Shown: in pieces, positions 1-64,000 of the stretch
Layout of the letters: the number at the start of each line of letters is the position of its first letter
Numbering within the stretch: position 1 is the first letter of the stretch
Origin: Takakia lepidozioides
Taxonomy: Eukaryota > Plantae > Bryophyta
Direction of reading: 5' to 3'
NCBI GenBank assembly: GCA_030704615.1
Contig: CM060733.1
Coordinates: forward strand, 12,090,001 to 12,154,000
Length of the DNA stretch: 64,000 nucleotides
Program-made: the position numbers and the translations under genes
The notes under the pieces: generated by a model
What the model was told of the DNA's origin: nothing
Seen by the model: only the letters and a program-made list of their open reading frames with translations
Databases searched by the model: none

Positions 1-366
1 CCTGCAGGTTAGGGATAAGGTCTGGCAGGCTTGGCTCGCAAGTCTTTCTCGTCCTCTCACTGACTGTCTTCGCTTCCTGGCTTCTTCCAGCTGGGTTGGC
101 GAGTGTTGGTTTTGGAGAAAGCTGTGGAAATGCGAACTGGAAAGCTCTATATAAGCAAGGGAGATTCTAGTTGTGGTCATCGCCTACATCTGCGTGCGAG
201 AACAAGTTGCTAGTGTGTGCGGTCGAAGCTTTTGAATCGAAGATCAGAGACTCAAATTTTGATAGAAGTGGTGAAGGAGACAGATTGACAGAGCGAATTG
301 GAGCTGAAAGAAGAAGAGACTTGTCATCTGTTTTCCATATTTAGAGAGAGAGAGAGAGAGAGAAGC

Positions 367-1177
367 ATGGCCGCCATGGGTACCGCCATGGCGACGAAGG
401 CATCTCAAAGCACTATCCTATTCTCTCAGCTGCGAGGAGATTGGGGTTCCTCGATGAAGGGTGAAGGATGCACGCAATTGAGCCATGACATTCAGAGGGT
501 GAGAATGGCAAGGGCAACCCGAGCTCAGCCTGTCATGAAAAACATCAATGAAGGAAGGGGCATTTTCGCGCCACTTGTTGTGGTGGTACGGAATGTCGTA
601 GGCACTAAACGCTTCAACCAGCTACGAGGGAAAGGCATTGCTTTGCATTCACAGGTCAGTCCTTTGTACTTAATATGCTACTACCCCCACAAGAGTAACA
701 ATTTTCACTGCGGAACGAGCATATGTCTTCATTGCCTCTCTTTCCTCATGGACATAGTTTGAATGAAAATGTGAGGTGTTTGTCACTCTGTGTTTTTTCT
801 ATGAGTTGGAGAGGGAAAGACAGATTGTAATGATTCGGATGGGCAAGGGAGGCTTGAGTGGCATTGTTATGCCGAGTGAAGCACCGACTTGAGTGCTGCA
901 AATATCTTTTTTGCGGGATGACTCGCTCTTCAGTTACAAACTAGTTCCCAATAGCTTCTTAGGGTGGAATATTGGAAATGTGTGGGATTTTGTCTACGTG
1001 AGTCACCCTCCTTGGAACTGCTCTCTCCTTGGTGCTTAAACCTTGTGACTGTCATGCATTTATCATGTGCAGGTTATCACTGAGTTCTGTAAGTCAGTTG
1101 GGGCGGACGCCAAGCAAAGGCAAGGTTTGATCAGACTGGCAAAGAAGAATGGTGAAAAGTTGGGCTTCTTAGCTTAA
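367..1177 (+). CDS. PGR5: PROTON GRADIENT REGULATION 5, chloroplast cyclic electron flow protein; 2 exons (367-654, 1073-1177)
   Basis: Spliced translation ...QPVMKNINEGRGIFAPLVVVVRNVVGTKRFNQLRGKGIALHSQ|VITEFCKSVGADAKQRQGLIRLAKKNGEKLGFLA* is the PGR5 signature. GT-AG intron 655-1072, transit-peptide-like N-terminus, (AG)n in the 5' UTR. Confidence 0.96.
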
Positions 1178-2650
1178 TTACCAGAGGTTCTTCCATTTAA
1201 TTTATGGGCGGGCAGGATACATGGGTTAACCTCTTTCTTTTAGTTCAGCAGATCGGTTCCAGATTGGTACCCAAGGCCATAGCTATATGTTATATGAGTG
1301 TAGATACTTCTTTTCATGAGAAACCATCACCATAGATTGCCACTTGCTACATTTGTGACGCCATTGTCTTTTCAATCGGGTTGACAGAAGACTCTTTATT
1401 CCATTGTTGTGATCAACTGCTGTTTGGAGCGAAAATTGTGTGCCATTGGATTCCTTTACAGCGCTATTAGCACATGTCTGCGTGATCTATGAAGGGAAGT
1501 TATTATGAACAGCTTTCTACCCTAAATTTGTTAGTGACAACCAGGCACATGGTGCAGGTGAGCGTTAACTCGTCACCGGATGTAAGCTGGAAATCTCTAG
1601 CAACTGCATGTTCCAGCAGAACTCGAAGTAGGGTTTCTGGATTTGGCAGTGTGCGATATTTTCTCAGTTTTTCTGCCAGGCCCAAAGGCCGTGCTGTCTG
1701 CACATATCCCATCTTTCTTTCGATCTATAGCAGGATGGCAAATATCACTGCTCTTCTCTCACTTCTGGTGATGAGGTTGTTGCTCTACTTGTCTAATAGG
1801 GACTCCTCCATCTTCTTTTAGTTTGATCCTAGGTAGGCCGGTTAATTTATATGTGGGTGTAAATACTGTGTACGAGTTGAGAGAATAGATGAGCACAGTA
1901 GCATGGGCAGCAACTCTCTGAAGCTTGGAGTTGCTGTCATCATCTGTACTACAATTGTTGGTGCCTGGAGAGGTGTGTGGTAATTGCACAACACGCCAAT
2001 GTTGCCACTGCTCATTGGTCATTTGCACTGTGATTAGAGAACCACTTGTCACTGCATATGCCCTGCAATATAATTCCGCAGTTGTGCAAATGAATCACTG
2101 GTCTTATTTATAGTTATCATGCTACCACAGCCACAGGGGAGAGAAAATTAAGGGTTTTAGTTATTGAACCATAAGTGGTATAGTGTCTGATTGACATTTC
2201 CACACACATGTGTTATAAGACCTACTTTTTCAACATGAATACAAGCAACAGCTCTGCAGTGTGACCTCTTTCCTCTTGTAGAGAGAAAGGATCTTTGAAT
2301 GGTATGCACTAAATCCTGTGGCTGGGAAACCTACCAGAAAGGTCTTATACCAGTTAAGTGAGTTGGTTCTTACATAAATCTCACAAAGCCAATGTGGAAA
2401 GGTGCAGCATTGGTTGGTATGAGAGGAGAAAGAAAGAGAACTTCTCCCATGAGTTATAGTGTCTCTTCATCCCCAATGACTAATACCTTCCATTGGGCCT
2501 AGAAAAAGATACATTGTCCATTCCTAAGCAAGGAAAGTCACTTTACAAGATGAGTCGCCAAGTGGTTTGTCCCTTGCTGAAAAATGGTGGAAGATGAGGG
2601 GGAATCCTAGGCAACTCAGCTCTAAAAAGAAGGGCTGTTGGCTTAATTGA

Positions 2651-3429
2651 TCATATGAAGTTGCGACTTTGTTCCACTTTCTTCGTCTCAAAATCCCTCA
2701 TCCATTCAGGCTCATCATCTTCCATTGTCGAGCAGCTACCAGGGTCAGTCTTAGCAGGTTCTGCCGGGCGGCGGGCTGGTCTTGTAGTGATTGCAATGTA
2801 CTGCAGATCAAACTCAACGTCTTCCCTGTCTCTGCAAATCACATCAAACTGCACTATCAAAAGCATCAATGAGGCTTTGAACGGGTTGAGTGCACAAACG
2901 TTGTCCGATCCTGGCAAGCACTGTTATGAGGTAAAGGGCACCCCCCTTGACCAGAGTTGTGCATCACATAAGTGACACCCTTTCGTGCCTGCAAAGCTCT
3001 CTCAATCATGGCAATCATTAATCATCTCCCTGGGAAATTGGCAGTCCGTCATATATATATATATATCCATATCCAGTCATACGCATGAATGAAGTTGACC
3101 CACCCACTCTGGTACTGGACAGTCTGCGTTCAAACATCAAGGTAATCAGGCCAAAGGCAGAAGAATTGATGGGCTACACACTCCCCGATCCGCCGGCACG
3201 GTTAGGTCGGAAGATGAGGCAACAATTCCTTTGTAATTCAGTCCCCAGCTGCCACAACACGTTAGCAAAAATGGAGGGCGGAAAGGGACGAGAGAATGTC
3301 TGTGGGGCTCTCAACAATGGTGACACCCCCTTGTTGGAGAGCGCGGTAAACAGCCTTCATAAACTGCAGCTGGATGGTGTAGGGCTTGAATGGAAATGCC
3401 GGAAACTCCATTGCGCTGTCCTCCATCGC
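2651..3429 (-). pseudogene. DDX11: N-terminal remnant of a DDX11/CHL1 (XPD-family) DNA helicase
   Basis: MEFPAFPFKPYTIQLQFMKAVYRALQQGGVTIVESPT (Q motif and start of Walker A) breaks off before GTGK. A further fragment EDDEPEWMRDF is typical of DDX11. No remaining helicase motifs found. Confidence 0.7.
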
Positions 3430-3720
3430 TGCCACCCGCCGAGACCAAGACCAAGACAAAATGGCATTTATTTGGAATTACTAGAGGAGAAATTTTTTGA
3501 GACACCATGTCGGAGGTATCAGTGAAAGGAAGACCCAAACTCCTCAAAAAAGAGGGAGGGGTATTGAGATCCTTCTCTCGTTTGGTTTGGTTATGATTTC
3601 CACTCATCTCGGTAGAGTCCTGTTTCCTTCCAGTGTAAGATCCCTGGAAAGGGATGTCACACTTGTGAACAGCATTGCTTGAATCGGGGTGGAGGAGGGG
3701 AGTGGGCGAGGGGGAGGAGG

Positions 3721-6401
3721 ATGGCTGCCGCAGCGATGGCAGCAGCAGGGGCTGCGCAGGTGGTGCTGAGGGAGGTGCAAGGGGTGTCGTTGACAGGGAG
3801 TTACAGAAAAAATGTAGGATTGTTGAGGGGGTTATCGTCTGCAGGGTGCAGAGTCGGGAAGCAAGATGGGTTCAGCTCGCTGGTCTCCATCTCCACCGGT
3901 ACTGGTCTGCGGGGCTTGTCACTACCACAGTATCCGCAGCTGGGGCGTAGTGGGTTGCGCCATCGACAGGGTGTGCATGATGTGCCACCTCGTGGAACTC
4001 AAGTGCGAGCGAGCGCGAGTGGAGGGGCGGCTGTGGTGCCGGCTCCTGCTCCAAAGCCCGAGGAGCCTTGGCAGGGGGCAGCCATGAAGCCTCTTGCTGC
4101 ATCGTTGGCAGTAGGTATTTTGCTATGGTTTGTTCCTGCTCCTGCAGGTGTAGCCAAAAATGCGTGGCAGCTTTTGGCCCATGGCCACAATCGTGGGAAT
4201 TATTCCTCAGCCATTGCCACTTGGAGCCGTGGCTCTTATGGGCCTGGGTGCAACGGTTCTCACCAAGACACTCACGTTTGCTGCTGCATTCAGCGCTTTT
4301 GGAGAGCCCATCCCATGGCTTATTGCGCTTGCATTCTTCTTTGCAAAGGGGTTCATTAAGACTGGTCTTGGAAACCGAGTGGCCTACCAATTCGTGGCCC
4401 TCTTTGGCAAAACCTCTCTAGGGCTGGGCTACAGTTTGGTGTTTAGTGAGGCCCTTCTTGCTCCGGCAATTCCTTCTGTCTCTGCTCGTGCAGGTGGTAT
4501 CTTTCTGCCATTGGTCAAGGCGCTGTGTATTGCCAATCCTCTGAGTGTGAATCTGGCCGCAGGCGCCATTGGACAGACAATAAGTTGGACGGACTGGGCA
4601 GTTGCTGCTTTGGTGCCTGGCCTGATATCTTTACTGGTTATACCAGCACTACTATGTGGTCTACCCTCCTACCGTGAAGAGCAGCCCTGATGCTCCTAAA
4701 TTGGCTCAGGAGAACCTGGCAAAGATGGGGCCCATGAGCAAGAATGAGAAGATCATGGCTGGCACCCTTTTAGTTACAGTAAGTTGATCACCTCAGGCTT
4801 TTGTTTGTCATGGTTGGAGAGTTGGAAGGGAGTGGGAGGGGGCGAGTTGGGGGGTAGGGGGGAATTGGTTTCAATATTGTGGCTTATTTCCTTGCAAAAG
4901 AAATCCCTCCTGCCTTGTCCTCCCCTACCTAATTCATCAGGGGGTATATGATCTTGAATAATCAAGCATGGATCAATGGAATAACTCTCCCCCCTTTTGT
5001 TGTGAAGGTGGGCCTGTGGATATTTGGGAGCTTGATGAAGGTCGATGCAGTGACAGCTGCTATTCTAGGTCTTTCAGTGCTGCTTATAACAGGTGACATG
5101 GAAGGAGTGTCTGGGTGAGGCAGTTGCATGGGATACACTCACATGGTTTGCTGCTCTGATTGCCATGGCGAGCTATCTGAACAAGTATGGTCTCATTGCG
5201 TGGTTCAGCCAGACTGTTGTGAAGGTGAGTTTTCTCTTCTGATTGCAAAGCTACTGACTGTACGAGTATTCTAGAATCACAACAGTCCAATCACTGATAC
5301 AGTTGGGCAAGAGGCTGGTGATGGATAACCATGCCTATGTTGAATTCAACTGGCATGGCAAATGGAATGAGTGTTAAAGAATATTTATCCTTCTTTCAAA
5401 TCGAGAAAAATCTTATTGGGCAAGCTCACAAGCCACTTATACCTATATATGTCTTTGAAGGGACAGCCACTGCTACTAACTTCAGTACAAAAGTGAGATT
5501 CTGAACAATCCTTGGCCCCCCAGTTGGCTTGCTGATGTTGTCTACACATCACTAGTTTCTATGTTATGTTGTGTTTTGATTTCTATTGTTGATTTTGTAC
5601 GAATTTCTATGTCAAAATAGTATGTCACACTCTCATATACTTTGAGGAAAATCTAGTGAGGATTCAACTTTATGGAGAGAAGCATCTCCCCTATTAAGCT
5701 TTCATGTGTATGCAATCAATGGGCAGATTACACAAGCCTCCTTCCTTTGTCATACACCATCTGCCTCAGTGCCATTTGGTTTCCAGAATACCTGCAGGGA
5801 TGCCCTGAACAACATTCCATGGCAAGGTGCCTTGAACTGAACTGCATTTCAACTGAAGCGTAAAAGCTTATTAGGACTTGGGCCAACTCCTCTAACGCCT
5901 CCTGTTCCTGAAGTCATAGATATCTCCTGTCCTTTGGAAAATCTTGAAAGGCCACCTTGCAGAAAAGCAACAAGTATCTTTCTATTCGAAAGTAAACATT
6001 GAGGTAGATTTCTTACTTGGGGCTTGGTATTTGTGCAGGTGGTGGGGGGCTTGGGGCTCGCATGGCAGGCCTCGTTTGGCATTCTGGTGCTTCTCTACTT
6101 TTATTCACACTACTTCTTTGCTAGTGGTGCCGCTCACATTGGAGCCATGTTCACAGCATTCCTCTCTGTATCAACAGCCCTTGGGACGCCCCCTCTGTTT
6201 GGGGCTTTGGTCCTGGCTTTCCTCTCGAACCTCATGGGCGGGCTTACACATTACGGCATTGGGTCTGCACCTGTCTTTTATGGTGCAAACTACGTGCCAC
6301 TATCAAAGTGGTGGGGCTATGGATTCCTTTGTAGTGTTGTAATCATTCTGATCTGGCTTGGAATTGGTGGTGTTTGGTGGAAGTTCTTGGGGTTGTGGTA
6401 A
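3721..6401 (+). pseudogene. DIT1: Plastid 2-oxoglutarate/malate translocator (DiT1, DASS family) with frameshifts and an internal deletion
   Basis: WQGAAMKPLAAS, ATIVGIIPQPLPLGAVALMGLGA, APAIPSVSARAGGIFLPLVK, YFYSHYFFASGAAHIGAMF, WWKFLGLW*. Introns ~4779-5008 and ~5226-6038. Frameshifts near 4180, 4652 and 5093. The CGS...SMFLTAMA segment expected between ALCIA and NPLS is missing (~4533). Confidence 0.85.
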
Positions 6402-7512
6402 ACCAACTCTTTGGGTACAACAGGGCCCTAGTATTGTGGTCTTTTCTCAGTGGTAGTTAGATCCGAGCTGGTTACTTCATGAGGGTAGTGTGAAGCCAAT
6501 TGTTTGGGGGGCAAATTTTTTTATTCAATTGATCTATTCTATTTCCAGGTCTGTGGAACAAGTAGAAGGTAAGGAAGATCTGGCTAAGTGTGTATTTCCT
6601 AGGGCTAGGTATGACAAGCTCCCCCCATTAGGCATCCTAGGCCCACACTGACACACTGGTCCTGTTTGGTCGGCATTTTTGTGGTACTGTAGAGTTTAGC
6701 AATTTGTAGACAATAAACTTTTGTGTAATTCATTGAGCTACACCAATATTGCTCCTTCATGTGATATCTTTTCATCAGTTGGCCGAATGTTACGATTTAT
6801 CTGCTGGTTGGAGTATACTAGTATACCACACCAAAGAGGCCCTCTCGGAGGTTGTTGAGTATGTTAGCCTAGAATCTGATGTGTCTACATATCATGTACT
6901 TTGTCCAGCGAAAAGTCGAAGGTGTCAGCCACCTGGCAAACTCAAGCACAAGACTCAGCAAAGTACAACAGACTGAAGGTGGGGCAAGCATTAGGACTTC
7001 ATCACCATCGAGACCCTTATTCGAAAGCATCTTGACACTATTAGCTAGGGGTAGTGATCTGCTACATATATATTGTTAGGTTGCCAGATTTCTTGATTGG
7101 TTTTTTCCTTGGGGGAGGAAACAGGGAACAATAAACTTGTGAGGTGCCATATGGGCAAAGAAACCGGTCTTGGTATGGACTCCCCATATGCACTAATATG
7201 GGTTGATGCATTAGTATCAATGTTTTCTCTACTTACGTAATATATTGATATTACAAATATTATTTATCTATTGAAGCTTTTAATGGTATGTCTCGTGGCA
7301 CTACGTAGAGGGTTTTAATTTTTTTTGCAATTTGTTTTCCTTAAAAAAAGGGGAATGGTAGGAAGAGAGGCATTGAGTTACCATCCGAAGAATGGCAGCA
7401 GTTGACATTGGAGAGAGAGACAAAAAGAATGCTTCGATGTAACAAATGGCCTGAAGAGGCATGAAACAAAGCACTTTGATTGGTGCATTCTTCTTCCAGA
7501 AGAACCTCTTGA

Positions 7513-7585
7513 TCCAAACTCGCAAGTTTCTTTTGAAGGTCACTCAGGTCCTAAGTGACCTTCAAAAGAAACTTGCGAGTTTGGA
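7513..7585. repeat. Perfect 32-bp inverted repeat with a 9-nt loop
   Basis: tccaaactcgcaagtttcttttgaaggtcact (7513-7544) and agtgaccttcaaaagaaacttgcgagtttgga (7554-7585) are exact reverse complements. Confidence 0.95.
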
Positions 7586-7864
7586 CTCAGGACTCAGCTT
7601 GACTTTGGTGTAAACCCTCCTACCAGTGCGCTGGTGTGCAGCAACCGGTCTGGATAACTCAAACTTGGATTCTGGCAAAGTTGCTGTGTAGTTGGAGGCT
7701 GCCGGGAATGCACGGGAGCGCCATTCTTTGCTGCCATCTCTGCCTTAAAAATGGCCGCATCTCGCTCAGCTTGTCTTGGTTTGCTAAGCGTGAACTTCTG
7801 CTGAACGAACACTTTGGCAAACTTGGTGGCATGCATCTTGGTCAATCTTCGCGACAGACTCGAA

Positions 7865-8430
7865 TCAATTTCTGGATGCAAACGCTCTGCCACCGCATGG
7901 TTCACATTCTCTTTTAGTGCTGTTGGGAACTCCCCCTTCTTTCTTATGACTGTCCCTGCTTTGAAACATCTCACTCAGCTTGCCTTGGAAGTGGCTCACA
8001 ATTTCCCGCCGAGACGCGGCAATGGAAGAGGGCCTGTCGGCATGGTCCATCCTTTTGGGAACTCCCCATTTCTTATATGACTGTCCCTACTTTGAAACAA
8101 CAGCATTGTCCAGCTTGGCACCTTAGAGAATTATAGTAGAGTAGAAGCATATCTAGGAACGACATGACGACGAGGACAGACACATAATGATTGAGCTGAG
8201 AGGTGAAGAGAATGCTTAATCTGAATCTATAGGAGAATGTGAATCATGCAGTGGTAGAACGTTTGCACCCAGAAGTTGAGTTGAGTATGTGAAGGTGCCA
8301 AGCTGAACAATGCTGTTGTTTCAAAGCAGGGAACAAAGAGGGGGGGGGGGAGTTCCCAACGGATGCACCATGCTGATGGGCCCTCTGCCATTGCCGCGTC
8401 TCGGCAGGAAACTGTGAGCCACTTCCTGCA
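7865..8430. repeat. Rearranged, imperfect inverted and tandem duplication
   Basis: 7865-7911 is inverted at ~8232-8280. ~7925-7968 is repeated at ~8055-8100 and inverted at ~8315-8360. ~7987-8035 is inverted at ~8378-8427. Confidence 0.8.
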
Positions 8431-10453
8431 TCTGAGAGGTCACTTCGTGTAGGTTGAAGCCTCCTTGATACATTATTCTCCCTCACATCAAGATCCTCAA
8501 TACTCTTGAGCTTACAGCTCGACGGAATGTCAATGTTCTCCTTCTCATCAGCGCTGCACCATCCTCCTGATCCCTGCACACTCCATAGTCACACAACCAG
8601 GTTTGAGATATCTCTCCCTCTACCCCGTACAAAAACGACGCAAGGTTTGGAGAAGGAACAGCTCTCTAGCATTCGCAGCAGGAAGGAAAAGCGATCGAGA
8701 GACATACAGCAGAACGGAACAAAGTAGGCCCTGTAAATGGTTGGGCATCAGCGCAGCAATGTCGTCGTCCTCACCGCAACACGCCATACTCTCTCTCTCC
8801 CTCCGTCACACTCTCTCATCCCTAACCTAGATACACGGAAATCATCAATCTATCTACCTTCGACACCTCCCCATCCCTCTCTCTCTCTCTCTCGCACATG
8901 TGCACAGTCTCCAGAGCCCACTTGAAATCCCAAGACCGAGCGCCCGACATGCTCTCGCGTTCCTTGCCTTGGTGAAACATGTTGTACTACGCACCTACCG
9001 CTGTCAAAAATGGAAGCAAAACAATAGACCCCATGGGAGAGCGGATTTTTTTCTTGTGAAAACTGGGACCTGGAAAATGATGCGTCAGCTACTTGTACAA
9101 AGAAATTATGGGGTATAAAAAACGAAAATTTCGCCAAAAAGCGCCTAGTTGAATCTCAGGGGAGAACAATAGGAATAATGTAAGAACTAAATACACACTT
9201 GCAATCTCTGCCAGGACGGTACGCTGGTTTCGGCATGTCAAATCTTTCCCACCCACTTTCTGAGTGACATGAAACGGAAGGGAGCGTAACTCCACTCAGG
9301 GTTACATCGGGTTACACAACAGGGAGTGTAACTCTACTTGATGTAATTTGCACTTTGTCTCGAAATTTGCTCAAGTATTAAATGGACTTCGAGGAGTTAC
9401 ACAAGCCGCAGGATGACACTACCAAGATTACACTAGGTTGAACTTGACACTGGCTATGTAGCCCCTTTTCTGACCCTGCCACCTCGTTAAGGGTCTAGCC
9501 ACGTGAGGCGCTGCGTGGAGTTGAGTCGTAGCCAAATGTGACCCCTTTGGAAAAATGAGAAAAGAATCGCTGCCATGGCAAAACAAACACGCCAAGATGG
9601 AATCCATCCGGATGGATGAAAAACACGTAAGAAGCCCACAAGAATGCCACTTCACTTTTCTCTACCAATAATTTGAGTTAAATGTTTTCTATCTGCTTTT
9701 CAAGAACAAAAATATAAACACATCAATAATAAATTAACAATGTAAGTGACCCTATTGATGGCCCTATGTCCTCTTATGACTTCTATTTCCGTTTTTAAGC
9801 ATATTTACTCTATAACCGTGGATTGTGCTCACCCCCTTGTTCTTTTCCCTGCTGAGGCTGTGCTCACACGATACCAACCCCTTTGCTACAGTCATGGTTA
9901 TCTTTTCCATGACCTTCAATGTCGTCGACATCTTCACCTGTGGCAACCACTTCTCTGGCCAGAAGACTTGGTGACTACCGCCATTCCCCGAGGCGTCTTG
10001 CCAAGGTCGCTCTTCATGGAGTCCAGGGAAACTAATACCATCCAGGTTTGTTTACATCAACTGAGAAAATCTTTACTGATATAAAAACAACCAAACTGCC
10101 CATGGTTGTACCTTTGTTTCGAACCCAACCTGCTCAACACCTGGCATTACGAAATCAGTAAAGGCTTGTTGATTTGCACATCTGTGTCAATGATTCTCTT
10201 GGTCTCATGTGAGATACAACAGATTAAAATACAATAATACTGTGATCCAGAAGCTAGCTAATAAATGTTTCTATAGGGCCAGTGAAAGGAACCAACATGC
10301 AAGTGGCATGCATATAGAGGGTGCCTTGTGGTTGCTCAACATGCAACTCCTGCAGATTAAGCTCTCGTTAAGTACTCAATCCAACAGGCTGGCTGCAAAA
10401 GAGAGAATTCGCCTTCCAGATTTCAAAATACTAGGAAACCATTTTGGGTCTTC

Positions 10454-12733
10454 TCAAAGAAGCGTTCTGTCCAGTTGCTCGCGATACACTGCCAAATCCT
10501 GCAATTTTGACAACCATTTCATAAGGACACTCCATAAAATGGAGAAAACAAGAGGCAGTTGAAGGCAATTCCTATATTCCCATGTTTCCTCTTAATCTGT
10601 GCTGAGCATATGACAAGATCCCAGCTAAAGCCTGCTCAAAGCTCATGACCACCTAAAGCTTACCGGAGTCAGGGCATAAACACCGGCTGCAGTTGATCCA
10701 ACTGGACTTCCACGGTACAAAAACTTGCTTTCTTTGCAGACATATAACATGGGAATGCCAGTTGACAGCTCAAGATCGATGACCTGTCATGATGATAAAA
10801 TAGTTCATGGAAACTCAGTCAGCTGGACAGTGAATCTAGGACTAAGCATGGAAAACAATGACTTTGGAATACTTCTACACATGAATAAATCAAGAGCTTC
10901 ATTGGAGCTTCGGATGGCTGCAGAACCAAAAGTTGCAACCACTACCTCTTGAGAGGTGAGTTTGTCCAGGTACATGATGATGGACCGTAGAGAATTGCCA
11001 TGAGCAGCAATCAGGACATTCTTCCCAGCTACCAGTTCTGGCACCACCTGCTCAAGATTCACACACCCGACCCACCTCAGAATGCGCACATGGGCAAGTT
11101 TATAGCACCTTAGAAAGTATGAAAGAAGCAATTTGGCATCATGTAACAAGGGCAGGATTCAACATGGACATCACACCTTCTCTGTGAAATAGGCTACAGC
11201 ACGCTCTGCACACATGGCTAAGCTCTCTCCGTTAGGAGGAGGGATGTCATAGCTGCGGCGCCACTCATGAACTTTCTGCGTCCCATATTTATCAGCTGTT
11301 TCTTTCTTGTTTAAACCCTGCAGCTCCCCATACCTGCATTGCCAATAAGTTTATTATTAATGATGAGAATGTGGAGGGAATTGTCTGCACATGAAGATTC
11401 AGTTGTTCAATTGTTAGCTTCACACCCACATACATTCATCCCAACTTTGCATGTCACAAACTGGGGTTCTCATCAGGTAACTTACATACGCTCATTCAGC
11501 TGCCAAGCTGTTACCACCGGAATGATCTCCTTTTCTGTATCGGAGCTAAATACCCTGCTCCACGCCTGTGCCCTTTCACTCTCATTGTGCAGAATGACTG
11601 GCACCTGCAGAAAGTAGCACCATGTAATTCCAACCACTTGATGTGTCACCTTCAACCTTTGTGACAAAAAAACCAAAGGCAATGCACATCCACAAGGATA
11701 GGCTCCATGGAATGCAGGTTGGTGGTTTCTGAGCAAAGCAGCTATGGAATTCTGCAAGAGCTATAACGTTGAATTTTTTTTATACATACACAGACAGCAA
11801 TAGAATGTGTTTGAAAATAACAAGAGCACAATCACCATCTTGACTGCCATCAGACAAATACAAGGAATTTTACAACATTCCGACCGTGCAAAGTGTGAAT
11901 GCCACTACAATCACGAAGAGCTATGGACATGGAAGCGACAATAAATACCTTTTGTTTCCGATGTTGTGTCATGGCCAGCATTGCAGTCATCTGAGCACGA
12001 ATCAAATCGGAAGTGAAAATCATGTCCACAGGAATCTCACTAATTCGCTTCCCAGCTTCAATGGCCTCACTCACCCCCTTTTGCGACAGTGGTACATCCA
12101 CACAACCTGTAAAGAGATTTTTAGAATTCCAAAGCGACTCCCCATGCCGGATCAATATCAATGCCGCTTCAGCTGCACAACCAACAGAAATCCCTCTTGT
12201 GTAAGACAACCGACAGCTGCCAAGATGATAGTCATGTTTGGAGCTAAATTGAGTTTAAGGATTCCAATACGCTGTCTTACGGTTGACACTCCTAATATCC
12301 AGCCAAGAAAACGGGAGCCAAGTGAAGGCAACCAACTTCTACTAAAAGTTCCGAAGAACATCATCCAATAAGCAAAGGAGTTCCCTGTGAAATCGACACA
12401 AGGAAATAACCTTCATCATCCTTCCAAAGGATATACAGAAGTTATCTGGTCAACTGCAAAACCGGCTTAGATCAACTTACCAGTAGCTCCAGAGGCTGAA
12501 GAGCCGTTGAGCAGCGAAGATGGCGCTTGAAGAGTGCACGCTACAGCTTGCCTCCCTACTCTCGTCACCTTACCATGTCTCCCTGTCGCGTGGCTTTTCA
12601 GGCCATGCACTCTGCTTTTAAATGGCGCCAATGTCAACATTGCATTTGTTACTTTGAACTCCTCGAACTTCCCTGGGTTACCTACTCCACTGATGTAGCC
12701 TATTTGGCTTTGACACGTTAAGCCTGTTGCCAT
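10454..12733 (-). CDS. Plastid-targeted 2,3-bisphosphoglycerate-dependent phosphoglycerate mutase (histidine phosphatase family, gpmA-like), multi-exon
   Basis: [34 protein letters not shown]|[44 protein letters not shown]; last exon [14 protein letters not shown] (stop 10454-10456). Transit-peptide exon starts MATGLTCQ. Confidence 0.92.
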
Positions 12734-14559
12734 CCTGCAAAAATCTGCAACCACAACAATTTTGACACTCGCAAAAGCAACGCGGTTCACGACAACGCTG
12801 GCTCAACAAAACTCCATGCCCTTGGAACACAATACTTCCCTCTCCTTCTCAGCTATGAGATTACTGTAAAGTGTAGCGCAAGAGAAAGGCGCTCCACCTG
12901 ACAGCGAGGTCCTAAAAAACAGAACTCTACCACGCCTTGCTCAATCTGCGCAAGAGTTGTAGCCGCACTCTCCAAGTCGAGTGAAGAAGAATCAGCTACT
13001 CAATTCCGCTTAGCACAAGCGAACAACCTCTGAGTGTCCTACCAATGCTACTAATCGGACCAAGCCAACACAAGCCAGCCGGCGAAAAAACCATGACACA
13101 ACAAACAAAAAATCCACCGCTCCTTAACAGACCGCACGAAACTCCACCATCAATCCTACTTGCAAGCCACTGCAATTATGAAACCATCGCACAGCAGCGA
13201 ACACACGACGGAAGAAGAGAGAAGACGATCGGAACATACCTGCATCAATACGCAGATCCCGTGTTTTCCCGGGCTGATGTATGTTTGCGCAGACGCACAG
13301 CAAGGCAGGGCAGGGCAGGGCGAGGCAAAATCAGGCGATTCTTACGAGGGCGGCTCAGAGGCGGCCGTGCATCGCGTTCCTCGGACTTGTCTATGGTTGC
13401 TGCCTCGGGTGAGTTTGACCCTGGTGGGTTAGGTGCGACGCGGGCAACTCAAGTCCTGCTGCTCGCGTTCCACTGGTTTGCTTTCGCTCATTTCTCTTGG
13501 CTACATTTTGCAAACTGTGCGGAAAGTTGTCGACTCGGTTTGGAAAGATGTAAAGGTGGTCGTAAAGACTGCCAAACTTATTACTCTACCTACCGACCAC
13601 TGCCCAGTCAATAACTGCATTGTGCTGTCTTGTAAGTTCCGCGGCAGGCTGGACAAGATATAGAAAGGATGTGGAGAGTATATTCTCTGGATATTTATAG
13701 AATATTCTAGACAATATTCTAGAATATGGGTGAAAGGCCGCCCACGCCTTGACTGAATGTGTGAAAGAGGTCCACCATTGTGATTTGTCAACAGTCAGTG
13801 CAAGCATATGCGCGTGGAGTAGTCAAAGGGCAGCGCCCCTTCTTTTGGTGGCCCGTTTTAGTCTTTTGGCAAGTACCCTTCTCTTTGTATGTCTAACTCC
13901 TCTTCCCTTTTCCCTGCTTTGTTAAAGGGCTTCAATCCCCTTTTATTGAAAAGAAAACAAATCTGAGAGAAAAAAAAAGACAGGCTGGTGATGTTGATTG
14001 TACAAGCTCTAATCAGATGAGTTTTGCTGAATGTACTGAAAAAAATGCTGGAAGATTGTGCTGATGTATTAGTGAATGAGGGCTCTTATATCAGAAGGTC
14101 CTTTCTTCAGCAGATTTTGGGGGTGTGATCAAGCTCCAACTTCTCAATGGTGTAGTACAATTGGAAAGATCAAGTGATAAGAGCTCAAATAACGCGGTTC
14201 AGATTGCTCAGACTGAACTTATTCCCTGTGACCATTAAGCTACAGAGAGGGAAACACAGTGGCATGGAGTCACGTAGTCTCCTACCTGGAGACGAAGAGT
14301 GTAGTAGATCTTTGTATTACAGGGTCTTGTGGGGTAAGTGCTCTTCCCCTTGTCACTTGCTATCTCGATTACTCATTCCACACCATGTCCGACATTTGTG
14401 GTGGATTTTGCACAAAGTTGAGTTTGTATGTACACACATATCGCATTCTCCTCTCTCATGTGGATGAAGACCTATGTCAGTTTCGACATCCAACATCCTT
14501 CATGTATCTTTAGATTTCTCTTCAGACAAACGCTCCGAATACGCAGGGAAAGAGGAGGC

Positions 14560-17021
14560 CTAGGTGAGATTAAAGCGACCCTTCACAAACCCAGTGCCTG
14601 GTGACAGGCCTAACCGCAAGCACTCCAGCTGCACTATCTGGGAATGGTCAACGAACAAGTTCACCTGCCAGGCATTCCAACACCAAAGGTCAGACAAAAT
14701 TCTGAAGTTGTGGCCTTAGGGAACAATGAGGTTCGTCTGTTTGGATAGTTACTCAAAGACACTTGTCACAACATTATACACCCACAAATTTAGTGCAAGT
14801 CTTTACCATAAATGAGGTAGGTTCAGCTACTAGACTTGATTATAACATTGCAAGCACACAAGACCAGTCATTAGAAAAGATCAAACACTTACCTTGGAGC
14901 CATAGTTTTTTACGAACCATTCAAACACTCTCAAATCTGCAGCCTCAAACATAGTTTTCTCCAACCCCAGGCACTCGATGATTTGGGACACCACATCAGT
15001 ACGCCAATTCAACACATTGTCAGTGATCCCTTCAGCCTCAATCATTATCATGTCAGCACCTGCTTGTAGGCAGCGTTCAGCGTGACGGATCAACCAGTTG
15101 GCATCCTGTGTCCCTACAACCATTCCATACACCTAGTCTTTAGTCCCTCTTTCTCTGAGGTAAAAGCGACCAGCTCAAACCAGAACCAATCCTTAATGCA
15201 ATGATCTTGGTTCGACATCATACCTCAAAAAGATTTACTTTGAAGTCACAATCTAATATCAATTAGATGGTTAACAAATGCACCTTCCCTGGGAAGCTTA
15301 ACTCCAGAAGTAGCAACTGGCGCCCCAAATTCGACGCCGAGCTCAGGCCTGGCCTTGAGGCCTGCATTCTTGACAGTGCGAATGAGACTCAGGAGGTCCT
15401 CTTCAGGAAGTTTGAGGAAGCCAGTGTTGAGCTCTATTGTGTCAAAACCAAGATCCTTGCACTCCTGTGGATAGGGTGATCAAATCCAACAAAACTTGAG
15501 ACAAAGAAAAGATGGGTCATAGTTTGTTCATGCAAAGTGGACATATTTGTTGATCACAGATTCACTGTGACTGTGCGAAACATCCACCTAGCAAGGAAGA
15601 CAATGTAGTGAGAAAGTGTTCTAATTACTTGGTGCACTGTAGATTACACTGATTCATGATTGCTCCTTCGAGCTGAGTTTTCAATCTCTTGTTGTGAGGT
15701 TCTCGGCTAAAGCGTACTGGTGTTTGTGGTTTGTGGGTTGAGAGAAAAAGAACTGAAAAATCTCCACTCAAATTTCTCTTTCACATCATATGTCATGAAA
15801 TTGAGGAATTGCCGAGGATGGAAACAGTCTACATACAAGTTTACAGCATGTGTACTGTCTCACTACAGTCAACACCAGAGCATTGATCATCTCTTCTGCC
15901 AAACATAAAATCACCAAGTTTGGCTCCCCACTGTTACATAGCAAGTGACACATTTAAGCGGAAAAAGAAAGCCTGGAGAAGATACTTCAGAAAAGTAGGA
16001 GTATACTTGGACATACTGTTTGAAGACCCCAGGACCTTTGTTGAGAACATAGTCCCCCCACCCGCCAGTGCTGACATACACTCCATGGTCATGTGCCATG
16101 CTCGTCAGTCGCTTCACCATGTCTCCAGGCATTAAGCTGGATGAACCTCTGGTAAACTTGAGGCCATCAACGTAGCACCCCATGCTCTCCAACACATCCT
16201 GTTTAACCATCCCACAGCACCTCAAGACCACCTAGACAAATGAGATTCTTCGAGGCTCCCCCCCTTTCACCTCCACTCTCTCCCATGAAGTGTCCCCCCA
16301 ATTGATCTCTTGTTGATTTGTCTCTTATCATCCTGACTCACAGCAGATTCAAGATGGAGACCCATCTCAAGGGCTTAAGTCCCTCGCTCTGATTTTCTCC
16401 CACCTAATTCAACGTAGGCGGATGACCAAGTTTCCAATCAAATAACCTTAAATCAGCCTGCTGGTCAACCTTCCGGCCAGAAATTACTGAGGATACACAT
16501 AAATCCACTACGAAACACACCTGCGGAGAGCCTAGGTGTGTTGCATGACTAGCGTAACCTGATTATATCGAATGCGTGCAATGAATCTCTACAATTGCGA
16601 ACGTTTGCGAATAAGCAGAATCCTAAGACTTGATACCATAGGAGGAGGATGGGTGAGCGAAAGGATCAAGTGAATGTTGTGTTACAAAGGTCTATGAGTT
16701 GATCTACATCGACGGGACCTCACTGCTCTGTCATGAAACTTCCGTGAAGTGCGTTATCAAATTCGAATCGAAACCACAATCTCCCCCAACTTCCATGCTC
16801 ATGAGAATCTAATCAGTTTCAATTTCCCATTAATCACCGAATGTCCGCACCTGCACGTAATCGGGTCCCATCACAGTATAGTACGGTCCTCGAATCTCTG
16901 TCATTCCGTGCAGACGCGGTTTCTCGGGCCTCTCGTTGGAGGATGTAAAATCGTAACCGCTGCGGGTAGCCATACCTCTTCTGCCTTCAAGCCGGCTCCC
17001 GGGAATCCATCTGCTCTGCAT
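14560..17021 (-). CDS. HSA32: HEAT-STRESS-ASSOCIATED 32 (phosphosulfolactate synthase/ComA-like), multi-exon; start at 17021 or 16973
   Basis: ERPEKPRLHGMTEIRGPYY, DVLESMGCYVDGLKF, HGVYVSTG, ECKDLGFDTIELN, RCLQAGADMIMIEAEGI, GLEKTMFEA, VNLFVDHSQIVQLECLR. Confidence 0.92.
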
Positions 17022-19047
17022 ATTAAGACGTTGAGATCTTGCAGGCAATGCTAATCAAAGCCCGCCTCCCCTCTTCTCTCTGCCCCCTTTCTTTTCGGTA
17101 AACTTTACGCCTTTCCGCCTCTCCACCGGCACCATGCGAGCCAAAAACCTACAGACTTGTGTAGATCGATAGACTACTGCATCAAAACAATTCGCTATTG
17201 TTCATTCTCACGTTCTGTCAGTTTTCCGGAGAGATACAATCCTTGCCTCAAATCAAACCGAATCGAATCGTCTCTCTCGTCTGATCACGAGAAAACTACA
17301 CACAAATCTCCCGCAGATGCCACAAAAATCCCTCTGTCTCTCCCTCTCCGATCTACCGACTCCCTCTCTCTGTCTCTCTCTCAGGATTGCAAACTTTCCT
17401 CGTCATCAATCTCTCGAGTGTTTGGGGGCCACGTGATAATGAGACACTTGGTTACTGTCAGCCTGACGGAGGGTCGTAAGTATGATGAAGTGGACGAGAT
17501 GCGGTGCAGAGATCGAACCCCTTCAGGCCCAGGTTCCAGGGGCAATTAGTCACCCCAAACTTTAAAGTTAATCCATTTGTCTTAACTAGAAAATTCCAGA
17601 AGTGACCCCGCCCTTCTCTCAGCATGGCTACCCTACAGACCCTATGAGACTAGGCTTGATGAATGCAGGGAGGAACGTCTGGAAGAAGGGACACGGATGA
17701 AGGTTATGGATTGTGAAGAAAGAGGTGGCTGTCTTGTTCGGACTACGTTTCCATAAACTTCTGAGAGAGAGTCTGTGTTGGTGTGCAGTTTGCCCATCCA
17801 CATTCCGCAAATGACAGAAGAAAAATGTTGCAGAAGCCCAGAGATGAGCTTGTGAGCATGTTGAAATTGGCTCTGAGAATATTAGACAGATTTGACAGCT
17901 GCACTTTTGGACAATAAGAGGATTTCATTTGGCGTCACATTAGTTTTAGATGGTTTGCTGTCACTCTCAATGGCTGTGCAGATTTAAGTCCAGAGCGTAC
18001 AGTTATACTAACTTATATCGAGCTTATATCTCAACATCATCAGCTGCACATGACAGTTTGTGCAAACTCAGATGAGGATGACCGAAAGACTAGGCCTGCA
18101 TGATTGCATCGGCCTGTAGTTGTGATATTGAGGTGGAGCCTATACACAAGCTGGAGGATCGACATGAATCCACGCAATAACTATTTCAATACTAAATCTT
18201 TTCAAGTTCATAACCTGCACCTTTATAATTGTTCACATCTCTGAAGCATGTAAATCTTATTGCGGGATAGACTAGGATACATATTTTGGATCTCATGGGT
18301 AGGGTGACCCACAATGTAAATGGAAACAGTGTCCTCACATCTCAACCATGAGCATTTCGCTTCACCGAAGATTCATACTATATGACATGCAGCAGAGTGA
18401 GACCAAGTCAGTGTGCAGGAAAGTTCATCAGAGAGACACGGTTGTGCCACGGTTGTAAATGAGTAAAATTAATGTATCCTCTCATGATAGCAGTGGGTGT
18501 CAGGTTATACATAGATCTCCAGGATCCTTTTTAGGCGGGTGAAAGCGCTGTTTGCGACCCATATATGAAGAGCTGTTGCATTGAACATTTATTTCCTTCA
18601 TTGAAGTGATGTTTAAGCTGCTTGCAAGAGAACTCTCACTTTCCCCACAAGGTTCCATGGGAAGAGTGTGTATAGAGTACAGGTCTATTTGTAGCCAGAA
18701 TATTCCTACACATTTAAGTTCCTATCAATTGGCTATTCTCGGGCACTATTTTCTCGGGCAGCAAAAAACCATCCTGATCTTATGGAGTCCCTCCCAACCG
18801 TCGGATTGACTAAATATCTGCTGAGCCGACCCTCTCCCGCTCCTCTATCTAGCCGAGGCTACGGCAAACAATCTGACGAGTACATTCTATAGCCGAGGCA
18901 GCAACAGATGCATTCCCATCCGTATATAATGGTGCAGCCTGCTCTTGTCCTTTTAGTGTCTCATTTGTCCATTTGTCTGTGCGGGTAAGCTGGACGGTGA
19001 GCTCTACGTAGATCAGTGTCATCATAAGAGATCGAGGGGTCACCAAC

Positions 19048-22580
<3,533 letters not shown>

Positions 22581-23692
22581 ACTTTTAGCTCGAGATTATG
22601 CATGCACTTCTGGAGCTAACGACAGAAGTATGCATATATTCGTGAACAGATTTTCAAACTCCACATGCATTTGAACAAACTTTTCAACACTTGATCATAC
22701 AGCTTCAAAAAGATTTCTTTCTGTCTGACTCCCACATGTATGATTAAGTCCCTAGTGTTTTCTATCCACATTTTACCACTTTGTAAGTACTCTGATTGAT
22801 CCCAATGATGCGCAAGTTAACATTATCTGCATTTCCAGAAATTTCATGTGACCAGTGCAACACAAAAGAAAGCTGCAATGTGGGTGGCCATCGAGCAAAT
22901 AATGGGCTGGTTACATACTAGATGCCCCCGAATTTCAAGCATCATTCCAGGCTGGATTGGGATAGTGTGACCCGCAACTAAGCTGTAGCTGTACAGGCCC
23001 GTCACTGGCACTGTGACTTCTCGGTCTCTTAATCATTGCTTCCTGGGATGGATGCACAAGAGTGTCACCCCCCCACATATAAATCCAACGTCTTCTAGCT
23101 ATGTCATTTGGAAAAAAGTGATTTGATGCTACTGGCTGCAGATGGAAGCCAGACACTGGTCGGAATTCCAGATTTCAAGCTGCAAGCAGAGGGGGACAGG
23201 GGATACATCTCTGTGACTGTTCTTGGCATCATCTCATCTGAACTCCGGTAGGGAAGATATTGGGTAAACCTCTCCTCCCACTGGAAAGAACCCAACTTGG
23301 TACCTTTGCACTGAAAACCTTTACAGGTTCTTTTGGGTATTTCCACAGCAACAGGCACTCAACTTGGCAGCTCCTCCCAGCTTGAGGTGCTTAAATTCGA
23401 CTTCCAGTCACAGATTGCCCAAAGCAGTAGTTGGCACAGCCCTTTCCAAGTTGAAAGAGGGGACACAACCCTTTAGATGAGATTGCCTCCATCAAACCAG
23501 GGCACCAAGATGCTTTGCAATGTCTCATCTCCCATCCAGTGTCCTGATGTCAGATCTGTGAAGCTGCCCCACAAGCACCAACACAGCCTAGCAAGAGTTA
23601 AGTTCTGAGATTGACACATTGCCCAGCAACTTGACCAATCCTTCTAAAGAGCAAGCACCACTACTGCAGAGAGAATGACAGAGATACACCTC

Positions 23693-26600
23693 TTATTCCC
23701 AGATGCAAATACACCCATTCTTATCTGCTGTCGCCAACGGCCTCCCAATGTTACTCCATGCACACGCCAGTACTGAACTAGTGTGGCCTTTCAAATTACT
23801 TTCCGTCTCATTGGACCGCCGGCTCCAAACCAGTACAGAACCATCAGCAGAACCTGCTGCCACACAATTCTCATCTGCGCTCAGGCACGACCGACTCCAG
23901 TTTGTTGCTACCCGAAAACCAGGCGCCCTAAACGATGCCCGGACCTCAAGCGTTCGAACATCAAACAAATTGTGCACGTTGTCTCGTCCACTTGTCAATA
24001 TTGTGTGCCCACTTCTGGAGAATGACACAGAGGTGATGCCTTGGGCATGCGCAGCCACTTCACTGGCCAGCTTGCCTGAACGAAGATCCCACAGTCGTAA
24101 GTTCCCATCCATGTGGCCCGAGCAGATGATCTCTCCATCTGATGTGAGAGCCACAGAGTTGCAGTTACTGTAGCACACAATGGTGTTCACACCGTAGCCA
24201 CTCACTAGATCCCATACCTTTATTGTGCGATCGTATGCTGCACTTACAGCCCTTCGATTCACTGCTTTGCTGAAATCAACAGAACAAACTTTCTCGGTAT
24301 GACCTGTCAGCACCCAGTACATATGTTACACACTGTCTGTCTTCTCTGCTAATTCAAACAAGGTGTGGGTTCCTGTGTGCATCTCAGACATCAAAACAGA
24401 GATATCCCTTGAAAGTGAGTCACTCTTGCAATATATTGTACTGATATTATGTCAGCAGGACAACAACTCTAACAAGCGTAATGTTGTTGGTGTTCTTACC
24501 AGAGAGGTTACGTAACCATCAAGTTCCAGGAGGTAAAACTTATAACAGACTATGCCTTTAAGGGAATGTTACAGCCAACATCCTCTGGGCAGTTAAGACA
24601 ATTTGAGTAATAGGGGAAAAGAGGTTGTTTGAACGGATGGCATGCCACACTGCTACTGTTTCCCCTAACTCCACAAAGATTTGACAAGTAGCTGTGGCCA
24701 GAAAGTGGGGAGAGGATATAACTTGGCAGAGACCTGTTAAAGTATGTCGAATACGACCCGACTGAACCTCCCACAGATAAAGCTTGTGGTCGCTGCAGGC
24801 AGCGAGCACTATGTTATTGTCTGGAGATAAAGACAAGTCCAAAACGGAACCCAAACACCCTCGAAGAGTGGAGAGTGGAGAGGCCCCTGTGGTGTCCCAC
24901 AATCGAACCAGTCGATCATTACCCCCACTGAGCAGCGTGCCACTTGAGTGTTCAAATTGTAGGACAGAGCAGCTGCCATCATGGGCCCTGATGGTGTGCC
25001 TCACTGATGTGGGCATCCCTGAATCAACATAGTCTTCAGCACCAGCTTCACTGTGCCGCACAATCCCTGCAACCGAAAGTAACGACTTCAGATACTGCCT
25101 ACTGTACATGCAGTTGTAACGGCTTAGAATGTGGTCTACGGAGAAGCTCAATTCTCCCTCCATTCTGAAGTTGGCCAGGGTCAAGACAGGAACCTGTGTT
25201 ACACTCTCCAGCATATGTGCCAAGGGATCCACAGTCGCACCCTTTGAGCAGATCATGAGGTGTTGCCCAGAATGAGCCTCGAATTGGGGCATAACCTCAA
25301 CACCATGTACTGCTTATCAAATCCTAAAACCCGGGGGTTTACTGCAGTGGTTGGGCTCATGCCCAGATCATTCCTATTTTCCTCTTTCATGTCAATGGAA
25401 GGATTCTAAAGCTGTTTACTTGTGGTGGTTGCCAATTCTAACAATGAAATTCATCTCGTCTGTACCAAGCTGACACAGCCCTCCCTCCACTACCCACCAA
25501 CCAGACAGCATCCTCCATAACCGGACCAAGCCATAAGAGGGAGGACGATTAGCTACCGCATGGACCATCACTGCTTTTGGACAGAGGTAAGTACCAATCA
25601 ATCCAGGAGCCCTTGCCCTTTGATACAAATTAGTTAAGGAATGCATCTGCAAAAATGAATTTTATTCTAAGGTTTTAATGCAGGATATTTAATAACGAAA
25701 CAATCCTTCCCGAGTTTTTGACAGTTCCTTGTTGATGTTTCACCCCAGAACCCTGCAAACATGCTAACGCCTCAACTTAAGGTTGGTTCAATGCCACTGC
25801 AGGTCATTAATGAACTAGAGTTAGAACTGCAGAACTGCTGGGATATGAAATAGATAGGCCATTTCCCCTGCCTTCTGGCAGAATGTGAATAATTGGCAAG
25901 TGCTAAAGTGCACCAATGATTATGGTTTTATGAGATATTTCATGCATGGAAACTTGTGAAGACAGCATAAATGTACCGTCAACTTGGCTCCTGGCAAGCT
26001 CCTCCAGCCGGCTGGCTTTGAAGCGCTCCATCATATCCTCGTACATTGCATTTGCCTGGCAGAGAAGAGGGTGCCCAATTAGGCTGCTTGACACCACTGT
26101 GCAAGTATGTCCCCATGTCTGGATCAAACATAAACAGTCTCTGATCATCTCTATGAAATTCTTCCAGACATAGTCCCCTGAGATACTTGTCAAAGTGGTT
26201 AAGGGCTGACTTTTCATTCGACAGGTTGCAATGACTTCATGCCACAAAGCTCACTGTTGGTTCCAAAACTGCTAATGTAGGCCTCTGGTCAACACACACT
26301 GGAACATGGACTAGGGTACTGAGAAACGGGCAGGAGTTCGGACAGAGAGAGGGGAGGGTAGGCAAGAAGGCTCAAGCACATTTGTACGGAGCAAAGCCCC
26401 CTCTCTTCATGTTTCTCTTATCCCATGCCTGCCCTTTCATGTGACAATAGAGAGACAGCAGACAGCCCATTCAAGTACAGAGAGAGACACCCCTGCAAGG
26501 TAATGCTATGGCACTAATAGTCTGGCCCCCACCCTCCTCTCAGAAAATAAACACATGCAAAAGCGACTGAGTCACTTCCATGAAAATGTTTGTAGATCAC

Positions 26601-29600
26601 CACCTCATTGAGATGTTCAGCATCTTGCATTTTTTGCTTCATCCAACGGTCAATAAGCATCTGATTCTCATCCTGGGCTTTCATCAGCTTGGCTTCCAAC
26701 TCCGTGACTTGCAATCGCACTGCCCCAACCTCATGGACAGCTGCCTCCAGGGCCCTCTCCTTGGCCTGTACCTGATCTTCTAAATGCTTCATTCTTTCCC
26801 TGCCATTCCAAGTACCCTCAGACTGTAAGCTTTTTGACCAATTGTCTCTCTTCCAGCTGCCGCAAGAAATATTAGTGCAGTTAAAAATCAAGGAAACCTT
26901 ACACAGTCTTGGCTGTCAAGACACCCATTTGGCAACCCTACTGCAAAGCTTGACCTGGGCCAAAGTGACCACTGATGTTATAAAAGCACTGGATGTGGCA
27001 CGATCAATCCCCGTAGCTCCTAAAGTAGGTACTCCCTTCTCTCCTTTGCACAAGCAGGCAACTTGCCCTCATACCTGGAATCCTGGAGCTCGACTTGAAG
27101 TTGGGTGATAATAGCATCTTTCTCAGCAAGCTGCGTTCGGAGTGCTTGAGTGCCTGTGACTTCATGCACCAATTGCTCTGATACTTGGGCTTGCTTTTGG
27201 TAGCTGTGAGTCAGTTCAACTTGCAAGGCCTCCACCTTCCCTTGCAACTCTGCTCCCTGCCAGCCGACTCCCCAGACTTACTGGTCAGCTCTCACACATG
27301 CATGGACATGCTCTCTCTGTTTCTTTCCTTTAAATGTCCAAAGTGGCTCGCGACCTACCTGCCTGAGGTGCTTCGATTTTAGGCGACACTTGATGGATTC
27401 TGAAGTAGTATTTGACGTGTTCTACCCTGTCACATGGGCCCTTGCCGGCCTTTGTGGACGTTATAAAGTTTCTTTCTCTTTCCCTTTCTCTCTTGAGGGC
27501 ATTGTTCCCCCAGTGTGCCAATGTGTTGATCGACAGAACTGATATTGGTACCTCTGACCACTTCCTGGTTTGGACTGAGATCAAAAGGTGTTTTCCCACC
27601 ACCAAGAGATCTGTGAAACGTTCGATTCGGAAGTGGCGCATAGAAAAATTCCACAATGAGGAGGTCAAGGCTGAGTACGTCCAGGCCTTGCAAGAGGCTC
27701 TCCCTCATTTTGTCCAATCGCTCCAAGAACTTCAGTCACGCTCTGTTAACGCAAGAAATGAAGTCGAAAGAGCAGTGGACTCTTGGGAGAGTTTCGTTTC
27801 CTCCGTGGCTGACAAGATCATTGGGAGGAAACTAATTGTCTGCGGTAGAGCAGTTAATTGGTGGACCAATGAGATTAAACTCAAGATAGCTGAGAGACGA
27901 GCCCTCTATAAAGAATGCTGCAATTTGGAAACCAACAGAGAATTGTGGGCGAGGTACTACCAGCTCCGTAAAGATATCAATCAGCTTGTTAGGTCTCAGA
28001 AGAAATTATACTGGGACAAGTTATACAGTGAAATAAACTCAAACCACCATGGTGGTAATGACAAGAAATTCTGGTTGGCCCTTCAACGTTTGTACAAGCC
28101 GAAAAACGGTCAGCAAGTACAAGCGCTGAAGACTACTAAAGGTGCAGTGGTGACTTCATCGGTTGACATTGTCAAAACCTTTGAAACTCACTACAGTATC
28201 CTTGGCAGAACTTCTAGGTCCAACAGTGAGGGGTCTTCTGCTGAATGGAGGGACACAGTTGGAAAAACTGTTCCTATGATTCAAAACAGCCCTGATGAAC
28301 TGGAGTATATTTCAATGGCTTATAATGCTCCCATTAGTTCTTCTGAGATTGTGGAAGCAATTGAACATTTAAATGGATATAAAGCTGGTGGACCTGATGG
28401 TATTGTCAACGAGCTTATCAAGCACGGTGGCGATCCCATGATAGAGGCCCTAGTTCTCCTCTTTAACCTTATCTGGAAGACTGAAATGATCCCCTTTCGC
28501 TGGCGACAGGGGGTCATTGTCAATCTATACAAGAAGGGTGACAGAGAAGAACCGGGGAACTACCGTGGCATCACGCTCCTCAATGCTGTTGGCAAGACAT
28601 TCTGCAGAGTTATAAGTACTCGTCTCGAGGTTGATCTGGAGTCTAGAGGTTGTTTCCACGAAGGCCAAGCTGGCTTTCGGCGAAACAGGGGCTGTGTGGA
28701 TCATATCTTCACTCTAAGCCAGATTATCCAGGGAAGGAAAAAGAAGGGAAACCCACTTATGTTTTTTTCCTGGATGTCAAAAAGGCTTATGACACAGTGT
28801 GGAGAGATGGCCTATGGTTCCGCCTCTGGTCTTGTGGATCAAGGGAAAGATGTGGAGAGTTGTCCACAACTTGTATGCTCACACCAAAAGCTGTGTCACT
28901 GTTAACGGACAGAAGTCCAACTTCTTTGACATAGACCAAGGTGTAGCTCAAGGATGTACTCTCTCCCCTCTGCTCTTCAATGTTTTCATCAATCAACTCC
29001 TCGAGGATGTGGAAAGTGAGGGATTTGGGTTAAGGGTGGGTGATACCACCATACCAGCCCTTATGTTTGCGGATGACTTCGCAGGCATAGGGGAGACTCC
29101 AACTAATCTCCAGGAGTTGATTGATTGCGCGAAGAGATACTTTGATCTTTGGGGGCTAGAGGCTAATGTCAGCAAATGTGCAGTGGTAGCATTCAACGAC
29201 AGAGGAGAGGGAGGAAGTGATCTTAAGTGGCAGTGGGGTAGCCAAGAGATCCCGGTCCTCCCTTCCTACACTTACCTGGGCGTTGAGTTTTCCTCCAATT
29301 GTAATTGGGATGCACATATCCGGAAAGTTGTTCAAACTGGCAAGGGCAAAGCTCTGGGGCTCACTAAATTTTTCCACTGCAGAGGGGTCAACTCTGAGGT
29401 TAAGAAAACCATGCTTTGTCGCGTTATTAGACCTGCCTTGGAGTACGGATCTGCTATATGGGTTGATAACTCCAACCAGGCTAAGTCTGTAGAATCCATT
29501 CAAGTGGGGGTGCTTAAGGAGTGTATGTCAGCATGCTCCAAAACAGCCAATGTGGCTGTTCGGGGTGAGTTTGGCATTCCGTCCTTAAGCTCCCGACGAG

Positions 29601-30779
29601 ATGAATTCAAGGTCAGATGGTGGGGTCAGCTGCAACATATGCCCAACACCAGATATCCTAAGTTAATCGACTCTATATCTTGGAAACAGGACCGCCCTGT
29701 CAAACAGGCTAAGTCCTGGCAGAAGAGAGTAGAAGAGATTCTCAAGGACCTGGACCTGGATCCGCAAGCCTTGACCCTGCTGGATAAATCTGACTTAGAG
29801 GCTGTAGTGTTCTCAGCCATGTCTGTTGCCATGAGATTGTCTGATGAAAATGAAGTTAGGCAGAAAACTTCCCTGAACTTGTTTCCAGTCAGTGACATGG
29901 GGGAGGACATCTTGGATGACCTCAAGGGTCTACCCACTCTCGGCACTAGACTGAAATTTAAACTCAGGGCAGGAAGCCTACCTTTGAACAGCAAACAGAA
30001 GCAGAGAGGAAAGGGAGAGTGCAATTGCCCGCTGTGTGGGCAATCTGGGGGCTAGAGCAGCGTACATAATAAATTCCATAGAGTCTGGTGGGCTGAGACA
30101 GAACAACCAACTCCAGGAGGTTAGTATCCCAGAGGGAAAGGGCAATGAGTACATCTTTCTCACCTTGATTCAAGCAGGGATAAATTAGGTCAGAGTTGGG
30201 TAAAGTCGATGACAAAACAGTACCTTGAAATGTCAACTGAAGACTGACCTCTCAAGCTCATTTGCCCGGACTACATCCTCATTCTAAATTATGTTGTGGT
30301 GGACTCTCAGCTTTTTACATGTCAAGCTTCACTCTTACCACTGGAATCCAGTCTACAACTAGACCAAAGTTCATCAAAAATCCTGCAATTCGTTCAATCC
30401 ATTCAAGTAACTCCTTGGTGTCATAATGTGCTTTACAGATAGATTGAGCGTCCTTCTTTGCCGAATCAAAATTTCTCATTATGCAGGATAACACCCACTA
30501 TGAAAAAGGGCAAGTTTTGAAAGGCCGAAGCTGCGTACAGAATTCAAATACGCTGGCCAGGGAAGATGGATTCATGCAGAAGAGAGAGCAACCAGGTGAA
30601 AAGAAAGCAGAAAGATACGAACTCGCCTGAGGTGTAGAAAGCGCAAGAGAGAGCGCAGCAATTGCCGGCGAGTGCGCCCCCTCCTCCAACAGGTGGCGCC
30701 TACGGAGGGCCCGACATGTCTGCAAAATTGCAGAACCCATTCGCTCGTCCATCGTCACTTCAGCCATCTCTCTTCTCAT
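23693..30779 (-). CDS. ATG16: Autophagy-related protein 16 (coiled coil plus WD40), multi-exon
   Basis: RALRRRHLLEEGAHSPAIAALS, ENQMLIDRWMKQKMQDAEHLNE, LARSQVDG|IVR, and WD40 repeats ending NWSRSCLS...PLATADKNGCICIWE* match plant ATG16. Start codon ambiguous (30779, 30767 or 30752). Confidence 0.93.
27450..30055 (+). mobile_element. 5'-truncated non-LTR retrotransposon (LINE) ORF2 in ATG16 intron 1, antisense to the host gene; one frameshift near 28760
   Basis: End of APE endonuclease (SDH). RT motifs KAGGPDGI, NYRGITLL, QAGFR, FLDVKKAYD, GVAQGCTLSPLLF, LMFADD, YTYLGV. C-terminal LRAG...CPLCG knuckle, truncated. Confidence 0.93.
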
Positions 30780-31325
30780 CGTCAGTGTTACATCAGCCAA
30801 TGTGCTTCTCGATCATTACCCTCTTTCTAAAAACACCGCCCACAAAAACCGAGGAACAGGTTGTAATTCCCTTTCAAATCCGACCCACATCCTGCCCCAC
30901 AATGCTTTGGCCCCTCTCAATCTCTTTCCTACTTGCACAGCGAGCTTGACGTCTATTCAAACATAACGGCCTAATACTATAAGCAAACCAAAGATCACTG
31001 TGATTCTCTTCGTCTCTTCTGATGGTGATTCTCCTGTCCTATCCTCCAACAGCCTGCATCCCCACAACAATCCCAACTTAGTACCCCACCCGTGTCTCCT
31101 CTTTCAGGTTGCTTGGAAGAGGACACATGGATGAATGCGACGTAAAAAACACTGAAACGTTCAAGATACTTTTAGTACTTTTAGTATCATCACTGTAGCA
31201 CAGGCGGTAGCCTTTGTAATTGGAAGTCAGGATTGATCTTTGAGTTGGCTGGTCACAGACCATTTCTGTTCTGTGAATCCATTCCTGCATTCTCTCACTC
31301 CACCCATCCGTAAAATCTAGGCACC

Positions 31326-34300
31326 ATGGCAGCCTCAGTGGCTCTCAACTCTACAGCATCACTCACCGCTACCGGCAGGTCCACATCTGCTCGCTTTCAG
31401 GGAGGAGATAGTGCCTCTACCTGCAGAGCCTGCAACTTGGCGGGATGGTCCAAGGGGACCTTTCTTTCAGCCTCTGTGTCTCTGAATGGTTTCCGCATTG
31501 TTTCCCAGGGGACAAATTCAGTAAAGCCTTCAAAGGCAGGCGTCAACGTCAGGGCTTCTGCTTCAAATCCTATGAGGGAGTTCGCTCTTCGGGATTTCAA
31601 TGGCGGACGGGCTCTCAAGGTAACGGAGATGAAGGGTTGCAGGTTTGGGGCTGTCTCCAAGTGGGCTTCTAACCTCCATGGTCGATTGAGCAACTAAACC
31701 ATATGTGATTAGATGAAGTTGCGACGATTACTTCAAGATATCCGTATCATTGTCACAAACACGTGGGAATGTTCATAGTGGTGAAGGAAGCCCACCTTAT
31801 GAATGTAAGATTTTGATTTTGAAGAGGCTCAAGTGCTGTAGGGGCGATTCAATGACTCTTGCCAGGGTTCAAACTTGACTTGCGCTCCTGCGGCAGGTTT
31901 GAGGGTTTAGGGATGTGAAGTAGAGATGACGGATTTGTCTTTCTGTTTGGGTTTGCTGGTGACCAGGTTATAGCAGGTCTGCAGAATTTTGACGCTGAAA
32001 AAGTGGCAGCGGTGGTCATCGCTGCTGAAAAGGTAGTAGCTTATTTGATAGCAACTCCAGAGCTTGATTATATGTGCATTAGGTGTCGAACCTTCTGGTT
32101 CTCCATTTTCTACATTGATTTGCGCTTATTCATTTCCATACATTTTTTCCTTTGGCAGATTGGTTTCATGTACTGACATGTGGGCTGACCGCAGATCTAG
32201 AGAAGTAAACTCTGCAATTCAACAATTGGCATGCATCTACCATGTTTTTTCCCTCCTCTTTGTGGTCTCTTACAAGAGTATATATTGGTGTCCCAGGGGG
32301 GTGCGACTCACGTGGATATTGCATGTTCCCCAGAGCTGGTGAAGCTGGCCACCCGTCTGACTAGCCTTCCTGTGAGTTTGCAATTAGTCTAACTGAGATT
32401 TCCTCTAGTTTTCTTTCTGCACCATTAGATAGACATTTCAGTATATATTGCTGTGTTCATTGGTTTTGTCAACTGCACTGTGAAACTGAGAAGTATCTGG
32501 CCAGTTTGTCGGCCTTCGAATGGAAGTTGCTGCACATGGTCATGAAGCTCTGAACATATCAAATGTTTGCTAGGAAAATCCATTGTATGGAGAGAGAGCT
32601 TTTTCCTTGTTAAAATCTGCAGTGAGCTTTATTAGGTTTAAAATGAGCAACTGTAGAGATTATATCTTGAGACGGAGGCAGGCATGGTGTAATGTTTGTT
32701 CGGGGAATGTTTGTGGTATTGCTAGGTATGTGTGTCATCAGTGGAGCCGGAGGCTTTTGTTGCTGCTGTTGAAGCTGGTGCACACATGGTAATGTATCAA
32801 TGACACTCTGCTTATACCAGCTCTCTCATGTTTGGTTTTCTCTGCATATTTGTATTTTTTCTGGGCCTCCAATGGGCATAAAAATGCTACTCTTCTTCTT
32901 CTCTTTGTTCTTCTTTCGAGAACCTTTTCTGATGCATCATTATGGATTTCTTTGCACATAAAGATCTATTCAAAAGTCTTTCTCATGACCTGTTTGAAAG
33001 CTGTGTCCTGCCATGGGCTTAAGTGCGCAAATGCTCGTACTAATGTATCCCTATGATTATGAGTTTTGGAGATGATGGTCGGGATGCCAGATAATGTCGT
33101 CGATAATGTGAATTCCCACTACCTGAGGGAGCCTTCTCATTGGTGGCTCTGAATGTCCTTTCCTCCCCCTTCTATGTCCCCTCTAATTCGGGCGAGTGGT
33201 TGGAGGCCACATTCCATTGGACGCAAAGTCCATGGTCATTTTGTAGTCTATTGCATCGAAGTCTCATGAATACATCTTTCCTTCTCCCCAATTTCGCCCT
33301 CCTCCCACAGGCATACAATTGGCCTCCCTCTCATCAATACGTCTCTTCTTTTCAGGTGGAGATTGGCAACTACGACTCCTTCTACAACAGTGGCCGTGTG
33401 TTTTCTGCTGTAGAGGTACTCTTAAGTTGGTACTGGAGGCCTCAGTGTCAACCCTATTCTCTGGGATGGCCAGTTCTCACATGGCATGCTAAAAAATCAG
33501 TCTTCATCCCTGTGCTCTAAAGTTGATGGCGCAAGTTTTGCTCGATATCCGTTGATTTTCTAGTCAGAAATGGCAAGCTTAGTCATCCATAAGTCTACAA
33601 CTTCACAAAGTTGGCCCTTCTAAGTTTGTTCGGTGACTCGCTGTACCCATCTAGTAGGCTCCCCAGTTCTACACAACATTATAGTCATTAATCCAATGGA
33701 GGGGATGTTTTAAAGAATGATGAGCAACCATTGGATCACTCTTTATGCGATTGACAGGTTTTGGAGCTAACTAGGAAGACCCGAGAGCTTCTGCCTACTG
33801 TCACCCTCTCTGTTACTGTTCCTCACACACTACCCCTTGATGAGCAAGTAAGTTTCAGGCCAAGTTATGAATATGGAAGGGGATTGGCACAATTTGGTGG
33901 TTCTTGGAGTGATATGAATATGATTGTCCAAATCTGATTGAGTTTTAATTTGACTCAACATTGAAAAACATTTCTGGGTCTCAGCCTGTCTTAAGTGCTT
34001 TAAAAAGAAAAATGTTCATATGAGGAACTATTAGAAGCAAATGCTATCAGTTTCTATAGATTTACTGCTCAAACCTGTAACTGTGTATGTCCAATGGTTT
34101 GACATTTTTATAAACAATCTAATGATACCCAAGAATTTAACAGTGGATAAAGATAAGGTTGAGCTGGGTGTAGATCTTGCAGATGAAGATTCCTGGTTGC
34201 CCGGTCTATGACAAGTTTCGAATGTTGTCTCTGCAGGTAACTCTTGCAGAGAAGCTGGAAGCACAAGGAGCAGACATCATTCAAACCGAAGGAGGCACTA

Positions 34301-35040
34301 GCGCAGCACCCTCCAGCCCTGGGGTGCAAGGTCTTATTGAAAAGGTACTACACTCTACGGCATTGCACACTGTTGTACTCATCATTATTGTATTCCTGAA
34401 TTAAGCAGAACTGTGACTGCAGTTGTAGCATATGACGGCATCCTTACCGAAGTAAAAGCTTTCACTTTGCAGTCATGTTTTGGGGTTCTATACATCATGT
34501 TTGCCCGTTGGATGGTTAATAATGATGTGGTAATCACAGGCTTCTCCAACTTTGGCAGCTGCCTACTCCATCTCAAAGGCGGTCAGGATCCCTGTCATGT
34601 GTGCATCAGGAGTCAGTGCTGTGACAGCACGCATGGCCTGTGCTGCAGGAGCTGCTGGCGTGGTAAGTCACCATGGGCATATCTCTTCTATGCCAATTGC
34701 TCAAGGCATGATAAGTTGGAGGATTTGAGATTTGAAGATGGCTCTGTGGTAGATTTGAGACTAAGAGTTTTCAAAAAAGTGGTTTAGTCCATCCATATGG
34801 ACCTAGAAAAAAATCCTCTCTTTAAAAGCAGTTAGACTGGGGGGATTTTTTCTCTGTATATCTCTTTCTATGTCTCACACTGTGGTCCAACATGCACAGG
34901 GTGTTGGTTCAGCGGTGAACAAACTCAATGATCAAATTGCAATGGTGGCTGCAGTTCGGAGCATTGCAGATGCTCTGGGCCTGCCCTCACGCTCTCCAGT
35001 CTCATCATCCTTTGCCATCTCGTCCACAGTTACTCACTGA
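31326..35040 (+). CDS. Ycf23/DUF561 family TIM-barrel protein, plastid-targeted, ~9 exons
   Basis: Spliced: ALK|VIAGLQNFDA...|GGATHVDIAC...|VCVSSVEP...|VEIGNYDSFY...|...LSVTVPHTLPLDEQ|...GADIIQTEGGTS...LIEK|ASPTLAAAYSIS...VMCASG...|GVGSAVNKLND; stop TGA 35038-35040. Confidence 0.9.
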
Positions 35041-38000
35041 TCAGCTAGATCATAAATCTTGCTTTGTGGTCTGACTGTGAGCAAGGTAGCACGTACCACA
35101 GTTGGCAGTGTGTGTGGATGTTGAGGCTCTTCCAGCGAGTAGCATATAGCGGGAGCATGATCAAAGAGTGTCAAAGACGATGCTCCTCCTCTTTTCAAAA
35201 GAAGGATATGTTTTACAAAATGCCGCAGTTTCCCCTTGGGCCTCTTTACCCTTTGTGGGTGTTTATACAAGATTGCTGCTACGACAGCTTTGCATCTAGG
35301 ACATGGTCTAGTTCACCTGAATGCTGAGTGTTTTCTCAACTTTAAGCCATTGGTTTTATTGGAATGATAGGACCATCACCTCAGGTGGCTGAGTCTGTCT
35401 TCTCCTGTCTAATGAATGCTTGATGGCTCATCTGCAGTATGAATTAGCTAGTACTCAAGCATTCATATAATTTGTACAGCAAAAAGACCCAAGACCCACC
35501 ACGGGTGGATTTCTCATGCAAGCCATGAGCCCAGGGGTGTTTTTGTGAGGGCCGCATTACAGGGGACCAAGCCCATAACTCTATGGTTGCAGGTATAACC
35601 AGGGAGGTTCCGTCATGCTGCATGGGAAGTTAGGGGGGCCCACAACCAGTGTTTCTTCCCACCTTCTTAAGCCCTGCTCAAACATTGTACTGGAAACACA
35701 GGAGGTCTTTATGATAGCAAGCATTGTTTTGGTTAATGCAATCTGTTACTGCTCCCAATATGGTTAATGGATCCATTTGTGACAGAAGTCTTCCACAACT
35801 TCGACATCAATTACTAACAAATTTTAGGCTCTTACCAGCCTCAATATCCTTGATGTGAGCAACACTTCAAAAGTGCAATACACCTGCCTGTATTCTCAGA
35901 AACACAGCAAAGATGAGAATACTGTGAAGCACCTTTTGAGCACCTCTACCGACTTCACAGCTCTAATAGTCAGAGGATGGTGGTCACACAGGTGCCTGTA
36001 CCTATCAGAACCATACCTTCAAAGTATTTTCTGAAATCAAAGAATCGTCTCAACAGGGCTGTAGCCTGGTGGTAAGTCACACGAGTATTGGCCAGTTGGG
36101 ATGGGTGTCAAACCCCTGTCGTCTGTCTCTCTGCCTTCGGGTTGGGGCTCTGCCCCGGTAATGCCTGTGTACAATACCTGCCGGGAAAGTCTCCCACTTT
36201 GGAAGTGTTAATCACTACATTACCTAGAGACCTATTGGTTGCCAAAGTCATGCATGGTTCTCGAATAATACCGCATGCATCCCAGACACAAATGCAGCTA
36301 TTGAGGAATTTGTATGCAGCTCCATTTTATTGATCCCCCGACATCCCAGATGCAAATGTGGAGTTGCCCAAAATAACTGGTGGTTTTGCTCTTGTGAAAT
36401 GTACACGTTGGCCAAACACAATGTGCACGGTTCATAAACCGGAGTTGAAGTGGGCATATTGTGACTGCACCTAGGCCCTAAGAAGGTAATTTATGTGCTC
36501 ACCAAGTCAAAGTTCCGCACATGCATCATCCGCACTTGGATCTTCACCGATGTGCTTACCTATGGGATCACCAACATCTCCTGTTTCATCACGCATCTCA
36601 CCCATTGTACAAAGCCCATCAACCGACATACTGGCATGTATCGAAACCGATATACGTGACATTCTCGATGTCACGTCAGGGGATTTGCATTCCAACAACA
36701 TCTTCTTGCCATGTTGCGAGCTAAAAGGGAGAAAAAATGAGGATTGCAATCACTAGAGGGACATGGAAAGCGACGCAATTTGACTGGGTGATCTGACCAA
36801 AAAAGTCTGTAAGAATGACATAGTTTTTTTTTTTTTTTTTTTTTCCAACAGTACGTTTATGTTTACGAAATTGAGCTTCACTTAAATTCAATAATATATG
36901 AGGACGACGACATAGACTTGGACGGACGAAATGTAGCGCCATGTTTCGTTTTTCAGCTCTTATGCGTGCACCTTCAGATACCCCTTGCTGATCAAGGAAC
37001 AAAATGCGGCTCTGCATTTTGTCCGTCATCGAGTGTGTGTGAGTCTCCAAAAACACCCCTCATTGGTCAACGAACAAAATGAGGCGCTGCATTTCGTCCA
37101 GTTTGTGTATGTGCGCCTTCATTGACACCTCGGCCATCAACGGACTTGTGAACTTTATAATAACTGCAACAGTTACATCGGTTGTGGCTTCACTTGCACC
37201 GTTGCTGAGCCCCCACATGTACACACAACCAAGAAGAATCTCAATGATAGGCAGGGAAAGCCTACTGCGAGGAGATTGCAGTAGGAAAAAAACAGCAGAA
37301 AACGATTGAAAGCCTTTGTAGAAGAGAGGAAGAGAAAGCATCCTACATTGTCAGTGGAGACGTCCAATGTGGACTCCTCGAGTAGAATGCCATCATATGG
37401 ATACCCAACAACAATGGCTAAAAAAACTGGGTATATTTGGTTTTGCTTGCTTGTAAATCTCTCTAGGGAGAAAATCCAATATTTTTTCATTCCACAACTA
37501 CATGAATTTGTGTTTGCGATGAAAGAGGTGAAAGAGATGTTTTAGACTATAGTCTAGCATTTCCCCAGACATTCCCTAGATCTGTAGCACTATCATTGAA
37601 ATATGGCTAAGGTAATATGTAAATTTTCTACTATGAGAACAAAGGTGGGTATAGATCTCTCTCTCTTTCTCTCTCTCTCTACCTCCTTTCCAAGCTAGGC
37701 GCAGGGTCTATGGCTACAAAACTACAACAAACAACGTCTTATGTACATTCTCTCTTTCAAAAAATATACTACATTGTGCTCAACAATGTGGTATGGATTG
37801 GGCATTCTACAAATATATTCATGAAATGGATGTACATTTTAATCACAATGACTCGGCTTTACTATAAACTACTTCCAGCAACTACTAGAGGGGTTGTTTA
37901 TTGTAAGCTTTGTTATAGATTTTTTTTTGGAGATTTTAGTGTACCTATAACTGAAGTTTTATCGCTAAGTGATAACGTACAAGATTGGCCTAGTATATAG

Positions 38001-39731
38001 CTCCACTGTTGATTGACACCTTGACATACAAGGGGGACTGAGTACCATGCAAGCAAAATGTGTACATGTATTGTCAAGGCTGTGTCTGAACATCATTCTG
38101 ATAAAGTTCTGTTGTTATTGTCAGTGCACATTTCGAGTTCCATCATAGAAGCTCAAAAGTTGCAAGAATTGGAGAAGAGAAATAGGTACAGGAACTCATT
38201 GTATAGTACACCATGCAAAGAACGCCATCCACGAGGCAGGTTGGAAGCCACTCCCAGTTCTGCATCCGAATCGGAGGTAAAATGGATTAAAACTCCACAT
38301 AGAGACCAACAAATGGGAACTCGAGTTTGTTGTTTCAAATTGTGCTTGACAAGATTTTGCAACTAAAGCTAGTGTAACTTTGAAAGAAAGACAAAATGGT
38401 ACTAAATGCCATCAATCTATAGCCACATTTGGAGTACAATACGACAACTATATTATGGTAGGCACTTTTTGACTTTATCTACTAGTATGTCCCAAAAGCC
38501 GTCATACATTTCTTTCTAGTCGTGTCAATCTTGATGGTATACATCAATCTATGGCCAAACATAGAACCCTATCTATATTGTATTATCTACAATGTATACA
38601 CACACATATATATATTCACAAATCTCTACCATACTGAGGGCCCGAGGGCTAGTTGATATTATTTTTTCTACTTTTTGTTTGTTGTGTCTCAAATGCTATG
38701 ATAATTATTTTTCATCATCTTGAACCTTACTAGCTGTGATATAGAATTTCATGACCTAGACATCAAAGAGTAATATACAACCCTATAATCCAACCACTTA
38801 AAATTTCCACCTGCAGGTACACGGTAAGGATGTGAGAAGAGTATATACTTCTTTGGGACAAGACCAACAACATTACCATGTCTTCAATGATAATGAACCA
38901 GCATCATGCATCTACGATACTTTCCAGAAGGAAGTGTCAGTGTATTGCAAACTTTTGGACAAGGAAGCTATGGAGTATGTGGGGACCTTCATTCGTACAA
39001 TCAATACAATTTCAAATGTAATCCCAAGACGCAATTCCAACAAGATCAGCACCACACACTAGACTCTTTAGCTTTGACGAACAAGCATGCTGACAAGATT
39101 TACAAATGGGAGAATCTGATAATTGGGTTCTCCAAAAGAAACTTTTATAAGGCCCAACATATTTGGCTAATCAATCAAAGCTAGTCTACTGAAGGGTACC
39201 TATATAATTGTGATGAATCATAATGAATGTTTGCATAACATAAGTCTTTCCTTAGAAAAATTTAGCCCAACATTTTCGAAGTAGGCTTCAAAGTCCCTTA
39301 ATGGAAAAGATTCAGCTGCAAGGTCAGTGAGAAGGGGATCAGCTAGAGATGGAGACAAATCGAGCACATTCTTTGACAACATTGGCAATGTCTCCTCCAA
39401 CATGCTGTATACACTCTACATAAATCAATACCAAAGTTATAAAGTAGTTTGCTAGCTCTCGCGGTACATTCGGATCATATTCGTCACTTCGTCTGAGCAC
39501 AAATGAACATTAAGCTCCTGCTTGTAGAACCGCATTTACAAGCATATAACTCATGGTATTGTCATGAGGAACTAATTTCAATGCTTCCTATACAATCGTC
39601 TTCATAATTTCAGCCCTATGCATTCTGCTCATACTTGCCTACGAAGCATTGTCATCCCGGATCAACCTCTATGGCACTGGAATATGAGATTATTTTTTCC
39701 TCTATGTACTATTCTGGGGCTTTTAGTATAG

Positions 39732-39835
39732 GGTAAGCCTCCGAGTGGACGGGATTACCGAAATGAGCCCAACCACGAGGCGGTAGCCGAGTGGCAGGGC
39801 GAGTGTAGGTAATCCCCTCCACTCTGAGGTTTACC
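39732..39835. repeat. Short fold-back element (28-bp imperfect inverted repeats), MITE-like; copy at 58319-58422
   Basis: ggtaagcctccgagtggacgggattacc (39732-39759) matches the reverse complement of ggtaatcccctccactctgaggtttacc (39808-39835) at 25/28. Confidence 0.65.
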
Positions 39836-42513
39836 ATGCGTGAAGAACGCACAGGGAACGTTGTAATGCACTGGTTAGCCTGGCGGGTAGAATCTTATAG
39901 GATTCTACATTCCTAGTGACATTCCTGCACACGGGTACGAACAAGAACAATTTTATATAATTGGAAAAAGTACGCAGAAGTCATTGTCAAATTACCTGAG
40001 ATCTGTACCAATTGAAATAATCATATGTACATTCACCTAGGAATATCCAGACTGATTGATACAGAAGCGTGTCCCAGACCCTTAAACAGCGGAATGCCCA
40101 CCCACATGACATCGTAAGTTAACCTGTATCCCAACCCCGGTAGAGTCCTGAGACAAATGCATTTACGTATCTCAAAGAATTGGCCCGTCGCTTTCATAAA
40201 GCGACCCTCTTGGGTGTCACTTTTCCCGATCCGACCTCTGGGAGTCCTAAAACCCTTCGATGTCCCATGACTCCATCAAGGAGTGGAGTGATTTTGTTAG
40301 GCTCGGGGTGGGGCATGAATGCTATGGGTCACCCTTTCTCCAGTGCCGCAACTACCACCATCCAGTCACATGCCCTGGCGGTTTACAGGAAATTGTGTGA
40401 GACAAACTTCACTGAACAATTCAAGCATGTGGTGGTGTTGGGGGGCTTCAACCTCCGGATCACAAGCTCAGCCGCCAAAGAGAAGAAATTCACTCTTTCA
40501 TCTGATATGCAAAGATCTTCAAGGAATAATTGAGAAATTAATTGCGGATTGCAAACTGATGTACAATTTTGTTCCTAGATTTTTTAGTCACTGGTGGTTG
40601 ATGTGGAGAAGGTTATTGTGCTTTTGTGTATGTCTTTCAACAAGGCTTGTGGATTCTTGCAGCAACCATTCATACTCTGCATGAAATGTGGTATAAAAGC
40701 TCACCTACGACAACCCAAACCAATGACAAAATGAGTATATAAAAATTGAATGTATGAAATATTCATACAAGAAATTATAAAAGACCGAATGAAAAATATG
40801 GAAGTTATATGATGTGGACATCATTTTAAGAGAGACCATTTGTCACAGTAAGCTCAAAACGTTATTCTACTTGACCTTGGATATCAATAATAATCACAAC
40901 AATTGTGGCTATTGCGAACTTTTGATGGAAGCGCTTAAAAAAGGTAGAGATAGAATTATTGGTCAGAAATTCAAGACATGATGAGTTGCCAAGGGCCGTG
41001 CAATGGATTCCACAAGTGTGATGGTTGTTATTTTCAGACATAATTCTAGATCTTTTTTTTCGAACTTCATTTTGAGGCATATACTGAAATTTACCAAGTG
41101 CACATATTAACCACCCCTAACAACTTGTGTGCATGGGTCTAGACCAAAGAACCAAGATGATAATGCTAACAGTGGTGTATCTCTCTTTGTTAGTCATAAT
41201 ACAATGCAAATATATATTGTCAGAATCAAACACAAAAGGTTTCGTAAAGTTTGTATAGTAGCTTAAGACCATCCTCTCAAACAGAGCATCTTTAACAGTC
41301 AAATCAAGATCATGATCTACTATCAGTAGCGGACTTGACAATGGAACAAAAACATAGAGATGGTAGAGAAAATGAAGAGACATAAATAAAAATAGCATAC
41401 AATGAAATATGAGAGTGGATTTATACTAACGGAATGATGTTGAATTCATGTGCACCTTGCAGATGAGAAGATTTGATTGTGTTGAAGTGCGCCGAAGTTG
41501 CATGATAGACCTATGGTGTGGAAATCAAAGTAATTATGAGCTGTTCGTAGATAAAACGTCATTCTAACAATGACGGTTACGAGCAGTTTGTTATACATGT
41601 AAAACATGCATCACTTTGAATCTACAACAATATTGCCAAAACACAAGCAAGTAAAGAAGAGTACAACAAACTCATGTTGGTCGTGATCCACTTGAATGTC
41701 GAAGGCTCTGTGGGCTACTTTTGCATGGCGCAACATTCAAGTGCAAGATAATATTGCCATGATTGAAGACCCTTCTTGAGAGGATGGCCATAGCCATATT
41801 ATGGAACAATGCAAAGGGAACACCAGAGTGATTCACGACCTTATATGTACATAGTGATTCTATCAACAACACAAATTCAAAGGTAGGACAATCAACCTCA
41901 CGGATCCAAAGAGATTGTGATAAAAACTACCGTCCTTTGACCACATTTTCTCCTTCGACTTCAACATGAAGCATAATATCTATTTTATAATGCAACAAAA
42001 GAAACCTTGAACCCTAATTGGATGTAAAACTTAAGCAATGAATGAAAAGTTTAAATAACGAATGAAAAAGAAGTTTGGGATTTGAACCCACTGTTGGTAT
42101 TGGAAACCAGAATTGCAATTATAATATAGTGTATCTATCATGTATTGACTAGGGCTACGCGTTGCTCCGCTAGTGACGACTTCTGAGAACAATAATCAAG
42201 TTTTATAGAAATATAATGTAGGAGTATAATCTCACGGTATTTTTGTCGGATTTAGGCAGCATCGGAAGTAGTTATAGTTATGGTTATAGTCTTTTAGGTG
42301 AAGTGACATCATAAGTTATGTTTGCTTCTGCAAAAGTTGTTTTCCCTTCCTTCCTTCTTATATCGTTCGATAACTCTTCATATTCTAAAATTTAATTAAA
42401 AATACAACAGATATATAGGGAAAAACATTTCAAATAAACTTTTAAATTCAAAAAATTATTAACTTTAAAATCAGAACATATTCAATTAATGGTAACATTT
42501 TTATTATAGAGAA

Positions 42514-42694
42514 TAATATTTTAATATTTGACGCCTCCCGAAGGAAGCGTAAATTATGGTGTCTCTTCACCCCCAAAGGGTTACTGCCTTCCGTTAGGAA
42601 GGTGGACACCTTTGTGACACCAAGGGTGGATTGAACCCACAACCACTTCCGAGGTGGTATGTGCCCATCACCACTAGGCTACAACTTGATTGTC
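42514..42694 (-). mobile_element. tRNA-derived SINE with a 12-bp target-site duplication; copy at 61101-61281
   Basis: Minus strand: A-box-like TAGCCTAGTGG and B-box-like GGTTCAATCC, AT-rich tail. Direct repeat TATTATAGAGAA at 42502-42513 and 42695-42706. Confidence 0.8.
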
Positions 42695-43229
42695 TATTAT
42701 AGAGAACAAAAAGTCCGATTGGAGATGATGTAACTAAGTGCCATTTCATTTTATTCTAGCGACGACCGAAGGTCGGAAGCTAGTTTATCGTAGAGCAGGA
42801 ATAGGGTGCCAAAGTGCCACGTTTTTATCGCCAAGTCATCATCGTCATGTCATCTGCGTCAAATTGTTTACATCTGCCCGGATTGCCCGCCCAAAAACGC
42901 CAATAGAATTCGTCGCGCCAACTGTTTCGAAACTGCCCAAACTGCCATTTTCTTGAACCGCAGGAGGGGGTTCACAGGCCAATAGCAATTCGCAGATGGA
43001 GACGTTCACGGATTCTGAGTACACAGCAGGAGCTCTCACAATGGTGGGACAACCGCAATCGCAAGCTGTGGCTTTTCTTAATGTACGATGTGAAGAAGTT
43101 TGTCCATCTTGAAAATGGGTACCATGATTTGTTATTCTTCCTGATGTTTACAAGGTTCTTGGGAGATTCAGCTTGGTGTTAGCAGGCCGTGTTTCAATCT
43201 CTGCCTGCTCAGCTGTACCGTGGTGGTTC

Positions 43230-44410
43230 TCACAGACCAATCCGACATTACCTGACTATAGACACAAACAGCACACACAAGAGGTCCTTTTAGGTTGATG
43301 GTCGGCCAAATCCTCCATGGGTCATGACACAAGGTCAAGGACAATGTGGTGAGGGCACCTTCTTCTTCGATCTATTTGAGCCTGTTTTGCCCTCTCATCA
43401 GACTCGGCCTTGACAAGTTACTGTCGTTGTGGCAGCAGGAAAGTATCCAAAAACAGATAACAGAGATGAGGAGAATCTTGGGAATGAACACTTTTCCGAC
43501 CCCAGTCAATGGTGGGACAATGGACACAAAAAGGTGAATCTCTGTTGGACTACAGAGAGAAGCAGATGCAATTCAGAATTGGGGTGTCAGGTGCTAGAAG
43601 TCTCCATGGGTCATGAAACAAGGTAAGAACAATGTGGTGAGGGCACCTTCTTCTTCGACCTCTTTCAGCCTGTTTTGTCCTCTCATCAGATTCGACCCTG
43701 AGATGTGGGTCCAGATTCATCCAAGAGGGTCGGATTTCAAGCTCCAGATCACCTATGATTCCATATGGAAGGATAGCTACAAGAAACCTGCATGGGTAGA
43801 TGGTCAACTGGAAGCCGCAACAACAGGAGCAGCCGTACAATTGATAATGTCAGGCATTGCTAATGAAGGCACCTTCTTCAAAACATTTCACCCTGTTTTT
43901 CCCTCTTCTCACAATCGGCCCTAAATTTTCATGTTGAATTCTGCAAGGTAGCTGGTTGAGTGAACCTTTGATAGTTTGGAGTGACTTTGACATGATACTA
44001 CTGCCAATATAACAACAGTGAAGTATCCATAAATAGGTAATAGAGACGAGGAGAGGTTGTGAAATGAATACTTTTCTGACCCCAGTCAATGGTGGGACAA
44101 TGGAGACAAAAGGTGAATGCCTATTGGATTACAGAGAGTAGCAGATGCAATTGAGGATATGAACTAGAGCGATATGTTGAGTTGGGTGTTTCCTAGAACA
44201 AATCTAGGCTGTCATTGTCAGCTGATAGCAACAAGGCAGGGATATATGTATGATTTGTGCAGAGGCATGGATAGCTGAAGGAGCATGGATAGTGTGTGGG
44301 TGGACAGATTCATCCAAGAGGGCCGACTTCAAGCTCCAGATGACCTATGATTCCATGTGTATCAAATAGCTACAATAAACCTGCATGGGTAGATGGTCAA
44401 CTAAAGGCAA
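43230..44410 (+). pseudogene. Degenerate PDF motifs of the OSB (organellar ssDNA-binding) type, in duplicated exon-like blocks
   Basis: NPTLPDYRHK...PPWV, EHFSDPSQWWDNGHKK, IHPRGSDFKLQITYDSIWKDSYKKPAWVDGQL (present twice) resemble the WWD..K.NP..PDFK....LW....P.WV consensus. Confidence 0.6.
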
Positions 44411-44589
44411 CAGCTGCAGTGGCGCAGTTGATAGAATCAGGCACCTCAACCATGACCACAACTTCTGGAAGAGGATCAAGAGAGGGAGTCCACAATGCCT
44501 TTTCTGGCACTTCTGGGCATGTGAAGATCTTTTGTGCGGCAGTCAGCCTGACAGACTCCAAACCAATGGGGCATTTCAGCAGATTCAGA

Positions 44590-47035
44590 TACGTATGTCT
44601 GTCTCTTGCTTAAGTGCATCAAGATGGAAGGTCTAGAAGCTGGAAAGCAGGTGCACACTCACATTATCCAAAGTGGATTCACACCAAATGTTTTTCTACT
44701 CAACACCCTTGTCAACATGTATGTTAAGTGCGGGAGCATCGTGGATGCTCACCAAGTGTTCAACAAAATGCCTCAACGATCTTTGATCACTTGATAATGT
44801 TGGCAGGATTTACCAAGCATGGGTGTGGTAGGAATGCTTTGGAGACCTATGAGCAAATGTTGCGCGAAGGGGTGAAGCCTGACCGCATAACGTTGGTTTG
44901 CATTTGTAATGTGTGTGCAAGCCTGGCAGCCCTGGATGCAAAGGGAGTGTTTGACAGTATGGCTGAGCGAGATGTGGTGTCGTGGAGTGCGATGATTGCA
45001 GGAGATGCACAACAATGGGCGGGATGGAGGCTTTGGAGACCTATGAGCAATTGATGTGCCGCATAACGTTTGTTTGCATTTACAATGCGTGTGCAAGCCT
45101 GGCAGCCTTGGAAAGGTGCAAAGAGGTCCATGGTGACATCGTCAAAGCTGGATTTTTCATCTTGAACACTGCCCTGCTGGACATGTATGTGTGAGTGCAT
45201 CGAGGATGCAAAGGGAGTGTTGAACAGTATGGCTGAATGAAATGTGGTGTCGTGGAGTGCGATGATTGCAGGATATGCACAGCAGGGGCGTGGGATGGAG
45301 GCTTTGGAGACCTATGAGCAAATGATGGGGGAAGGGTTGAAGCCCGACCACATCACGTTTGTGTGCGTTTGCAATGCGTGTGCAAGCCTGGCAGCCCTGT
45401 AAAAGGGCAAAGAGGTGCATGGTTGCATCGCCAAAGCTGGAATTGTACCAGATGTGATTCTGAAGTACAATACCCTCGTGGACATGTATGCCAAATGTGG
45501 GAGCATTGAGGATGCGGAGGGAATGTTCAACAATATGGCTGAACAAGATTTGGTGTCATGGAAAGCCATGCTTGCAGGATAGGCACAGCAGGAGCGTGGG
45601 ATGGAGGACTTGGAGACCTATGAGCAAATGATGGGGGAAGGGGTGCATTTGAGGATGCAAAAGGAGTATTTGACAATGTGCCTGAAGGAAATGTGATGTC
45701 GTGGAATGCGATGATCGCATGATATGCCCACAACATGGTTGTGATAGGGAGGTCCTGCAACTATTTGAAGGAATGCAAAAGAACGGCTTGAAGCCGGACA
45801 GTGTTCCATTTATATGTGTTCTCTCTGCATGCAGCCACACTGGCCTACTGAATGAAGGAAGACGCTACTTTGATTCCTTGAGTCAAGATCATGGTGTTAC
45901 TCCGACAGTAAAGCACTTTGGTTGTATGGTGGACCTTCTTGGACGTGCGGGACAACTGGATGAGGCAGTGGATCTGATTAATAAGATGCCAATCAATCCA
46001 GATGTTGTGGTGTGAAAAGCCTTGCTTGGTGCCTGCAGAATCCATGGCAATGTGGAGATGGCTGAACGTGCGGCAACATCCACTACAACAGATCGCGGTA
46101 GTTATGACTGCCAAACCGTGGTAGTCATGGTTTTCATGATTTTGACCATGACTGCACCATGTTTTTATATGAAAGTCGTTCATACGACTGTAGTCATATG
46201 AACGACTATCTAAATAGTCGTCTGTATGACTACATGGCTCCGGAATGGGCGGAAGGCTGGTCAACGGCAATTGACCAGATTTAGCTCACTATTCATAGTC
46301 ATTTCCATGACTACAGTGTACATGGATGAGATTACATAGTCATGATGACTACTGGGGATTTTGTAATTTGGTGTGTATAATACAATTAAAACACCATATG
46401 ATCATATGAATGACTAATAGGTGTATTGGTTAACAGGTAGTGAACTATAACTCTTATAGTAAAGAGGTTGCAGGTTCAAACTCCTCTAAGTACAATCAAA
46501 TGGATAAGATGGTCCTAGGGTTAGTAGGTGAGCTAGGGATAGCACGTGGTACCCTAGATGGATTGCCACGTGGTTTTTTCATTATTATAAAATGCATTAT
46601 GCCACGTGGCACAATGCGGTGCGACGCAGCATTTGACATATGTTTTTATTTTTTTAGTTTTTTAATTTAATTTAATTTTTTAAATCAATTGCACCTCGCC
46701 ACATGGCGCAGCAGCGGCGGCTGCAGTATGGTATATATGACTGCAGTGAGAGATATCACTTGGTTCATATGACTGTAGTCATCCGGACCGTACCATCCTG
46801 TACTCATTGTATTGACTTGGTTTGCATGACTTACAGTCATAGAAGTCATATGTACCGTTTATGACTGCAGAATAATCATATATACAGTCATAAATACCGC
46901 GATCTGTTGTAGTGATCTATCCTCAAGTGGGATGAACATGATGCCGCGACTTATGTGTTGTTATGTCAAACATCTATGCTGCAGCTGGCAGGTGGGATGA
47001 TATTGCAAAAGTAAGAAGAATGATGAAGGTCAGAG
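44590..47035 (+). pseudogene. PLS-class PPR gene with E domain; frameshifted, with stops, and interrupted by a CACTA insertion
   Basis: GKQVHTHIIQSGFTPNVFLLNTLVNMYVKCGSIVDAHQVF, DVVSWSAMIAG, FICVLSACSHTGLLNEG, HFGCMVDLLGRAGQLDEA, ALLGACRIHGNVEMAERAA|...NIYAAAGRWDDIAKVRRMMK. The 5' part is repeated at ~63177-64000. Confidence 0.92.
46081..46914. mobile_element. Complete non-autonomous CACTA (En/Spm) element, 834 bp
   Basis: 30-bp TIRs CACTACAACAGATCGCGGTA(G/T)TTATGACTG (29/30). 3-bp TSD ATC at 46078-46080 and 46915-46917. Many subterminal ATGACT/AGTCAT repeats. Removing it rejoins the PPR E domain. Confidence 0.95.
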
Positions 47036-47340
47036 CACTACAATACAAGCTGGGCTTTTCGACTTTGTATTTGACTCATTTTTGAGTCGTTTGCAACATT
47101 TTTACTCCCAGCCTCCATAGTCGAACATGCGTGACAAAGGTCAAGTCGTTTCAGTCAAGCAGTCGAATCCAGATGCCAGGTTCTGACAGTGAAATGTGAC
47201 AGTAAAATCTAGGGGATGACGTGTAGGCAGCACAGTATGACGTGGATGCGACGTGGCTGTCATGGTTTTAGTCATGGTTATCTAGATTACCTACTTCTAG
47301 TTAACTACGACATTTTAGATATTTATATTTATATTTTGTG
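47036..47340. mobile_element. Probable left end of a second CACTA element, interrupted by the Gypsy insertion
   Basis: PPR homology stops at CACTACAA (47036), followed by AGTCG/CGACT subterminal-type repeats. Right TIR not in the window. Confidence 0.55.
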
Positions 47341-48987
47341 TGTTGGGACTTCATTTGGTCTCACATGTCAAGTGAGGTGTCGAGCCTCACTTGAGACATG
47401 GAGATAGGTTTTCCCCTTGTGAGTGTTGAGGAGGCTCATCTTCTTGTAGTTGAGCCTCCATGAGCTTCTCTCACCTCCATAGCTCTAGGTATTGAGAGGG
47501 AGTGTGTTGAGGGCTTTGTAGGGTGGATTCCTTTAGCAAAGGTGCCATTGGCTTGACTTAGTTTATGTGATAGAGTGGATTTCACTTGGAATGACTAGGG
47601 CTTGTTCTTCATGTGATTGCTTCATGCTTTGAGAGCTTTCATTGTCTTCTACTTCTCTCATTTCTCATCTCTTATCACTATAAGAAGATCACTTTATGCT
47701 TGTGAGTGCGGAGTGTAAGGATTAGTTTTGCACTTGTATTTTAAAGAGGTTGAGAGCTAGGAGAATTTAGCTCTTGTATCACAAGGCTTGCAAGGGGTTG
47801 CAAGGAAAGGTGCTTGAGTATTACATGCACCAAGGAGTTGGAGAGCTTGAGAAGAAAGCTCTTGAGTAACAAGATTTTGCAAGGATTGTAAGGAGGAAGT
47901 CTTGTGTGTGTGGAAGCATGGATTCTAGGGTTTGAGAATCCTTTGTATGCATTATGGAATCGATGGTGTGCGCCATGGCTTGTGGAGAGTGACTAAAGGC
48001 TTGTTAGTGCTCATTTCACTATCAAGCTAGGGTTAAGCAAGTTCAAAGTGTGGATGTTGTGGAAGAGAAGCCAAGGAGCTATATATGTTTGGGCTTGAAG
48101 ACAACAAGGGCAAGCACTTGGAGAGCACTAAGAAGCTCAAGAGGTTTTGAAAGGGAGCATGTGAAGAAATCTTCCAATCATGGTGGTGTGGAGCCAAGCT
48201 TAGGGTGCCATTGGAAGGGCTTGGAGAACACGTGGTGGGAAATCCTTGAAAGGAAATCATCATTCAATGTATGCATAGCTTCACCCTAACTATGTAATGT
48301 GACAAGAGGGGGAGGCAATACTTGGCTATTCATGCTCTTGGTAGTGCGAGCTTTGTGGTGGATAGTTGACCAAGCAAGTGGTGCATGTGTGGAGCATGCT
48401 CGCTTGAGTTTGTAAGTTCAAGTTTGAGAAGGGGAGCTCTTGAACTAGCAAGAGGTGAAGGCCTTTGAGATCCATTTGTGTGTGAAGTGGAGAGGTGTTG
48501 ATTCATGTTATGATGAAGGAGAGCAACACATAGGCCAAGAGGTCATGAAACATGCATTCAAATGACCACGGGGAGCACATGGATGATGGATTGGTGCAAG
48601 ACCCCAAATGAGGCATATGGCGTGAGAGTGGGATCCAAGGCGGATTGCTTGGGAGCATTATTGTAAGTGACAAGCATTGCTCCTACACATTGAGATAATT
48701 TGTGTTGATTTGGAGCAATTGTCAAGTGATGAGGAGACAAATGCATGATTGCTCGGCATTGGAGATATGGTAGTTTGCAATCAAATCCCAAGGACTAGAA
48801 GGGGGATTGATTTGGTGGACAATGACTTGCAAGTTGAGTTGGACCACTCTTGGTTGCACATTGGGGTGGAAGAGAGTAAGAAGATGTCTCTTATGACCAC
48901 CTAGAGACCATATTTTTGCTTGAGTAGAAGCATAGAAGTCAAGGACTTGCATTCTAGCTCTTCATTACAAACCCTAGTAGTGTATGC

Positions 48988-49350
48988 TCAGACTATACCT
49001 CTGTTAGTATACCAAACAGGAGCTTGTCCCTTTGACTATACCTCTGTTGAGGTATCACCATATGTGAACCCTAATGTGAGACTATACCTCTGTTAGTATA
49101 CCAAACAGGAGCTTGTCCATTTTACTATACCTCTATTGAGGTATCACCATATGTGAACCCTAATCAGCTCAGACTATACCTCTGTTAGTATACCAAACAG
49201 GAGCTTGTCCCTTTTACTATACCTCTGTTGAGGTATCACCATATGTGGACCCTAATCAGCTCAGACTATACCTCTGTAAAGGTATCATCAACATAAGGGA
49301 CCCTAGCAACCTCAAGTATATCTCTGTTAAGGTATCAACAGTGTAAGGAC
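48988..49350 (+). repeat. Tandem repeat of ~90-bp units (paired ACTATACCTCTGTT...GGTATCA subunits) inside the putative LTR
   Basis: Units begin near 48990, 49078, 49171 and 49263. A GGAGGATCTTTGGGGTCCTTGGA repeat follows at ~49418-49472. Confidence 0.9.
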
Positions 49351-50098
49351 TTAGTGAAATTTAAGGGCCTTTAGAGGATTGTTTGGAAGATATTTGAGGG
49401 CCCTTGGAAGAGTATTTGGAGGATCTTTGGGGTCCTTGGAGGAGTGTTTGGAGGATCTTTGGGGTCCTTGGAGGACCCTTCGAGGAGCTTTGGTGGACAA
49501 TGTTGAAGAGCTCTTGAAGGATTGATTGAGGGATATTGAAGGATACTTGCCACGGCCATACAAGCGAGTGGATAGAGACAGGAGGGAGAGTAGTGGGATG
49601 AGAGCATTCTGGGGTTAGGAATTGCTTTAGTTTCTCTTCTCCATAGTCTTTCACCCTCTCTGTAGGCCAAAACCTTTCCGTAGGTGGAGGCAAGAGTCAG
49701 TCCGGGTTTGGGCTGGGGTGTCCTTGCAGGAGCGACACTGTGGAGTGTTTTTGGTGTGGGGGAGTTGTTGTCTTGATTTTCTTGTGTTTGGATCCCCTCC
49801 ACACCTGCATGCTTGAGTGTGCACCATGTTAGCTTTGTGTGGGCGCTTGTTTTCATAGGAGGTTGGTCCGGATTTGATCACCGGCCAATCCTAGAGTATG
49901 CTGTCGGTGGTGAGGCTGGAGTGATGACCAGCAAGACCACCAGTGTTTCTTCTATGGTGAGGTTGGGTTGATGACCAGCAGACCATAGGAGTGCTTGCGG
50001 TGGATGCAGGTGCAGGTACAGGTCTACGTTAGAAACCTATTATTCCTGCTTGAACCAGTAGCCGCAACAGGTTCTTTACCCGGTTACCTTGTACAAAG

Positions 50099-50117
50099 TG
50101 GGGATTAGAGACAGGTT
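50099..50117 (+). promoter_or_regulatory. Degenerate primer-binding site resembling tRNA-iMet
   Basis: TGGGGATTAGAGACAGGTT versus the canonical TGGTATCAGAGCCAGGTT; lies 3 nt after a CA and ~30 nt before the gag frame. Confidence 0.55.
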
Positions 50118-50146
50118 GACAACCGGTTGGGTTGTGAGTTTTCATC

Positions 50147-51700
50147 ACGGAGGTGCCACCAGCTGCTGAGGGGAGTGCCAATACAAGCACCAGCGATACT
50201 AGTGGGTACACAAGACAAGGTGTGCGGTTTAGGCCACTTTCACCTTCAGTGTCTTCTGAGGAAGGTTCGGACTCGGAGTAAGGAGGATTCTCGCCGAGGG
50301 TGCAAGTCATTTCCATGCCATTGTTGTGGGACACGATGGAGGAGATGTATGGAGCTACCAAGGGGCCACGTAGGTATTCTGGAGCTATGGGCACCATCGA
50401 GCTTGATGACTTTATACAAGAGTTTGACAGTTGGTGTGATTTGCAGCAAATGCGCAATCCACAACTGTTTACGCCCTTTATGGCGTGGAAGGGGCTATTC
50501 CAGCACCTTGAGGGGCCGCCCATGGATGATTACCATGAATTTAGGCGGGGACATGCGGTGGAGATTGAGGAGTGGCGAGAGTATTGGTCACCTAACTATG
50601 TCTCAATCACTAGAGGCACAAGGGCAGCGGTGACACCAGCAGCTACACAAACATCTCCAACTACAAGCACTAGTAGTGGAACAAGTAGTGCCGACACTTC
50701 TGAAGGTGGTACCAGTTCAAAAGGTGCTACTACTCCTCCTGCCACAATTACAACACATGTGCCTAGATTCAACCCGGTGGTGGAGTTCTTCTAGGAGTTG
50801 CGGAGGAACTACCAAGGTGTACGGACAAAGAAGCTGCGAAGTTTGCAAGACTTCCAGCGCAAATCCAATGAGAGCTTGCGAGAGGCCTACACTCGTATGA
50901 GGCGCTTGATAAGTGTGACCCAACGGGTTACTGAAGCTCAGGCAGTCCAGTTCTGGTATGGAATTTTGGACAAGGAGCTCAAGAGAAGGGTGCGGGATGC
51001 AACCCTGTTACAAGCGGCCCAACCCACATTAGCGGATGTGTTTCTGCTGGCTGAGCGGATTGAGCTCAACATGGTGGAGGAGCGAGTTGTTACCATTGAA
51101 TTTGGCAAGGACATGTCTGCACGAGGTGCAGCTGCCAGCCAACAGGTACAAGAGACTGCCCAACAGCGTGGTCAGGGGGGCAAGGTTGCCCAACCCAAGT
51201 TCCATGGAGCTTACAGGGGACCTCAGGTGCAGAGGCCCGTGGCATCTTTTGCATGCCAACAGCAACCAGGGGTGTTGGACATGTGGAGGACCCCATGTCA
51301 AGAGAGATTGCCCAGAGAGTGGCAGAAGGCCGGCACAAGCACAGCCTGCACAGTTGCAGTGTGGGCATTGTGGCAAGTATGGTCATGGAGATGCCCAGTG
51401 TTATGACTTGCACCCTAAGTTGCGCCCAGGCCAGTTCCAAGGGAACAATGGTGGCCGGGGGCAAGGTGGACCAGCCCAGAGAGGACGAGGTGGTCGGGCA
51501 CGAGGTGCAGGCCAAGGGCAAGCTCAACATGGCCAAGGACGCGGAGGTTAGGGTGTTGACCAAGACATGGCCAACCGGCTTCAACAGCTAGAGCAGAGGC
51601 TCGCTGCCATGGCTACAACTCAGGTGGTACCGGCTCCCAGGCGGGATGGTCCACCTCCTGCTCTTGAGAGAGGAGATATGGAGGCATGGGATTCATGTGC
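50147..51700 (+). pseudogene. gag with two CCHC zinc knuckles; stops and a frameshift
   Basis: LQDFQRKSNESLREAYTRMRRL (major-homology-like region), CWTCGGPHVKRDC, CGHCGKYGHGDAQC, RG-rich tail. Confidence 0.85.
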
Positions 51701-52259
51701 GGAGTAGCACTACCACTAGTGCAGGTGGAGTCTGCTGCAGCCGTGACTTGAGGAGCAGTACGAGTTCCTGAGCCACGAAGTGCAGAGGTGGAATTGGATC
51801 CATAGCGTAGGGAGGCAAGCCGTCAGGCGAGGCTTCCTCAGTCATTCACATTGGCGGAGACAGTGTCGACGCCATCCATGGCACCTAGTTCTCGCCCGAC
51901 TGTTACCAAGGCGGAGGTTACTATGCCATTGGGGAGAGCTACACGTGCAGCACTGACACCTGCTACCAAGGCTAGTGCAGCCGGTGTGTTATTGGGGGCA
52001 GCCACCTCTGTGTGTCAAGCCCCACTGTTCTCGGCAACCATGATTGCGACACCGGGGGTAAGACCAGCTGCAGTGTTCAGACTAGCAGCAACACTCTGCG
52101 AGAGTGGGGAGGTCACTTCATCTTCTGCGGAGTTACTGGAAGGTGTAGTGGCAGAGGGATCCTCGGATTTGAGGGTCAAGACTGCCACGGCTGCGCCATG
52201 GCAAGCTGCAATTGCCAGGTTGATGGAGCTGCCAGCTAGGCCAGCCTTTGAGCGCGCCA

Positions 52260-52680
52260 TGGTGACACCTGGAGTTGTCTTGTTAGACAACCAAGGAGGC
52301 ATTTTCACTTTGAGTGGACTGGCAGGCAAGAAGTACCGGCCACTGCGGGTCTTGTTAGACTCAGGAGCTCAGCCACTGATGTTGGGCAGAACTGCTATTG
52401 CAGGTTTGGGCCTCATGGAGGCGGATATGGAGCCTTGTCATTTCCAGATACAAACATCTCTGGGAGGATCAGAGCAGGCTCGGGGCATGACACGGTGTGA
52501 GTTGGCCATTGGACTATAACCAGATCATCCTGTAGATGGCTCAGTGATGCGAGCCAAGGCCATTGTGATAGACGCGGTCTCTTACGATGTCCTTGTTGGT
52601 GGGGCAGTGTTATATCCCATGGGCTTCACCCTGGACTTTTGGGAGGAGTCAGCATCCTACAGGCCTGGATGGCAGTCAGG
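52260..52680 (+). pseudogene. Retroviral-type aspartic protease
   Basis: VLLDSGAQ catalytic motif and YDVLVG C-terminal motif; in-frame stop at 52517-52519. Confidence 0.85.
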
Positions 52681-53071
52681 GGATGGTCGTCGTGCACAGC
52701 TCCCTGTGACATTCATTGGGGGTATTGCGGCTGCCCAGCGGGGCAAGATGCCAACACTAGCCGCCTTTACAGCTGCAGTTAGTTGGCCTGGAGAGTTGTT
52801 GGAAGGCAATGCCCATGCAGAGGATGTGCCACCTCCAGCAGAGCAGGATGACATGCATGGTACGACGGAGTTGTCTGCCATGGTTGCTCACACTCCATTA
52901 TGGGGTACGAGCAAGGATTTGCAGCAGGCTGCTGATAGACGGGTACAACAAGCCTAGGTAGAGGCCTTCGTACCGTCAGGAGAAGAGGAGAGTGCGGTAA
53001 TTGCACCAGGACCACCTCAGTTGTCGCCATTGGACACCACACCTCTTGTGTGGCAGTGCCCGGATGAAGGC

Positions 53072-54015
53072 ATATGCCTTCTGGACTTGTTTGGCGGGAT
53101 CAGCACTGGATTGGCTGCAGTACTGCAGCCAGGTGTACGAGTTCGACGTTACCTATATGTGGAGAGGGATGAGACTGCATGACACATCTCACTGCGCCAT
53201 GTTGCTCAGTTGGTACAGCAGTACCCTGATTTGTTGCCAGTGTCTGCAGTTCGTGGATACCAACAAGCCTTGCCAGCAGACATTTCGTTGCTGGGGGCGC
53301 AGGATTTGGAGTGGGTTGGCTCCATTGATCTGGTAGTGGCAGGTTGGCCCTGCCAAGGGCATTCATCAGCCGGGCATGGCAATGGATTGCGAGACTCGAG
53401 GACGGGTCTGTTTTGGGAGATGGTGCGGATTTTGCGCCACTTGCAGCTTCATCAAGCTGTATCTCCAGCATACATCTTGGAGAATGTGCCACTGATGGGT
53501 GATTCTCGGGCCAGGGTGATGGCCAGTGTGCATCAAGTCCGGTCGTGGCTTGGGTCAGCAGTGTTGCTGGATGCAGTTGCATTGGGGTCATGGGCTCATC
53601 GTCCACGGCTATGGTGGACTAACTTGATGCCACCCGCACTGCTCAAGCGTGCATTTGATGGGGTGCAGCGGCCAGCACACCTCACAGTGGATAGCATTTT
53701 GGACACAGGGAGGCAGTCTCAACGTGTGAGACACGATGACCGTTCGCCTTTGGCAGTGGTCAACAGGGTGGGTCAACCACGAGCAGCATTACCTACACTG
53801 CTCAGCTTCCCAGGATCCCATGCTTTTCGGGATAGTGGACCTGGCCTCTTGTGGGATAGCCAGTTGCAACAATTAGTGGAGCCCAATGCTGACGAGCGTG
53901 AACGGGCGATGGGTTTTACCACAGGTACCATGGCGGTGCCATCTCTTTCTGAGGCATCACGTCGTCAGGTGTTGGGGCAAGCAATGGATCTCAATTGCTT
54001 GACCTGGATTATCAG
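53072..54015 (+). pseudogene. C5 DNA cytosine methyltransferase domain (DNMT3-like, unpermuted) within the Gypsy pol frame; one in-frame stop at 53180-53182
   Basis: Motifs in order: I LLDLFGGIS, II YVE, III ADI, IV LVVAGWPCQG (PC at 53348-53353), VI YILENV (ENV 53480-53488), VIII RPRLWWTN, IX ERERAMGF, X RRQVLGQAMD. Same reading frame as PR and RT. Confidence 0.93.
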
Positions 54016-54448
54016 CTTGGCTATGGCTGAGCAGCGCAGAGTACGGAGTACACTTCCCTTCATGGTCTCCCTACCTACCGAGACGGTACAGGCAGCGAGT
54101 GGGGGCAAGCAGGTGAGGACCACGAGGTGCAGGCCGCATCCATGGCACACGTGGGAGGTGCTTGAGGTTCAGAAGGAGTTGGCAGCCAAGGCGGCGGTGA
54201 TGGATCAGGTTGGGGATTTTTCTCGGATTGAGGAGGTCCTCAAGGATGGGATGATGGGGCAGGATGAGACATTGTCACTGACAGAGGAGGCAGTGGTCAC
54301 TACTCAAGAGGTTGCAGCATAGCAACCACGGGACGCGTCTTCTACCTCTAAGCTTGCTGGACTCAAGGTTGCAGTCACGGAGGACAACTGGGAGCCTGAT
54401 GTTGGACCTATAGTCACCGGAAGAGAGAGACGACGTATACGGCGGTTC

Positions 54449-55820
54449 TTGAGGGCTTACAGGAACTGCTTTGCCCTCAGTTTGAAGGACTTAGGAGCAC
54501 TGAAGGGTCAAGAGATTCGCATTGAATTGGCTACTGACACGCCAATCTTTCGGAGACCCTATAGATACAGTGACATGGAGAGGTCCTTGATTCAGATGAG
54601 AACTCAGGACCTCTGGGAGGCTGGTTTGGTGGAGCTATCTGGGGGAGAGTATGCTTCAGCCACAGTGATGCCAGCCAAGAAGGATGTCTTTGGCAATTGG
54701 ACGGAGAGACGTATGTGCGGTGATTACCGGCCTGTAAATCGTCAGACCAAGTCCGATAGGTATGCCATGCCAACACCAGAGGAGATCTTTGATGCCATTG
54801 GGCATGCCAAGGTCTTTAGCACGTTGGATTTACGATCCGGATATCACCAGTTGCCGATCAAGGAGGCGGATAAGCAAAAGACGGCATTCTGGGGGATCAA
54901 TGAGCACGGGAAGGATTGCCTATACCAGTGGCGGATCTTACCATTTGGGCTTAAGAACGCTCCGGCAGAGTTTCAGAGAGTCATGGACAGGATTCTAGCA
55001 GGGGTGGAGTTTGCTCGGTGCTACATAGATGACATCATCATCTTTAGTGCTACGGTGGAAGAGCATGAGAGACACCTTCAGGGGGTATTTGAGCGCTTGA
55101 GGGCGCACGGATTGAAGTTACATCCGGGAAAGTGCAAGTTTTTCCACAACCAGATTGAGTATCTGGGTCACATGATATATCCTGGAGGATTGGGGGTACA
55201 GCAGACTAAGGTAGAGTCCATGGCACAGGTTCCACGCCCACGAATGTGAGCCGAGCTCGAACTTTCATTTGGTTAGCAAACTATTATAGACGGTTTGTTA
55301 AGGGATTTAGTGCCATTGCAAAGGCTCTAACCAAGCTGACCAAGGTGGACCAGGAGTGGCAGTGGGAAGATGAGCAAGAACAAGCTTTTCAAGAGCTCAA
55401 GGCGAGGTTGACCTCGGCGCCCATCTTGAGACGACCTATCAGGGGGCGTCCTTTTCAGCTGCATACAGATTGGAGCATGCTGGGGCTTGGAGCGGTGCTC
55501 ACACAGGTGGATGATGAGGGAAGAGAGTTCGTAGTGGCTTATGCTAGCCGCTCGAACAACGTTGCAGAGTCTAAGTATAGCTCATATGAAGGAGAATGCT
55601 TAGCTGCAGTGTAGGCCATGACACACTTCAGGTGCTATCTATACGGCAATCTCTTCACCCTTGTCACGGATCACCAACCACTCAAGTGGTTGATGGAGTC
55701 AGACAAGCTTACGGGGAAGCTTGCACGGTGGGTACTCATCCTTCAAGAGTATGACTTTCAGGTGGTGCATCGACCGGGTTTGGTCAATCGCAATGCAGAT
55801 GGGTTGAGTCGCAATCCATG
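54449..55820 (+). pseudogene. Reverse transcriptase and RNase H; frameshift near 55243, stop at 55612-55614
   Basis: RMCGDYRPVN, FSTLDLRSGYHQ, LPFGLKNAPAEFQR, YIDDII, YLGH; FQLHTDWS, AYASR, EGECLA, TDHQPL, NADGLSR. Confidence 0.95.
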
Positions 55821-56189
55821 CACGAGCCAGCAGGACGACACTTGAGCTCGGTGGCATGGTGAGACGGACGAGGAGATGGTGCCCGGATGGCATGCATCTG
55901 CATTTCTGTGTATCTTGGCAGCGGAAGGCCAGGTTGGACTTGCAACAGGGATGACTATAGATCAAGTGTCTGAGGACCCTGAGGCCAGCAATGAGCAAGG
56001 TGGCGCCAAAGATATACATGAGGATTCAGTTGTGTTGGACTACCTCCGCACTGGAGATACTGCAGCCGTTGTGACTGCCAAGGAGAGGGATCGGATCCTA
56101 CAACGAGCCAAGAGGTTCAAGTGGGAGGGGACACACCTGCTCCGAGTGTGGGAGGATGGTCGAGTGAGGATTGTGCCTCACCCAACACA

Positions 56190-56859
56190 GCGGGCACGGT
56201 TAGTGCGGCATGCCCATGAGGAGTTGGAGCATTTTGGGGTGCGACGCACTCATAGTCTACTGCAGGGGCAGTATTGGTGGCGTGGTATGCACACAGAGGT
56301 GCAACAATTTGTGGCTAGGTGCATGGTGTTTGACAGGATGCGTGCTTCATTCAACGCCCCTACTCCACAATTGCACCCTCTTCTGATCATGGGATTGGGC
56401 TACAGGTGGAGTCTTGACTTCGCAGGGCCGTTGCCACTGACCATGCGCCACAACAAGTACGTGTTGGTGATGGTGGAGCACTTCTCCAAGTGGATTGAAT
56501 TGGTTCCATTGCCTGATAAGGCTGGTGAGGGAGCTGCGTATGCATTCTTGGATTGTGTGCTTAGCCGATTCGGTGCTCCAGCTGAGGTACTCACGGACCA
56601 AGGGAGAGCGTTCTTGGGGGAGTTTCAGGCTTTGTGTGACAAGGCCTTGATAGACCACCGCACCACTTCTCGGGATCATCCTGAGGCCGATGGCTTGACA
56701 GAGAGAGTTGTTCAGACAGTAAAGAGGGGTTTGCGCAAGTATGGCTTGCAGAAGGGACACCTAGGAGATTGGGACCTTCAGTTACCCTGGTTAGCCATGG
56801 GCTACAGGTTCAGCAAGCAAGCATCACTTGCCTCCTTCTCACCATACTTTCTTCTCTTT
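56190..56859 (+). pseudogene. Integrase (HHCC plus DDE core), C-terminally truncated
   Basis: HAHEELEHFG...CMVF (last Cys mutated), WSLDFAGP, VLTDQG, ADGLTERVVQTVK, SPYFLLFG, then an abrupt switch to the duplicated sequence. Confidence 0.93.
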
Positions 56860-59800
56860 GGAGGTAAAATGGATTAAAACTCCACATAGAGACCAACAAA
56901 TGGGAACTCGAGTTTGTTGTTTCAAATTGTGCTTGACAAGATTTTGCAACTAAAGCTAGTGTAACTTTGAAAGAAAGACAAAATGGTACTAAATGCCATC
57001 AATCTATAGCCACATTTGGAGTACAATACGACAACTATATTATGGTAGGCACTTTTTGACTTTATCTACTAGTATGTCCCAAAAGCCGTCATACATTTCT
57101 TTCTAGTCGTGTCAATCTTGATGGTATACATCAATCTATGGCCAAACATAGAACCCTATCTATATTGTATTATCTACAATGTATACACACACATATATAT
57201 ATTCACAAATCTCTACCATACTGAGGGCCCGAGGGCTAGTTGATATTATTTTTTCTACTTTTTGTTTGTTGTGTCTCAAATGCTATGATAATTATTTTTC
57301 ATCATCTTGAACCTTACTAGCTGTGATATAGAATTTCATGACCTAGACATCAAAGAGTAATATACAACCCTATAATCCAACCACTTAAAATTTCCACCTG
57401 CAGGTACACGGTAAGGATGTGAGAAGAGTATATACTTCTTTGGGACAAGACCAACAACATTACCATGTCTTCAATGATAATGAACCAGCATCATGCATCT
57501 ACGATACTTTCCAGAAGGAAGTGTCAGTGTATTGCAAACTTTTGGACAAGGAAGCTATGGAGTATGTGGGGACCTTCATTCGTACAATCAATACAATTTC
57601 AAATGTAATCCCAAGACGCAATTCCAACAAGATCAGCACCACACACTAGACTCTTTAGCTTTGACGAACAAGCATGCTGACAAGATTTACAAATGGGAGA
57701 ATCTGATAATTGGGTTCTCCAAAAGAAACTTTTATAAGGCCCAACATATTTGGCTAATCAATCAAAGCTAGTCTACTGAAGGGTACCTATATAATTGTGA
57801 TGAATCATAATGAATGTTTGCATAACATAAGTCTTTCCTTAGAAAAATTTAGCCCAACATTTTCGAAGTAGGCTTCAAAGTCCCTTAATGGAAAAGATTC
57901 AGCTGCAAGGTCAGTGAGAAGGGGATCAGCTAGAGATGGAGACAAATCGAGCACATTCTTTGACAACATTGGCAATGTCTCCTCCAACATGCTGTATACA
58001 CTCTACATAAATCAATACCAAAGTTATAAAGTAGTTTGCTAGCTCTCGCGGTACATTCGGATCATATTCGTCACTTCGTCTGAGCACAAATGAACATTAA
58101 GCTCCTGCTTGTAGAACCGCATTTACAAGCATATAACTCATGGTATTGTCATGAGGAACTAATTTCAATGCTTCCTATACAATCGTCTTCATAATTTCAG
58201 CCCTATGCATTCTGCTCATACTTGCCTACGAAGCATTGTCATCCCGGATCAACCTCTATGGCACTGGAATATGAGATTATTTTTTCCTCTATGTACTATT
58301 CTGGGGCTTTTAGTATAGGGTAAGCCTCCGAGTGGACGGGATTACCGAAATGAGCCCAACCACGAGGCGGTAGCCGAGTGGCAGGGCGAGTGTAGGTAAT
58401 CCCCTCCACTCTGAGGTTTACCATGCGTGAAGAACGCACAGGGAACGTTGTAATGCACTGGTTAGCCTGGCGGGTAGAATCTTATAGGATTCTACATTCC
58501 TAGTGACATTCCTGCACACGGGTACGAACAAGAACAATTTTATATAATTGGAAAAAGTACGCAGAAGTCATTGTCAAATTACCTGAGATCTGTACCAATT
58601 GAAATAATCATATGTACATTCACCTAGGAATATCCAGACTGATTGATACAGAAGCGTGTCCCAGACCCTTAAACAGCGGAATGCCCACCCACATGACATC
58701 GTAAGTTAACCTGTATCCCAACCCCGGTAGAGTCCTGAGACAAATGCATTTACGTATCTCAAAGAATTGGCCCGTCGCTTTCATAAAGCGACCCTCTTGG
58801 GTGTCACTTTTCCCGATCCGACCTCTGGGAGTCCTAAAACCCTTCGATGTCCCACGACTCCATCAAGGAGTGGAGTGATTTTGTTAGGCTCGGGGTGGGG
58901 CATGAATGCTATGGGTCACCCTTTCTCCAGTGCCGCAACTACCACCATCCAGTCACATGCCCTGGCGGTTTACAGGAAATTGTGTGAGACAAACTTCACT
59001 GAACAATTCAAGCATGTGGTGGTGTTGGGGGGCTTCAACCTCCGGATCACAAGCTCAGCCGCCAAAGAGAAGAAATTCACTCTTTCATCTGATATGCAAA
59101 GATCTTCAAGGAATAATTGAGAAATTAATTGCGGATTGCAAACTGATGTACAATTTTGTTCCTAGATTTTTTAGTCACTGGTGGTTGATGTGGAGAAGGT
59201 TATTGTGCTTTTGTGTATGTCTTTCAACAAGGCTTGTGGATTCTTGCAGCAACCATTCATACTCTGCATGAAATGTGGTATAAAAGCTCACCTACGACAA
59301 CCCAAACCAATGACAAAATGAGTATATAAAAATTGAATGTATGAAATATTCATACAAGAAATTATAAAAGACCGAATGAAAAATATGGAAGTTATATGAT
59401 GTGGACATCATTTTAAGAGAGACCATTTGTCACAGTAAGCTCAAAACGTTATTCTACTTGACCTTGGATATCAATAATAATCACAACAATTGTGGCTATT
59501 GCGAACTTTTGATGGAAGCGCTTAAAAAAGGTAGAGATAGAATTATTGGTCAGAAATTCAAGACATGATGAGTTGCCAAGGGCCGTGCAATGGATTCCAC
59601 AAGTGTGATGGTTGTTATTTTCAGACATAATTCTAGATCTTTTTTTTCGAACTTCATTTTGAGGCATATACTGAAATTTACCAAGTGCACATATTAACCA
59701 CCCCTAACAACTTGTGTGCATGGGTCTAGACCAAAGAACCAAGATGATAATGCTAACAGTGGTGTATCTCTCTTTGTTAGTCATAATACAATGCAAATAT

Positions 59801-62800
59801 ATATTGTCAGAATCAAACACAAAAGGTTTCGTAAAGTTTGTATAGTAGCTTAAGACCATCCTCTCAAACAGAGCATCTTTAACAGTCAAATCAAGATCAT
59901 GATCTACTATCAGTAGCGGACTTGACAATGGAACAAAAACATAGAGATGGTAGAGAAAATGAAGAGACATAAATAAAAATAGCATACAATGAAATATGAG
60001 AGTGGATTTATACTAACGGAATGATGTTGAATTCATGTGCACCTTGCAGATGAGAAGATTTGATTGTGTTGAAGTGCGCCGAAGTTGCATGATAGACCTA
60101 TGGTATGGAAATCAAAGTAATTATGAGCTGTTCGTAGATAAAACGTCATTCTAACAATGACGGTTACGAGCAGTTTGTTATACATGTAAAACATGCATCA
60201 CTTTGAATCTACAACAATATTGCCAAAACACAAGCAAGTAAAGAAGAGTACAACAAACTCATGTTGGTCGTGATCCACTTGAATGTCGAAGGCTCTGTGG
60301 GCTACTTTTGCATGGCGCAACATTCAAGTGCAAGATAATATTGCCATGATTGAAGACCCTTCTTGAGAGAATGGCCATAGCCATATTATGGAACAATGCA
60401 AAGGGAACACCAGAGTGATTCACGACCTTATATGTACATAGTGATTCTATCAACAACACAAATTCAAAGGTAGGACAATCAACCTCACGGATCCAAAGAG
60501 ATTGTGATAAAAACTACCGTCCTTTGACCACATTTTCTCCTTCGACTTCAACATGAAGCATAATATCTATTTTATAATGCAACAAAAGAAACCTTGAACC
60601 CTAATTGGATGTAAAACTTAAGCAATGAATGAAAAGTTTAAATAATGAATGAAAAAGAAGTTTGGGATTTGAACCCACTGTTGGTATTGGAAACCAGAAT
60701 TGCAATTATAATATAGTGTATCTATCATGTATTGACTAGGGCTACGCGTTGCTCCGCTAGTGACGACTTCTGAGAACAATAATCAAGTTTTATAGAAATA
60801 TAATGTAGGAGTATAATCTCACGGTATTTTTGTCGGATTTAGGCAGCATCGGAAGTAGTTATAGTTATGGTTATAGTCTTTTAGGTGAAGTGACATCATA
60901 AGTTATGTTTGCTTCTGCAAAAGTTGTTTTCCCTTCCTTCCTTCTTATATCGTTCGATAACTCTTCATATTCTAAAATTTAATTAAAAATACAACAGATA
61001 TATAGGGAAAAACATTTCAAATAAACTTTTAAATTCAAAAAATTATTAACTTTAAAATCAGAACATATTCAATTAATGGTAACATTTTTATTATAGAGAA
61101 TAATATTTTAATATTTGACGCCTCCCGAAGGAAGCGTAAATTATGGTGTCTCTTCACCCCCAAAGGGTTACTGCCTTCCGTTAGGAAGGTGGACACCTTT
61201 GTGACACCAAGGGTGGATTGAACCCACAACCACTTCCGAGGTGGTATGTGCCCATCACCACTAGGCTACAACTTGATTGTCTATTATAGAGAACAAAAAG
61301 TCCGATTGGAGATGATGTAACTAAGTGCCATTTCATTTTATTCTAGCGACGACCGAAGGTCGGAAGCTAGTTTATCGTAGAGCAGGAATAGGGTGCCAAA
61401 GTGCCACGTTTTTATCGCCAAGTCATCATCGTCATGTCATCTGCGTCAAATTGTTTACATCTGCCCGGATTGCCCGCCCAAAAACGCCAATAGAATTCGT
61501 CGCGCCAACTGTTTCGAAACTGCCCAAACTGCCATTTTCTTGAACCGCAGGAGGGGGTTCACAGGCCAATAGCAATTCGCAGATGGAGACGTTCACGGAT
61601 TCTGAGTACACAGCAGGAGCTCTCACAATGGTGGGACAACCGCAATCGCAAGCTGTGGCTTTTCTTAATGTACGATGTGAAGAAGTTTGTCCATCTTGAA
61701 AATGGGTACCATGATTTGTTATTCTTCCTGATGTTTACAAGGTTCTTGGGAGATTCAGCTTGGTGTTAGCAGGCCGTGTTTCAATCTCTGCCTGCTCAGC
61801 TGTACCGTGGTGGTTCTCACAGACCAATCCGACATTACCTGACTATAGACACAAACAGCACACACAAGAGGTCCTTTTAGGTTGATGGTCGGCCAAATCC
61901 TCCATGGGTCATGACACAAGGTCAAGGACAATGTGGTGAGGGCACCTTCTTCTTCGATCTATTTGAGCCTGTTTTGCCCTCTCATCAGACTCGGCCTTGA
62001 CAAGTTACTGTCGTTGTGGCAGCAGGAAAGTATCCAAAAACAGATAACAGAGATGAGGAGAATCTTGGGAATGAACACTTTTCCGACCCCAGTCAATGGT
62101 GGGACAATGGACACAAAAAGGTGAATCTCTGTTGGACTACAGAGAGAAGCAGATGCAATTCAGAATTGGGGTGTCAGGTGCTAGAAGTCTCCATGGGTCA
62201 TGAAACAAGGTAAGAACAATGTGGTGAGGGCACCTTCTTCTTCGACCTCTTTCAGCCTGTTTTGTCCTCTCATCAGATTCGACCCTGAGATGTGGGTCCA
62301 GATTCATCCAAGAGGGTCGGATTTCAAGCTCCAGATCACCTATGATTCCATATGGAAGGATAGCTACAAGAAACCTGCATGGGTAGATGGTCAACTGGAA
62401 GCCGCAACAACAGGAGCAGCCGTACAATTAATAATGTCAGGCATTGCTAATGAAGGCACCTTCTTCAAAACATTTCACCCTGTTTTTCCCTCTTCTCACA
62501 ATCGGCCCTAAATTTTCATGTTGAATTCTGCAAGGTAGCTGGTTGAGTGAACCTTTGATAGTTTGGAGTGACTTTGACATGATACTACTGCCAATATAAC
62601 AACAGTGAAGTATCCATAAATAGGTAACAGAGACGAGGAGAGGTTGTGAAATGAATACTTTTCTGACCCCAGTCAATGGTGGGACAATGGAGACAAAAGG
62701 TGAATGCCTATTGGATTACAGAGAGTAGCAGATGCAATTGAGGATATGAACTAGAGCGACATGTTGAGTTGGGTGTTTCCTAGAACAAATCTAGGCTGTC

Positions 62801-64000
62801 ATTGTCAGCTGATAGCAACAAGGCAGGGATATATGTATGATTTGTGCAGAGGCATGGATAGCTGAAGGAGCATGGATAGTGTGTGGGTGGACAGATTCAT
62901 CCAAGAGGGCCGACTTCAAGCTCCAGATGACCTATGATTCCATGTGTATCAAATAGCTACAATAAACCTGCATGGGTAGATGGTCAACTAAAGGCAACAG
63001 CTGCAGTGGCGCAGTTGATAGAATCAGGCACCTCAACCATGACCACAACTTCTGGAAGAGGATCAAGAGAGGGAGTCCACAATGCCTTTTCTGGCACTTC
63101 TGGGCATGTGAAGATCTTTTGTGCGGCAGTCAGCCTGACAGACTCCAAACCAATGGGGCATTTCAGCAGATTCAGATACGTATGTCTGTCTCTTGCTTAA
63201 GTGCATCAAGATGGAAGGTCTAGAAGCTGGAAAGCAGGTGCACACTCACATTATCCAAAGTGGATTCACACCAAATGTTTTTCTACTCAACACCCTTGTC
63301 AACATGTATGTTAAGTGCGGGAGCATCGTGGATGCTCACCAAGTGTTCAACAAAATGCCTCAACGATCTTTGATCACTTGATAATGTTGGCAGGATTTAC
63401 CAAGCATGGGTGTGGTAGGAATGCTTTGGAGACCTATGAGCAAATGTTGCGCGAAGGGGTGAAGCCTGACCGCATAACGTTGGTTTGCATTTGTAATGTG
63501 TGTGCAAGCCTGGCAGCCCTGGATGCAAAGGGAGTGTTTGACAGTATGGCTGAGCGAGATGTGGTGTCGTGGAGTGCGATGATTGCAGGAGATGCACAAC
63601 AATGGGCGGGATGGAGGCTTTGGAGACCTATGAGCAATTGATGTGCCGCATAACGTTTGTTTGCATTTACAATGCGTGTGCAAGCCTGGCAGCCTTGGAA
63701 AGGTGCAAAGAGGTCCATGGTGACATCGTCAAAGCTGGATTTTTCATCTTGAACACTGCCCTGCTGGACATGTATGTGTGAGTGCATCGAGGATGCAAAG
63801 GGAGTGTTGAACAGTATGGCTGAATGAAATGTGGTGTCGTGGAGTGCGATGATTGCAGGATATGCACAGCAGGGGCGTGGGATGGAGGCTTTGGAGACCT
63901 ATGAGCAAATGATGGGGGAAGGTTGAAGCCCGACCACATCACGTTTGTGTGCGTTTGCAATGCGTGTGCAAGCCTGGCAGCCCTGTAAAAGGGCAAAGAG
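56860..64000 (+). repeat. Copy 2 of the duplication (=38273 to ~45413), running past the window end
   Basis: Near-identical; by eye 7 substitutions and one 1-bp indel over ~7.1 kb. Confidence 0.97.

Follow-up and report, generated by a model that had tools for sequence, protein, structure and literature searches.

The 64,000-nucleotide stretch of Takakia lepidozioides DNA analyzed here (the window) contains a decayed, 3'-truncated member of a very abundant, high-copy Ty3/Gypsy retrotransposon family that encodes a DNMT3-like C5 cytosine methyltransferase (DNMT). As read from sequence, the family almost certainly has two reading frames: ORF1 encodes gag, protease (PR) and DNMT, ORF2 encodes reverse transcriptase (RT), RNase H (RH), integrase (IN) and a PHD finger, and a conserved in-frame stop lies between them. 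The explanation that probably holds as a whole is that of a high-copy Gypsy element with its DNMT in the gag frame, which obtains RT through readthrough and has its cDNA methylated in the particle.

DNMT-bearing retrotransposons as a concept were published in 2018, in algae. It has been a standing question since then why retrotransposons should retain an enzyme whose usual effect is to silence them, and the only Gypsy example in the literature consulted is from an alga for which the yeast assay failed. The question is now testable because close relatives of the window element occur in the genetic model Marchantia polymorpha and undamaged elements exist (L027 and L094). The conserved stop predicts a dose, with the methyltransferase at the level of Gag and RT/integrase at about a tenth. 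Moreover, bryophyte methylomes could be affected by an element that is present in many copies and brings along a de novo methyltransferase, and such elements could inflate DNMT gene counts.

Structure of the element

All features lie on the forward strand. The element begins at 47258 with terminal repeat A (47258..47677, 420 bp, TG...CA), which starts TGTCATG as in the relatives' repeat A and ends TTATCA. It was placed from its own ends plus loose read ends; in run X6, loose ends at 47256/47257 and 47677 resemble the end and start of the relatives' repeat B. The moss-type repeat A gave no blastn alignment to the window. The 3' B-A-B repeats are absent from this copy, in which only the 5' end survives. 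The next 25 nucleotides (47678..47702) could pair with part of repeat A and are a candidate site for self-priming. The predicted duplex has an energy of -18.4 kcal/mol, with 7 of 200 shuffles equally good; the values are -30.3 kcal/mol (0/200) in the relative L037 and -13.4 kcal/mol (73/200) in L042. Self-priming from this complementarity is suggestive only. A long 5' leader follows (47703..50335), with short tandem repeats at 48990-49277 and 49356-49493. Part of it may vary among copies, since read depth in run X1 is lower and uneven across 47870-49365 and climbs from about 49400.

The gag region (50336..51620) has a zinc-knuckle-like motif and matches Marchantia protein P0003 in two frames by tblastn (61% and 43%), and its Retrotrans_gag match is weak and under the Pfam cut-off (E 0.006). 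It is damaged by stops at 50792 and 51549 and by frame changes near 51255 and 51680. The aspartic protease (52271..52690) carries LDSGA at 52355 and a stop at 52517; its Asp_protease_2 match is also weak and under the cut-off (E 0.037), versus 2e-4 in the intact relative L027. One frame, 51806-55249, covers LDSGA through the YIDD of RT (55022). As a preliminary description had recognized, the C5 methyltransferase sits in this frame between the two, with its motifs in canonical order. It spans 316 codons (53072..54019) with one stop, at 53180, and contains DLFGG (53084), YVERD (53156), GWPCQ (53342), ENV (53480), RPRLWWTN (53600), ERERAMGF (53894) and LGQAMD (53972). ORF1 is closed by TAG CAA CCA (54320..54328), in frame with RT and of the UAG-CAR-YYA type I readthrough kind. 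Four stops thus precede RT in the PR-DNMT-RT frame: 52517, 52955, 53180 and 54320. The RT (54395..55240) has a frame change near 55240 and is followed by RNase H (55252..55836; RT_RNaseH_2 E 2.3e-26; stop at 55612) and a truncated integrase with H2C2 and core domains (56182..56859). The HMMER search that had been proposed for this element returned DNA_methylase (PF00145, E 1e-12), RVT_1 (E 2.6e-33), RT_RNaseH, Integrase_H2C2 and rve, all exceeding the Pfam cut-offs. The domain order is the GAG-PR-RT-RH-INT of Ty3/Gypsy.

The element had earlier been delimited as 50147..56859. Its start lies instead at 47258, and 56859 is a truncation within integrase, because a duplicated host segment begins at 56860 and sister copies carry further integrase sequence where this copy breaks off. 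The duplicate (56860..64000, outside the element) is a second copy of 38273-45414, 99.89% identical over 7142 bp, and no common sequence was found upstream of the two duplication junctions. Intact relatives extend past integrase to a PHD finger (E 2.6e-10 in L027).

Proposed expression and function of the methyltransferase

Most ribosomes would end at the UAG, and a minority would reach RT-RNase H-integrase-PHD. The methyltransferase would then match Gag roughly one to one and exceed RT/integrase several-fold to tenfold, and its production at Gag level is likely from the arrangement of the frames. The preliminary description had made the enzyme part of the polyprotein. It is indeed integral to a Gypsy family, but it ends the gag-PR frame, and the conserved UAG precedes RT. 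Carried into the virus-like particle on Gag and probably freed by the protease, the enzyme would methylate the new cDNA, most likely at CG sites, as SymbioDIRS-Dnmt3 would suggest. The incoming copy would thus already be marked like host chromatin. The chances that in-particle cDNA methylation is the main job of the enzyme are put at even.

Alternatively, the nucleus may be where the methyltransferase mostly acts, with integrated copies or the insertion site as its target, for self-silencing or chromatin shaping and possibly together with the PHD finger. This is conceivable but rather unlikely. Intact relatives do terminate in a PHD finger, insertion-site effects and slowed transposition are listed as possibilities by de Mendoza et al. 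(PMC5890265), and high expression fits either site. However, the fusion to Gag and protease would point to packaging, and a related group has its DNMT domain between RNase H and integrase, which again places it among particle proteins.

The conserved stop codon

The preliminary description considered this copy inactivated by stops. The copy is dead, but the TAG at 54320 is a family-wide feature and not a lesion, and the reading of every stop as damage was rejected because this TAG is invariant in four runs and recurs across families. Across 54320-54328 no variant reaches 3% in those runs, and depth peaks there. TAR-CAR-YY is found in the RT frame, 19-26 codons upstream of RT, in 38 of 45 loci (27 TAG, 11 TAA); the other 7, which lack the in-frame motif, are decayed copies, among them L043 with TAG TAG CCA. 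TAG-CAR-YY precedes RT in seven of nine divergent families, six with the full CARYYA and the seventh with CAR-YYC. As background, CARYY follows 27 of 2322 other TAGs (1.2%), and CARYYA follows 2 of 2322. In L027 and L094 there are two long open frames, and the conserved stop is their only junction. UAG-CAR-YYA is the type I readthrough signal of tobacco mosaic virus (TMV) (PMC3542737), and motifs of the TMV type give about 10% readthrough in vivo (PMC2754532). It is very probable that the conserved UAG is read through to RT. A consistent 3' RNA structure that might stimulate readthrough was not found in the window (z +1.7) and five relatives (z -0.8 to -2.9).

With the stop taken as genuine and conserved, RT could still be produced in another way, by splicing with the TAG as acceptor (3' splice site) or by reinitiation at a downstream AUG, but this is improbable. 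The Tca2 gag stop is bypassed non-canonically (PMC2194720), and TAG does match the YAG of a splice site, but the conserved letters are on the 3' side of the stop (CAR-YY) and not on its 5' side, and T content in the 60 nt upstream is 0.18-0.33. Moreover, no joint appears at the site in a 2173-nt contig that spans it, from run X9, which can only be guessed to be RNA. For reinitiation, an ATG lies at codon 14 after the stop in L036 and at codon 3 in the largest family, where CAA CCC follows the stop, so that reinitiation could also operate in that family. Against it, the first Met in three families comes only at codon 85-117. The first downstream Met is at codon 85 in the window and at codon 117 in L027 and L094, within RT-homologous sequence.

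The methyltransferase domain

Catalytic PCQ, ENV and RxR are all present in the window domain, which is unpermuted because motif X sits C-terminally. Its DNMT3-like character had been proposed from RPRLWWTN and ERAMGF; these and LGQAMD align with the corresponding stretches of DNMT3A. When sequences of solved structures are ranked, DNMT3A is the best match (E 1.6e-9), followed by M.HhaI (2e-4) and DRM2 (0.02). A structural model of L006, a 67% identical relative, has a pLDDT of 94.6 and matches DNMT3B/3A with Z 29.7 and rmsd 2.5 over 273 residues, whereas Z is 25.7 with 4dkj, a bacterial CpG enzyme, and 24.7 with M.HhaI. By sequence and by the predicted fold of L006, the domain is closest to DNMT3 among solved C5 methyltransferases.

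ENV is kept in 29 of 29 full-length domains. The dN/dS of the DNMT is 0.08-0.21 in eight pairs, ratios that are rough because dS is near saturation in most between-family pairs; it is 0.12 in L027-L028, the sole unsaturated pair of stop-free domains. Judged by these ratios, the domain is under purifying selection; neutral evolution across copies, which had been named as fatal to the idea, is not what they show. CpG observed/expected is 0.49 in the element and 0.47 in the host background, so no self-methylation footprint is seen, and CpG depletion was dropped as a sign of self-methylation. It is quite improbable that the domain is retained without catalysis, just to bind DNA or RNA: the Klebsormidium domain showed no activity in yeast (PMC5890265), but PCQ, ENV, RxR and the FGG/FAG loop that binds SAM are common to families that are 50% identical.

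Abundance, relatives and co-descent

Family copies were studied through contigs of sequencing runs. In X1, summed contig depth is 0.71-1.24 million in DNMT bins, 0.46-0.91 million in gag and about 1.0-1.4 million in RT/RNase H/integrase, and that of a unique flank contig is 89. One X6 contig (5009 nt) is collinear with 52761-56861 with 111 differences. Liverwort and Sphagnum proteins reach 73% identity, and the relatives in Marchantia, Riccia, Calypogeia and Sphagnum extend the range of this charophyte element type to land plants, as had been anticipated. Element proteins are present among several Marchantia gene models and in one bacterial genome bin. A metagenome scan with a single-protein query gave 41 pattern matches and 0 confirmed; an alignment query succeeded.

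A search for copies with the PR-DNMT-RT order, as earlier suggested, found it repeatedly: dozens of independent loci have it, as do liverwort and moss records at chromosome scale. Sister copies thus carry the domain, although loci fished by DNMT motifs cannot reveal DNMT-less sisters. Capture of a gene in one copy, gene nesting, contamination and chimeric assembly, as accounts of the methyltransferase, are refuted for the family, and next to no weight is left to them. The near-identical 7-kb duplication adjoins the element, so local assembly may be imperfect, and the relative L094 lies in a bacterial genome bin. Against this stand the recurrent order, even depth across domains and purifying selection, and 30 loci in viral contigs gave only short, weak matches to phage-type methyltransferases. 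A nested gene and a bacterial origin of L094 were both rejected.

The distance matrices of DNMT and RT are correlated (Mantel rho 0.72, 0/999 permutations, 67 elements). In the DNMT tree as in the RT tree, the readthrough group forms a single clade. The two trees share only 23 of 63 splits. Distances and clades establish that DNMT and RT descend together. Other relatives have DNMT with RT in a single ORF (P0079, P0260 and Closterium P0055, for example).

Relatives have TG...CA ends, a polypurine tract and 4-bp target-site duplications. An A-coding-B-A-B layout is complete in L037 (9127 bp, duplication AAGG) and L042 (9210 bp, duplication CATA), in both of which AGGGGGG precedes repeat B; its 3' part is seen in L019 and L057, and the window's own family shows it only via repeat A and the X6 loose ends. 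A broader proposal, offered tentatively and as one joint claim, is that an ancient superfamily of green-plant Gypsy elements, with chlorophyte-type, charophyte and bryophyte branches, kept and relocated a DNMT3-like enzyme in its polyprotein; that the land-plant branch put it on Gag before a leaky stop, making it a bulk particle component that methylates cDNA before integration; and that superfamily elements self-prime and integrate by cutting a CA-GC-TG site within the terminal repeat. Such cutting would explain the A-coding-B-A-B layout.

Comparison with known systems

A literature search that covered few subscription papers turned up none that describes land-plant copies or the conserved stop; an earlier mention may exist. 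Marchantia has 0 matches in the text and supplements of PMC5890265 that were searched, and the gene ids of six element proteins from Marchantia are absent from the literature searched. The available portions of PMC12344493, PMC6317226, PMC12885004, PMC11982613, PMC9940879, PMC9477723, PMC6453930, PMC10952607 and PMC8566409 contain no land-plant retrotransposon DNMT. Two later papers, in the portions available, say "streptophytes" and leave land plants unnamed.

The closest known system is KnitGypsy-Dnmt3 of Klebsormidium nitens, in which the DNMT shares an ORF with RT and RNase H (PMC5890265). Common to both are Gypsy domains, an intronless, unpermuted DNMT3-like domain with key residues, purifying selection on it (Ka/Ks < 0.2 there, 0.08-0.21 here) and A-coding-B-A-B repeats, called DIRS-like there and found here in L037 and L042. 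The window family is a variant and not a member of KnitGypsy-Dnmt3, because a conserved UAG-CAR-YY splits gag-PR-DNMT from RT. Its hosts include liverworts and mosses, and it appears far more abundant than the DNA_methylase genes of K. nitens, 33 in all (PMC5890265). A K. nitens RT, KFL_013780010, shows 44% identity and belongs to the same broad RT group; it groups with DNMT-before-RT elements (FastTree support 0.74) in a tree whose only outgroup was one arachnid Gypsy RT, and the matches included no K. nitens DNMT. A yeast assay of the Klebsormidium domain detected no methylation, a result that its authors call inconclusive (PMC5890265).

SymbioDIRS-Dnmt3 and SymbioLINE-Dnmt of Symbiodinium are likewise retrotransposon-borne C5 methyltransferases, and SymbioDIRS-Dnmt3 performs de novo CG methylation in yeast (PMC5890265). 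Their backbones are DIRS or LINE, with a tyrosine recombinase or endonuclease and no DDE integrase. The EpiLTRs of Cymbomonas and Euglena are also LTR elements with a cytosine methyltransferase, but theirs is DNMT4-related and accompanied by DAM and a chromodomain, and the authors consider them distinct from streptophyte Gypsy-DNMT3 (bioRxiv 10.64898/2026.05.21.726589). Host plant DNMT3 (PpDNMT3a/b) shares the DNMT3-type catalytic domain, its motifs likewise in canonical order, and also has DUF3444 (PMC6453930), whereas Pfam reports no DUF3444 in the element ORF1. DRM has a permuted domain and gives a much poorer match (E 0.02). As in the TMV replicase (PMC3542737), an in-frame UAG with CAR-YYA lies ahead of the polymerase, here recognized from sequence. 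In MuLV, Tca2 and SIRE1 the stop is at gag/pol or pol/env (PMC2194720), whereas here it follows the protease and an accessory enzyme.

The window copy and its genomic surroundings

The protease, the C5-methyltransferase (DNMT), and the reverse transcriptase (RT) of the window element are translated in a single frame across positions 51806-55249, as the preliminary description had read them. The approximately 315-codon methyltransferase with canonical motif order was recovered at 53072-54019 (316 codons). Pfam identifies this domain (DNA_methylase, E = 1e-12) and likewise confirms RVT_1, RNase H, and integrase; the scores for gag and protease fall under the cut-off. The frame contains stops at 52517, 52955, 53180, and 54320. 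The claim that stops inactivate this copy holds in that it is decayed by stops and three frame changes, but the TAG at 54320 is part of the family design.

This copy of the element is cut off at 56859, where host segment 38273-45414 occurs for a second time. The duplicate segments (38273-45414 and 56860-64000) are 7.1 kb or longer, 99.89% identical, and 18,587 bp apart, and one end of the duplication falls inside the integrase of the element. This repeat is either a recent tandem duplication or an assembly artefact. The placement of the element among land-plant-type genes is supported by intron-containing neighbors in the window: a dicarboxylate translocator-type transporter, a phosphoglycerate mutase-type enzyme, a serine carboxypeptidase, a WD40 protein, and PPR genes. 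A LINE-type reverse transcriptase is also present at 27409-30055, in two overlapping frames. An 834-bp non-autonomous CACTA-type element (46081-46914; 30-bp terminal inverted repeats beginning CACTA, 3-bp ATC duplication) sits within a decayed PPR gene, and contigs from sequencing runs X1 and X9 skip this insertion. Positions 7507-7592 and 7854-8426 contain an almost perfect 36-bp palindrome and inverted repeats nested in one another, possibly small DNA transposons.

A conserved stop precedes the reverse transcriptase

The stop at 54320 belongs to the element design. Among the 45 loci, window included, with both a DNMT end and an RT start, 38 carry TAR-CAR-YY in frame with RT, at 19-26 codons upstream of it (27 TAG, 11 TAA). 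The other seven are decayed copies or L043, a relative locus that reads TAG TAG CCA. Because most of these loci belong to one family, counts were made by family (80% DNMT identity); TAG-CAR-YY occurs in seven of the nine families with data and the full CARYYA in six. Linker length ranges between 306 and 435 nt, and the columns flanking TAG-CAR-YY are not conserved. As background, other TAGs are followed by CARYY in 27 of 2322 cases and by CARYYA in 2 of 2322. In the relative locus L027, a 1369-codon ORF1 (gag-PR-DNMT, stop to stop) is connected to a 1047-codon ORF2 (RT-RH-IN-PHD) solely via TAG CAG TTA, and L094 has the same build. At the protein level, many gag-PR-DNMT proteins end 77-186 residues past motif X, and Marchantia proteins end at a distance matching the stop. 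In four sequencing runs over 54255-54400, positions 54320-54328 are variant-free (3% threshold), and X1 depth is maximal there. The proposal that the methyltransferase is part of the polyprotein stands for gag-PR-DNMT, whose reading frame it ends, but does not simply extend to RT, which lies beyond the conserved in-frame stop.

Tobacco mosaic virus has UAG-CAR-YYA as its type I readthrough signal (PMC3542737). Readthrough at this signal is ~10% in vivo; in transgenic Arabidopsis it is 6-10% (PMC2754532). Use of the TAG as a splice acceptor is disfavored because the upstream sequence is not T-rich. Production of RT by reinitiation downstream of the stop is disfavored because the first Met lies 85-117 codons past it in three families, within RT-homologous sequence. 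With readthrough, Gag-PR-DNMT is most likely the main product, and RT, RNase H, and integrase would be made at a lower level, which would satisfy the usual need for Gag excess (~20:1; PMC2194720). It would follow that the methyltransferase is a bulk particle protein able to methylate cDNA. Two observations are against or neutral for cDNA methylation: CpG depletion past host background is absent (element 0.49 versus 0.47), and the Klebsormidium domain showed no activity in yeast (PMC5890265). The main rival is that the enzyme acts in the nucleus on integrated copies.

A DNMT3-like domain under constraint

The proposed DNMT3 likeness is borne out by sequence and by the fold of a relative. The best solved-structure matches of the window methyltransferase are DNMT3A/B/C (E = 1.6e-9), followed by M.HhaI (E = 2e-4) and DRM2 (E = 0.02). 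An AlphaFold model (pLDDT 94.6) of the stop-free domain of a relative locus, L006, 67% identical to that of the window, matches DNMT3B and DNMT3A with Z of 29.7 and rmsd of 2.5 across 273 residues; bacterial enzymes score lower (Z 25.7 and 24.7).

Neutral evolution of the domain, which the preliminary description had named as a refutation, was not observed. DNMT dN/dS is 0.08-0.21 across eight pairs, seven of them between families with dS near saturation, and 0.12 in the unsaturated pair L027-L028. These values are near those of protease (0.09-0.31) and higher than those of RT (0.03-0.06). Within a single family, decayed copies give DNMT values of 0.37-0.68, like RT. ENV is present in 29 of 29 full-length domains. 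For 67 elements, DNMT and RT tree distances agree (rho 0.72, 0/999 permutations), 23 of 63 splits are in common, and the eight stop-bearing elements form one clade in both trees (0.95 and 0.88).

Spread and domain order

Protein searches returned 66 longer and 195 similar-length relatives, and a HMMER search of cluster representatives gave 208 proteins with E of 1e-30 or better. Calypogeia, Marchantia (up to 73% identity), Riccia, Sphagnum, Closterium, Chromochloris, and Monoraphidium are named among the matches listed; ferns, lycophytes, hornworts, and seed plants do not appear by name among those listed (66 of 66 longer, 120 of 195 similar-length). Summed X1 contig depth over 49740-56845 is 0.46-1.36 million, versus 89 for a flank contig, though depth is not copy number, and depth across DNMT matches that over gag, RT, and integrase. 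This points to a very abundant family with the domain in most copies. A single X6 contig is collinear from DNMT through integrase.

An alignment query yielded 63 loci from metagenomes and a further one from a bacterial genome bin. The order gag-PR-DNMT-RT-RH-INT recurs among them, in keeping with a domain of the element's own and not a one-off insertion. Because DNMT served as bait, DNMT-less sisters fall outside the locus and protein sets, which cannot show them. Among 442 proteins in the set, 66 are PR-DNMT without RT, 39 are RT-RH-DNMT-INT, and 8 carry PR, DNMT, and RT in a single chain. The order RT-RH-DNMT-INT is also that of L053. A large related group (L053:92-3901; proteins P0039-P0059), including the chlorophytes Chromochloris and Monoraphidium, carries this DNMT downstream of RNase H and upstream of integrase; no paper was found on the group. 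Locus L094 (whole) and protein P0293 come from bins labelled as bacterial genomes (Synechococcales; Obscuribacterales), the most likely cause being eukaryotic contamination. Two loci are internally deleted: in L010 (10647 onward) the DNMT end runs straight into the integrase C-terminus and PHD, and in L031 (3360-4635) gag is fused to DNMT, with protease missing.

Element ends and comparison with known elements

Two complete relatives, L037 (9127 bp) and L042 (9210 bp), share the layout 4-bp target-site duplication, TG-A, coding, polypurine tract, B, 2-bp spacer, A, B-CA, duplication. The junction motif, GACA-(G/A)(C/T)-TGTCA, is likewise present in six further loci (L016, L019, L027, L036, L057, and L094), and L053, of the other domain order, shares it as GACA-GC-TGTCA. 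Under the proposed reading, the full terminal repeat would be B+A, and the integrase would cut within this repeat on a circular intermediate. Repeat A of the window copy lies at 47258-47677, directly followed by a candidate self-priming stretch.

The DNMT-bearing element is real. Searches of a largely open-access literature turned up no report of land-plant copies or of the conserved stop; a Klebsormidium nitens Gypsy element with a DNMT3 domain, KnitGypsy-Dnmt3, is already published (PMC5890265). One K. nitens RT shows 44% identity and clusters loosely with the elements described here. The repeat layout of L037 and L042 is the A-coding-B-A-B layout stated for KnitGypsy-Dnmt3 (PMC5890265, Fig. 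4c legend). However, DNMT and RT have no common open frame here, so the present element is a variant, not a member, of KnitGypsy-Dnmt3.
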